From contig RSEE01000046.1 of the NCBI GenBank assembly GCA_003971905.1, forward strand, positions 1-64,000: a stretch of DNA of 64,000 nucleotides, given 5' to 3'. The notes beneath the pieces are model-generated. The model was not told the DNA's origin and made no database searches. It worked only from the letters and a program-made list of their open reading frames with translations. Both the position numbers and the translations under genes were made by a program. The first letter of the stretch is position 1; the number at the start of each line of letters is the position of its first letter. The stretch is from Moniliella sp. 'wahieum'. Its lineage: Eukaryota. Positions 1-64,000 of this stretch are shown piece by piece.

Positions 1-2110
1 ACCAGGAACGGAAAAGCATAATGCGTTGGGAGGCCGCTTGATGTGTCCTGGCTTCGTTTCTTAGCATGGGACTTTTTGGTGAGCGTAAGCCCTGTTTGTT
101 GCCATTGTCCAATTGTTTGCTGGACGATGCATGGGAGACCATGTCTTGTCAGAACTAGCGCTGCTCACTGCCCGCGCCCAACCCCGACATTAAGATCCTC
201 CACCATCGTACTGCTGGACATGGAGTGTTAGGTTCTCGCACACTACCCCAATCTGGAGACAATGCCCACTTACTCGCAGTTGTTGGCCAGGCGGATGCAA
301 AACGGAAGACTTTCCGTCCAGGGAATTGGGATCCGCCACTGTGTGTGCGGAGGTCATGGACAGAGTAGTGAGTGTTGGAGGTGGAAGAGGCGAAGATAGC
401 AAAATTGGAAGGGTGGACGAGGCCTTTATCGGGCAGAAAGAGATATATATATGCGTGTATCCCGCAGAGGGCGGCTGGTGGAACCGCCCACCGGACTAGT
501 GATCTCACCTTAACTTTTCATTACTCACCGCCTGATGAGCAGAAGGCTCGTTACAGAGCGACCATATAGATATACTCATCGATCTCATCCATCCCACCTG
601 GAAGTAGCATTGCCACATCTACGCTCCGGCATCGTCAGCGATGCACCACACGGCCAGGGCATCTCAGTCGCGCCAATGGTATACCCGGTCTAATGCAAAA
701 ATGCATGATGAGATGAAGGTTTATTGCGGGGAAAAGTGCAGGACAGCACCAAAGCCCCACCGGCACTACTGACGCACGGATGATCGATGATCCCTCTTCG
801 GGGCTTTTTGTCCATACAGTTGCAGACCTGGAAGGGAGTCTGCAGGACCCGCGGAGATATCGAAAGGGGGGCGTTGCACGCACGCTACAGGATGGCACTC
901 GTTACTTGCGCGTTGCTCCACGGGACAGGGACGGTGCCTGGGGGCACATCTACATCACATAGTGGTGCGGCAAGCCGGCGGCAGGTCGCGTCAGATCAAT
1001 TGGCAATGCTCTCGAAATACGGTGGCTTGACTGGACCCTACCCGGCATCAGGGCGGCCGAGTGCGGATGCGCAGCGAAAGGTTCGCAGGGGTCCGCCCGC
1101 TGCTGTGCTGCGCCTACGGCAAACGTACTGCAGGCGTAACATACCTCTGAACACACCCAGCAATCCCGGCACCGACTCAGAACCCGTGTGCGCTTCCCCG
1201 CACACGTTGGGTGCGAGTGAGCAAGCCGGCGGTAGTGGCCTGCCGTACCACCCGATCCCGGCCGTCAAAATTTCCCACCCCTGCGAACGCAGCCGGCCGG
1301 AAGGGCGGGTTGCAACACCCGATGCGCTCTCTCGCGTACGGGGGAGTGTGGAGCGCGCGTCCACACCGCGCGTGCCGGCTCTAGTGGCACCCAGACATCC
1401 ACGCCTGCCGGCTCTGTTGGCGGCTCCATTCCCCCCCCCCCCCCCCCCCGAGACCCTTATAATGATCCTACCTTCCCATCAACAAAGTCATTCTACTAGA
1501 AGTACGAGCAACACATGTGACGTGTCTGTTATCATTAGGCTAAGGAACATTACTGCGGTGTACGTGGTAATATATAAATGCCTGGCACGCTCCATTTTCC
1601 CTATATATATGTTTTTCTTGCGAACGGGGGATTTACTGTGATCGCATCTTATCAATCATGGGCTTCCGGGTCTTTCTTATACAGGTCTCCTGCACCCACA
1701 ACTGAGGAATATGGGAGGGAGAAGAAGGAAACAGATGCAAAGGTCACAAAAGCCGTGGCGGAATTAATGGGGTGGGTACTGTAAGAGTCGGGCGAATACG
1801 AGTGAGACCAAGTACCAAGAGAAGCCAAAGATGCACTGGTGGGAGAAGGGAGAACAGGATCGGCGGGAAGAGTGGTGCGAAGATTCCCCTGATTAGCTAA
1901 GAGGACCGTGACAAGTACTATAATACTAGGTACAGATATTGTTGTATCCTCAGGCCTCATAGACACGGGAGATCTGAGAGACGGCGCGACCCACAGGTAC
2001 GGTTGGAGCTGATGATCAGCTTCGAAGCTAGTGAAACTTGAAGGCTCAGCGGTGCCTTGTTGCAGGTTCTACTGGCCCACGCAAGACATTTCGGTGAGTG
2101 GCCTTGTGGC

Positions 2111-2227
<117 letters not shown>

Positions 2228-3179
2228 TGAACGTCCGACGAAGTCGCCGATGGACGTATAACAGCACACCGATCGACGTTCCCATGGGCAAAAGAACGCA
2301 GGACATGCCGTTCAAGTAGAAGGACAGAGCGAGCTGCAGGAACGCTGTCAGAGCTCCTGCATAATTATGCCTCCGCCCAAAACCCAACTACCACAGTATT
2401 GGTGCGTCGCGGGTGTAGAGGACTTTATTCGACGCTCACAGTCTTCAAGCTATATAGAGGGCTAATCGAGGTAATCAGGCGGTCGCAATGAGGAGCGGGA
2501 ACGATGAGGTTACGAAAAGAGTTGAGCGAAGAGCGTGGTGACAGCCATATGTGAGACAAGCAACTCGAGCACAGGGAGAAAGGGAGAAGGAAAGGGAGGG
2601 CTGCACCCGCCGGACAGAACGTGGCGCTGAGTGGCCCCTCCATGGTGATGCGGCTTTACGGCGTCGCTAGGGATAAGCGATCGTCTCTCCTCCACACGTC
2701 ACACGTCACATCAATATATCACCTGCCGTCCACCCTTTCTAGGAGGCGTTATCGTAACTGCCGTCGTACTGAGCACTGTCGTAAGCCCCTTTAACGTTTC
2801 ACTCGGACAGAAGGGTATCAAATTCACCGTCCGATGAGATCGATGAGGCCTGAGATCTGAGACAGCGAGAGAGAGAGATTCTATAAAGGGGAAAGCCGGC
2901 CAACGCTATAGGAGGTGTATCAGCACTATATCAGGAGGCTTTTGCATCGGTCACAGCGCTCAGCCTGAGCGCTGAGGCTCAGCGCGGAAAAAGGGGTAAA
3001 TCAGTCACCGTCAAGGGAAGAGTATCATAGAGTGATAGTAGAGTGGGGTATGCTGTCGGATCCGAACTCTCCAAGGGAAATGAGAAGGAAGGGGGGGTGA
3101 CTGTTGTCCATTTTGGAAAAAAGAAGATTGGGCGATTGCGGCGCAGGGTGGTAGGCTAGGGGAAAAGGAATGACTGTCC

Positions 3180-5190
3180 TCACATCACAACGCAGTCACG
3201 GTCATCGTTCTTCTTGGGGTGGAAGCCCATGTCAGAAAATGTGCTGTACTTGGGCCCCGTCGCAGCTGAACGTGGGGAATCGTTCTGCACCGACCCATAA
3301 GCTGCCGGAGAAGCACGATCGGCCACCCTTCCAGTCCGACCACCGCGACTGTAGCGCCCGCTCCGGCTGCAGCTTGGGCCATCGACAACGTCTGTTTCCG
3401 CCGCAACGGTTCCTGCTGCATCTGGCTTCCCGGGTTAGACGCGATGCGACCCTGTGAGCTTTTCCGCGGGGCAGCAGAAGGCATCGGGGGGACGTTCGCC
3501 GCGTTCCTTCCCTGGACTGTAGGGGGCGAGTGAGGCAGTGCCGGTGTCGCTGGAACATGGGTATTGGCCTGGGCGGTGGGGACCGCACCCGAGTTTTGCT
3601 TTTGCCGGGCAATGGTTCGCTGGGCAGCGAGCGTACGGGAGCGCTGGATGGTCTTGTTTAGGTTCTGCTGGTGCTGCTGCCTCGAGAAGCCATCAGCAGT
3701 AGCTTGGGTCTCCACTAGGGCGGCGAGACGGTCCTTGGCATCTTGGTTCCCCGCCTGCGACGCTTTGTTGTACCACACCTTGGCTGCTTCGAGGTCTTGT
3801 CGCACCCGACAGCCTCGCGGTAGTACCCCATGGCAAAGAGCGCAGTGGGCAGGTTGCTGCTGGCCGCCCTTTCGGCAAACTGGAAGGCCAACGATTCGTT
3901 CACCTCGAAACAATTTTCTGCGCCGCAGAGGAACCACTTGCTCAGTGCCATGTCCGCCTCCACCTGCCCACCTTGGGATGCCAGGCTGTACCACTGCACC
4001 GACAAAAGTGGGTCAAACGGAAGGTCGAGTTGAGCATTCTCGTACGCCCAGCCCATTTTGAGTTGAGCTTGATAAAAGTGCAAATAGGCTGCCTTTGCAA
4101 TGTAATATTCAGCCTCCGCCTCGATCGACGACCGCTCCCACCTCGGGATACCGAAGCGTGAAGCAGCTGAGGATCGATGGTCAATGCCTCAAACTCTTGC
4201 ATCAGGACCATGCCGTAGATGAAAGCCGGTTGGGGGGTATCCAGGGTTACCTGGTCGGCCGCCTGACGGAGGAGGGAGAGTGCCTCAGCGTGATCCGGAG
4301 CCAACTCCAGCTGGCCCATTAGACAGGCCATGGCAATGCGATACTGGCACCCAAATCGCCTAAGGTCACGCCATGTTGGTACGCCCTGCGCGCCTGAGCA
4401 ATATCCTTAATCGACTCGTACTCCCTCCCGATCCGCATCCAGGCCGTTGGGCATCCGCGCCGGGCACGGTCATAGTCCGCAAATGCCCCCCGCAGACTCT
4501 TGCGGAACTGGTGGGGGAACATGCCACCCGAGCCACGCAGGTCGCCCCGCACCAGCAGGGCCTCTGCTTGCACGGTAGGCGGAATGTTTTGGTTTTCTGC
4601 CAGGCGAGTTACCTGTCGACAGCAAGCAAAAAGGATGAGTACTCGTAGCACTTTTCTACCTTTCATCTCAGAAGGGCATGGGAAATCAGAAAAGACAAGG
4701 TATCACGTACCCATACAGCCTCCTGAATCAGCACATCCATCTGCGGATTTGCGCGACGGCTGCCATCCGGGTCGCGCTCGAGGTAACGAATCACATCGCG
4801 GATCCAGTTAAGAATCCGAGCTGGCTCGCCCAGTGCTAGCGCCTTCTCGCGCTCTTGGTCTAGCGGGAAGATCAGGGAGGGGTGCAGTCAGTTGGTCGTG
4901 AGTTGCTTCTTTTTCAACCGTGGGCACTGGCGCCATGGCCTCTTGATCTTCCTCCTCGGGAAAGGGGTTGGCCAGCATCTCGTTGGCCAGGGGTGCGACA
5001 GCGGGGGCGGGGGCGGAGGCAGACCCCAGGGAGGCCGGGGGGGGGACGACAAAGAAAGCGAGGGCGAGCCGCCGGGCACAGGCGGGGGAGGCGGGCCGGA
5101 AAAGTAGGCGGAGCTGGGCGCAGGCGGTGTCGAGGGCGCGCCCGGGCCGAAAGAGAGGTTGGCGAACTGGGAGGTGGGGGGCGAGGCCAT
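3180..5190 (-). CDS. Sel1-repeat chitin synthase regulator (Skt5/Chs4-like) with C-terminal CaaX box
   Basis: Sel1-like segments across frameshifted ORFs (AQLKMGWAYE..LPFDPLLSVQWYSLASQGGQVEADMALSKWFLCG; TALFAMGYY; AKVWYNKASQAGNQDAKDRL). Pro-rich N-terminus from ATG 5190. C-terminus reads GPKYSTFSDMGFHPKKNDDRDCVVM* (stop 3182-3180). Intron 4613-4710. Confidence 0.85.
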
Positions 5191-7394
5191 GGTGGAGGGG
5201 GTGGAGGGCAGGTGGTGGTGGTGGGGGGGTGGTTGGAGGAGAAATAGGAGGGCAGGAGCAGAGCGAGGCAACCGGCAAGCCCCGCAGTCCTGATATGGTC
5301 GCTCGCGCTCGGGGAGACGCCATCCCTTACCTAACAGAGCGCCACGCCAGCCCACGCGCACACTGCTGGTGTGCCCGCAGCCCCCTCGGCTGCGGAACTC
5401 CGCGCGCATGCCCCACCTTGCGCCCCCGTGCCCACACCCTGCGTACACAGAACAGCCGACCCAACCCTAGCACGCCCGCCCTGATCGATGTTCACGCTTC
5501 AAGGAGATGCACATAGTGCCTACGCAGCCACCCAAGCCCACTCTTGTCTCCCATTCCCACCGCCTGGCTGAGGTAGCTACGTTTATCCACACCGCAACGT
5601 GGCCAACTTGAGAAGGACCGTCCCAGGCCGTCCCAGTTGGCCCCACCAACTCCACAATGTCAAGCCTCTGCTGCGCCTGCCCGCCTGTTTCAAAAGGTGA
5701 GAGGATGAGGATGAGGAGGCGAGAGGTGTGCGAGGACGGCGAGGAGAATGCACACCAATACCGAGTGATGGGGTCTGGCGCATTGCGATGATCAGGAATG
5801 GGGGCGGACCACACTCTATGTGGGACTCGAACACGAAGGAGGCTATGGCTGCGTACCGGAAAGTGGAACGTGAGAGAAAACGGCAAATATACACGTTTGG
5901 TACGCCGGAGGGAGAGAACGGAATACGGCAAGAACGCCAAGTACCACAGGGGCTTATCCAGAGCCTTGCTTCCCCTTGGTTAAGCCGAAGCGAGGATACT
6001 ATGTCGAAAGAATTAACGGATCAGATGGGCCTTGTTGGAGATAGCTCAGCGCGCTCACCGTCATTCACCGCTCACTGCTCGGATGTCTACCGTGCGCTCA
6101 ATCATATGCACGCGCGCTGCATCTAGTTTAGAAGCGAATGGCGGGTGCCAGAGAGGGTCCTGACGTGCTGGCGACTCTCCTGGCTTCCTAATCGAAGGCG
6201 TGCCTCTAACAAAAGCAGCACACACCTGATGGACGGCAGGCGGACACAGGCTGGTTTAGACGCAACAGAGCGTTTCTTTGCCCCACAACGTTAAACGCGT
6301 TTTAAGCTCCGTGAATGAGATGAATGCAACGGTAGGACCAAAAAGAACGAGCTCCAAGACAAAAGGTGTGGCATCTCACTGTGCTGGGATATCCAGCCTC
6401 CTTTAGACGCTGCCAAAATGGTGCGCCGCATGCGCCTTCCTTTGCGCTCCTGTGTTCGCGTCCCCTCATGCACTCATGTCTTCTCTTCACGGCCAACACC
6501 GCTTCGCTCTCCATGCTCTCCCTAGCTCTTTCAGTCAGTAGAGGGGCCATCTGATTGCGGCTAGTTGGTCATAGCGCAACAGTAGGAGCGCCATCATGTG
6601 CATCATGTACCAGGCACCATCAATCATATCCTCTCTGTCTTGCCCTATCATGCCATCATGGCCGGTTGGAGGTCACCGTGACCGGTCAGCGCTTCAGCGC
6701 CCAGCCCGGTCAGGTCAGGCCTCAGGGCCTCAGGCCGGTCAACAGGGCTAATTAACTAATTGAACACCGCCCGCTTCTTTCAGCATCTCCCAGGCTTAAG
6801 CCCTGAAAACTCCGGCCCGGAGGGTGAAGAAACAAGGCCCTCCCTGGCCCTCCTCCCCCTGACCTCAGGCTTTAAACTTCAAGCTTCAAGCTTCAAGCTT
6901 CACCGGCCACCCCGATCAGGTCGTCACCGGCCTCGCCGGCCTCACCAGTGCCTCGTCAGTATTCAGTCTGAGTACTCAGTGCCTCACCTCGTGGTGCAAG
7001 CGTGGGCCGAGGCTAAATGACATGTGACATGTAGCATTGATCCTGGGGATTTGTAAGCCCGCACACCACCGACCGGTCCTATAGCTCGGGGATAATGCAT
7101 TGGCCGGACCGGAAACACCGTCCGAGCAGGATCCGTCATCGTCCCAAATGACCAATGTTAATGATCTGAGTGGCACAAAATGATACATGCATCGGTGTGA
7201 TGCGCGGGGGCCTGGATGTTGGCTCTATCGACTTGCAAGACCGGGTTGGGTTATCGCTAGCCGTTCGACGGCGAGCATGGGGCACACGAGTTTGGCACAG
7301 AGGCGTACGTGACGCGCGACGCGCGACGGCGCAACAGGATATGATGCTGCGGGTTTGTTGATTTGGGCCTTCCTCGGCAATAAGGGCCAAGGCG

Positions 7395-7439
7395 TGACGC
7401 GTGACGCGTGAAGCTTGAAGCTTGAAGCGGACGCGCTGA
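7395..7439 (+). repeat. 7-nt-period TGA array: (TGACGCG)2(TGAAGCT)2TGAAGCG...TGA
   Basis: TGA at 7395, 7402, 7409, 7416, 7423 and 7437. Related arrays at 6877-6902 (opposite strand) and 7803-7819. Confidence 0.9.
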
Positions 7440-8160
7440 CGCGTCGATTTCGTCGACAAGTAGCAGGTTACAGACACGCGGCCTCAGCGCCTCCTGAGCG
7501 CCGAGACTCGGTACTCAATAATCATTTGATGCTCAGTAACTCACCAATAAACTCAGTACACAGAGGCAACCTGGCCTTACGCCCCAGTACCTCAGTGCTT
7601 TCAGGTTGGCCAGGGTTAGCCAGGGCTGGCCAAGGCTTTGTTGGCCTCCACCCTCAATCAACAACGTTGTTCAACTTGTTGGACGCTGAGTGAGTCTGAG
7701 TACCTAAGGTGGATCGCCAGCAAATCGTCAATCGTCAGCACGTCAGCCGCGCTGTCGGGGACGGCCCTCGCAGCGGCTGGGCCAGACTGTGCGTGTGTTG
7801 GTTGAAGCTTGAAGCTTGAAGTGAAGCCCAATGATTTGAAGCGGCTGGCTGAGCACGCTGTCGGCGGATCTTCTTGTGTTGGGCTATGGCCTGTGCGCAC
7901 ACTCCCCCCGTGCCTGGCGGCGAACTGACGCTGGGCGGGGAGTGTGACGCTCAGTGCCCGCTTGCAGCGGAACGACGCGGGCACAGGGGCAGTGTGGCGG
8001 ACATGGCGGCGGCTTCTACGGCGATGTTCAACTTAAACCGCCGGCGCCAATAGCAGCAGCCCCTGCCGCAGTTGCGCCGCCGTTCGCTCAGCTCAGCTGT
8101 GTTCGTCCCTTCTCGGCTCTGCTCTGCCCCACCACCTCGCCCCCTTCCACTCCCCTCACA

Positions 8161-10209
8161 ATGCCCCTCCAGGCCTTTGACATTACCAAGTTCCCCGTCC
8201 CGCTGGACCAGTACAAGCCTGTGCCCCTGTCGCTTGCCGACAAGCAGCTTACTGCCGAGCAGAAGGCGCAGCTGTCCGCCAACATCAAGCTCCTCCGCGA
8301 GGCCATCTTCTTCACTGCCTCTGGCGCTGCCCGTGGCGGTACGTATCCCTTCTGCCTACTTTCCCTCCAGCTCGTTTCTGACCCCTCCCCCGACACAGTC
8401 TCGGGCCACACCGGTGGGCCTTACGACACTGTCCCCGAGGTTGTCTGCTCCTCTCGCTCTTTGCCGGTCCTGACGGCGACAAGTTCTACCAGACCTTCTT
8501 TGACGAGGCTGGCCACCGTGTCGCGACGCAGTACCTTTTGGCCGCTCTCGACGGCGCGTTCCTGCGGACCACCTCCTGTACTACCGCGAGGCTGACAGCA
8601 AGCTCCCCGGCCATCCCGAGCTTGGTTTGACCCCGGGCGTCAAGTTCTCCTCGGCCGCCTGGGCCACATGTGGCCGATGGTCAACGGTGTGGCTGCTGCC
8701 ATGCTGACAAGATCACCATCATGCTTGGCTCTGACGGGTCGGAGCAAGAGGGTGACGATGCTGAGGCTGCTCGCCTTGCGGTTGCCAAGGACCTCAACGT
8801 CAAACTCTTCATTGACGACAACAACGTTACCATTGCTGGCCACCCCTCGGACTACTTCAAGGGCTACGACGTTGGGAAGACCCTTGAGGGCCACGGCCTC
8901 AAGATCGTCCGCGCCGAGGGTGAAGACCTCGACAGTCTCTTTGGCGCCATCATCGAGGCAGTCAACACCAAGGGCCCTGTTGCTGTGATCACCAAGCGTC
9001 CCATGGCGCCCGGTATCAAGGGCATCGAGGGCAACCCCCACGGCCACGATGTGATTCCCCTTCCCAAGGCGATTGAGTTCCTCACCGACGCTGGCAACAA
9101 GGATGCCGTCGCCATCCTCGAGAGCATCAAGCCCCGCAAGGACCCGTACACGTACATTGGCTCGACCAAGGAGCGGGGTGCGAACCGTGTGTCTTTGGTG
9201 ACGCTGTTGCTGCTGTGTTGGACAAGACGTCGAAGGAGGAGAACGCCAAGAAGGTGCTCTGCATTGACTCGGACCTGGAGGGCTCGACTGGTCTCAAGGT
9301 CATTCACCAGAAGCACCCGAGGTCTTCTGGTCCTCGGGCATTTGCGAGCGCGGCAACTTCAGCGCTGCCGCTGGCTTTGGCTCGTTTGTCCCGAAGGCGA
9401 ATACCGCACCGGTATTTCTCCACCTTCTCGGCTTTCCTTGAGATGGTCATCTCGGAGCTTACCATGGCGCGCCTCAACAAGTCCAACGTCCTTTCTCACT
9501 TCTCTCACGCCGGTGTTGATGAGATGGCGGACAACACGTGCCACTTTGGTATCAACAACTTCTTTGCCGACAATGGTCTGTCGGATGCGGGTGTGCCCAC
9601 CAACCTCTACTTCCCTGCCGACCCGACCCAGATGACGGCGGTGATTGAGAAGGTGCTGTACGCGCCTGGCCTTCGGTTCGTGTTTTCGACCCGGTCGAAG
9701 GTGCCTTGGGTGCTGAAGGAGGGTTCGGACTCGGAGCGCTTCTATGGCGAGGGCTACACCTTTGTTCCAGGTAAGGATGACATTATCCGTGTGCCCCCGG
9801 TGAGGTCGAAGGCTGGATCGTCACGTTTGGTGAGATGCTGTACCGTGTCGTCGATGCCGTTGACAAGCTCAAGGCCGAGGGGATCAAGGTGGGTGTGATC
9901 AACAAGGCGACGCTCAACGTGGTGGACGAGGAGGAGGCGATCAAGGTATGGGGTGCCGGCAAGTTCACCCTGGTGGTTGAGTCGTTCAACAAGGCTAATG
10001 GCCTCGGCTCGCGCGTCGGCTCTTGGCTCTTGGAGCGCAACATTCGCCCGGGCAAGTTTGCCCACCTGGGCACCACCGTTGAGGGGTCGGGTGGTCTTTG
10101 GGAGCAGATCCCTCACCAGGGTCTCGACTCGGACTCGATCCAAAAGAAGGTCAAGGAGCTGTTAAGCTGCCCTGTCCTGTTTGGTTCGGCTCTAGTCGTT
10201 TTGAGTTAA
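8161..10209 (+). CDS. Transketolase-family ThDP-dependent enzyme (atypical subtype)
   Basis: SGHTGGPYD; LPGHPE; ThDP-binding motif variant GSDGSEQEGDDAEAAR...DDNN; DSDLEGST; STFSAFLEM; HFSHAGVDEMADNTCHFG; C-terminal GLDSDSI. Intron 8339-8398. Several frameshifts; stop at 10165 or 10209. Confidence 0.88.
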
Positions 10210-10460
10210 TCGGTCCTGTTCATGTTGGTGGTCGAGCGAGGCTCAGCACCAAGCAAATATGTTGGACTAGCCATGTATGTTTCCTGTCGATATAGAGAGA
10301 GACTTGAGAAAGTGGGGGGAAGGAATCAACAGTTCATATCACAACTGGCGTACAACTCTCTTGAGCGCGAGGCTGTCGCCATAACTGGGGGCAAGGCATT
10401 GGGGGTGGGGGAGGACAGGGTAACAAGTGGATGGGGGGCGGGCGCAGTGGATAGCCCCAG

Positions 10461-10791
10461 CTAGCAAGCGTCTGTGGCAGGCAACACAAGTAAGCGCCAC
10501 GCTGGAGCGCTCCAAGCCACGCCGGGTGCGGTGATGTCATGCCGCGCGTGTGATCTCCATGTTCCTCCACACTTGGCTTGTCGTGCTGACAGCAGCACCA
10601 GATGAGCCATGCCGCTGAGCTTCATCCACTTGCTGCCTCAGGCTATGCCCATGGACTCCCTCACCCCCATGCTGATTAAAGGCTGTCCTGCACAAAAAGT
10701 CGCTCTTCCAGGCCACCGCGGCCCGCAATGCGTCGCGCGCGTCGCGAACCGGACGCGCCACCGCCACAGTCTGCCCATCCATTGCAGCACG
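10461..10791 (-). pseudogene. Diverged inverted copy of the GCN1 last codons and 3' flank (paralog of 36846-37171)
   Basis: Colinear shared blocks: CGTGCTGCARTGGATGGG, GTGGCGCGTCCG, GCGCGCGACGCA, GGCCTGGAAGAGCGAC, TTTGTGCAGGAC, TCATCTGGTGCTGCTGTC, GCGCTCCAGCGTGGCGC. Translation RDARDALRAAVAWKSD vs [16 protein letters not shown]. Confidence 0.85.
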
Positions 10792-10958
10792 GTGGTAGGA
10801 TGGGTGGTGGGAGGCGGGGCGGGACAAGCAGGGGCCACTTGGCCTCACTGGGTCAGTAGAAGGAGAAGGAGAAGAATAACGAGGCGTAGAAGAAGATGAA
10901 GAGCTGCTATAGGGGGCTGGCAACAGTGCATCTCAGTAGGGCTTCCGCACGATCGTTT

Positions 10959-11729
10959 TGTCACGGGGCGATGTCTGAACTACCTGCACAGCCGCCTCCA
11001 CTTCCTTATCGTTTCTATCGCTTCTCGGCTTCTTCCACCATCTCGCCTATCTCGACTCGTTTCTCTTCTCTTTCGCTATCTTGACTCGGATCGTCTTCCT
11101 ATCAACAAAACCCACAACTATCTTGGTTTCTCCGCTCGCGCTCGTCTAAAATCCAAAACAAACACATGGTTTCTCGACTTAGTTTCTCGCTCGTTTCTCG
11201 TCTCGGGTCCATTTTGCCCTTGACCCTCGTCTCGTCTCTCGCCTCGTCCCTCTCGCGCTTGGTCCTCTTTCCTTCCCTTGGCTCGTTTCCCCTTTTGCTC
11301 TGTAGACCTCTTGGTCTTGCTTTGTCCCCTTTCTCTTCTATAAAACCTGCCTGTTCTTAGATCCAATGATGATGGCCCAAGCCGCCGACCATTCTTTCCC
11401 CTTCACCCTTCTTCTAGGCTCTCCACTTCTAGAAGGAACACCTCTCGCACCGCTCGCTCGCCCTCCCTCGCCCATCGGAGCACACTGCTTTCGCGTCCAG
11501 CCCCTATACACGCAACCTCAGCTCGCAGACCGCTGCACCTTTCGCAACCTCTACTTGCCGACCGCTGCACAGGCTCTGCTCGACGCACCGTAAAGCATCA
11601 CTCACGACCCTCCTACGTTCACGCCAGTGAGCCTTGGACTTTGGATCTGAAACGCGTTCAGTCCTCCGTGAGTACTGTCTCCGATGGGCAGGGAAGGTCT
11701 CCGCCTGGGAAACCAGCCACCCCGTCACA
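10959..11729 (+). repeat. 5' LTR (771 bp)
   Basis: TGTCACGGGG...CCCCGTCACA imperfect terminal inverted repeat, TATAAAA at 11339-11345, direct repeat of 16711-17477. Confidence 0.97.
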
Positions 11730-11731
11730 TT

Positions 11732-11745
11732 ATGGTCGGCGGCTT
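11732..11745 (+). promoter_or_regulatory. Primer binding site, self-priming type
   Basis: ATGGTCGGCGGCTT lies 2 nt after the LTR and is the exact reverse complement of LTR 11379-11392 (AAGCCGCCGACCAT). Confidence 0.85.
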
Positions 11746-11896
11746 CCCCAGGCCAGACCGGACCTCGACCCCAACTTTCGAAAATGGTCGAGCTAACCAA
11801 GACGAACCAGAATTCTCCCAGATCTCTTCACTGCACGTTCTCAGGACGGTGTGACCACCTCAAGCCGATTGTGCACTCTCCCGCTCTCCCTCTCCC

Positions 11897-12956
11897 ATGA
11901 ACCCTCAACAGAACCCCGGTGGAAACCCCCAGGCACCCTCGTGGGAAACCTTTCACGCGGCTCAGTCAATGGACGTCGAAGCTGATCTCCAGGGTCGTCG
12001 TCCGGGTCGTCAAATTCGCTACACCGATCTACCGACCTTCACGGCAAACCTCGACGAATGCGCAAATCGAATTGTGGCTTTACAGGTGCAAAGTGCTGTG
12101 TGATCGGAACGGTATTACCAACGATCGGGAAGTGATCCACGAGGCTGTGTTCCATTTCACCGGTGATGCTGAGAAGTGGGTCTCAGGGGATATACACGAC
12201 ATCTTTGCCTCCACGCCCAGCGCTAATCTCAAACAAGAGTTCGCAACATGGGGGAACTTCCGCGCAGCAATGCTTCGCCAGTTTGGCAATCCGCAAGAAG
12301 CTTATCGCGCTTACGAAAAGCTTGAACGCCTAAAGGTTGGAACACAAGGTGTGGTACACTACAACGCCACATTCCGTTCGCTCAAATCAGCCTTGGGTTC
12401 AGAAGAATTCAGTGGAGAACGCGGCGAGACAAACTTCACACTCATCGTTTCTACCGATCGGGTCTACCTGCCGATTGGAAGAAACTATTGATTCCGGTGA
12501 TGCATGCTCAGCCGAACCGCCTCTCTAACTGGATGGACAAAGCGTTGGATATGGAAAATGAGCTGAAGTTGGCCCGCACGGCACGCGGCCAGGGTCAAAC
12601 CAGCAAATCCAATCAGCCCTTTCGATCGGGCCCTCGGCGGACCCCGGGGCGTCCAACAACGACAAACGAACGCTACACTGCGTCCACCAACACGTCGAGT
12701 ACCGCCGCCTCAGGGTCGGACGGATACGAACCGATGGAGCTCGACGCAATCCAAGTGGGTCGCAACAGCAAGAACAACAGCAGCAGCAGCAACCGCAACA
12801 ACGCGAAAAGCGTTACCTCTCTCGCCTTTCCCCTTTCCAACGACAGCTGCACCAGGAAGGGCGCTGCTTTCGTGCAAGACGAAAGGGCACCGTGCACCGG
12901 AATGCCCTAACTCCCTCGTCTCAGAAGAGGAGTACCTCTCTGCGCACCAAAACTAA
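11897..12956 (+). CDS. Retrotransposon Gag (capsid-like region plus CCHC zinc knuckle), frameshifted
   Basis: AVFHFTGDAEKW..TWGNFRAAMLRQFG..AYEKLERLK; EPMELD; zinc knuckle CF(R)CKTKGHRAPECP across an indel near 12864-12907. Confidence 0.85.
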
Positions 12957-15900
12957 GGGGGCTTCCACACCCTCGGCTGTCCAGGTCGGAGCACTCGGCC
13001 GGAGGAGAACCTCTCATCCGGACTAGAGTTCAGCTTCGGCAGGACAACACCAAGGCAACCGGTACCGCCTTGGTCGACTCAGGGGCCTCTGCGTCGTTCA
13101 TCTCACCGACGTTTGCTGCCCGGTTTGGACTCCGTTTCCAAAACCTCAAAGAACCTCAGAGGGTACGTCTAGCCGATGGCACTTCACTTGCGGGTGGGGA
13201 CATCACCCAGTTCACAAACTGTAGAGTTGACCGTTGGCGACCACGTTTGCTCACACTCCTTTTCGCTTGTCCTCTACCTTCACAGCCCTGATTCTTGGCT
13301 ATGATTTCCTCAGGACTCACAACCCACTCGTTAACTGGGTTACACGCTCGCTTTCTTTCGTGTGCCACAAGGCTGCTAAGCTTGTCGGTCCAGACCCCGG
13401 CAAGCAGGCCACGACGAAAGCACCGGATCAACCTCGTCGCTCGCCAACGATCTCGCTCTGTTCAATGGCGAACGCGATGAGAGCTTTGAGGGAGGACCCC
13501 GATGCAGAGATTGGCCGCATCACCCCTAAGCCTCGAAGTGGTAACCGAACCACACTTACGCATCAACTCTGCCCAATTCGCGGGGGCGGAGGGGATTCGA
13601 CTGGCACCGAGGAGGAGGAACCTTTCCCCCTCTTCCCCGAAGATGCCCCAGCTTGGACGGAAGAAGAAACAATTGCACGGGAATTGCCTCAGGAGTACAA
13701 GGACTTCCCAGATGTCTTTTCCGTCCACCGAGCGAACCGTTTACCTCCCCACCGACCAGGTTTTGACCATACCATCGAGACCCAAGACGGCGCCAAACCA
13801 AGTTCTCACGCGCATACCCCTTGTCCCGGGATGAGACCGAAGCCCTCAGGGCCTGGATTAAGGAGAACCTCGAAAGAGGATTTATCCGCCGGTCTCGTTC
13901 ACCGTGGGGCGCGCCTGTATTCTACATCAAGAAGAAGAATGGGACCTACGTCTCTGGTTAACTACAAAGGTCTTAACTCGGTCTCGGTCAAGCACCAGGT
14001 CGCTCTGCCATCATGGCGGATGCGTTGGACAGCCTACAAGGGTCGAAAATCTTTACTTCGCTTGACCTGCGTGGCGCGTTCAATCTGGTCCGTGTGACGG
14101 AGGAAGACGTCCCCAAAACTGCTTTCGTGACAACGATGGGGACGTACGAGAGCCTTGTGATGAACTTTGGCATGACGAATGCGCCAGCAACGTTCACGTC
14201 TTTGATGAACTCGATCTTCCGCGACTTGGTCGCAAGGCCTGGTTCGGGAGTGGTTTGTTTTATCGATGACATCCTCTGCTATGCTGCAACGGAAGAGGAA
14301 ACACACGGCTCTTGTACGGAGGTTCTGACTCGACTCCGAGAGAACAAACTTACGCCTCTGGAGAAATGTCGGTTCCACCAACCCTCTTGCGCCTATCTCG
14401 GTTATGTGGTCGATGCAGAGGGAGTCCATGTCGACCTTACCAAGGCCAAGGCGTTGCAGAATGGCCCACTCCCAAATCGGTTAGAGACATTCGTGTCTTT
14501 ATGGGAGCGGCAAACTTCTTGCGTCGATTTGTGCGCGGGTTCAGCCAGTTGGCTCCCCCTCAACGACCTATTGAAGAAGAGTCAACCCTTGAATGGCTTG
14601 AGAAGCATGAGGAAAGCTTCTCAGCGTTGAAGGTTGCATTGACTACTAACCCGGTCCTGCGCCACTTCGACTCCGAACTGGAGACTCGGGTCGAAAGGAC
14701 GCTTCGGACTATGCCCTTGGGGCCGTTTGGCACAAAAAACATGACGACCAGCGGGCATCCCGCTGCCTATTACTCCAGGACCTCACCGGTGCAGAACGCA
14801 ATTACACCGTTGGAGAAAAGAACTGCTCGCTGTCCTGGAGGCGCTGCGTTACTGGAGGCACCATGTCGTATCGGTCCCCTCAGTCATTGTTTAAGGACCA
14901 TGCCAACCTCACTGCCTTTACCGCGCCCAAACGTCTGGCTCGTCGCCAAGCGCGGTGGCATGAGGAAATTCGGCCTTCAACATTCATCTTCAGTACGGCC
15001 CGGTGGAAGCAACGTTATCGCAGACGCTTGAGTCGCCGCCGGACTACGTCGGACCGTGGCGGATGACTGCTTGGCCAAGAGCGACCCCTTGGTTCCACTG
15101 TCTATCGGACCTGAGGGCCAATCAACCACCGGTACCCCACTGAAGTTGGCTGCAATGCTTTGGACACTCACCTAGCCTGAGGGGGGGGTTGAGAAACGCC
15201 TACACCACCCGAAGACACTCCGCTGCTCGCAAGTCTACGAGAGCCTGCTGCCAGATGATGCAATATCGCGAGATCTGTGCCGCGCTGGAGGAAGAGCTCT
15301 ACAGCGGAAGGATGGCGCTTGTCCAATGGGTTGCTGTACCACGGAGAACAAGTCTACGTGCCGACAGTGATGGCCTTCGACGCCGGATCTTGGCACACGC
15401 ACACGACAAGGGAGACTGCTGGCCACCCAGGGCGGGACAAAACCTTTGATCTCGTCCATCGGCACTGGTTCTGGATTGGCAGTACGAGTATGTACGCAAA
15501 CTATGTCGTGGTTGTCTTGAGTGCCAGCGAACAAGCATCGGCGTCACGCTCAACAAGGATACCTTATGCCCCTGCCTACCCCGACCGGCCTTCCAATCCT
15601 TGGCAATGGACCATATCGTTGGCCTACCTCGGTCGGATGGGTACGATGCATTTTGGTGGTGGTCGATCGCTTTTCCAAGTACTGCACCTTCATCCCAGCC
15701 AGTACGCAGGATAATGCCCAACCTTGTGCGACCAGCTTGAAAAGCACGTGTTCTCTCTCGTGGCTACCCGGAAGAATTGGTGTCGGACCGTGGCCCTACC
15801 TTCACCAGTTCCTCTTCCGCGACTTCCTCGCTCTCCATGGCATTCGCTCGTGTCTAGGCTCAGGACTTTGGCCTCAGACATCTGGTCAAAGCAGAACGAG

Positions 15901-16698
15901 CCAAACCAGAACTCGAAACGTACTTGCGGTTCTACATCGACGGTTCTAAAACCAACGGGCTACTCGATTGCCCGCCGCCGAGTTCGCTGCAAACAATGCC
16001 GTGAGCGCCAGCACCAGGAACAAACTCCCTTCAAGTTGATCCTGGGCTACGAACCTCGCTCCTCTCTCTCCGCTCCCTCCCTTTCGCCTCCCGACTTCGT
16101 TGATGCCCGCTCCGAGGCGATTGGTTGGTAAAGCTGCTGCCTGTCTTGCCGAAGCTGCTAAGCGCCATCAACACTACGCCAATCAGCGCCGCACGGCTTC
16201 GCCTGACTTGCACCCAGGAGACATGGTTTTGGTCGAACACACCCGCATGGCAGCCGGACGCTCTACTTCTACGTTGGATCCCCTACCTTGGGCCCTTCAA
16301 AGTTTTGGAGAAGGTCAATGACAATGCCTACCGGTTGGACTTGCCTCGCGACCTCCACACCATCAACCCCGTGGTGAATGTGGCCTATCTGGAACCTCTT
16401 CGACCTGACCGCGTCGACGCCCGCTCCCATCCCTGCCGTGCCGGAGCCAGAGATTGTCGACGGTCAGGAGGCCTACCGTGTCGAAGAGATTCTCGACTGT
16501 CGACGCGATGGACGGTCCTACTTCTACTTCGTGCGTTGGACTGGTTTCCCTGCCAGCCACAACGAATGGATCCCAACTTCGGAGCTCAGCCATGGAGCCC
16601 CAGCCGTGGTTGCTTTCCATCGCGACCACCCAGATGCCCCTTGCCCTACGGCACGCCGTCGGGGTGGACAAGTACCTACGAACAGCCAAGAAGCTTAG
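12957..16698 (+). CDS. Retrotransposon Pol: protease, RT, RNase H, integrase, chromodomain (frameshifted)
   Basis: LVDSGASASFIS and ILGYDFL (protease); LPPHRPGFDHTI, FTSLDLRGAFNLVRV, KTAFVT, MNFGMTNAPATF, FIDDIL (RT); NPVLRHFD (RH); AGHPGRDKT, ILVVVDRFSK, TPFKLILGYEP, GPFKVLEKV (IN); YRVEEILD..YFVRWTGF..NEW (chromodomain). Confidence 0.95.
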
Positions 16699-16699
16699 T

Positions 16700-16710
16700 A
16701 GGGGGGGTAA
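16700..16710 (+). promoter_or_regulatory. Polypurine tract
   Basis: AGGGGGGGTAA immediately before the 3' LTR. Confidence 0.85.
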
Positions 16711-17477
16711 TGTCACGGGGCGATGTCTGAACTACCTTGCACAGCCGCCTCCACTTCCTTATCGTTTCTATCGCTTCTCGGCTTCTTCCACCATCTCGCC
16801 TATCTCGACTCGTTTTCTTCTCTTTCGCTATCTTGACTCGGATCGTCTTCCTATCAACAAAACCCACAACTATCTTGGTTTCTCCGCTCGCGCTCGTCTA
16901 AAATCCAAAACAAACACATGGTTTCTCGACTTAGTTTCTCGCCTCGTTTCTCGTCTCGGGTCCATTTTGCCCTTGACCCTCGTCTCGTCTCTCGCCTCGT
17001 CCCTCTCGCGTTGGTTCTTTCCTTCCCTTGGCTCGTTTCCCCTTTTGCTCTGTAGACCTCTTGGTCTTGCTTTGTCCCCTTTCTCTTCTATAAAACCTGC
17101 CTGTTCTTAGATCCAATGATGATGGCCCAAGCCGCCGACCATTCTTTCCCCTTCACCCTTCTTCTAGGCTCTCCACTTCTAGAAGGAACACCTCTCGCAC
17201 CGCTCGCTCGCCCTCCCTCGCCCATCGGAGCACACTGCTTTCGCGTCCAGCCCTATACACGCAACCTCAGCTCGCAGACCGCTGCACCTTTCGCAACCTC
17301 TACTTGCCGACCGCTGCACAGGCTCTGCTCGACGCACCGTAAAGCATCACTCACGACCCTCCTACGTTCACGCCAGTGAGCCTTGGACTTTGGATCTGAA
17401 ACGCGTTCAGTCCTCCGTGAGTACTGTCTCCGATGGGCAGGGAAGGTCTCCGCCTGGGAAACCAGCCACCCGTCACA
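16711..17477 (+). repeat. 3' LTR (767 bp)
   Basis: Direct repeat of the 5' LTR, differing at about seven sites that are essentially all small indels. Confidence 0.97.
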
Positions 17478-20329
17478 GTTTGGGCAGGTGGCGAGAGAGA
17501 AAAGTATGGTCCGACGTGTATTTTCCCGTTCTACACTGCAGACAAAAGTGATGAGCTGTGTAGTACAGTATAGCATACAAGGTCGCCGAATGTCATGGCT
17601 GAGAAGCAAGCAAGTGAGAGAAAACGTGTTGGCCATATACCCCAAAGGATATGTTAATCGTCGGCGTGTCCTTACTTGGATGCATCGCTGACGACAACAC
17701 GTCAAACTATGGAGATGGGGATGGAGCCGAGCTACCTTTTTCTACTGACGGTGAGTTCTTCGATCTCTTTCCTATATCTACTCTGCTACATAATTAGAGT
17801 CGTGGACCAATTGGATAAGGCACACCGTCATACGATTCGGGAACGGGCCAGGAAGGGTGGTGTACACACACGTACGATGCACGAGGCGAAAGGCGGGGAG
17901 GAGAGGGAGGGGTGGGGGTCTCAACCGGGGAGACGGAGGATATAGTGGGAGGAGAGAACTATCGGAGCCACCGAGAGGTCACAAAAAAGTGAACAGTCGA
18001 ACAAGGTACTTGACACACCGCAGACTTCGTGCTCTTCCGATGCCGTTTTGGCCTATCATGTGGGAAGAAGGTAGGCACGTCGATCAGGGCCACGACAAAG
18101 AGGTGGAGGCCACAGGCTCCAGGTTGGCCAAGTAGTGTGCATCCACCCCCATCACCTTGGTCAGCCAAGGGGGCCAGCACCTCCCCGTGTTATCCAGCGG
18201 GATCAGCTCGATATCCAGCACCCGGCTCGCGTGTTATGGGGCATTGGCCACGAAACACCGCTGCCAACTCATCAGCATCTTGGCCTTGACAATATGAGCT
18301 GCTCGCACATGGCTCGTTGAGCGACTCGCCTCCACGCACCACACGACCACGCTTCGCTGGTCCTTCTCCAGGCCGCTTCAATCGTCGTTTCTCTTGGTGG
18401 CGGTCTCATTCCGGGCCGTTGAAAAACTTGTTTTGCTGCTTCTTGGTCAGATGGTGGAGCGAGGCCTACACTTGCTGCGCTGCAAACTCCTGCAGTGTGT
18501 ATGGGAAGAAAGAACGGTGCCATGCCAGAAGGGACGGGGCCTGTTTCCATTCGTATGTGCACAATCTGGGGCCAAGGGGCGTAGGAGATCAGGGTGCGGG
18601 AGGAGGCACCCATCTGAAATTTGCTCTTCGTCATATGGCTCAGGCTCTCCACTGCCCTCCCGGTCGTCGAGGGCCATACACGGAAGTGCAGAGCTCGGAG
18701 GGTCGCCGTTGCTTACCGATGCAGCTTCGTTCAGCTCCTCCTCCGCCAATGTGGAGAGGGTGCGACGAACAAGAGGACTCAAGGTGTGGGCTTGGTGGTC
18801 TACTATTGATTGTGACCGCCTCGTCCTCTTCCTCGACTCGGGGACGGGGGGAAGAAATCGTCGTTCAGGCCAAACGGGCGTGGCGCGCCATGTTGATCAG
18901 GTCCTGCACCGGGGACTCATCGGCTCAGAGTATCCTCACTCACCTCCCCGTCCCACTCCTCGTCTGAAGATTCGGAGAGGAGGAGGCGTTGTCGTCCCAT
19001 TCTTTGGCTCCAAATTGTTGGATAGGTTGTTCAAACCGCTCGAGGATCGCGTCAGCTCGGCATTGAACATGGCGGTACGCTTCCGCTGCGCCCTGGCCTT
19101 CTGATCATGCACCTGTTGGGTACGTGCGGAAAAAGAACTCGTTCGCCGGGCATCTCCCCCCGCTAGCGGCGCAAAGTAGCCTTCAGCTTCGACTTCCACT
19201 TGGGCCCAGGTTTGCGGAGCGGTTTTGAGTGCAGCTGCTTGGTAGGACGGGGAGGTGCGAGTCCCCGTGTCCTCACCCTCATCCTCGTCCCGCAGGAACG
19301 ACATGAGCTGTGACATGAGCTGTGACACGCGCTGTGATAGGGCTGTGACATGGATGTGACATGGGACATGGGACGCATCCCCATGGGGAACGCGGAGTTG
19401 AAATGTGCAATGCGAGCCCGCAGCGGGTCGTCGGTACGCCGACAAAAGAGCGCGGCTGGAGACTGGCTCGCTTGTGGCGTCATGCCCAACGCTCGCGCCA
19501 TTGCCCACCACCATCGCCGCCACACGGAACGACTTGGGGATGGAATGGTGCGGATGGGAAGCCATGCGACGCTTTTTTGTGGCCCCTGCGTGACCGCCTC
19601 CATCTGCCTCGCCGATTCCTGGGTCAAGGGCAACGGCGGATGAAAGCCCCAGGCCAGTTGCCGCGGAGTGACAAGCCCCCGTTCATGGTACCAAAAGGCC
19701 CACGTCAACAAGACCACCCGGCCACATGTCCACTTGTCCAACCCAGATTTCCAACGATACGTCGAACCGCACAGGCCAAACCTTTCGGTTGGCGATTGTA
19801 ACGTGCTATATCAAGGCTCAGTGTGTCTGATCGAGAAAACGTGTTTGATTCTGTAAGCGCAGACCGAAAGGAGATCGATCGCAGCCGGAAACGGAGGAGA
19901 ATGGAGGTTGTCCCTCCTTCGTCCGAGAAACGGGGAGAGGATCAGGGTACTTGTGATGGTGGCGAGCAGCCCACACATGCAAAAGCCGTCATTCATCAAG
20001 GGGAGACATTGTCCCTGCAGCGGAGCCTGAAAAGAGAGCGCCCGACCTCTGGCCATCAGCCTTGGGTGCCCGATGGGAGGCCCGCCCCCAGCATTTCTTG
20101 GGATGATAACCCGTGTGGTACGAGCACGCCACGACAGGACCCGACCGAGCCGGTGTCGATCGCATTTGGGCATGGCAGAGGGGTGAGGTGGCACGACCCA
20201 CTTCGGTGCGGACGATCTGTTGGGGACGAGACAAGGTGCCACTGCGAGCCGCTTCAGTGCTGGCGACCAGAAAAGGGGTGGCCGGAACCAGGCGATGCGA
20301 TTTGGCCCATTCAGTCTCGGTTGACGGCG

Positions 20330-20600
20330 GGGGCATGGAAAAAGTGTAGGTACTGGGGCGCATACATGTTCATCGCAGAACGTGGGCGCTCTTCAAAAGC
20401 CAACCCACGCTTTTCCTTATGTTGCGGTCAAGGTATGTTTCATCTCTCTCCTCCTGTATTGTTCCACCCATCTAACCCTTCCATTGAACAGTGGCCTTCT
20501 CTTCGTGTTGCCAAGTATGACCATCGCTTTGCCAGTGCCATTGGGGGAGTGTATTCTTTCGTCCTTAACGGCACGGCCTACGCTGCCATTGGACCCCTGG
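20330..20600 (+). mobile_element. Degenerate Helitron Rep/helicase N-terminal fragment
   Basis: GGMEKV/CRYWGAYMFIAERGRSSKANPRFSLCCGQG resembles the Helitron N-terminal Cys-rich motif. AFSS/VAKYD..GGVYSFVLNGTAYAAIGPL resembles the following AFTS.G..D..G.YxFxxxGxxYxxIGSL block. No Rep or helicase core follows. Confidence 0.6.
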
Positions 20601-21537
20601 CGTTCATCAACAAAGGCCAAGCAGAATGGAGGAGAAAACCTACCTCCACAAGTGGCGCCGCGACGGCGCACGATCCGTCGATCTGGGCCGGTTTGGCCAC
20701 CGTGGGAATGGCGGCATTGGCGCTCATCGAAGTACCAGCGGGCACACGGATGATTGGCGGGCGGAAGTGGGGCAAGCCACTGGAGATGGCTACCTGCCGT
20801 TGCAATGCCTGTGCCACAGCGACGATGGGGGCGTGGCGCTGAGCCTCCTGTTGGGCCCACCAGGTTGAGGAGCCGTGCAGGTCCCAGCGAACGAGCTGGT
20901 TGTGGCTAGGGTCGTCGTGCTCTTTGGCGTCGCCATCGTCACTGACGAGGGCAGCCCGGTCATCGGCCGCGGGAGCGGAAGGCGGGAGGTCAAGAGAGGC
21001 TGCGGGTCGGAGTCGGCAAAAAGCTGGAGGCAGTCGGCCGGGGTGGTGTCGAGCCAGTCGGTTGCAGCTGCGTACAGCTGACGAACGACGACGGCGCCAA
21101 CGGCAACGGCCAGGCGCGCACGAGCGGTGCGGGCAATCGATGCGCCGCCTGTCTTCCCCTTCCAGGGCCTTCGGTCGTTCGTCCTGCGACATGGTCCCTG
21201 CGGACGGGAACCTCTGTGAAGAGGACACACAGCTCGTTCGTCACCTCGGCACGATTGGGACGAGAAGAACAAGAACTGCACCACAACAGGAAACACTGCA
21301 TGAGGGGGCGGCGAGGCCAGAGGCCACAATGGTCGTCCTTGAAGCTGTCGGAACCCGTCAGAGTCTGTCAGATCACCATTCTCTTCCTCTAACCACATCT
21401 CCTCGCCATCGTCCTTTGTGTGTCTTGCCGCACATGCGCATAGACGCGGAGAGCTTCATATGTTCCTCGACTATTCTCACGTCGGCGGATGACCGTGAGG
21501 TGACCGGTGACCGGTCAGGTGACCAGAGTGATCAGAG

Positions 21538-21603
21538 TGACTAGTGACATGTAACCTGTGAAATGTGAAATGTGAAATGTGAAATGTGAAATGTGAAATG
21601 TGA
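21538..21603 (+). repeat. 7-nt-period TGA array including (TGAAATG)6
   Basis: TGA at 21538, 21545, (TAA 21552), 21559, 21566, 21573, 21580, 21587, 21594, 21601. Confidence 0.92.
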
Positions 21604-21724
21604 ATCTGCGGGGGCGGAAGGACTCGCGGAATTGGCAGGCATTGCGTGGCCCAAAGCGGCAGCTAAGCATGTCCAACGGCGCGCCAGGCCGTGATTGCTG
21701 TCGCCCAGTCAACCACTGGTCCAC

Positions 21725-22777
21725 ATGCCTACCACCACAGCCGAGACGGTTGCCCTGTCCAACACCACCGTCATTGTCCACCCGCTGGTTCTGCTCAGTG
21801 TGGCTGATCATGCGGCGCGGAGTGCAACGGGTGCGCGCAAGCGCTGCGTTGGCGTGTTGCTCGGCCAAGATGATGGCCACGTAGTCAACGTTGCCAACTC
21901 GTTTGCGGTGCCGTTTGAGGAGGACGACCACGACCCCAAAACTTGGTTTTTGGACCACAATTACATCCTTGGCATGAACGACATGTTCAAAAAGGTCAAT
22001 GGTGTGTACCCTTTCTGGTGTCCCCGCGCAACGAAGGCACTGACAATTGGGCCCGCACGATAGCCAAGGAGAAGATGATTGGGTGGTACCACACGGCCCG
22101 ACGACTGCGTTCGTCGGACCTGGAGATTAATGAGCTTATGAAACGCATCATCCAACGCCCTGTCATGGTTATCATTGACCCACGGCAGCGGGAAGCCGGC
22201 TTGCCCACCAACGCCTACTTTGCCGTGGAGGAGATTAAGGATGATGGCACGACAACCGAAGCTACCTTTATGCATGTCCCATCCGAGATCCAGGCCGAGG
22301 AGGCGGAGGAGATTGGGGTCGAACATCTGCTTGGGACGTGCGGGACACCACGTCGGTGGGGACCCTGTCGACGCGGGTAGAGGACCGGTTGGTGGGACTG
22401 CGAGGCCTGCAGGGCCGCTTAGTGGAGATCCGGGATTACCTGCAAGATGTCGTGGCGGGTCGGATGCCAGTCAACCACCAAATCATTTACAACCTGCAAG
22501 ATATTTTCAACTTGCTACCCAACCTGGATCTGCCCCCGCTCCAACGCGCCCTGACGGCAGCGAACAATGACCAACTGTTGGTCGTCTACCTCTCGTCCCT
22601 GATTCGTTCTGTCATTGCCCTCCATGGCTTGGTGGACAACCGCATGGACAATGCTCGTGGGGATGATGATGATGCCGATGTGCAGGCGCCCGCGGGGAGG
22701 AGGAGACGGGCAAGGAGGAGTCCAAGGACGCCAAGGACAAGCCATCCGATGCTTCGGCCAAGCCAGAGTCCAAGTAA
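21725..22777 (+). CDS. RPN8: 26S proteasome lid subunit Rpn8 (MPN domain)
   Basis: [79 protein letters not shown]. Intron 22002-22063. Confidence 0.96.
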
Positions 22778-23314
22778 CTAACTGTACAGTCGTTCGCCTC
22801 CCTTGGTTGGGAGACAATGCACATTGCGATGGTAACCAATGCGGTTGGCGTCATCCCGACTGTTGTTCTGTGTGGGTTGGAGCACTCTGGCAGCTGCTTA
22901 GGCCATAATAGGCGGCAGACGAGGGCGATGTTGTGGCCGGTAGAAGGCAGGAGGAGCAGGCAGGCCGCCCACCCAGTATGGCCAATTGAAACGTAAGATG
23001 CCCCACCGCCACCCGGCAGCCTACCAACCCCCACTGCAGTGGATCTCCGTGCCTTGCACAGGTGGCAGGTGGTGGGATGCATGAGGCATGAGGCACGGGT
23101 GATCACGCACGCACGCCAAATGAGGCCGTGCATCCTGACTGCCCCCCCGCCCGAGCGGATCTTCCTCCCGGCAGAAGGTCTGCGAGCAGCGCCCCCGTGC
23201 GGGACGAGCGACAACCCTAGCAGAACAATTCGGTGGGTTCGGAAGCAGTCTGGCCTCGCCGTCTTCCAGTCGCATCGCCCCACCACCACCTCCCCCCTCC
23301 CTTCTCTTCTCGCC

Positions 23315-23988
23315 ATGTCCGCCACGATTGAGGAAGTTACCGACGGCCTGCAGAACGCCCAGCTGGCTCAGGCTGGTTCGGACGTGGTTGTTTCGGAGCA
23401 GATTGTCAACCGTGCGGAGCGCAAGAGCCGCAAGGCCCTCCAGGGTCTCGGCTTGGAGCGCGTGCCCGCATCTCGCGCATCGCCATGCGCCGTGCCCGCG
23501 GTCACCTGTACGTGATCAGCAACCCGGAAGTGTACAAGTCGGCCACCGCCGACTCGTACGTCATCTTTGGTGAGGGCAAGGTCGAGGACCCCAACCAGCA
23601 GCTCGCTCTCCAGGCCGCCCAGCAGCAGCAGCAGCAGCAGCTCCTCCAGCTGCAGCAGGCTGCTGCCGCCGAGGTGCCGGCGGTGACTTCTCGGCCCAGG
23701 CCGAGGCGCTTCTGTCCGAGTCCAAGAAGCCCGAGGTGGCGGAGGAGACGAGGAGCCGCTGGACGCTGAGGGCCTGAACGAGTCGGACATTGAGCTGGTT
23801 ATGGTCCAGTCCAAGGCGTCGCGCAACCGTGCCATCAAGGCGCTCAAGTCTACCAACGGTGACCTGGTATGTTTTCTTGTCCTTTTTCTGTTTCTGTTTC
23901 TGTTTCTTTTTGCCTGTTGTCTTTGCCTCTGTGTGTTAGCTAACTCGGTCGTATTTCCAGATCAACGCCATCATGGAGCGACGCCTAA
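23315..23988 (+). CDS. EGD2: Nascent polypeptide-associated complex alpha subunit
   Basis: NRAERKSRKALQGLGL, YVISNPEVYKS, YVIFGEGKVED, UBA-like DIELVMVQSKASRNRAIKALK..GDL/INAIM. Intron 23867-23960. (CAG)n tract near 23620. Confidence 0.95.
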
Positions 23989-24799
23989 GCGGGGGTACCG
24001 GCCAAGGAGAACCTGCGATTCCGATTCAGGAACAGATGCTACTTGCTTTGCCACGTTCCGGGCACTCAAGTCCATTTTTGCTTGCCCTGGTTTAAAGATG
24101 GTGCACGTTGTGTCGCTTGGCCTGCCATCCAGCCGGCCGTTTCCTCGTTTCGCCTACTATCGACCCTGGGTCGATCAAAAATGATCGTCTGATCCCATTC
24201 TTCTGTTGCTGCTGGGCTAGTTGGTTGTTCTTTGGGTGGGGGCGCATCGCCGCCCTGCGTTGCTGGGTGTTCGGAAACCGTCTGCCGGGGTCTGTTTGGC
24301 TCTGCACATGACGGGGACACGACGGGAATAGAGTGTGGGGTAGCCTCGTAATCGCGTACCGTGTGTATGTTGGAGCGCATATGGGCGTGTAAGCGACGTC
24401 TGTACGAGACAAGTGAGAGGAGGCGCAATGATTAATGAGGCCTAGGACCTCATTTTTGGTACGCTTTGCGGAAGGCGGCTTGCACAACAAGGATACGCCT
24501 GGTCTGCCGATGCGATGGTGGGATTGGCGTGTGCTAGGAATTGGGGCTCCCCGGTTACATCGTACGGGGGCAGGTGAGGGCGGCGAAAGGGACTGCCAGG
24601 GAATGTGTGAGCATGAAGCACGAAGCGTGAAGTTTGAAGCTAGCTTGGACGTTGCTGGAAGACCAGCAGTGGTAGTTCTGAGAAGTGGCTAGCGATACCA
24701 GCGGTGCGAGTGATGTCCTTATTGTGATGAGGCGTCTTGCCTCGGCTTCCACCTTTTGTTGTATAATTGTGCAGCTGCTCTATCACCCTCTTGTGCACA

Positions 24800-25420
24800 A
24801 TTCACACCATTGGCCTTTCCCCCTGGCATGAGCGCAACGGACCGGGCCAAAGTGCACCAACTCTCTGAGCGCTTGAGCCTGCACCATCTCACCATACAGG
24901 ATCCCGAGCCATACGTGATTATTTCGCACAACCCGCTGCGTGACCCAACTCAGCCCCCACGCCGAGGCACAGCAACACCCCATCCTCCCCGCATGAGCCA
25001 CGTCGCGGGATGACGAGTCCCCTAACGGGGATTCCGAACCATGCATCGTATCGATTGCGCCCTCAAGTTTCTCTTGGCCTACTCCCAACCAACATGCATG
25101 CGACTTACGGGGACACTTCTTCCGGTCTTTTGACGCCTGGGGGGTACTCGTCGTCCGGCACCCGCTTTCTGCGCACCAAGAAGTCAGCCCCAGCCATGAC
25201 TTATGTCGGGCGTGATTATTCCTACGACGACCCGATGCGCCCTCCGTTTTCCTAAGCTTCCCTCGGTGTTTGAGTCCCCCGCCAATCCCGGCTTCGACGA
25301 TTCACAAGGTGCTGATAGTCTGACACACCTAAGTGCCGGGATGGGCAACCTGTCTGTTGCGGATTCGGCCGAAATGATGCACGCGGCCGGCGGGCAAGGG
25401 TTGGGATACGATTCACAGTC
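24800..25420 (+). pseudogene. R3H-domain gene fragment (Pin4/Cip2-like C-terminal part, tentative)
   Basis: LAFPPGMSATDRAKVHQLSERLSLHH fits the R3H consensus (RxxxH). Downstream LRTKKSAP. No upstream RRM, and the ORFs are broken. Confidence 0.45.
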
Positions 25421-27089
25421 CGACTTAATTCATCCTGTTCTTCTGTCTGGTCTAGCCCATCCACCAACATCGAGCCGGTGCGATTGGAGAGCTCTCCTCG
25501 TCCCACGGCCAGCGTAGGTGTGCTGCGTGACGTATACCTCCACCAAGAAGAGATGGACCATGGGATTAGTATTTTTGGTTTATCTTCTCGAGATAAGTTA
25601 TCTGCTCGTCCAAGTGGTAGCGCCTTGAGCACCGGCCCATCTAGTCCGGCCCTATCATTGCCCGATCCGCTTGATACGGCGTCGCCTTGGTTCACGTTCC
25701 CTTCGCCCGCAGGAGATGCTCCGTCGCAACCCCCCCTTAACCTACCCACAAGATGCTCCTATGTTCTGCTCGACATCCCAGGGGAACACCTTTCCTTCGT
25801 CCACAGCTTCCATTGGACCGGGCGTCGGACAGAGCCAGATTCAGGTGCGACCGACGACACGTCGCCTCGTTCCCGTTTTGTGCCCAGGCGGTGGACCCAC
25901 GACAGAGACGAATATGGCACTGAATAAACATAGGCTTGGTCAGCCGACCCAGTCGCGGGCGGGGCCAACTTGACGCGCTCATGAGATTTTTTTACGTTTT
26001 TTGGGGTACCCTTCTTGGGTCCCACCTACCCTGCTTCTCTCCTACGCCACACTAGTGACTTGGCTGGTATGCCCATCCCGACGACCTTTTTGTACGAACC
26101 CATTTGTTGCTGAGGTTGGGTCTGGGGCTTTTGGCCCGCCTGACCCGACACGGTGCTTTGCTGCATATCTCTTTCTTTCTTCCCATGTCTTCCACTTGTC
26201 TCCCCCACCTTACCATTTCGCTTGAAGCTCTTTCGCTGTTATGATTGGTTGCTGTCGTGTCTGCAGTAGGGTGAACTATCCCTTGCTCTACTGCCCTTAC
26301 TGGCCTTTGGTGCCCCTGCTCATGCCCATGTACTAAACGCTCATCAAGTTCCCTCACATTGGTTCCCCATGGGCATTGGACAGAGATCTTTTTGGATCTA
26401 CCTATCCCGCTTTATGTGCATCTGACTCCCTTCGTTTGCTTTTTTACTCTTTTCCCCACCCTGCCTCCCTCCCCATCCTCCATTCCATCCGAATGGCCTC
26501 TGCCTTCCTTTCCCGCCACCGTGATTGGGGCAGCAGTGTAGCTTTTTGGCCCCTCATGCTGTGTCTCCTCATGCGCTATGCCTCTCATCCAATTCGGGAA
26601 GGTCGAGGCGCAAGGTACATTGGTACATGATATTGGTACATTTTGGTATACATTTGGTACAGTAGTATGTTGGTGCATTGGTGCTGATGCCGCTTAAACT
26701 TCCTTTATGAATCCATTGCTTGTTCTTTCTTGGTGTGTTCGCGCTGCTCCCCACACTAGGTACCATAATAGCCCCCCTCTTTCACCAGGTTCCCAAACGT
26801 TTCCCGTTTCCTTTCGACAGAAGGAACCCCGTGTCCGGTCCAAATGAGCGGCCAAACAACAGGCAGGTGCTGAGGTAATAGAGGTCGTTGTGCGCTAAAC
26901 GCCTATTATATGGTGTTGGACCAGACCCCATCCGAAACAAATGCAGGTTCACAACGGGGAAGGGGGGGGACGAAGAATCACAAGTAGATTGAGGCGCCAC
27001 ATTCATCTCTGGTACCCTTGCCCTCTTCGGGCGCTAGAAATGGCGTGCGTGTGTACTGTATCAGGTTACTGCCGTTGTTGGTTCACAAG

Positions 27090-27161
27090 GGGCGGATAGC
27101 TCAGGGGTAGAGCGCTTGCTTAGCATGCATGAGGTCCGGGGTTCAATTCCCTGTTCGTCCA
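27090..27161 (+). tRNA. tRNA-Ala (AGC)
   Basis: Acceptor stem GGGCGGA/TTCGTCC with G3:U70 Ala identity pair, anticodon loop TTAGCAT, T-arm GGTTCAATTCC, discriminator A. Confidence 0.96.
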
Positions 27162-27164
27162 TTC

Positions 27165-27176
27165 TTTTTTCTTTTT
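27165..27176 (+). terminator. Pol III oligo-T terminator
   Basis: TTTTTTCTTTTT directly after the tRNA. Confidence 0.8.
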
Positions 27177-27306
27177 GAGCAGACCCAGCTCAACGAGGGT
27201 GGATGGGCGGTACCATGTGGAAGGCCCGGGCCCCACGTGATCTAACCACTCCCACTCGCTGGCCACCACTGGGCTGCGGAAAGTGGGCGAAGGGTGGGCG
27301 CACGTG

Positions 27307-27322
27307 CCGGTGACGTCACCGG
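27307..27322. promoter_or_regulatory. Perfect 16-bp palindrome containing a CRE/ATF site
   Basis: CCGGTGACGTCACCGG, about 140 bp upstream of the BI-1 ATG, with CACGTG boxes at 27234 and 27301. Confidence 0.4.
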
Positions 27323-27462
27323 GCAGCGGCGCGTGTTTGGGTGGCGACCAGGCCTGCAAAGCAGACCGGCAGAGCCCCGCGCATCGGTTGGGCCGCTGCG
27401 GCTGCGGAGCGTCTCTCGCTGCCACCACCACGCCCGCCCCACCGCCTTGCTCTGCGTCCCAC

Positions 27463-28362
27463 ATGCCGTACTCCCAAGCACCTCCTTCCTACGACCAGGC
27501 GCGTGCTGCCCCTCCCGCTGCCAAGAAGCCCTCGCACGGTGCGGGCGAGGGCAGCGGCACGTACGAGTCGCTTGCCGATGCATCCACCAGCGTCCGCAAC
27601 GGGCCGTGGGACGAAGAGGCCGGCGAGCCTCTGTTCAGCGGGGTGGCCTCTGACGCCGACCCTGCGATCCGGTCGATGTTTGTCCGCAAAGTGTATGCTG
27701 CCCTCTTTGCCCAGCTGCTGTTCACCACCATCTCAAGCTCCATCTTCATTTACTCGGGTACCACCCAGTACTTCCAGCTGCACCCTTGGACCATGCTTGT
27801 TCCCGCCCTTGGCACCTTTGTTGCTATGGCGGGTGTGTTCTGGAAGCGCCACTCGCACCCCGTACGTTGTTTCCCCATGCTGACATGCATGCCCTGCCCG
27901 TGTTCTGACCAGCTGTTGTTGTCCCAGGCCAACATTGGTTTCCTCGCCCTCTTCACTGTCTTTGAGGCTGCCATGATCGGCATGCTCGTGTCATTCTACA
28001 GTTCTACGGTGGTGCTCAAGGCGGTTATCCTCACTACCTTTATCTTTGCTGGGCTCACCATCTTCACCCTCAAGTCGGGCTGGGACTTTAGCCAGCTGGG
28101 CCCTTGGCTGTGGGGCTTCCTCTGGCTGCTGATTGGCGTGTCGTTTGTACAAATTTTCCTCCCCTATAGTCAGACGGCCGACTTGGTCTTTGCCGTGATC
28201 GGTGCCCTGGTCTTTGCCGGGTACATCATGTTCGACACGTACACCCTTGTAAACCGTCTTTCCCCCGACGAGTGGGTCGTGGCCACGGTCTCCCTCTACC
28301 TCGACATTATCAACCTCTTCATCAACATCCTCCGTATCGTCGGCGGCTCGGACGATAACTAG
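27463..28362 (+). CDS. BXI1: Bax inhibitor-1 / GAAP (TMBIM) family membrane protein
   Basis: IRSMFVRKVYAALFAQL, ANIGFLALFTVFEA, LVFAGYIMFDT, SPDEWVVATVSLYLDIINLFINILRI. Intron 27862-27927. Confidence 0.93.
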   Translation: MPYSQAPPSYDQARAAPPAAKKPSHGAGEGSGTYESLADASTSVRNGPWDEEAGEPLFSGVASDADPAIRSMFVRKVYAALFAQLLFTTISSSIFIYSGTTQYFQLHPWTMLVPALGTFVAMAGVFWKRHSHPVRCFPMLTCMPCPCSDQLLLSQANIGFLALFTVFEAAMIGMLVSFYSSTVVLKAVILTTFIFAGLTIFTLKSGWDFSQLGPWLWGFLWLLIGVSFVQIFLPYSQTADLVFAVIGALVFAGYIMFDTYTLVNRLSPDEWVVATVSLYLDIINLFINILRIVGGSDDN

Positions 28363-28959
28363 AACGACCATTGGTCCGCCCGCCCCTTGTTCATGCGCTA
28401 CCGATCCCGCTCGAGCGCTTCATTTCTGTGTATATTCTTCATTCGTCGCAGTTGAGTGTGTATGGTTGGTTGTTCCGGGATCCCTGACCAAGTAGGAGAA
28501 GCGTGTTGTGTGTGCGTGGACGCCAAGGAGGCTGGTGCGTGTGGGCACACACGTAACTTGCGCGCCTGTTGCTACGAATCATTTCTTGTACGCGTGCAAA
28601 AAGCCATCCATGGTCGGATGCTTTCCCCGGGGGGTCTCCAGTGGGACCAGCGTGTAGCAGATACAGCAGGTGCGGATCGAGAACCGATTGGCCAGCTGCC
28701 AGCGCAATGAAGCTATTGGAGGCGATAGGCGCTGGCCGCAGTGACTAGTGGCTAGCGAAGCCAGTGAGCCTCAGCAGGCAGGCTGAACGTTCAAGTTGAA
28801 CGCTGACTAGGACGGCTGACGCTGACCAGTGATGTGCGCCAGCTGACATAAGCGCCTGGGCCGCACAGACGGGGAATTTTTCGAGGAGCTTAGCAATCCC
28901 ATCCGACACCACCTCGTCTGCGCTGTCCCCGTCTCTTGTGCCCTCGCCTCGCGTCCGGG

Positions 28960-31900
28960 ATGGTGCGCAACAAGAAGGAGATTGCGCAGTGGGCCAGCAG
29001 CACCTCCGCTGCCGATGGCCACGACCCTTACGACGAGGATGACGACATGAACCCGCACCGCGCCGCCGACCCCACCGCGGCTCCCTCGCCCGCCGCCCGC
29101 TTCCCCGCCTCCCGCTCCGACGACTGGCCCACCGAGCTCGACGCCCTCGCCGCGCTCGTTCGCAGCCCCAAGACTGCGCTCCGTGCGCGTGCGCTCCAGC
29201 AGCTCGTCCCGCTCGACTCTGCCCGCGTCGAGAGCAGCAAGCAGCGCGCCCAACTTGTGCTCCTTCTCGCCGATGCCGGCTTGCGGTACGACGACCAGCA
29301 CTCGCTCAAGCTGGCTTTGACGGCTGCCTCGCCCCTTCTCGACACGCTCTTCCGTGCAGCCCAGAACGAGGATGCAGTGGCAGCCCAAGCGCTCAAGGCC
29401 CTGCTGCACCATCTTGGTCACCCCAAGGGTTCCGCCCCGCGCGCTCGTTCAGCCCTGATCCCGTGGCTCTCCGTTGTTCTCCAAACGTTGGTGGGCGCGG
29501 GACCTGCGCGTGTGCCTGGCTTTTCAAGCCCGATCCCTGCTCCTGATGGCGCCAAACCCCGCACCCACGAGGCAAAGGAGACGGTTATGCTCCTTGCCCG
29601 TGCATTGGATGCCCTGTTGGGCGACCATGCTGCCAAGCCTCGCATCAAGGCGGGCGTCTTGACTTGGATTCGCCGTGCCTTCCGCGCTGTATGTATCGTA
29701 TCTCGCTTCGGTTTCCCCTTTCGCCCTTTCGTTGGTAACTAACTTGGTTTTCCCCAGTCCCATGAGCATTTTGATCTCATCCTTGACACGCTGCTTCAAC
29801 AGACGGGGGCTGCTGCGGTTACGGCTCTTCCGCTTTTGGGCGTGCTGATTGATGTAGCTCTTCGCTTGCGCGTCGGGTCGGAGAAAGCTAAAGGACTGCC
29901 TGACGGCAAGGGCCACACCTTTGTTGTCTCTTCCAAAGACCGCATCCTGAGCTTTTTCACAAGCCACGTTGTCAGCAGCAAGACCGTTGTCCCGCCCCAA
30001 GCGCTTTCTGCTTTGCATGATTTCTTTGCTGAGGCCGTCAAGCCCTCTGACTTGGTCGTCCCCGGAGGGTTCAAGCCCACGTTGGATAAGATGATGCTGC
30101 GTTCGCCTGAGATTGCGAGCCCTGTGGCTGGCGCTGTGTATGCTGCTCTGACAGTTTCGTCCGCGGAGGACGCCAAAACGTTGGGCACTCAACTGGATGG
30201 CCTCCGAGGTCCCTTGACTTCGGCGCTTCGTTCTACGACGGCGGCGACGCGGGAGCGCGCCGTTGCATTTGCCGTGGTGCTGTGGGGAAGGTCGACGCAC
30301 CTTCGGTGGCGGGCTATGTCAAGGACGTTGCCTCTCAGCTCAAGGCCAACAAGTTTACTTCTCCCGAGGCTCGTGCAGCTGCGCTGGAAACCTTGGCGCG
30401 GGCCCCTTCCGATGCGGCGACCAGTCCTGCTGCCGCCCAAGCGGCCACGCTCCTGCTCGAAAAAGAGACGAACGACAGCGTTTGCCGTATGGCGTGGGCC
30501 ACACTTTCTTCGCATCTGCCTCTCCTACTGCACGGAGACACTCTGGCTGCCGAGGCGTCAGCTGCAGCCAAGTCTATGGCCAAGCACCTGCAAAGTGCCA
30601 AACCCCCGTTGCGCCATGCAACATGTGAGTATGTTGGGGAATTGATTTGGGACAAGGCGCCGCTCGTCCCCAGTGGAGCCTGGAAGGCGTTTGTGGAGTT
30701 GCTTGTTCCGGCCTGGAAAGCTAATCTGGCCGCTGCTGGTTTGGGTTTAAAGGCGCCTGCGGGTCCGCTCGAGGGATATGTTGCCGTTGCTCTGCTCAAG
30801 GGCCGTTTGGGTTCTTGGGACACGCCCGGAGTCACGGCTCTGCTGGACAACGAGGTAGTCACCTCCTGGGCCGATGCTGCTAAACCATCGTTCCTTCTGA
30901 ACGAGAAGATTATCCGTAAGGTATCCACCGATGCAGAGCGGAACTGGCAACTTCGTACCCTGCTTGTCCTTGCCCAGACTGTGGAGGCTACGGATGAGAT
31001 TATCGCCATCTTTTCCCTCGCTCTTTCCTTGGCTGTCAAAAGTGAATCGCATCGGTCCCGGGCGTATGCTTCGGACTGGCTGAAGGCTCTGGCCAAGACC
31101 AAAGTGAGCTTGGCTGCCACGGTGTTTAACACGGCCGCTGTGGGAGCCCTCAAGTCCCAAACCGGTTCTCCTCTCTTGCTGGAGGAGGAATCGAGTAAGG
31201 ATGCCTCGGCACACTTCCGTCCTTTGCTTCGCATTTTTACTTCCCTTCCGCAGGTCGACGCGATCCCGCTCGATCAGAGGCAGCAGGTCTTGGAGCAACT
31301 CTTTGTCCTGGCCCATGTCTATTCTAGCGGGATGCGGAACGAGGCGCGCGGCCTGGCTGCAGGCCTTCACATTGACCTCGCCGACCTGATTAACGACCAC
31401 TTTGAATTGCTCTGGTGTGCCGTGCACGCTGCGGAACAAGAGCCTTCGCTCACTAACGCCGCGTTCGCAGCGCTTACCACCATGGTCTCCGTCGCGCCCG
31501 AAACGACATTGGCTGAGATTGTGTCGGAGCTGGAGAAAGAGATGGATGCGTCTCGCTTTGCTTTGATCAGTGCCGTTGATCTGGCGATTTGGGCCACGCC
31601 CGCTGGCGAGATGTACCACGACGTGCTGGCCTCCCAGGGATCAGGTGCACCCGCCAAGGGCGGCAAGGGGGTGGACAAGTGGGAACAGGAGCTCCGCTCT
31701 GAGTTGGCCCGAAAGAAGGCGGCGGCCAAGAAGTTTACTCGCGAGGAGCAGAAGTTGATCGATCAGCAGCTGGCCAAGGAGGCTGATATTCGAAGCCAGG
31801 TCGAAGTGGCTCGAATGTCCCTTGTTCGCGGCTTGCGGATTGTGCAAGCCCTGATGGCGGGAGAGAGCGAGGAGACCGAGTCGTACGTCCTGGGTTTGGC

Positions 31901-34900
31901 CAAACAGGTCCTCGCCTTGGCCCAGACCGAGACGGTTCACACGCTTGCTCCCTTCGTTTGCTTTGACATGCTCGCTGCTCTCAACCAGGCCGCCTCGTCC
32001 CGGTTGGGCTCCACGGCCGCTGTGCTACCCGCTGCACTCCTTCGTACCGTCAGCGACGCGACGGTGCCCGAATCCTTCCAGATCGAGTCGTACAACGAGA
32101 TGGTGCTCCGCATTCTTTACCGTGTGCGTGTGTTGGCTGAGCAGATTCCACTCGACTTGGGCACGGCCTCCCTTCTCACGCCTCTCTTGTCGGCAATCAT
32201 TCTCCGTGGGGGTTGGCTGTTCCTACGACCGACGAGGACGGGGAGCCGCTGAAGGCGGATGAGCGGGAGAATGCAGTGCGAGCAAGTCCAGCTTGCCTTG
32301 GACATTATCTCCTATCATACGGGACAGTGCGAGGACCCTCGCGGCCCCGTGCCGACTTTATCGCTGCCTTGCTGCACGTGGTGGCCAAGCACACTCAGCT
32401 GGCCAAGGACGCTGTCAGTGCGCTCCGGAGCATGGGCGAGGCAATGGCTTCCTCCTCTCTCCCTTCGGAGGTCAAGACTCTGCTGACGCACGCGTTGGCG
32501 GACGAGGTGTACGTGCGGACGGGAGCGCTGCAGGCGCTGCAGTTCCTCGACCTGACCATGCCCGAGGTAGGCTTCCCTTACCCCCTGTGGCTGGGAGCGC
32601 ATGACACGGACGAGGAAAATGCGCGCTTGGCGGAGCAGGCACTGGACGAGAACGATCTTGAGGTGCCAGCTGAGTACGCACCTAGTCTTCTCGCCTTGCT
32701 GGAGCACCCGAACGAATTCCCCCGTACTCGGGGGCCCTTTGCTTTGGCAGGCGCGGCCGAGGTCCACCCCGAGTCCATCCATGACGTGGTGGCAATGCTG
32801 ATGGAGCTCTACCGCCAGCGCGCCAAGGTGCTCGAGGCGGAGTATGACCACTATGGTATGCTGATCCCTGGCACGAGGAGAACCGGGAAGACCCCTGGCG
32901 GATCCGTCAAGCGATTGCCGTCAGCTTGGCTCAACTCGCTCCCCTGCTCGGGTCGGAGGAGTGGTGCCGTTGATTGACTTTATGATCCGAGACCAGGCTT
33001 TGGGAGACCGGAGCGAGGTGGTGCGGGTGGCCATGCTGGATGCCGCGACGGCGGTGATCGATGATCATGGCGCCCAGCAGCTGGATACCCTGATGAAACT
33101 GCTCCAGACGCATTTGGACGCGGTGGCCAACAAGGCTGCCGATGGCGTGACGGAAGCTGTGGTGGTCCTGCTCGGTCGTCTGGCCAGCCACCTGAAGCCA
33201 AGCGACAAGCGGTTGAACGAAACGGTGGACAAACTGTTGGTAGCGCTTCACACGCCGTCGGAAGTTGTGCAAAGCGCTGTGGCCGACTGTTTGCCTGCTC
33301 TCATTCGTGTGGCCCCCCAGCGGGCGGCCAAGCTGGTGGACAAGTTGTTTGATGAGCTTCTGACTGGCTCCACCTATGCTATGCGCCGTGGGGCTGCGTA
33401 TGGGATTGCGGGCGTGGTCAAGGGACGCGGGATCAGTTCCATCCCCGAATTCAAGGTGATGGACCGTCTTTCAGAAGCGGCGAGCAGTAGCAAAAACCAG
33501 TACCGTCAAGGCGCCATGATGGCGTACGAAACGCTCACGGTAAGCTTGAAGGTACTGTTTGAGCCCTACCTGCTCGACATTTTGCCTCAGCTCCTGTCGT
33601 GCTTTGGCGATCACAACAATGATGTTCGGGAGGCCACCCAAGACGCCGCGCGGGCGATCATGCAAAACATTTCGGGCCACTGCGTCAAGCTCATTCTGCC
33701 TGACCTGCTAGTGGGCTGGATGACAAGCAGTGGAGGTCCAAGAAGGGGCGGTGGAGCTGTTGGGAGCGATGGCCTACTGTGCTCCCCGGCAATTGTCCAC
33801 CTCTCTTCCCAAGATCATTCCACCGCTCAGTGGTGTGCTGAGTGACTCGCACACCCAAGTCAAGGCGTCTGCCAATCGCTCGCTCAAGCAGTTTGGCGAC
33901 GTGATACCAACCCGAAATCCGCAAACTCTCCTCCCGTCTGTTGCAAGCGCTGATCAACCCGAACGACAATACGGCCAAGGCGCTCAAGGCGTGCTTAGCA
34001 CGAGCTTTGTTCACTACATTGACTCGGCCTCGTTGGCGCTGCTGATGCCGATTGTCGAGCGGGGTCTGAAGGAACGAGCAGCGAGTATGCAGGGGGATGC
34101 GACGCGCATTGTGGGCAACCTGGCTGGTTTGACCGATTCGCGCGACTTTATTCCGTACACGCGCCAGTTGATGCCGCTGCTGCGCACGTCTTGGTCAGTC
34201 CTGTGCCCGAGACGCGTGCGGTAGCGGCTCGCTCGTTGGGCACGCTGGTCGAGCGCCTGGGTGAGGCCAACTTTATCGATTTGGTGCCGTCGTTGCTGGT
34301 GGTGCTGCGTTCCGACGCCTCGGGCGTGGACCGGCAAGGCGCGGCGCAGGGCTTGGCCGAGATCCTGGCTGGGCTCGGCACAGAACGGATGGAGAACTTG
34401 TTGCCGGAGATTATCCAGAGTGCGGCGAGTGGCCGCGCGTACGTGCGTGCCGGGTACATTTCGCTTCTGATCTACCTGCCCGTTACGTTTGGCTCGCGCT
34501 TTGCGCCCCACCTCGGCAAGATCATCCCGCCCATCCTGGCGGTATTGCCGACAGTACCGAGAGTGTGCGTGATGCTTCGATGCGGGCGGGACGGATGATT
34601 ATTGCCAACTACTCGCAGCGTGCTATGGAACCTCCTTCCCGAACTCGAGCGCGGTATGTTTGCGGAAGAGTGGCGCATTCGTCTCTCCTCGATCCAGTTG
34701 GTGGGTGACCTTCTCTTCCGTCTGTCGGGCATCTCGGGCAAGGCCGAGCTGGCCGATGAACAGACGGATGAGTTTGAGGATGCCGACGCGAACGAAGAGG
34801 CGGCCGCAGCGGCGGGTGGCAACAGTGTCAACAAGGCGCTTGGAGGCCTCGGCGCCGAGCGGCGCGACAAGGTCCTGGCGGCGATTTACCTCATTCGTCA

Positions 34901-36962
34901 GGACCCGTACATGCCGGTGCGCCAGCAAGCCGTGCACACATGGAAGGCGCTCATCATCAACACGCCTCGCACTGCTCGTGAGATTCTGCCCAAGATGATC
35001 GACATGATATTGGCCTCCTCTCGGCTCCCGGGGTGGAGCAACGTGAGATTGCCGGCCGCACCCTCGGCGAACTGGTGCGCAAGCTGGGCGAACGCATCTT
35101 GCGGGACACGATCCCCATTTTGCGCAACCGCGGGGTCACGTCGGACCAGGTACCAGTCCGTGCCGGTGTGTGTGTGGCGGTCAACGATATTCTCACCCAC
35201 GCTACCAAGAGTACGTTTGCCATCTTTTATTTTACGCTTGGGCTTTTGATACTGACCGCCTCTTGCAGACCAACTGGAGGACCACGAGGACACGATCATT
35301 GCCATATCCGTCACGGGCTTGTGGATTCGTCCGAGGTGGTGCGGCACGCGGCCGCGCAGGCGTTCGACACGGCGCAAGAGATTCTGGGTGCGAAAGCGAT
35401 CGACGACACGATCCCCACGTTGCTGGAGGCGATGGCCGACCCGGAAAACCCGGGTCGGGCACGCGCTGGCGGCGCTGCGCGAAGTATGCGCGCGCGGGCA
35501 GAAGTGGTGTTCCCGGTGCTGGTGCCGACGCTGACCCAGCAGCCCATTACGGGCTTCAACGCGCGCGCGTTGACGGCGCTGGTCAGTGTATCGGGCCGTG
35601 CGTTGAACCAGGTGCTGTCCAACATTCTCACCGCCTTGGCGCTGACGCTCGAGCGCCATGCTGCCACCATGCCGGCCGAGGAAAAGGAGAGTGTGCAAGA
35701 AGCGGTACGGGCCAACTTGGCTTCTGTCGCGGACGGAGAAGGCTTGCACCAACTCATGATGCTCCTCCTTGGCTGGGCGGGCAACTTGGCGCCCGAGCGC
35801 CGCGCGACGGGTGTGCCTTCATGGGTACGTTTGCCGGCGTGATGCAGTCGCAGCTGTCGCTGGAGGATTACCGGGTGCTGTGGCTTCGCAAGCTGCTGGC
35901 TCTGTTCGAGGAGGAGGAATCGGTGGTGGCGTCGGCGCGGGAAGCGCTCGAGGCCGTCTCAAGACGGTGCCCAAGGCGGAAATCGAGACGATGTGGTGCC
36001 GGTGCGGCACATTGTCGACAGCTTGGGCGAGTCGGTTCCAGGCTTTTCGCGGCCCAAGGGCATTGCTCCCTTGGTGCCAGTCTTCCTCGCCGGTCTGCTC
36101 AACGGTACGGCCGAGCAGCGGGAACAGGGCGCGTACGGGTTGGCGGATCTGGTGCAACGGACGGAGGCCGCGCACGTCAAGCCCTACATTATCCAGATGG
36201 TCGGACCTTTGATCGTGCCTGTGGCGACCGGCACACGCCCGCGGTCAAACAGGCCATCTTGCAGGCGCTGACAGTGATCTTGGACCGTGTCCCGGCGCTC
36301 TGTCGGCCGTTCTATCCCCAGCTGCAGCGCAGCTTCCAAAAGGCGCTCAACGACCCCAGCTCCTCCACTGTCCGCACCGTGCCGCCCACGGACTGGGCAC
36401 GCTCATGCTGTACCAGCCGCGTGTGGATCCGGTCGTGGGCGAGCTGGTCCAGACGATCGGCCAAGGCCTCGGCACGGCGGCTACGGATCTACAGTTGATC
36501 GCCGAGTCGTCGGCTACGGCGCTCATCTTGGTGCTGGAGAAGGCGCCTGCCAAGAACGTGTCGGCCAAGACGTGGGCGCAGGTGGCGGAGCTGTGCCAGA
36601 GCGCGTTTGGGGACGAGCGGGAGCCGCTGAAGCCGTTGGTGGGCGACCTGGGGGCTGGTGGCCGCGTCGGCGGCGGCGGCAGAAGGAGGGGAGGTGGCGC
36701 AGCGCGTGCAGGCGATCGTGGAGCAGGACGTGATGGCCGACACGGACGCGGCGTTGGCGGCGAATGTGGTGCGCGGGCTGGTGCAGCGGGCGCCCGAGCA
36801 GTTCTACACGCTGTCCAAGCCGCTCCACCGCCAGCTGCTGGTGCTCGTGCTGCAGTGGATGGGGCAGACGGCGGCCGTGGCGCGTCCGCGCGCGAGGCGC
36901 GCGACGCAATGCGCACCGCGGCGGCCTGGAAGAGCGACGCGTTTGTGCAGGACCACCTCTAG
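28960..36962 (+). CDS. GCN1: Translational activator Gcn1 (HEAT repeats)
   Basis: Roughly 2600 codons. [119 protein letters not shown]. Introns 29689-29757 and 35211-35268. Many frameshifts. Confidence 0.96.
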
Positions 36963-37598
36963 TGCGCTGCGCGTGAGGCGCCATCGGGAACACGCTCGGC
37001 AGCATGTGGAAGGCGCTCAGCGCAATCATCTGGTGCTGCTGTCGCAAGATAGCCCAATGCTGATGCGAGAGTTGCAGATCACATGCAGATAACATGCGAC
37101 ATCACATCACAGCAACAGCGTGGCTGGCGCGCTCCAGCGTGGCGCATGCATGTTGCCACCCACGCTTATAGCTGACCAACCCACGCGTGACGCATGATGC
37201 GTGAGCGCGGACATGTCACAGCCAGGGCAGTAGGGTTGGCTCAATCGCGGAGATGCGCTGCTGGCGCGGGGGGCAGCGGGGCAGCCGGCAGCGCTGGGCC
37301 GCAGCAGCACCCAGATTCGATCGCGGACACTGCCGTCGTGCGGGCTGAGGCGCGGGGGCCGCCTGGGTTAATGCGTCATGTCCGCCCCCGCACGGGCGAG
37401 TCAGGCAGGGCCCACGCCCGCCCGCACGGAGGAAGTGCCCGCATGCGCCCCCCCTGTCGCGCCTGCACGCAACACCAACGGAGAAGAAATGTCCGGTGCG
37501 GAAAAGACGAGAAGACCCCCCCCAGGCGGTCCTTTTAACGCGCGCTCACAGCGTCTTCCCCCGTCTCCGCCACCTCCTCCGTCTCGCCTCCCCCCGCC

Positions 37599-39785
37599 AT
37601 GTCTGCCTTCATGCTCCGCAGGCGAGTCGCCGCCCAGGCCCACGCCCTTGCCGCCCCGCCTGCTGCCCTTGCGCTGGCCGCCCCCCGGCCTTGTCCTCCC
37701 CGGTCCTCGCTGCGCTCCGCCATGCCTCGGTCCGTCGCGCTTACTCGACGCCCTCCCAAAAGCCAGTGCCGTGGCTGCTGCTGCCTCCAACATCAAGTAC
37801 GTGTGCGCCCACCCTTCCTTCTTCCTTCTCCCTTGCGCTCTGGTACTGACTGACCCTTCTGTGTTATTGCGCTCTGGTGCAGTGAGTACACGCGGCCCAC
37901 CTGCCCCCTCGTTCCAAACCCCCGAGCCTACTCCGGAGCCATCACGAGCCGAGGAGGAGCAGCTGGACCACTCCTTTGTCGGCATGACGGGTGGCCAGAT
38001 CTTTCACGAGATGATGATGCGCCACGGTGTCAAGCACATGTTTGGCTATCCCGGTGGGGCGGCCTTGCCTGTGTTTAGTGCGATCCACAAGTCGCCGCAC
38101 TTTGACTTTATCCTGCCCCGGCGCGAGGACGGTGCGGGCCACATGGCCGAGGGCTACGCTCGTGTGTCGGGCAAGCCCGGTGTGGTTTGGTTACCTCGGG
38201 TCCGGGCGCGACGAATGTGGTGACGCCGATGCAAGATGCGCTGTCGGATGGGCTTCCGCTGGTTGTGTTCTGTGGCCAGGTGGCGACGAGTGCGATTGGC
38301 TCGGATGCGTTCCAAGAAGCCGACATGGTTGGCATCTCGCGCTCCTGCACCAAGTGGAACGTGATGGTCAAGAGCGTGGACGAGTTGCCGCGTCGGATCA
38401 ACGAAGCGTTCAAGATTGCCACCTCGGGTCGCCCTGGTCCGGTGCTGGTCGACTTGCCCAAGGACATTACCGCAGGTGTGTTGCAGCACCCGTTGCCCTT
38501 TTCCAGCACCCGCCCCAACGAGGCGGCGCTTCCTTCCCGCGCCACGGCCGTGCGCCGTGCCGCCGTTCCCGCCCCCACCACCTCGGCCCCGTCTTGTCCT
38601 CGCCCATTTCCGAGGCAGCGCGTCTGATAACCAGGCCAAGCGGCCTGTCATTTACGCTGGCGCGGGCATCCTCTCCTCGCCCGAGGGACCGAAGCTGCTC
38701 GCTCAGCTTGCCGAGACGGCGAGCATCCCCGTCACCACCACCCTCCAGGGCTTGGGTGCGTTCCCCGAGACGAACGAGCTGTCGCTTCATATGCTTGGCA
38801 TGCACGGTTCGCGTATGCCAATTTGGCCATGCAAGAGGCGGATGTGATTATTGCGCTGGGCGCTCGGTTTGATGACCGTGTGACGGGGCGGGTGGATGAG
38901 TTTGCGCCCGTGGCGCGCAAGGCGGCGCTCGAGGGCCGCGGCGGCATTATTCACTTTGAGATTATGCCGAAAAACATCAACAAGGTGGTGCAGGCACGTG
39001 TGCGATTGAGGGAGATGTGGTGAAGAATTTGGGAGCCATGTTGCCCCAGGTGAAGGCCGTGCCCAAATCCGATCGCCAGCAGTGGCTCGAGGCAATTCAG
39101 TCGTGGAAGGAGAGGTATCCGTTTACGTTTACGCCTTCGGACCCGGCCAAGGGGGAGATGCTCAAGCCGCAAGAGGTGATTACTGCGCTCGATGCGGCGG
39201 TGACCAAGGCGGGCCGTAAGGCGGACACGATCTTGCCACGGGGGTCGGGCAACATCAAATGTGGGCGTGCCAGTTTTACCGATGGACCGACCCGCATACG
39301 TGGGTTCCTCGGGCGGCCTGGGCACGATGGGCTTGGTGTGCCCTCGTCGATTGGTGCCAAGGTGGCGTCGCCCGAAAAGACGGTGGTGGACATTGATGGC
39401 GATGCCTCCTTCTCCATGACGGCCATGGAGCTCGCCACGGCAGCGAGTTTGGGATTGGGTCAAGGTGCTGGTGCTGAACAATGAGTTTCAAGGAATGGTG
39501 TTGCAATGGCAAGATTTGTTCTACAATGCCGAGTATGCGCACACCAAGATGACCAACCCCGACTTTGTCAAGCTGGCCGAGGCGATGGGCATCAAGGCGC
39601 TGCGGGTGGACAATGCGGCGGACTTGCCAGCCAAGATGGAGGAGTTCCTCAACTACCCTAACGACAAGCCCATCTTTATGGAGGCGCGCGTGACGCGCAA
39701 CGAGCACGTGTTCCCCATGGTCGCGGCGGGCAAGGCGTTGAATGAGTTTATCGTGCACGAGTCGCTGCGGGAAAAGAGCTCGTGA
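37599..39785 (+). CDS. ILV2: Acetolactate synthase catalytic subunit, mitochondrial
   Basis: Arg-rich presequence; [89 protein letters not shown]. Intron 37797-37882. Confidence 0.97.
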
Positions 39786-40568
39786 GGCGACGGAACCATG
39801 GTCATGCTGCTGCTGCTTTGCCTCCTCTGGGCTAGTGGGCGCACGGGATCGCATTTTGTTGGCCGTGATGGCTGCACTCTACTCTAGCTTTGCACCTTTA
39901 TGTTATGTATACCGCATGTTCCCTTATTGGCCTTTTTTCCTGTCTCGCTCTCCGTCTTGCTCCCTGTTTGCTTCCTGTTTGCTCCCTGTTTGCTCGTTCG
40001 ATGGCGGCGGACGAGTAGCACTGCTCGATCTGGCCAACGAGCGGATCAGGTCGCCCCAAAACTGAAATGAAACGCTCTGTCGTCGAAGGATGTTGTGGTG
40101 TAGACGACGTAGATGGGGAGGCAGAGGAGTCGGACGGCAGCCGGCAGAGGCCGTGTAGAAGCCACAGCAAGCCAACGGGAAGGGAATGTTGATTGATCGG
40201 CACATGTGGGGTGGCTGTGTCGGTGCTGTGATGTGCGCGTTTGGTTGGCGATGCGTGGGGGATGCGGTGCTGTAGCGAGGGCACGTGAGGCGCGTCGGAG
40301 TCCCGCGGTTGGGGGTGGCGCGGGCTGGGCGTGGCGATGGATATAGGACAGGCGATAAGATGAAACGCTGCAGGGCTCAAGCGGCATCGGGTACGGGGGC
40401 AGTGTCTGCGGTGGTCGTGACGCGTGACGCGTGACGCTGGAACTGCTGCGCCGACAGCAACACAACACCTGTCCCCGTCGATTGCGCAGCTTAAAAAGCA
40501 GGCTTATCGGCGCCTCTCCTGCCCCATCCCATCTCCTCCCATCCCATCTCCCCCCCAACACCACCCCC

Positions 40569-42767
<2,199 letters not shown>

Positions 42768-43494
42768 CGTCCCTTGTCTTTCCGAATGTGGTCTTCCCTC
42801 TTTGTCCTTCTCTCTATCCTCCCCTCTGCTTCCTTTCTTCCCCTCCATTTGCATACCCCCCGTGGTTCTTACTTTCCGTGAATCGCCACCAACGCTAAGA
42901 TCCATGGTTGTGCCCACTCGAGGCTGTGCGCCTTCATTTTCATCCTCCAATTCGTACATGGTCTATGTTATCTCCCGGAGCGTTCATGTAATGAAGAGCT
43001 TTTGCAGATAGAACCAAGTGGGTGGGGCGGCAGGTGTGTCTCTCTGTTCACTATACCCAGCTAGGCAGCTACAATAGGCGCAGAAATGCCAGATATAGAG
43101 AGTGAATCGACAGTATAACTGCAGCTCCTCTATCCTCTTATCCTTCCGTCCACTTCCACGGAACACCTCACCCGCATTTGACCGCGGGGCGAACCGATTG
43201 ATCGAGCAACTGTATGTTGAACGAGAGAGACAAGATGCATCTATTAACCCCACCACGCACAGAAGAGGGGGTTGAGTCTTTCCCCTCCGACCCCATATTC
43301 CCCCTTCACCATTAGCATACTATCACACACAACTGGCAGCCAGTCTTGCGCCTACTGCGTCCAACAAACGAGTTCTACACCAACGAAAAACAACCGGGGT
43401 TCAAACAGGGGCTTAACACAACTCATCCCCTGAAGTGGGACCCATGCTTGAAGGCAAGCATGGGGCGAACGAAATGGAAAGAGAGGGGGAGGGG

Positions 43495-44331
43495 TTACTC
43501 TTTGCTTGTCGTCGGTTCGCCTTGGACTCTTCCTTAGCTGGTTCGGTAGCTTCCTCCTTGGTCTCCTCCTTGGGTTGTTCCTTGGGCGCCTCCTTGCTCT
43601 CCTTCTCGATCGGCTCCAGTGTCTCGCCCTTCTGAGCTTTCTCGAAAGCAGCTTTGAACGCTTGGGCGTCTGGGGGGAGCAGAGTCAGTACAATACAAGT
43701 CACCAACAACGCGCAAGCACGTACTCTCGGCATTGGCAAAGCGGATGGCCAGCGTCTCGGCTTGCGGCTCGCCGTCCGACACATCGGCAGCCACATTGTA
43801 CACCCACGACCGGTCCGAAGACACATTGGGCTTGAGCTCAATGTCGGACGTGACTGGCGAGAGGGGGTAGGTATAGGCACGTCAGAATCCAAACGGCATG
43901 CGGGGGGAAAAGGGGAAAACGTACTGTAGTGGTTCGCGCACACCTTGAGCGTCTTGTCCCGGCGCATCACAACACGCACCTTGTTGGACTCTTTGTGTTG
44001 GAGCAGGCGCACATCCCCGGTCCCACGCTCTTTCCACTGCTTGCCCTCGGGGTCGAAGCGGAAAAGCTTGGCACGGCTGGGGCATGAACACGAGAGGGAC
44101 AAAGGGGGAGAGGTCAGTGTCAGTGGTCAGCCGCCATGCCAGGACATGCGCCCAACTCAAAGGAACAGCAATGCTCACATCTTGAAAACGACATTCTCAT
44201 CCTCTTCGAACGTCTTGGTCTCCACCTGCTTCTCAAGCTTGATCACCGGCTCGTAATGGGGGGTCATTCTCCTCGCCGGGATCGTTGCCAGTGGAGGCAA
44301 GCGGGTCGTTCTTGGGCTCCGTCGCAGACAT
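43495..44331 (-). CDS. YRB1: Ran-binding protein 1 (RanBD)
   Basis: [68 protein letters not shown]. Introns 44077-44178, 43854-43924, 43670-43724. Confidence 0.96.
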
Positions 44332-44711
44332 GGCGGACACGTCGGGGCAGCGGCAGGGGAGGGGAGGGGAGGTGGAGGGGGCGGCGCAGGCGAGCAGGAC
44401 AGAGCGGCCCGAGCGGATCGAACACAATGGATGATGTTGACCGGTGATGGTTCCATTCCGCGGGACGGTGTCACGTGAGGTAGCCGTTTCCGCTGGCTAC
44501 CCAGTGGGAGCACGTGCCCGGGTTAAGGTGCGCCGCAGGTGGGTTGCAGACGGCCGGCCGGAGGGATGCACCAGCGGCTGACGGGCGTCTGGCGTGTGGC
44601 CCAAACGCGAAGAAGAGCGTGGCCATCGTCTGCGACGCTCGGCTGGCCATCGGGGGCTTGCGTTTGCCGCCGCCTGTGCTCTCCGCCTCCGCCTCCGCCT
44701 TGCCACCACCC

Positions 44712-47700
44712 ATGGTCGGCCCCGCCGGCCCGCCACCGGGCTTTTCCGGCCCACCGCCTGGCTTCCCGGCGCCTCCGCCCGCCCCGGGCGAGCTTCCGCA
44801 CCTGGACCAGGCCACCCTGGCGTCCAAGTCGCGCAAGTGGAAGCAGTAGCAGTCTCTCCGCTTTGGCGACCGCAAGGGTAAGACTGCATTTGTCGATCCG
44901 GGCAAGCAAGAGATGCCGCCCGAACACGTGCGCAAGATCATCAAGGACCATGGCGACACGAGCGACAAGAAGTACAAGACCGACAAGCGCGTCTACCTTG
45001 GCGCACTCAAGTACGTGCCTCATGCCATATTCATCGCAAGAATCTGCACTATCTCCACCTTGATTACAATATGAACCTCAAGCCGGTCGAGACGCTAACG
45101 ACCAAGGAGCGCAAGAAAAGTCGCTTTGGGAATGCCTTCCATCTGATCCGTGAGATTGCCCGCTTGGTCAAGATGGTAGTCGATGCCTTTGTCCAACACC
45201 GCTTGGGCAACATTGACGCGTTTCAATTGGCCGATGGCCTGCAGTACCTGTTCAACCATGTGGGACAGCTGACGGGCATGTACAGGTACAAGTACAAGGT
45301 GATGCGTCAAATTCGTGCCTGCAAAGACCTCAAGCACGTCATTTACTACCGCTTCAATTTGGGTCCTGTGGGTAAGGGCCCCGGTGTTGGCTTTTGGGCA
45401 CCGAGTTGGCGTGTGTGGATGGCGCTGCTGCGTGGGCTAACGCCGCTGCTGGAGCGATGGCTGAGCAACTTGCTCTCGCGCCAGTTCGAAGGGCGAGACA
45501 ATCGCAACAAGTCCATCACCTTGACCAAGCAACGTGTCGAGTCTCACTTTGACCTCGAACTGCGTGCGGCTGTGCTTCATGACATTCTTGATATGATGCC
45601 GGAGAACATCCGTCGGAGCAAGTCCAAGACGATTATGGCCCACATGACAGAAGCGTTCCGTTGCTGGAAGGCCAACATCCCATGGAGGGTGCCGGGTATG
45701 CCCGCTCCAATCGAGAACCTCATTCTGCGTTACGTCAAGTCCAAGGCCGACTGGTGGACCTCAGTGGCGCACTACAACCGTGAACGTATCCGCCGTGGTG
45801 CAATGGTGGACAAGACGGTGGCGCGTAAGAACCCGGGGCGACTCACTCGCTTGTACCTTAAGGCCGAACAGGAGCGACAGAATGCGTATCTCAAGGACGG
45901 TCCCTACCTCACTTCGGAGGCAGCTGTGGCTATTTACACATCGACAGTGCACTGGCTCGAGTCGCGGCGCTTCCAGCCGATCCCCTCTCCCTCGCTCAAC
46001 TTTAAGCACGACTCGAAGATTTTGGTACTGGCGCTGGAGCGATTCAAGGAGCAGTACAGCGTCAAGGGCCGGCTCAACCAGCAACAGCGGGAGGAGTTGG
46101 CCCTGATCGAGCAAGCGTTTGACGAGCCGACGGTGACCCTGGCGCGCATTAAGCGTCTGATGCTGACGCAACGCGCGTTCAAGGAGGCCTCGATGGAGTT
46201 TTTCGACACATATGAGAAGCTTATCCCCTGCTTTGATATTGAGCCGATTGAAAAGATCACCGATGCGTACTTGGACCAGTACCTGTCGTACGAGGCCACC
46301 CGTCGTGATCTCTTTCCAGCCTGGATTAAACTGTCGGACACAGAACCGGCGCCACTGCTGGTGTACAAGTGGTGCAACGGGATTAACAACCGACGTATGG
46401 GAGACAAAGGATGGCGAATGCGCCGTCATGATGGAGACGAACTCTGAGCCGAGTGTACGAGAAGATCGACCTTACCCTTCTCAACAGGTTGCTGCGCCTG
46501 ATCATGGACCACAACTTGGCCGACTACATCACCTCGAAGAATAACATCACAATTGTCTGGAAGGACATGTCCCACGTGAACCAGTACGGCCTAATCCGCG
46601 GCCTTCAGTTCTCGGCATTTGTCTTCCAGTACTATGGCTTGATTCTCGACCTTCTCGTCCTTGGCCTCTCGCGCGCGACAGAGATGGCGGGGCAGCCGCA
46701 AATGCCCAATGGATTCCTTCAGTTTAGCGACAAGGAGACCGAAACCCGTTACCCCATCCGTCTCTATTCCCGGTACATTGACCGAATCCACATGATGTTC
46801 CGATTCAGTGCCGACGAGTCTCGCGACTTGATCCAGCGCTATCTCAGCGCCAACCCAGATCCGAACAACTCGGGCATGGTCGGCTTCAACAGCAAGAAGT
46901 GTTGGCCCGGGACGCTCGTATGCGACTGGTCGAGCACGATGTCAACCTGTCTCGCGCCGTGTTTTGGGACATTAAGAACCGCATTCCTTGCGCTCTGACT
47001 ACGATCGAGTGGGATGACACCTTTGTCAGTGTGTATAGCAAGGACAACCCCAACTTGCTTTTCTCGATGCTTGGGTTTGAGGTGCGGATCTTGCCGAAGG
47101 TTCGGGCAAGCGAGACGCAGGACACACGCGTGATGGGGTCTGGTCGTTGGTACAGGCTTCCTCGGGCGAGCGGACTTCCCAAGCTCACATCCGCGTTTCA
47201 GACGCCGGAGTGTTGCATTTTAACAACCGCATTCGCCAAGTCCTGATGTCAGCCGGTGCGACAACCTTCTCCAAAATCATCAATAAGTGGAACACGACAC
47301 TGTAAGTTTGCTTGTCTCTGACGTATTCTGACCGCAGGACTGACATGTGCCTCCTTTTCTTCAGCATTGGGTTGATGACATACTATCGTGAGGCGGTTGT
47401 GTATACCGAATCGTTGCTTGATTTGCTTGTTAAGGCGGAGAACAAGGTGCAAACCGGAGTCAAGATTGGGCTCAACTCCAAAATGCCTTCTCGTTTTCCC
47501 CCATGCGTCTTCTACTCGCCCAAGGAGATTGGCGGGTTGGGGCAGCTGTCAATGGGCCACGTTTTGATTCCGGCTAGCGACCTTCGGTGGAGCAAGCAAA
47601 CCACCACGGGCATCACGCATTTCCGCTCCGGTCTGTCATCCCAAGAGGATAACTTGATCCCCAATTTGTACCGGTACATCCAGCCGTGGGAAGCTGAGTT

Positions 47701-48091
47701 TATTGACTCTGCCCGAGTGTGGCAAGAGTACGCTCAAAAACGGCAAGAAGCGACTGCCCAGAATCGCCGTCTCACGCTAGAAGATCTGGAAGACAGTTGG
47801 AGTTGAGGTGTCCCAAGGATTAACACCCTCTTCCAGAAGGACCGCACCATCCTCTCCTATGACAAATTTTGGCGGGTGCGGCACGAATTCAAGCAGTACC
47901 AAGTGCTGAGGTACAACACCTTCTGGTGGACCGACCAGCGGCACGATTGCAAGCTTTGGCAACTCAACAACTACCGTGTTGACGTGATTGCCGCCCTTGG
48001 TGATATTGAGACTATCTTGGAGCACACACTCTTCCCTGTCACGGGCTTCCCCTCTTGGGAGGGTCTTTTCTGGGAGAAGGCGTCGGGCTTT

Positions 48092-48129
<38 letters not shown>

Positions 48130-50659
48130 TCGCTCGGGTCTGTCGCAGATTCCCAACCGTCGCTTCACTCTCTGGTGGTCTCCCACGATCAACCGTGCCA
48201 ACGTCTATGTTGGCTTCCAGGTCCAGCCGGACTTGACGGACATCTTTATGCATGGTAAGCTGCCCACGCTCAAGATCTCTTACATCTCCATCTTCCGTGC
48301 CCATTTATGGCAAAAGATCCACGAGGCAGTGACGATCGACTTGGCCCAGGTATTTGATCAAGAGATGGAAGCGCTCCAGATGAGACTGTGCAGAAGGAGA
48401 CCATTCATCCGCGCAAATCGTACCGCATGAATGCTTCGTGCGCCGACCTGCTCATCTTTGCCAGTTACAAGTGGCCTGTTAGCAAGCCCTTCCTCTTGTC
48501 CGAGGCGCGAGACGAGTTGACTGGCGCGAGCGCCAACAAGTGGTGGATCGATGTCCAACTTCGTTGGGGCGACTTTGATTCGCATGACATTGAGCGTTAC
48601 GTGCGTGCCAAGTTCCTGGACTACACCAGTGATGCGACCACCTCCATTTACCCTTCGGCCACGGGCGCGTTAATTGGAATTGACTTGGCGTACAATCAAC
48701 ACTCTGCGTACGTCAATTGGTTCCCGGGGAGCAAACCCCTCGTTGCTCAAGCCATGACCAAGATCATGAAAGTCAATCCGGCTCTGTACCTTCTTCGGGA
48801 GCGTCTGCGAAAGAGCTTGCAGCTTTACAGCTCCGAGGCCACCGAGCCCTACCTCAACTCGGGCAATTACGCCGAACTATTCAGCAACCAGGTCATCTGG
48901 ATGGTGGACGATTCGGGCGTGTACGCTGTTGCGATTCATCGCACGTTTGAGGGCAATTTGGTCACCAAGCCGATCAACGGTGCTGTGCTCATCTTCAATC
49001 CTCGTACGGGTCAACTCTTCCTTAAAATCATCCACACCTCAGTTTGGGCAGGGCAGAAGCGTCTAAGCCAGTTGGCCAAGTGGAAGACGGCCGAAGAGGT
49101 GGCTGCACTGGTCCGTTCTTTGCCCATTGAAGAACAGCCCAAGCAGGTGATTGTCACACGCAAGGGGATGCTTGACCCCCTCGAAGTCCATCTGGTCGAC
49201 TTCCCCAACATTGTGATCAAGGGCTCGAAACCTCAGCTGCCTCTCAAGGCGATCATGGAGCTGGAAAAGATCCGGAACATGATCCTACGAGCGACCCAAC
49301 CGCAGATGGTTCTTTTCAACTTGTACGACGATTGGCTCTCCCGCATCTCGCCCTACACTGCTTTCTCCCGCCCGATCCTCATCTCCGTGCACTGCACGTT
49401 AACCAGGAGAAAACCAAGATCATCCTTCGTCCCAACGTCCAGACCGTGACCGAGTCCCACCATCTATGGCCCAGCTTGTCCGATGAGGAGTGGATGAAGG
49501 TGGAAGTGGAGCTCCGCGACCTGATCCTGCACGATTATAGCAAGCGCAACTCGGTTAACGTGTCGTCGCTGACCAACTCGGAGATTCGGGACATCATCTT
49601 GGGTACGTTTTCTTTCCTCCTTGTGGCTAATAATACGATGGAATGCTGACAGCCAACACTTCTGCTCAGGTATGGAGATCCAGGCTCCTTCGGTTCAACG
49701 GCAGCAGATGGCCGAGATGGAGAAGAACGCCCAAGCCGGTTCGCAAGTGACCGCAACGCAGACAAAGACACACAATGTGCATGGCGAGGAGATCCAAGTG
49801 GTCACTACAACGCTGTACGAAAACCAGGTGTTCAGCTCCAAGTCCGATTGGCGAATTCGCGCTCTGTCATCGGCCAGCCTCCCCTCCGGACGCAGCACAT
49901 CTACGTCTCGAACGACGAGGCCAAGGAAGATGCCGGGACGCTGACCTATGTGATGCCCAAGAACATCCTCAAGACATTTATTGTCAACTCGGATTTGCGC
50001 ACCCAGGTGGCTGGCTTACTCTATGGCCTCTCCCCGCCCGATGCGCCGGCAGTAAAGGAGATCAAGGCGATCGTCTGGGTCCTTCAGAGGGGCACCACTA
50101 CCAGCGTTGAACTTCCCAACGATCTGCCGCAGCACGACTTTGTTCTCAAAGACTTGGAACCGCTCGGCTGGATTCATACCCAGGCCCAAGACCTGCCCCA
50201 CATGCCGCCCGTCGACTTGGTCACCCACAGCCGGATGATGGCCAACCATATGCCGAGTGGACAGCATCAACCATTTGCGTCTTCACCGCCACGTTCACAC
50301 CCGGCTCGGTCTCGTTGACTGCCTACCAGCCCACTGTGGCCGGGTTCGAGTGGGGCCGCAAAGCCAACCCGACCGAGGTGATCGCGGGGAACCTTGGTGG
50401 TTTCCAACCCAGTATGGCAGACAAGGTACAGCTGCTGCTCTCGGACCGCATACTTGGCGCTACCTTGACGCTCACGTCCGGCGCATGGAACTACGGGCTG
50501 TCACTGTCGGCGCAGTGAACTGCGACGCTAAAGTATGCCCTCACCCTCGATCGCCCCGCCGCGTTCTGGGACGAGATCCACCGCCCTCAAAATTTCTTGT
50601 CCTTTGCCGTCAATGAGGGCGAAGATGACATGGCGGATATTGAGGATTAGTTTGCCTAA
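44712..50659 (+). pseudogene. PRP8: PRP8 (U5 snRNP core spliceosomal protein), apparently decayed copy
   Basis: Unambiguous Prp8 motifs throughout ([88 protein letters not shown]). In-frame stops at 44847, 47804, 50516, 50648 and a large N-terminal deletion near 45028. Introns 47302-47364 and 49603-49669. Confidence 0.85.
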
Positions 50660-51425
50660 GGTCGTCCCTTGGTTGTCGCGACGCACTGTCCATTTCACCG
50701 CGAACCGGTTGCCAAGATCCGATTCGCCCCCGCCGGCGCATGCGCCCTACTATATATGGCAACTGGATCAATTCGTTCGTCGTGTGCGTGAAACTGTGCA
50801 TTAGTAGTCATATAGACCAGAGATCAGGTGGCTGCACTGCAGCCATCCCACAGAGCAAAGCCACCAAGACAACGATCCGTGGTGCGACTGTGGGTGGTCC
50901 AACAAGATCACAAGAGAGAAGAGGTGCAAGGTGCAGAACAAAGGATTGAACGTTGAACCTTGAGCTCAAGGCAAGCCGTCACTCGCGGGTGAACGATGCA
51001 GTGGCAGTGGCGGGAGAGGATGAGTACAAAAGGAACATGGGAGTCTCGTGGCTACCACCCGTTGCAGACAACACGGAACTGATCACGGCAGACTATCCGG
51101 TGAGTGGGTGTACTATGGATCGGAATCGTTTATGGTATGGTCGGAAAAGTCCAGTCCCCAGAACGTGTACCAGGGATGCATCGATTGATAGGGCCCTCTG
51201 GGCTCGGCATGATATAGCCAACTAAAGGAAAGGGCAGAAGATGACAGCGAGCCCACCAGACCAGAGGGCAAACAAGACACCGATCCGTCATGCGATACGA
51301 TCATGCAAATGACCCTTTCAGGAAGCCCGGGAGGGGAGGGGGGGGGAGGGGTGTCAGGTGCAGGGAGAGCAGAGTGTAGATCGGATGGAACAAGGAAGGG
51401 AATACACCAGACTGAGAGACGATAG

Positions 51426-54400
51426 CTAGACTGCGCCGCCGACGATTGACGCCATCGGTCAAGCGTCGTGCCGCGTTGGGCATCAAGCCCATGCCGGGAA
51501 GGGGGGGCACAACGGGGCCCATCGAAGGCACCGAAGCGGAAACCATACTACGTGCCCCGGGCGGGGGAGGGGCATACCGGGGGGCAAGCCGGGCGGCATG
51601 CCCATTGGCATGGGTGCACCCATGGGGGGAACGGCATCATGCCCAAGCCCATGGGCGGCATGCCCATCCAGTTGGAAGCGCGCTGGCGCTCAAGACGTTC
51701 CTTTTCAGCTTGCGCCTTCTCCTTTTGGAGCTCCTTGATCAGAGCAGCCTGCTGAGCAATGATGGCTGCTTTGGATGGGCGACACCCAGCAACTCCTCGT
51801 CGCTCTCCGATTCATCGTCAGAGCCAAGCTGGAACATGTCCTTCTCCCCGTCGGCCTGGGGAGGGGAATTGTCTTCCTTGATCGCCTCGATTTCGGCACG
51901 CAGCTTGCGCGATTGTTGGCGCTGTTTCTTGGCCAGAGCTTGGATCTTGGCCAGCTGTTCTTTGTGGTCAGGATGCACCACGCCCAGGGGGCATCGTCCT
52001 CCTCGTCCTGATCCGATTCCTCTTCCGCAAGACCCATCTCATCCATAAGGGTCTGATGCTTGCGATTAGCGAGTTGCGACAGGGGCATCTCATCTTCCGA
52101 ATCCTCCGCCTTGCGGCCCATCAATTGGTCCAGAGGCAAATCCTCCGATCCTTCCGAATCCGAGTCGTCGACACCAGGAATTCCCAAACCACCGCCAAAG
52201 TTGGCTCCCAAATCGAGGGTTTGAGTATCGTTAGCAGCAGCGGTTTGCTTCGCAGCTTCCGGACGCCCTCAGACCACAGAGACAGATTGGTCGTGCTGGC
52301 AGCTTTCTTGGCCTTGCGGGCATTGTCACCATCTTCATCCTCCTCCTCTTGGGCGGGAAACCACTCTCCTTCATCCTCGGCGTGCGCAGCGAGCACATCC
52401 ACGTCCAACGTAGGCGCGTGTCCACTTCCAGCGTCACCCCCTCCTCCACTAGCCTCTTCCCGAGTGGTAGACAGGGTAGCCACATCCGCCGGGCGGGCCG
52501 TGCCAATGGAGCGCAAGTCGGACGTAGATGTGGAGGGAAGGAACTCGAGCTCGGGCTCTGGCTCGACCCACTTACCCTCCCGAATGAGCCGTTGTTTTTC
52601 CTCTTCTGCCTCGATCGCATCCGCCTCTTTGCGGCGGCGCATCTCGGCTTGGTACAGTTCGCTGTGCGAAGAACCAAAAACAGCGGCCATACGCTCCCGA
52701 GTATCGTTAGTACCGAGAGGGTTGTCCTTGAACGTGCCTGCCGTCTGGGCCGAGGGGGGATGGAAGAGCCATCGCCCACATCCACCGCCAACAAGTCGGC
52801 TTCGCCATAAAAGCTAACAAGACGTCAGAAGAATTCACACACAAGGAACCAGGAATCTCAAGTGAAGGGAAACGTACCGAGTTTGCTTTTTTCCGCGTTT
52901 TCCCCCTCTGCTCAGCCAAGTCGAGCAGACTCTTTCCATACAAGGTCCGCAGCGGGCCTTCATCAACCCAACGGTCGCCTCGCTCTCTTCCGAACTGTCC
53001 GACTCGGCCGACGTATCGCCCTCGGACGCATCCCCCCATTCATCCGGAGACGAATCGTCAGAGATAGCTCCGCCTTCCCAAATGCCGCCCGAAGCAACAA
53101 TCTCATCGCGGGCACGGCGCTTACGGCGACGCTCTTTGCGTCGTGTACGCTTTGCCTTGGCAAGCTTGCGCTTCTGGCGAGCTGAAAGCTTGAACCGCGC
53201 CTTGCGTCGCTCTGCCTCATCCGTTGCATCCAGGATGGTCGTCTCGGCCAACGCTTGGGTATCCCACCCCCACCCATCCTGGTCGGCAGGATCGTGTACC
53301 AGGGGGTTCCGGAACAGCGCCGTGGTGGCCGTTGCCGCTCGTTCGCGCAGCGCTGGCGGCGCGTCCGTCGGAACGGGAACCACAGCGCGGCCGCTCGATC
53401 AGAGCGGAGGAAGGCGTCCACCGCTTCATCCGCTTCCTTCTTGCGTGCCATCGCCTTGGCCCGCGCAGCCTCCCGGTCCTTGGCACGTTGCTCTGGGTCC
53501 CGCGTACGCAGGTCTCGTCGATTCGTCGTCCGAGCCGCCGCCGCTTCCACGGTGAGGAATCGTACGGGAGGCAAACTGCGGCCGTCATGCAGCACAAATC
53601 CGGCGGGACATGCATCCCTTTTGCGGCGGCGGCACGACCGGAAGGTTGGTCGTCGTCCAAGTCGGCGATTTGAGCGCGTTCCTGAGCAATCAGCTGACGC
53701 TGGAGCTGGACCTGCCTCATTCCCGGCGGCAGAAGCTGGATCAGTTGAGTATTGTTAACCAGCGGCTCAGGCATGACCAAGTTAGTGGACAAACGGGCAT
53801 CGACGCCGCGACGGGCGAGCCAGCCCACGTTTTGACGGCGGTGCCATTGGCCGGTGCGTTCATCATAATCATTTCGTCCTCTTCGTCATCCAGCAAGTCA
53901 CCCAGTTCTTGCGGCCCGTCATCCGACCGGCCGAGACCGAGGCGGAACATGCTCTTGCGCTGTTCGGCTTTCCTGCGCTGCGTATCGTGGTTGGCTTCAG
54001 ACTCAAACGCCGGCTCGGCAGTACGTTTTTTTCCGCTTAAACAAGCCCCTGCCACGATCCGTCCCCTTGTCCAACTCGGCTCGGGGTCTAGCAGATTGGG
54101 CCGCCCCACATTCTCAGACGAGTCAAAGCGCGTGTCGTCATTATACTCGGGCAAGGTACCACCGGCGGCAAGGATCTGCAACTGACGGGTGGTGCCATCC
54201 ATGGGCATCGAAGTGGTTCCTCGGTCGAGCGGCGAGGGCGCAGCATCCCCAAGGGGCATCATCTTCATCGTCGGTACCCATTCCGTTGGCGTTCAAATGG
54301 GTAGGAAAGCGTCCAGCATCGCCGGTGGAAAACTCGGCAAAGGGGTCACCGGGCACCGCACCCTCCCGGGCGAGAGGGACGTGGTGAGGTCCAGGCGAGG

Positions 54401-55763
54401 GGCACGAGGCGCTGACATGGTGGCAAGGAAGGCCGATCCAGGACGGCTCAAGGCAGCATGAGCCGCCTCCAAAGCACCCACACCAGCCCAATCGTGACCG
54501 GTCTCTTCCGCCTCTTGATCAAGAGCCGGGCGGGACCAAGGTCCATCTGTAATTCCCCCCCATTCTCAGTAGGATTCGTCTGACCGGGTAACTGGAGGCC
54601 AAAAAAGGAGTCCCCAGCCGTAGACACGGGGCGAGAGCGAGGATAAAACAGCGATTGCTCGTCAGGATGGGTCGAGGTGGTTTGAACCGAGGCAAGGTCT
54701 GCACCGCCATCCTGGGATTCGTGCCAGACACTACCAGTGATGGCCGCAACACTTTGGCGATGGTTCTGTCCTTCCTCGGTCTGGTGACGCGCGTCAAGGT
54801 CGCGCACTTCTGGCGAGCCAGGGCGAGAAGCCGAGCCAAGCGGCTCTGTATTCTGCCGATAGGCAGCAATCCGAGCCATCAATGCCGGATCAGGCGTGTG
54901 GACGTGCCGGCTGCTCGCGATGGAGCGAGAACGGGTGCGAGAGTGGGAATCGGACACCCCACGGGCCATGGCAACCGAGCCAATGGCCTCGCTATCGGAC
55001 ACGGCCCCGTCACGCGTCTCGGTGGTCTGGCTGAGAAGTGAGGTGCTTCGCATCCTGGGTTCGTCTGAGCGGATGGGCGAACCCAAGGAAGAGGACCGCT
55101 GGCGTTGGCGGGCTTTCAGCACCTTGTCCCGCTCGTCGGCCGAGAGAAACTTGTCCACCCCCCATGCGGAGAGGGCGTCATCATCTGCACCTGGCGCTCC
55201 CTCTCCATTGCCCTCCATGGCAGCACCATCCGGGGACGCAGAGTCGAGGTGCACATTGCCATGGTCCGACAGTCCACTGAGAAAGCTGCGACGGCGAGCG
55301 TCCTGCTCCGAGGGGAGATCGACACCAAGCAGGTTGGGAGACACGGCATCCAAGTCGGGATGAGCGGAATGAGGAGTGTCGTGGGCCAAGTCAGGGGGAG
55401 GAGCAAGGGGTGGGGTCGGGGGAGGAGCGGTCAGGTGGGCGAGCGCAGCGGCGTGGCGGCGGCCATGTCGGCGGCGCGGGCCTGGGCGCGGGCCAGGGCC
55501 TCGCGGGCAGCGTCATCGTCGCGGAAGGGAAGGAAGATGGCCGAGTCGGAGGCGAGCTTGAGCGGAGGGAGGGGGTGGGGCACAAACGGTTCGCGCAGCG
55601 CAACTTCGGCCCGGAGGCCGACGGGCAGGGCGGCGTGTTCGGCGGCATGAGCGGCCTCGCGCTCGCTCTCGGCGGCGTGCAGAGCCTCGACCCACTCGTT
55701 GTCGGCCTCGATGAGGGCAGCGGCGAGCTGGAGGCGCGCATTGATGCGCTTGGTCAGGCGCAT
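51426..55763 (-). CDS. Large low-complexity uncharacterised protein
   Basis: Chain of minus-strand ORFs with coherent composition (RINARLQLAAALIEADNE; ALSAWGVDKFL; LVMPEPL; YGKSLLDLAEQR; VFGSSHSELYQAEM; acidic and Gly/Met/Pro-rich C-terminus). Intron 52814-52877. Both ends approximate. Confidence 0.65.
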
Positions 55764-56399
55764 GGAGCCTGGCCGCCAGCAGGGGTGGTGGTGGAGGGGG
55801 GCAGAGCAGCCCAGCGGCCATCAAACTCTGCCGCCCAGCCCCGTTGGGCCACGTGGCAGGAGCGCAGTGTTCTCCACTGCCGATCGGGAGGGGGCATTGT
55901 GCATCACGTGATGCGAATGAGTGGGGCCGGTGGCGGGCGCAGCACAGCACAGCACAGCACTGCACAACACTGGCCCAGCCCCGTCCGCAACACAACCAAG
56001 CTTCTGCGCGGCGTCACGTGCACAGCGCTGCTGGAACTCCGGCGCTTCTTCCTGTCTCCGTCCGCTTCACTCTTGAATGTGGAACATGCAACGTCCAACT
56101 TCAAGAGGAAACGTTCCGCCACACCCCACCCTTGGCAATGCCCAAGGAGGGCAAGCAGGTAGCTGGCCGTGTTCACCACCGAGAAGAGTACCTCGGCCTG
56201 CGCTTCTCCTTGACCCTCTGCGCCCGACCCGTATATCGGCGCCCCCGTGTTGGTTGTCCGTCACGTGGGCGTCACGCGCGCCAGAACCTCGCTTGTGCCC
56301 ATTGCAGCCCACAGGCTGCGCCCGAAGAATATGGCATTCAATTGCTATTACTCACAGTGCTAGTAATCGAAGCGAGGCTCCGACAGTGTTGATACTCAG

Positions 56400-57449
56400 T
56401 TAAGTACTCACCGGTCGCCACCCACCACTCACCACTCGTCCCTGCCAGGGTGCTCATCGGCTCGTGCCTATTGCTCCCACTCCACACATCTCCCCCGCAT
56501 CCTCCATCATCCCGTTGACCCCAGCCACGACACATCCAGTGCTGGAAACGCAGCCAAACCACATATCGGCATTCTCTCTCCTCCTTCTGGCCACATGCTG
56601 CTGTCGTCCCAGAGCACACACACCCGCAAACGAGCCCTCATCGGCCTGGACAGATTCCGTTTGGTTCTCCCCAGGGCTCGTTTCTGGGCCATCTCTGCCC
56701 GCTCCATCCGCTGCCGTTGGCTCTCAATCATCAGTGCCTCATTGTGGGCTTGACGCCGCTGGGCATGGAGCACCGTTCGCTCCGCCGGCTGGGGCTGGAC
56801 CGTGCGGCTAGGCAAGGGACAGGTGCAGGTATGTCCAAATGAACCCGTCCCATTTTTCGCAGTATGAACTGCTTCGCTGGCTTGGTGTGGTGCTTGTCAA
56901 ACTTGCCCCGAACGCGAGTTAGGCGAACGGGTGGAATCGGGGAACGAGGACTGGGCTGGGTCGCAACTACCTCTTCAGCAGTGGGCCCAGGCTCGGGTTG
57001 AGCAGGTTCCATCGTAGTGGCAGGCTCCTCACAAGAATGGAAACATCTTCCTCAAGATGAAGTGCATGCTCTGCAACTAGGGCATACTCCTCGACAATGG
57101 GAGCATCCTCGAGAAGGAACGGCTCTTCAACAATGGAAGGTTTCCTGGTCTCAAGAATGGTAGAGACCTCAAGAATGCTGTGATGCTGCTTCAGCAGGAT
57201 GGAGCCGCACTCCGTCACCGAAGCGGCTGGATCAGTCACCGAACCTGCAAACTTGGCTACCGACACGGCGAGCTCAACCATCGGGAAGGCGAGCGCATCA
57301 GCCAACGCGAAAGCGAGCTCAGCCAGGATGGTGCGAAGCTTGACAGTGGAGGGTGAGTGAACAGAAGAAAGACGAGGAGCCTTTGCCGTATCGCGAGCCG
57401 CAGGTTTGTTGGAGGAGGTTTTGACCATTGTTGGGAGGAGCGCTGCCAT
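56400..57449 (-). CDS. Hypothetical protein (frameshifted)
   Basis: Consecutive overlapping minus-strand ORFs 56967-57449, 56731-57012 and 56507-56815 with protein-like composition. No recognisable domain. Confidence 0.35.
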
Positions 57450-58197
57450 TCAGGGAAACCTCAGTAACGTGGGCCTTCAACGCGGGGTAGCATACTCAGT
57501 ACTCACTGGGGGGCGTGGGCGATCCGAGGAAGAAACCATGTAGCGCATTCCCTAGATTGGCCTTCCTAGCCCCCGATGATCGATTAGGTATGGAGATGAG
57601 GCTGTCAGGAAACGTGAGATGGAGGAAAGGGAGGCAGGAGTGGGATCGGTGGATGATCTGATGCATATCTATGGACGGATTGTGGAGTTCTTTGCCCCTC
57701 CGAAGGAAGAGAGGATACAGCTCTGCATAAGTGAAAACCATGATGTACGACAAGCCACAAGAGCCCCCTAATAGTAGAGTAGCATGGTGAATCTGCCAGA
57801 CGCGGCGGTCGGAGAGAGGGGAGGGGCTCAAACTCGATGATACCTATAACAGAGCTCTTCCTCGGGCCACACGTCACACATGCCACACATTAATAGAATT
57901 GGGACCATCAAAAACAAAGTACCATGTGAAGCATGGCACGCTAAACTCGACGTTTTTGTAAGAAGGGACAGTTATTGAAGGCTCGGCGACGACCAGGTCG
58001 ACGCGGCTAGTAGAGAACTCAAGAATGTTGCGTTTTGAAGAAGCGAAAAAAGAGTGGGTATCCAAAACCAGGTTCAACTTTAAACATTGTAGAGCGTTTT
58101 GTTGAGGAATTGCAGCGTAGAGCCAACGCCATTGGCCAAGGGCTGGGCCTGCAACCGCACACCATCCGAGGACCGGGGGTATAGAAGCGCCAGCCAT

Positions 58198-58761
58198 TCA
58201 AAGGCTTGCTCCCGCCGTATGCGTTCTCGTTATCCGGGTGCGTCTCTCCCTTCTCACCAAAAGGAATCCAATCGGTAGTGAAGTTCTGGGCTTGGCTGGG
58301 GTTGTCCCTTGAGAGCCGCTGAGGAGGTGGAAGAGTTGCAGGCCAAATTCAGCCGACGTGTTGTCATGGTTGCATGGGCCAACGGTAAAGTGGGTGGCAT
58401 GCGTTGTGTTGCTCACTCCCGCCACGCACTGGCTCGTGTCATGTTCCGGCGAGAAGAAGCCAAAGGTTTCGGTCCAGTATCCCTGCCACCCGCTGATCGT
58501 GCCGTGCACATCGTACACGTCGGAATCGACCGGGGTAAAGAGGAAGTGGGTGCGGGAATGCGAGTTGTCTGTCACGTCCAACACCCCTTGTTCCACCTTG
58601 ATCCACTTGTCATCGAGTCCGATGGGGAAGGGGCCAATGGGGGTGAAGAAGCTGTTGTCCCGTGTGTTCAGCTGTTGGGCCGGAGGCGTGGGCCGAGCCT
58701 TGGCCACCCCCAGTGCGAAGGCAGCGGCGAACAAAGCAGAGTTCGTGAGAGGAAGCTGCAT
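58198..58761 (-). CDS. Small secreted protein, candidate effector
   Basis: Signal-peptide-like N-terminus MQLPLTNSALFAAAFALGVAKA, paired Cys (QCVA...VGPCN), TATATA about 125 bp upstream. The true C-terminus may extend past 58198 after a frameshift. Confidence 0.6.
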   Translation of the reverse strand: MQLPLTNSALFAAAFALGVAKARPTPPAQQLNTRDNSFFTPIGPFPIGLDDKWIKVEQGVLDVTDNSHSRTHFLFTPVDSDVYDVHGTISGWQGYWTETFGFFSPEHDTSQCVAGVSNTTHATHFTVGPCNHDNTSAEFGLQLFHLLSGSQGTTPAKPRTSLPIGFLLVRRERRTRITRTHTAGASL

Positions 58762-61146
58762 GGCGGATATAAGTGTTGGGTGGGTGGTCGTGTTGTATCG
58801 ATCAACAGCAAAAAGGTGTACTCAGTAAATGCGGTGTTGGGCGGGTGGGGGGGGGCGGAGCAGCCATAGGCAATAGCCTGTGCATATATAGTGCTGGCCA
58901 CCTGCCCCGGCGTCTTCCACTCTCCTCGGCACAGCGCACGGGGTTGGGTGGCGGACACTGGCGCGCTGGCTGGGCGGACAGCAAGCCACAGTGAGATGTG
59001 ACATGTGAGCGGGCTGATGCTGATGCATGATGGCTCTCCTCGTCGCCGCAAGTCCGTGCTCTCGATCCCGGCGCGCCTCGTACCTTAAACGCCCTGAGCG
59101 CCTGGGCCTGAGCGGCTGAATAGCTCCGCAGCCCCAGAATTCTGAAAGGAGCTTGAATATTGAATAGTGAATGCTACACAGTGATGTGACCTCCGGACCC
59201 CGATGCCATGCGAGACGGCATTCAAGCACAGGAGAGGCCAATAGACGATAGGGATTGAATATTGATGGCTGGTGAGAGATAGTAGAGAGTAGCGGAGAGG
59301 GAGGAGGAGGAGGGAGTGGAAGAGGGAAGATGAAGAGCTACGACTGCTGAGGCTCCTAGAAGTGGCTGGGAGCGCCGGATGATGAGACCTGGAGTCCTGA
59401 TGATCCTCGAGGGTGATGCAAGCGCACTGGTGGTGGTGGTGTGGCAACCAGCAATGCCCACAGAGGAACATCAATCAGCGAGACCCCATCAGGGGCTAAG
59501 CTGCGGGACAAGGAGGAAAACAGGAGAGGGGAAACAGCGGAACGTTCCGCTCCTAGGCCTGAGGAGGAGCTGAAGGGACATTGGCCAAAGCAAGAGCCAC
59601 CTAGCTCAACATAGCGCGGGTCTACCCGGATTTTGTACTCGCGTTATTGTTACCGACGGTGTGGCGGCATAATTCTTTCCTCTGGCCAGAGAGAGAGACC
59701 AAATTTTTGGAGTATCAAGCCAGCGTGTAGGACCGCAAAAGACGCGCGTATACGATAGGGAAATGGAAGGCAGCTGTTATAGCAAAAAAGAAAGCGATCA
59801 ACGTGTGGGTGCTGATGGAAGAGAGGAAAAGGAGACATAGGGTTGCAAAAAATGATATAGTAGAAGAGAGGATAGCGCCGGCCACGCAGGCCCTTACGGA
59901 GGATCAGGAAGAGGTAGGCCACACGTCTCAACAATGTATTCGGTCCAATCTCAGGAGGAGGTGCACCCCGGAAGGTGGGACACGAGACAACCCCAACGCC
60001 TGTGTGGAACGCCGGGGGGAGATAGAGTTGCTTCGAATGTTGGGGCCTGTGAAATGCGCCGAGAGACTCCCACAAATATATGCAAGGGACGCACTCAAGA
60101 ACCGTTCCCACCTGTCCTATACTAGTTTGGCTGATATCGCTCACTTTTCCAATTTCTTCGTTTCGAGTGTTTCGCTCCTTCCCTGTGTTCTTCCGCTTCG
60201 CACCTGTGCCCTTGCTTCTTTCCCACGAACGATTGCTACATCATCCCTTGGCTAGTCCCGACTTTGGTATCCCTCACCTTAGCCCCCGACTATGACACCG
60301 CCCCTGGTCATGATGACAACGCGGGGGTACTATGCCACCAAGAGGGTAAACAACCGTTCTTGCCTCTCTGTCTGCAACGTTCAGCTGAACGCCCACGTTC
60401 ACATACGTTCACCTATTAATCGATCAGCTTGCTCGCCCATAGCCCCCGTTGTTTCGCCAGGAGGGTTGGTGTTGGCCTCTTTCGCGCGTGATGGCAATTA
60501 TAGAGTGGATGGTTCAGCAGTTTTTTCGTGTGGAGCAGGGGCCCTCTGTTGGGCAGAGGGCGAACCACCATGCAGCACTACAAGCGCTCGGCATCATGCA
60601 AACGTGCGCCCGGCCGACCCATCGAGGAGCGTTTTGAAGCGTGAGGCTGCAAAAGCGCCAGGCAGCGAAGGACGCGACGAGAAGAGGGGATATGGAGACG
60701 CAAGAACGCACGGACGCGAGCTACAGCGGAGGCCTCTCCGACTCAGACTGAGATCTCAGGAGCGCATCTACTAGCATGTGTGGTCCAATGCAATGTTGCA
60801 AAGCCGGGGGGCAGGGGGCTAGCTGGCTGGTGGCCCCAGTGTGCCACGCCGCTTGTGGCGGTGGGGGGGGGGCGGGCGGGCCGGGGGGCAGTGTGGCTGG
60901 GCGAGGCGGATGCCGCGGCTGGCCTCGGCTGGCTGCGCCACAGCCGTCTTCGGGCGCTGGGATTATGCGGGAGCAGATGCTCATGCTCGGCTGGCACGCA
61001 GCATCTCGCCGCTGCCTGCAACCCCCGCCGAGGGGACCGCCAGCGCGTCAGGACGCACACACTCTGCTCCCGTGAGGTGTCTGCTGCCCACCCGCCGCCC
61101 CGCCCCGCCCCGGTTGCCTCTGCCCCCGCTTCTGCCCCGACCGGCC

Positions 61147-63078
<1,932 letters not shown>

Positions 63079-64000
63079 GATATGGGGCGCGAGGTGGAAA
63101 GGTGGGGGGAAAAGCTGCTCGCTATACTGACAGTGCTGTCCTCTGATGGTTTTGTTGCTTTGGTCCTGTTTACATCCGTTCTTTTCCTTTCCCCCTTGGA
63201 TGGATGACCTCGTTTCCCGTCTTTTCTCTCTCGCACCCACCTCGATTTTTATGGCGCTCAGGCCGCTGTCGTCTTGTGGCCGCTGCCGCGGCACGGCGGC
63301 GGGCTGGGGACTGTCTGCCCTGCTAACATGCACTCGATACCATCTCTTCCATCACCTCATCTCCCTGTTTTACCACTTGGACCTGCTCCCTGGTGCCGAT
63401 GGTGGAGGCAAGGATATCATGCGCGGCAGATATAGAGGGAGCTCGTTGATAGCGCCGATGCCGGGCGTCTGCGTGCTTCCCATTTCGGAGACTCGAGGCT
63501 TGGCGGAGGCGCTTTAGCCCGTCTGTCTTCAGCGCTTCAGTTGAAAAGGACTTAAATAGGGGTCGAATTTAAGCCATGGTAGGCGCGATGGGAGATGCAC
63601 ATACACCCAGGGCCGCCGCCGCCACCGTCACATGTCAAGCACTGTTACGTGTTACATGTTATGCCCAAGGAAGACGCCTGTGCATGTCTGACCTCCAGCT
63701 GCTTCGAATTCAGGCTGGGCCACCTTGCCTCCCCGAACACGCATAGTGACCATTATATTATCCGCCTGCACTTGGACGCACCGCGTCCTCCGGGCGCTCA
63801 GCTCAGCCTCCCTCGGGCGCCCCACTGAAACCAGCGCGTGCTGTCCCGGTGTGGTCGACTAGGGGGTCTGGCTAGTGACTGGTGGCAGTAGTGAGCGCGC
63901 TAGTGAGAAGTTACTTGTTACTAGGTACTTGTTACTAGGTACTATAGGTACTAGGAACTAATAGTGACTGGTGAAGCTAGTGGAGCTAAGTGACATCAGA

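Follow-up and report, generated by a model that had tools for sequence, protein, structure and literature searches.

A probable unprocessed PRP8 pseudogene, recently released from constraint, in a smut-like fungus

Introduction

How can a gene for the heart of the spliceosome be riddled with stop codons in a genome whose other genes still need splicing? Prp8 forms the core of the U5 snRNP and of the catalytic centre of the spliceosome. It ranks with the most conserved proteins of eukaryotes and finds wide use as a single-copy marker; the PRP8 gene is usually single-copy. The 64,000-nucleotide stretch analysed here (hereafter the window; contig RSEE01000046.1 of the Moniliella sp. 'wahieum' assembly GCA_003971905.1) carries a PRP8 copy that a first-pass annotation, made from the letters alone, described as decaying by substitutions. 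No report of a fungal PRP8 pseudogene appeared among the 15 of 61 matching papers that a literature search listed by title and abstract opening, although one may nevertheless have been published.

Results

The locus was delimited by tblastn and frameshift-aware alignment to four Prp8 sequences (P0006, P0002, P0122 and P0123), which place the copy at 44712..50659 on the forward strand, from its ATG to a natural TAA stop (50657-50659) at the same end as the Prp8 of Violaceomyces palustris (...DAFA), with three exons at 44712-47301, 47365-49602 and 49670-50659. All 8 of the Prp8-specific Pfam families are matched in canonical order, namely PRO8NT, PROCN, RRM_4, U5_2-snRNA_bdg, U6-snRNA_bdg, PRP8_domainIV, JAB and PROCT, the first two being shortened by a deletion, and a phmmer alignment of 439 residues of the copy to residues 523-961 of human PRPF8 has E = 2.9e-239. 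The closest named relative of the host's Prp8 is that of V. palustris, at 82% identity; the host itself, a smut-like fungus, belongs to the basidiomycetes and is allied to Ustilaginomycotina.

A much closer, intact fungal Prp8, represented in public assemblies by the open reading frames P0002 and P0122, is 96-97% identical to the window copy. Its intron sequences are very different from those of the window copy, and it is most likely another lineage and not the host's second PRP8. Within the 64-kb window, tblastn with the relatives' Prp8 gave no second match, and a near-length protein search of public assemblies found no open reading frame identical to the pseudogene's elsewhere: 294 of 6427 candidate proteins reached E <= 1e-100, every one at 82% identity or less. 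A metagenome scan with P0002 kept 80 loci, with a top identity of 75%, too distant for an estimate of dN/dS.

Four in-frame stops interrupt the copy, each followed by further in-frame Prp8 sequence, as the first-pass annotation had reported and as direct reading and the alignments both bear out. The TAG at codon 46 (44847..44849, KWKQ*QS) and the TAG three codons ahead of the natural TAA (50648..50650) were read from the sequence; P0006 has S at the former. At the TGA at 47804..47806 the residue is R in 0.93 of 14 outgroup residues, and since the closest intact relative also has R there (P0122, SWSRGVPRIN), the CGA>TGA origin proposed earlier is plausible. Likewise, TGG>TGA is a plausible origin for the TGA at 50516..50518, where Violaceomyces Prp8 has W. 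Across the four sites the relatives have S, R, W and A. With 1.07-1.26% substitutions per site, 2.4-2.8 stops are predicted, so that the nonsense count fits neutrality at about 1.1-1.3% unconstrained divergence. When both strands of the whole window were scanned blind for single stops within coding-like open frames, three of the four (44847, 47804 and 50516) were picked up; the other matches included intronic sites (47303, 41870), the natural ends of genes (22775, 42765) and several sites of low score.

Substitutions are not the only lesions, contrary to the earlier description. At 45027..45031 an internal deletion in the N-terminal domain has removed about 435 codons (P0006 residues 102-536), a coding loss of about 1.3 kb, together with at least one intron, and has shifted the reading from frame 3 to frame 2. 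The tblastn alignments stop and restart in different frames at 45029, where the PRO8NT match breaks off at profile position 43 of 152 and that to PROCN begins at 114 of 407, so that PRO8NT positions 44-152 and PROCN positions 1-113 are gone. The junction is clean and without a repeat, and P0002 residues 1-432 have no match anywhere in the window. Frameshift-aware alignment further revealed eight small frameshifting indels: a 5-nt deletion at 46390..46391 (GINN|DVWET against the relative's GINNLQDVWET), a 1-nt insertion at 46440, 2-nt insertions at 47124..47125 and 50253..50254, and 1-nt deletions at 46910 (CWP|RDARM), 48381, 49382 and, in a C run, 49880. Any of these four single-base deletions could be an assembly error. 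Even after splicing, then, the reading frame is broken by the four stops, by the eight small frameshifts and by the deletion with its change of frame; since translation stops at codon 46 and all later segments are out of frame or interrupted, the copy as assembled is unable to make Prp8.

Two introns remain, and the first-pass argument that the copy is therefore no retrocopy holds. Intron 1 (47302-47364, 63 nt, GTAAGT...CAG with a CTGAC branch-like site) lies at the codon where the P0002 reading frame runs into its intron, and intron 2 (49603-49669, 67 nt, GTACGT...CAG) lies where that of P0122 does so, after DIILG. No poly(A) or A-run follows position 50659 in the sequence. A processed pseudogene was rejected on these two grounds, the spliceosomal introns at ancestral positions and the lack of a poly(A) tract past the stop: the copy resembles processed pseudogenes in being a dead version of a highly expressed housekeeping gene, but differs from them in both features. 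It is closer to unprocessed (duplicated or unitary) pseudogenes, with which it shares introns, a native-looking 5' end and lesions of all kinds in neutral proportions, the difference being that the parent here is an essential spliceosome gene.

We then polarised amino acid changes over 1498 codons by comparing the window copy with the intact relative (P0002, P0122) and 11 outgroups. Forty changes are derived in the window copy, as against 6 in the relative (binomial p = 3e-7), with 16 ambiguous; of the 894 sites invariant in 11/11 outgroups, the window copy has changed 28 and the intact relative 1. This final comparison omits P0175 (misaligned, 208/289 columns deviating), the partial sequences P0007, P0008 and P0163, the part of P0002 before residue 433, and every position with a gap or frameshift; an earlier version with 15 outgroups, in which junction and frameshift markers were counted, gave 73 differences at 1512 sites (50 window-derived, 6 relative-derived and 17 ambiguous). 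A leave-one-out test on Prp8 was uninformative, since lineage changes are shared by the close relative and the misaligned P0175 broke up the invariant columns. Nine of the ten residue changes singled out in the first-pass annotation are real departures from conserved Prp8 residues. Those in KNPGRL, PIPSP, WIKLSD, QTGVK, HDCKL, QPDLTDIF (two changes), AYVNW and KGSKPQL (two changes) are window-specific, and the confirmed changes all fall at sites invariant in 11/11 outgroups except E49228K (E to K, in KGSKPQL); YDKFW is the weak case, an L>F change at a variable site where the close relative has L. The 35 unambiguous changes comprise 22 transitions and 13 transversions, with 12/35 being C>T or G>A, and the 40 derived changes are scattered, five of the gaps between neighbours being no longer than 15 nt where a random spread would give about 5. 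Together with the neutral stop count, the derived-change counts of 40 and 6 indicate, at the level of sequence comparison, that constraint was lost on the copy's own branch. Functional Prp8 proteins (human PRPF8, S. pombe Spp42 and S. cerevisiae Prp8) have the same PROCN-to-PROCT domain order as the window copy, which is set apart from them by its stops, its frameshifts, the PRO8NT/PROCN deletion and the 28 replaced invariant residues.

The window supplies its own controls for assembly error. A Ty3/gypsy element (10959..17468, forward strand) has LTRs at 10959-11719 and 16711-17468 that differ by 5 gap events and 3 mismatches, all three mismatches lying in one 8-nt patch (11258-11265); over about 755 columns the LTRs show no substitution outside the patch, whereas the rate seen in PRP8 would yield about 16. 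The patch itself shows that small mismatch clusters do arise in this assembly. The acetolactate-synthase gene (ALS; 37879..39776, forward strand) has 10 frameshift events, 8 of them single-base deletions, no in-frame stop and intact motifs, although it does deviate in one conserved motif (RHEQG to RREDG). It departs from 6/134 columns invariant in 10 references, the references themselves, left out singly, departing from 0-20; these 10 closer references were used since 23 mixed TPP-enzyme references left only 15 invariant columns. The gene for glutamine-fructose-6-phosphate aminotransferase (GFA1; 40566..42767, forward strand) shows about 9-10 changes of frame and no stop in its exons, and its C-terminal 259 residues are intact and align throughout to Candida Gfa1. 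A TAG at 41870 was rejected as a GFA1 stop, being the 3' end of an intron. As neither ALS nor GFA1 has a close relative for comparison, they make a weaker test than that of PRP8. Indel density is about 0.5% in ALS and GFA1, 0.14% in PRP8 and nil in a 2.1-kb GCN1 open reading frame; GCN1 was excluded as a quantitative control because codon-bias frame tracing is too weak to count lesions there. The earlier observation that neighbouring genes carry indel-type lesions only therefore stands for ALS and GFA1. Judging from the LTR pair and these two genes, errors in this assembly appear to be almost exclusively small indels, with substitution errors rare; this argues that the PRP8 substitutions are not errors, in agreement with the first-pass view that they are unlike the assembly's error mode.

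Upstream, the copy is flanked by a divergent RanBP1-domain gene (43450..44331, reverse strand) whose motifs are intact and whose reading frame changes once, at a C6 run close to 44.26 kb. The start codon of this gene (44331) and the PRP8 ATG are 380 nt apart. The borders of the PRP8 copy showed no transposon or repeat, and in none of the 80 metagenome loci kept was a homologue of RanBP1 or GFA1 seen next to PRP8.

Discussion

The reading that we consider probable is that of a genuine, unprocessed, intron-bearing PRP8 pseudogene which lost constraint recently. For the greater part of its history the copy would have experienced the constraint normal for Prp8, and it would then, recently, have been released from it; since that time it would have taken up about 1.1-1.3 random substitutions per 100 bases, four stop codons among them, lost about 1.3 kb of N-terminal coding sequence and gained some of its small indels. 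Genes in the window, PRP8 included, still carry spliceosomal introns, from which we infer that a working PRP8 is present elsewhere in the organism, as a paralogue, a homeologue or another haplotype.

The competing account with most to be said for it, although we consider it improbable, is that the locus is intact in the organism and that noise in a poorly polished long-read assembly produced the stops, the missense changes and the deletion. False single-base deletions are indeed many, as the frameshifts in ALS and GFA1 attest, half of the small indels in PRP8 are of the single-base-deletion type seen in ALS, the otherwise identical LTRs have their gaps and their one patch of clustered mismatches, and the estimated PRP8 'decay', about 1%, is similar in size to raw consensus error. 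Yet the substitution-free remainder of the LTR pair, and the lack of stops and the kept motifs in ALS and GFA1, are at odds with such an origin, and PRP8 has fewer indels per kb than those two genes but far more substitutions, the opposite of what one shared error process would give. The PRP8 changes are, moreover, scattered singletons with a natural-looking spectrum, and a clean 1.3-kb deletion whose junction has no repeat is no consensus error. The uneven quality of the assembly leaves some room for a local artefact.

Accepting that the copy is dead, one may ask what killed it. Fungi of several groups hypermutate duplicated DNA, and a PRP8 duplicate would be a target for a defence of the repeat-induced point-mutation (RIP) type; as in RIP-mutated fungal duplicates, the copy was inactivated largely by point mutations including stops, two of which fit CGA>TGA and TGG>TGA, respectively. 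We nevertheless regard this as very unlikely: the C>T or G>A changes are only about a third of the unambiguous ones (12/35), all other classes are present, the G+C content of the copy (0.54-0.60, against 0.55-0.67 elsewhere in the window) betrays no A+T enrichment, and the total change is only about 1%. The notion that the gene still works through recoding, be it a changed genetic code, stop read-through, programmed frameshifting or RNA editing, is barely credible. It can draw on the one TGA that aligns with W in Violaceomyces, but TAG and TGA both occur in frame, where relatives have four different residues, in a gene that itself ends in TAA, and ALS and GFA1 have no in-frame stops. The mixed stops, the loss of about 435 codons of an indispensable domain and the changes at invariant sites effectively refute it. 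On the reading preferred here, the PRP8 copy is an ordinary pseudogene of an unusual gene.

It is possible, though we hold it doubtful, that the dead copy occupies PRP8's own ancestral locus. This is suggested by the retained start codon 380 nt from a RanBP1 gene with intact motifs, by both ancestral introns and by the absence of a transposon or repeat at the borders. If so, either a newer duplicate would have taken over the role of an essential spliceosome gene while the original rots in place, or this would be a recessive-lethal null allele that has long persisted under the shelter of an intact one, carried by a second nucleus, haplotype or hybrid subgenome.

The approach itself may be of use, in that the LTR pair of a young retrotransposon and the housekeeping neighbours together provide an error profile by which real decay can be separated from assembly noise without reads. 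A near-identical dead PRP8 can mislead gene counts, completeness scores, phylogenies and surveys of PRP8 inteins. For this fungus, a dead PRP8 copy implies a recent duplication, a hybridisation or a sheltered allele.

Structure and setting of the PRP8 copy

Prp8 homology spans the whole of 44712–50659 on the forward (+) strand, where a 439-residue segment (45074–46390) matches residues 523–961 of human PRPF8 with E = 2.9e-239, and successive open segments carry the canonical Pfam order of PRO8NT, PROCN, RRM_4, U5_2-snRNA_bdg, U6-snRNA_bdg, PRP8_domainIV, JAB and PROCT. The best named relative is the Prp8 of Violaceomyces palustris (82% identity), and the host looks like a basidiomycete close to Ustilaginomycotina. 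Two ORFs of a close relative from public short-read assemblies, P0002 (1203 aa) and P0122 (755 aa), are 97% and 96% identical to the window copy, respectively, and both are intact. A protein search found no identical ORF in other public assemblies, and the part of the literature on PRP8 and pseudogenes covered here yielded no fungal PRP8 pseudogene.

All four in-frame stops described in the first-pass annotation were recovered by reading the forward strand: TAG at 44847; TGA at 47804, where the close relative has arginine (SWSRGVPRIN); TGA at 50516, where Violaceomyces has tryptophan; and TAG at 50648. Since Violaceomyces Prp8 terminates in ...DAFA, the TAA at 50657–50659 (+) is the natural stop, and the TAG three codons ahead of it is premature. 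The residue changes listed in the same annotation are genuine and specific to the window copy, with the exception of YDKFW, which falls at a variable site where the close relative has leucine.

Frameshift-aware alignment to relatives, together with tblastn, showed nine reading-frame changes in the copy. At ~45029, a run of 11 residues (not shown) abuts one of 14 residues (not shown) with the frame shifted, and about 435 codons are lost, corresponding to residues 102–536 of P0006, the Prp8 of a relative. The same jump is seen in the Pfam matches, with PRO8NT ending at profile position 43 of 152 and PROCN beginning at 114 of 407; tblastn found no match to the deleted part elsewhere within the window. 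Because P0002 opens with a few non-Prp8 residues immediately ahead of QVREVPVLYH, we infer that an intron formerly lay within the deleted stretch. The alignment also placed eight small indels on the + strand, namely −5 at 46391, +1 at 46440, −1 at 46910, +2 at 47125, −1 at 48381, 49382 and 49880, and +2 at 50254. Two introns, at 47302–47364 and 49603–49669 (+), are retained at the exact points where the relative's ORFs break off, which excludes a retrocopy, as the first-pass annotation had argued.

Around the copy, the ATG of a RanBP1-domain gene (44331, minus strand) lies 380 nt from the PRP8 ATG, its motifs intact save for one frame change in a C6 run, and GFA1, ALS and GCN1 lie upstream. 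No repeat or transposon was found at the borders of the copy, so that, judged from this arrangement, it may occupy the gene's native locus.

Assembly errors and the PRP8 lesions

The main rival explanation is that the PRP8 lesions are assembly noise, and the assembly is plainly poor, with both ALS (acetolactate synthase) and GFA1 riddled with frame changes. In ALS (37879–39776), 10 frameshifts have to be corrected, of which eight are single-base deletions, mostly outside homopolymers. The gene deviates at 6 of the 134 columns that are invariant in 10 references, which themselves deviate at 0–20 columns when left out in turn. The conserved ALS motif RHEQG appears as RREDG. GFA1 (glutamine-fructose-6-phosphate aminotransferase; 40566–42767, with an intron at about 41790–41872) has about 9–10 frame changes within its first 1.4 kb, and its last 259 residues align to Candida Gfa1 (E = 2.2e-104) with no gap on the window side and a single 2-residue gap in the reference. 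Against assembly noise as the source of the PRP8 stops, however, neither ALS nor GFA1 contains a single exonic stop, and both keep their motifs, in line with the earlier observation that neighbouring genes show indel-type lesions only.

The strongest control comes from a Ty3/gypsy element (10959–17468) with gag, protease, RT, RNase H, Tf2-type SH3 and chromodomain, flanked by near-identical LTRs of 761 and 758 nt. The two LTRs of one element are necessarily identical at insertion. Here five gap events separate them, together with three mismatches that all fall in one 8-nt patch adjoining a gap, and no further substitution occurs across about 755 columns; the element is therefore young. Its internal ORFs switch frames, presumably through the same assembly indel errors. 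The PRP8 substitution rate would predict about 16 substitution differences between the LTRs, and by our arithmetic the probability of three or fewer is about 1e-4, a conservative bound because true LTR divergence could only increase the differences. Judged by the LTR pair, ALS and GFA1, the assembly's error mode is therefore one of small indels (roughly 0.4% per base in the control loci) and not of substitutions. The PRP8 profile is reversed: indels are few (8 in 5.9 kb) and substitutions many. The argument of the first-pass annotation that the PRP8 lesions fall outside the assembly's error mode is sound. Given that error mode, about four single-base deletions in PRP8 may be assembly errors. 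Genuine mutation is the probable source of the stops, the missense load, the large deletion and the 5-nt and 2-nt indels.

Scanned blind on both strands for single stops within coding-like open frames, the window yielded three of the four in PRP8; further hits included intron sites (47303 and 41870), natural gene ends (22775 and 42765) and several low-scoring sites. Indel density falls from about 0.5% (ALS, GFA1 and the LTRs) through 0.14% (PRP8) to zero (a 2.1-kb GCN1 ORF at 30111–32249 and the final 0.8 kb of GFA1). This unevenness within 20 kb (30111–50659) may reflect uneven polishing or coverage; one conjecture is that ambiguous read mapping may have defeated short-read polishing in places.

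Recent loss of constraint

Each difference between the window copy and the close relative was polarised with 11 outgroups, comprising other basidiomycetes, one ascomycete, one zoopagomycete, animals and one plant. Outgroups that were misaligned (one) or partial (three) were excluded beforehand, as were the deletion junction and every gap position. Across 1498 codons, 894 of them invariant in all outgroups, 40 changes are derived in the window copy, 28 of them at invariant sites, against six derived in the relative, one of them at an invariant site (40 versus 6, binomial p = 3e-7); a further 16 changes are of ambiguous polarity. At the six relative-derived sites the window copy carries the outgroup state, which is not expected of random errors, and the relative is therefore a separate lineage. 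The relative's intron read-through tails are wholly unlike the window PRP8 introns. Together with the polarised counts, the separateness of the relative indicates that the window copy was under ordinary Prp8 conservation for most of the time since the split, with constraint lost only recently.

The missense excess converts to 1.07–1.26% substitutions per site, a rate that predicts 2.4–2.8 stops over the whole coding sequence, where four are observed. Of 35 base-unambiguous changes, 22 are transitions and 13 transversions. Repeat-induced point mutation, as a rival cause of the copy's death, would leave C>T or G>A changes; these account for just 12 of the 35, and a RIP-like signature is thus absent. 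Spacing of the changes along the gene is even, with five neighbour gaps of ≤15 nt compared with about five expected by our arithmetic.

Other features of the window

The GCN1 gene (29743–37000), unbroken over its 2.1-kb ORF, shows about eight frame changes in the coding signal further downstream, counting introns and errors together. A transketolase-family gene (8100–10200) is spread over three reading frames, with a Transketolase_C match at 9781–10206 and a weak transketolase match at 8631–9632. A G+C-rich inverted repeat of 48 nt (10699–10746 and 36891–36938, 90% complementary) has arms 26 kb apart, one just ahead of the Ty3/gypsy 5′ LTR and the other at the GCN1 3′ end, and is possibly due to chance. 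On the minus strand, a TGA at 55431–55433 lies between long open frames of the same phase (54451–55512 and 55434–55820), which both have coding-like codon scores and no Pfam match; this TGA may mark the end of a gene or represent a further in-frame stop. Long stretches at 1–8000, 17500–21000, 24000–27000 and 50700–61000 have low coding signal and no Pfam matches. Ustilaginomycotina genomes are compact, and such sparse stretches, unusual by comparison, would suggest that the region is degenerate or rich in repeats.

Implications

The PRP8 locus is thus likely a genuine, recently inactivated, unprocessed pseudogene in an indel-ridden assembly. What the first-pass annotation observed is upheld and enlarged upon; its interpretation was right in substance, while its range of lesions was too narrow, missing the deletion and the eight small indels. 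The pseudogene mainly points to a recent duplication, a hybrid origin or a sheltered allele in the host fungus, and cautions against the use of PRP8 as a single-copy marker.
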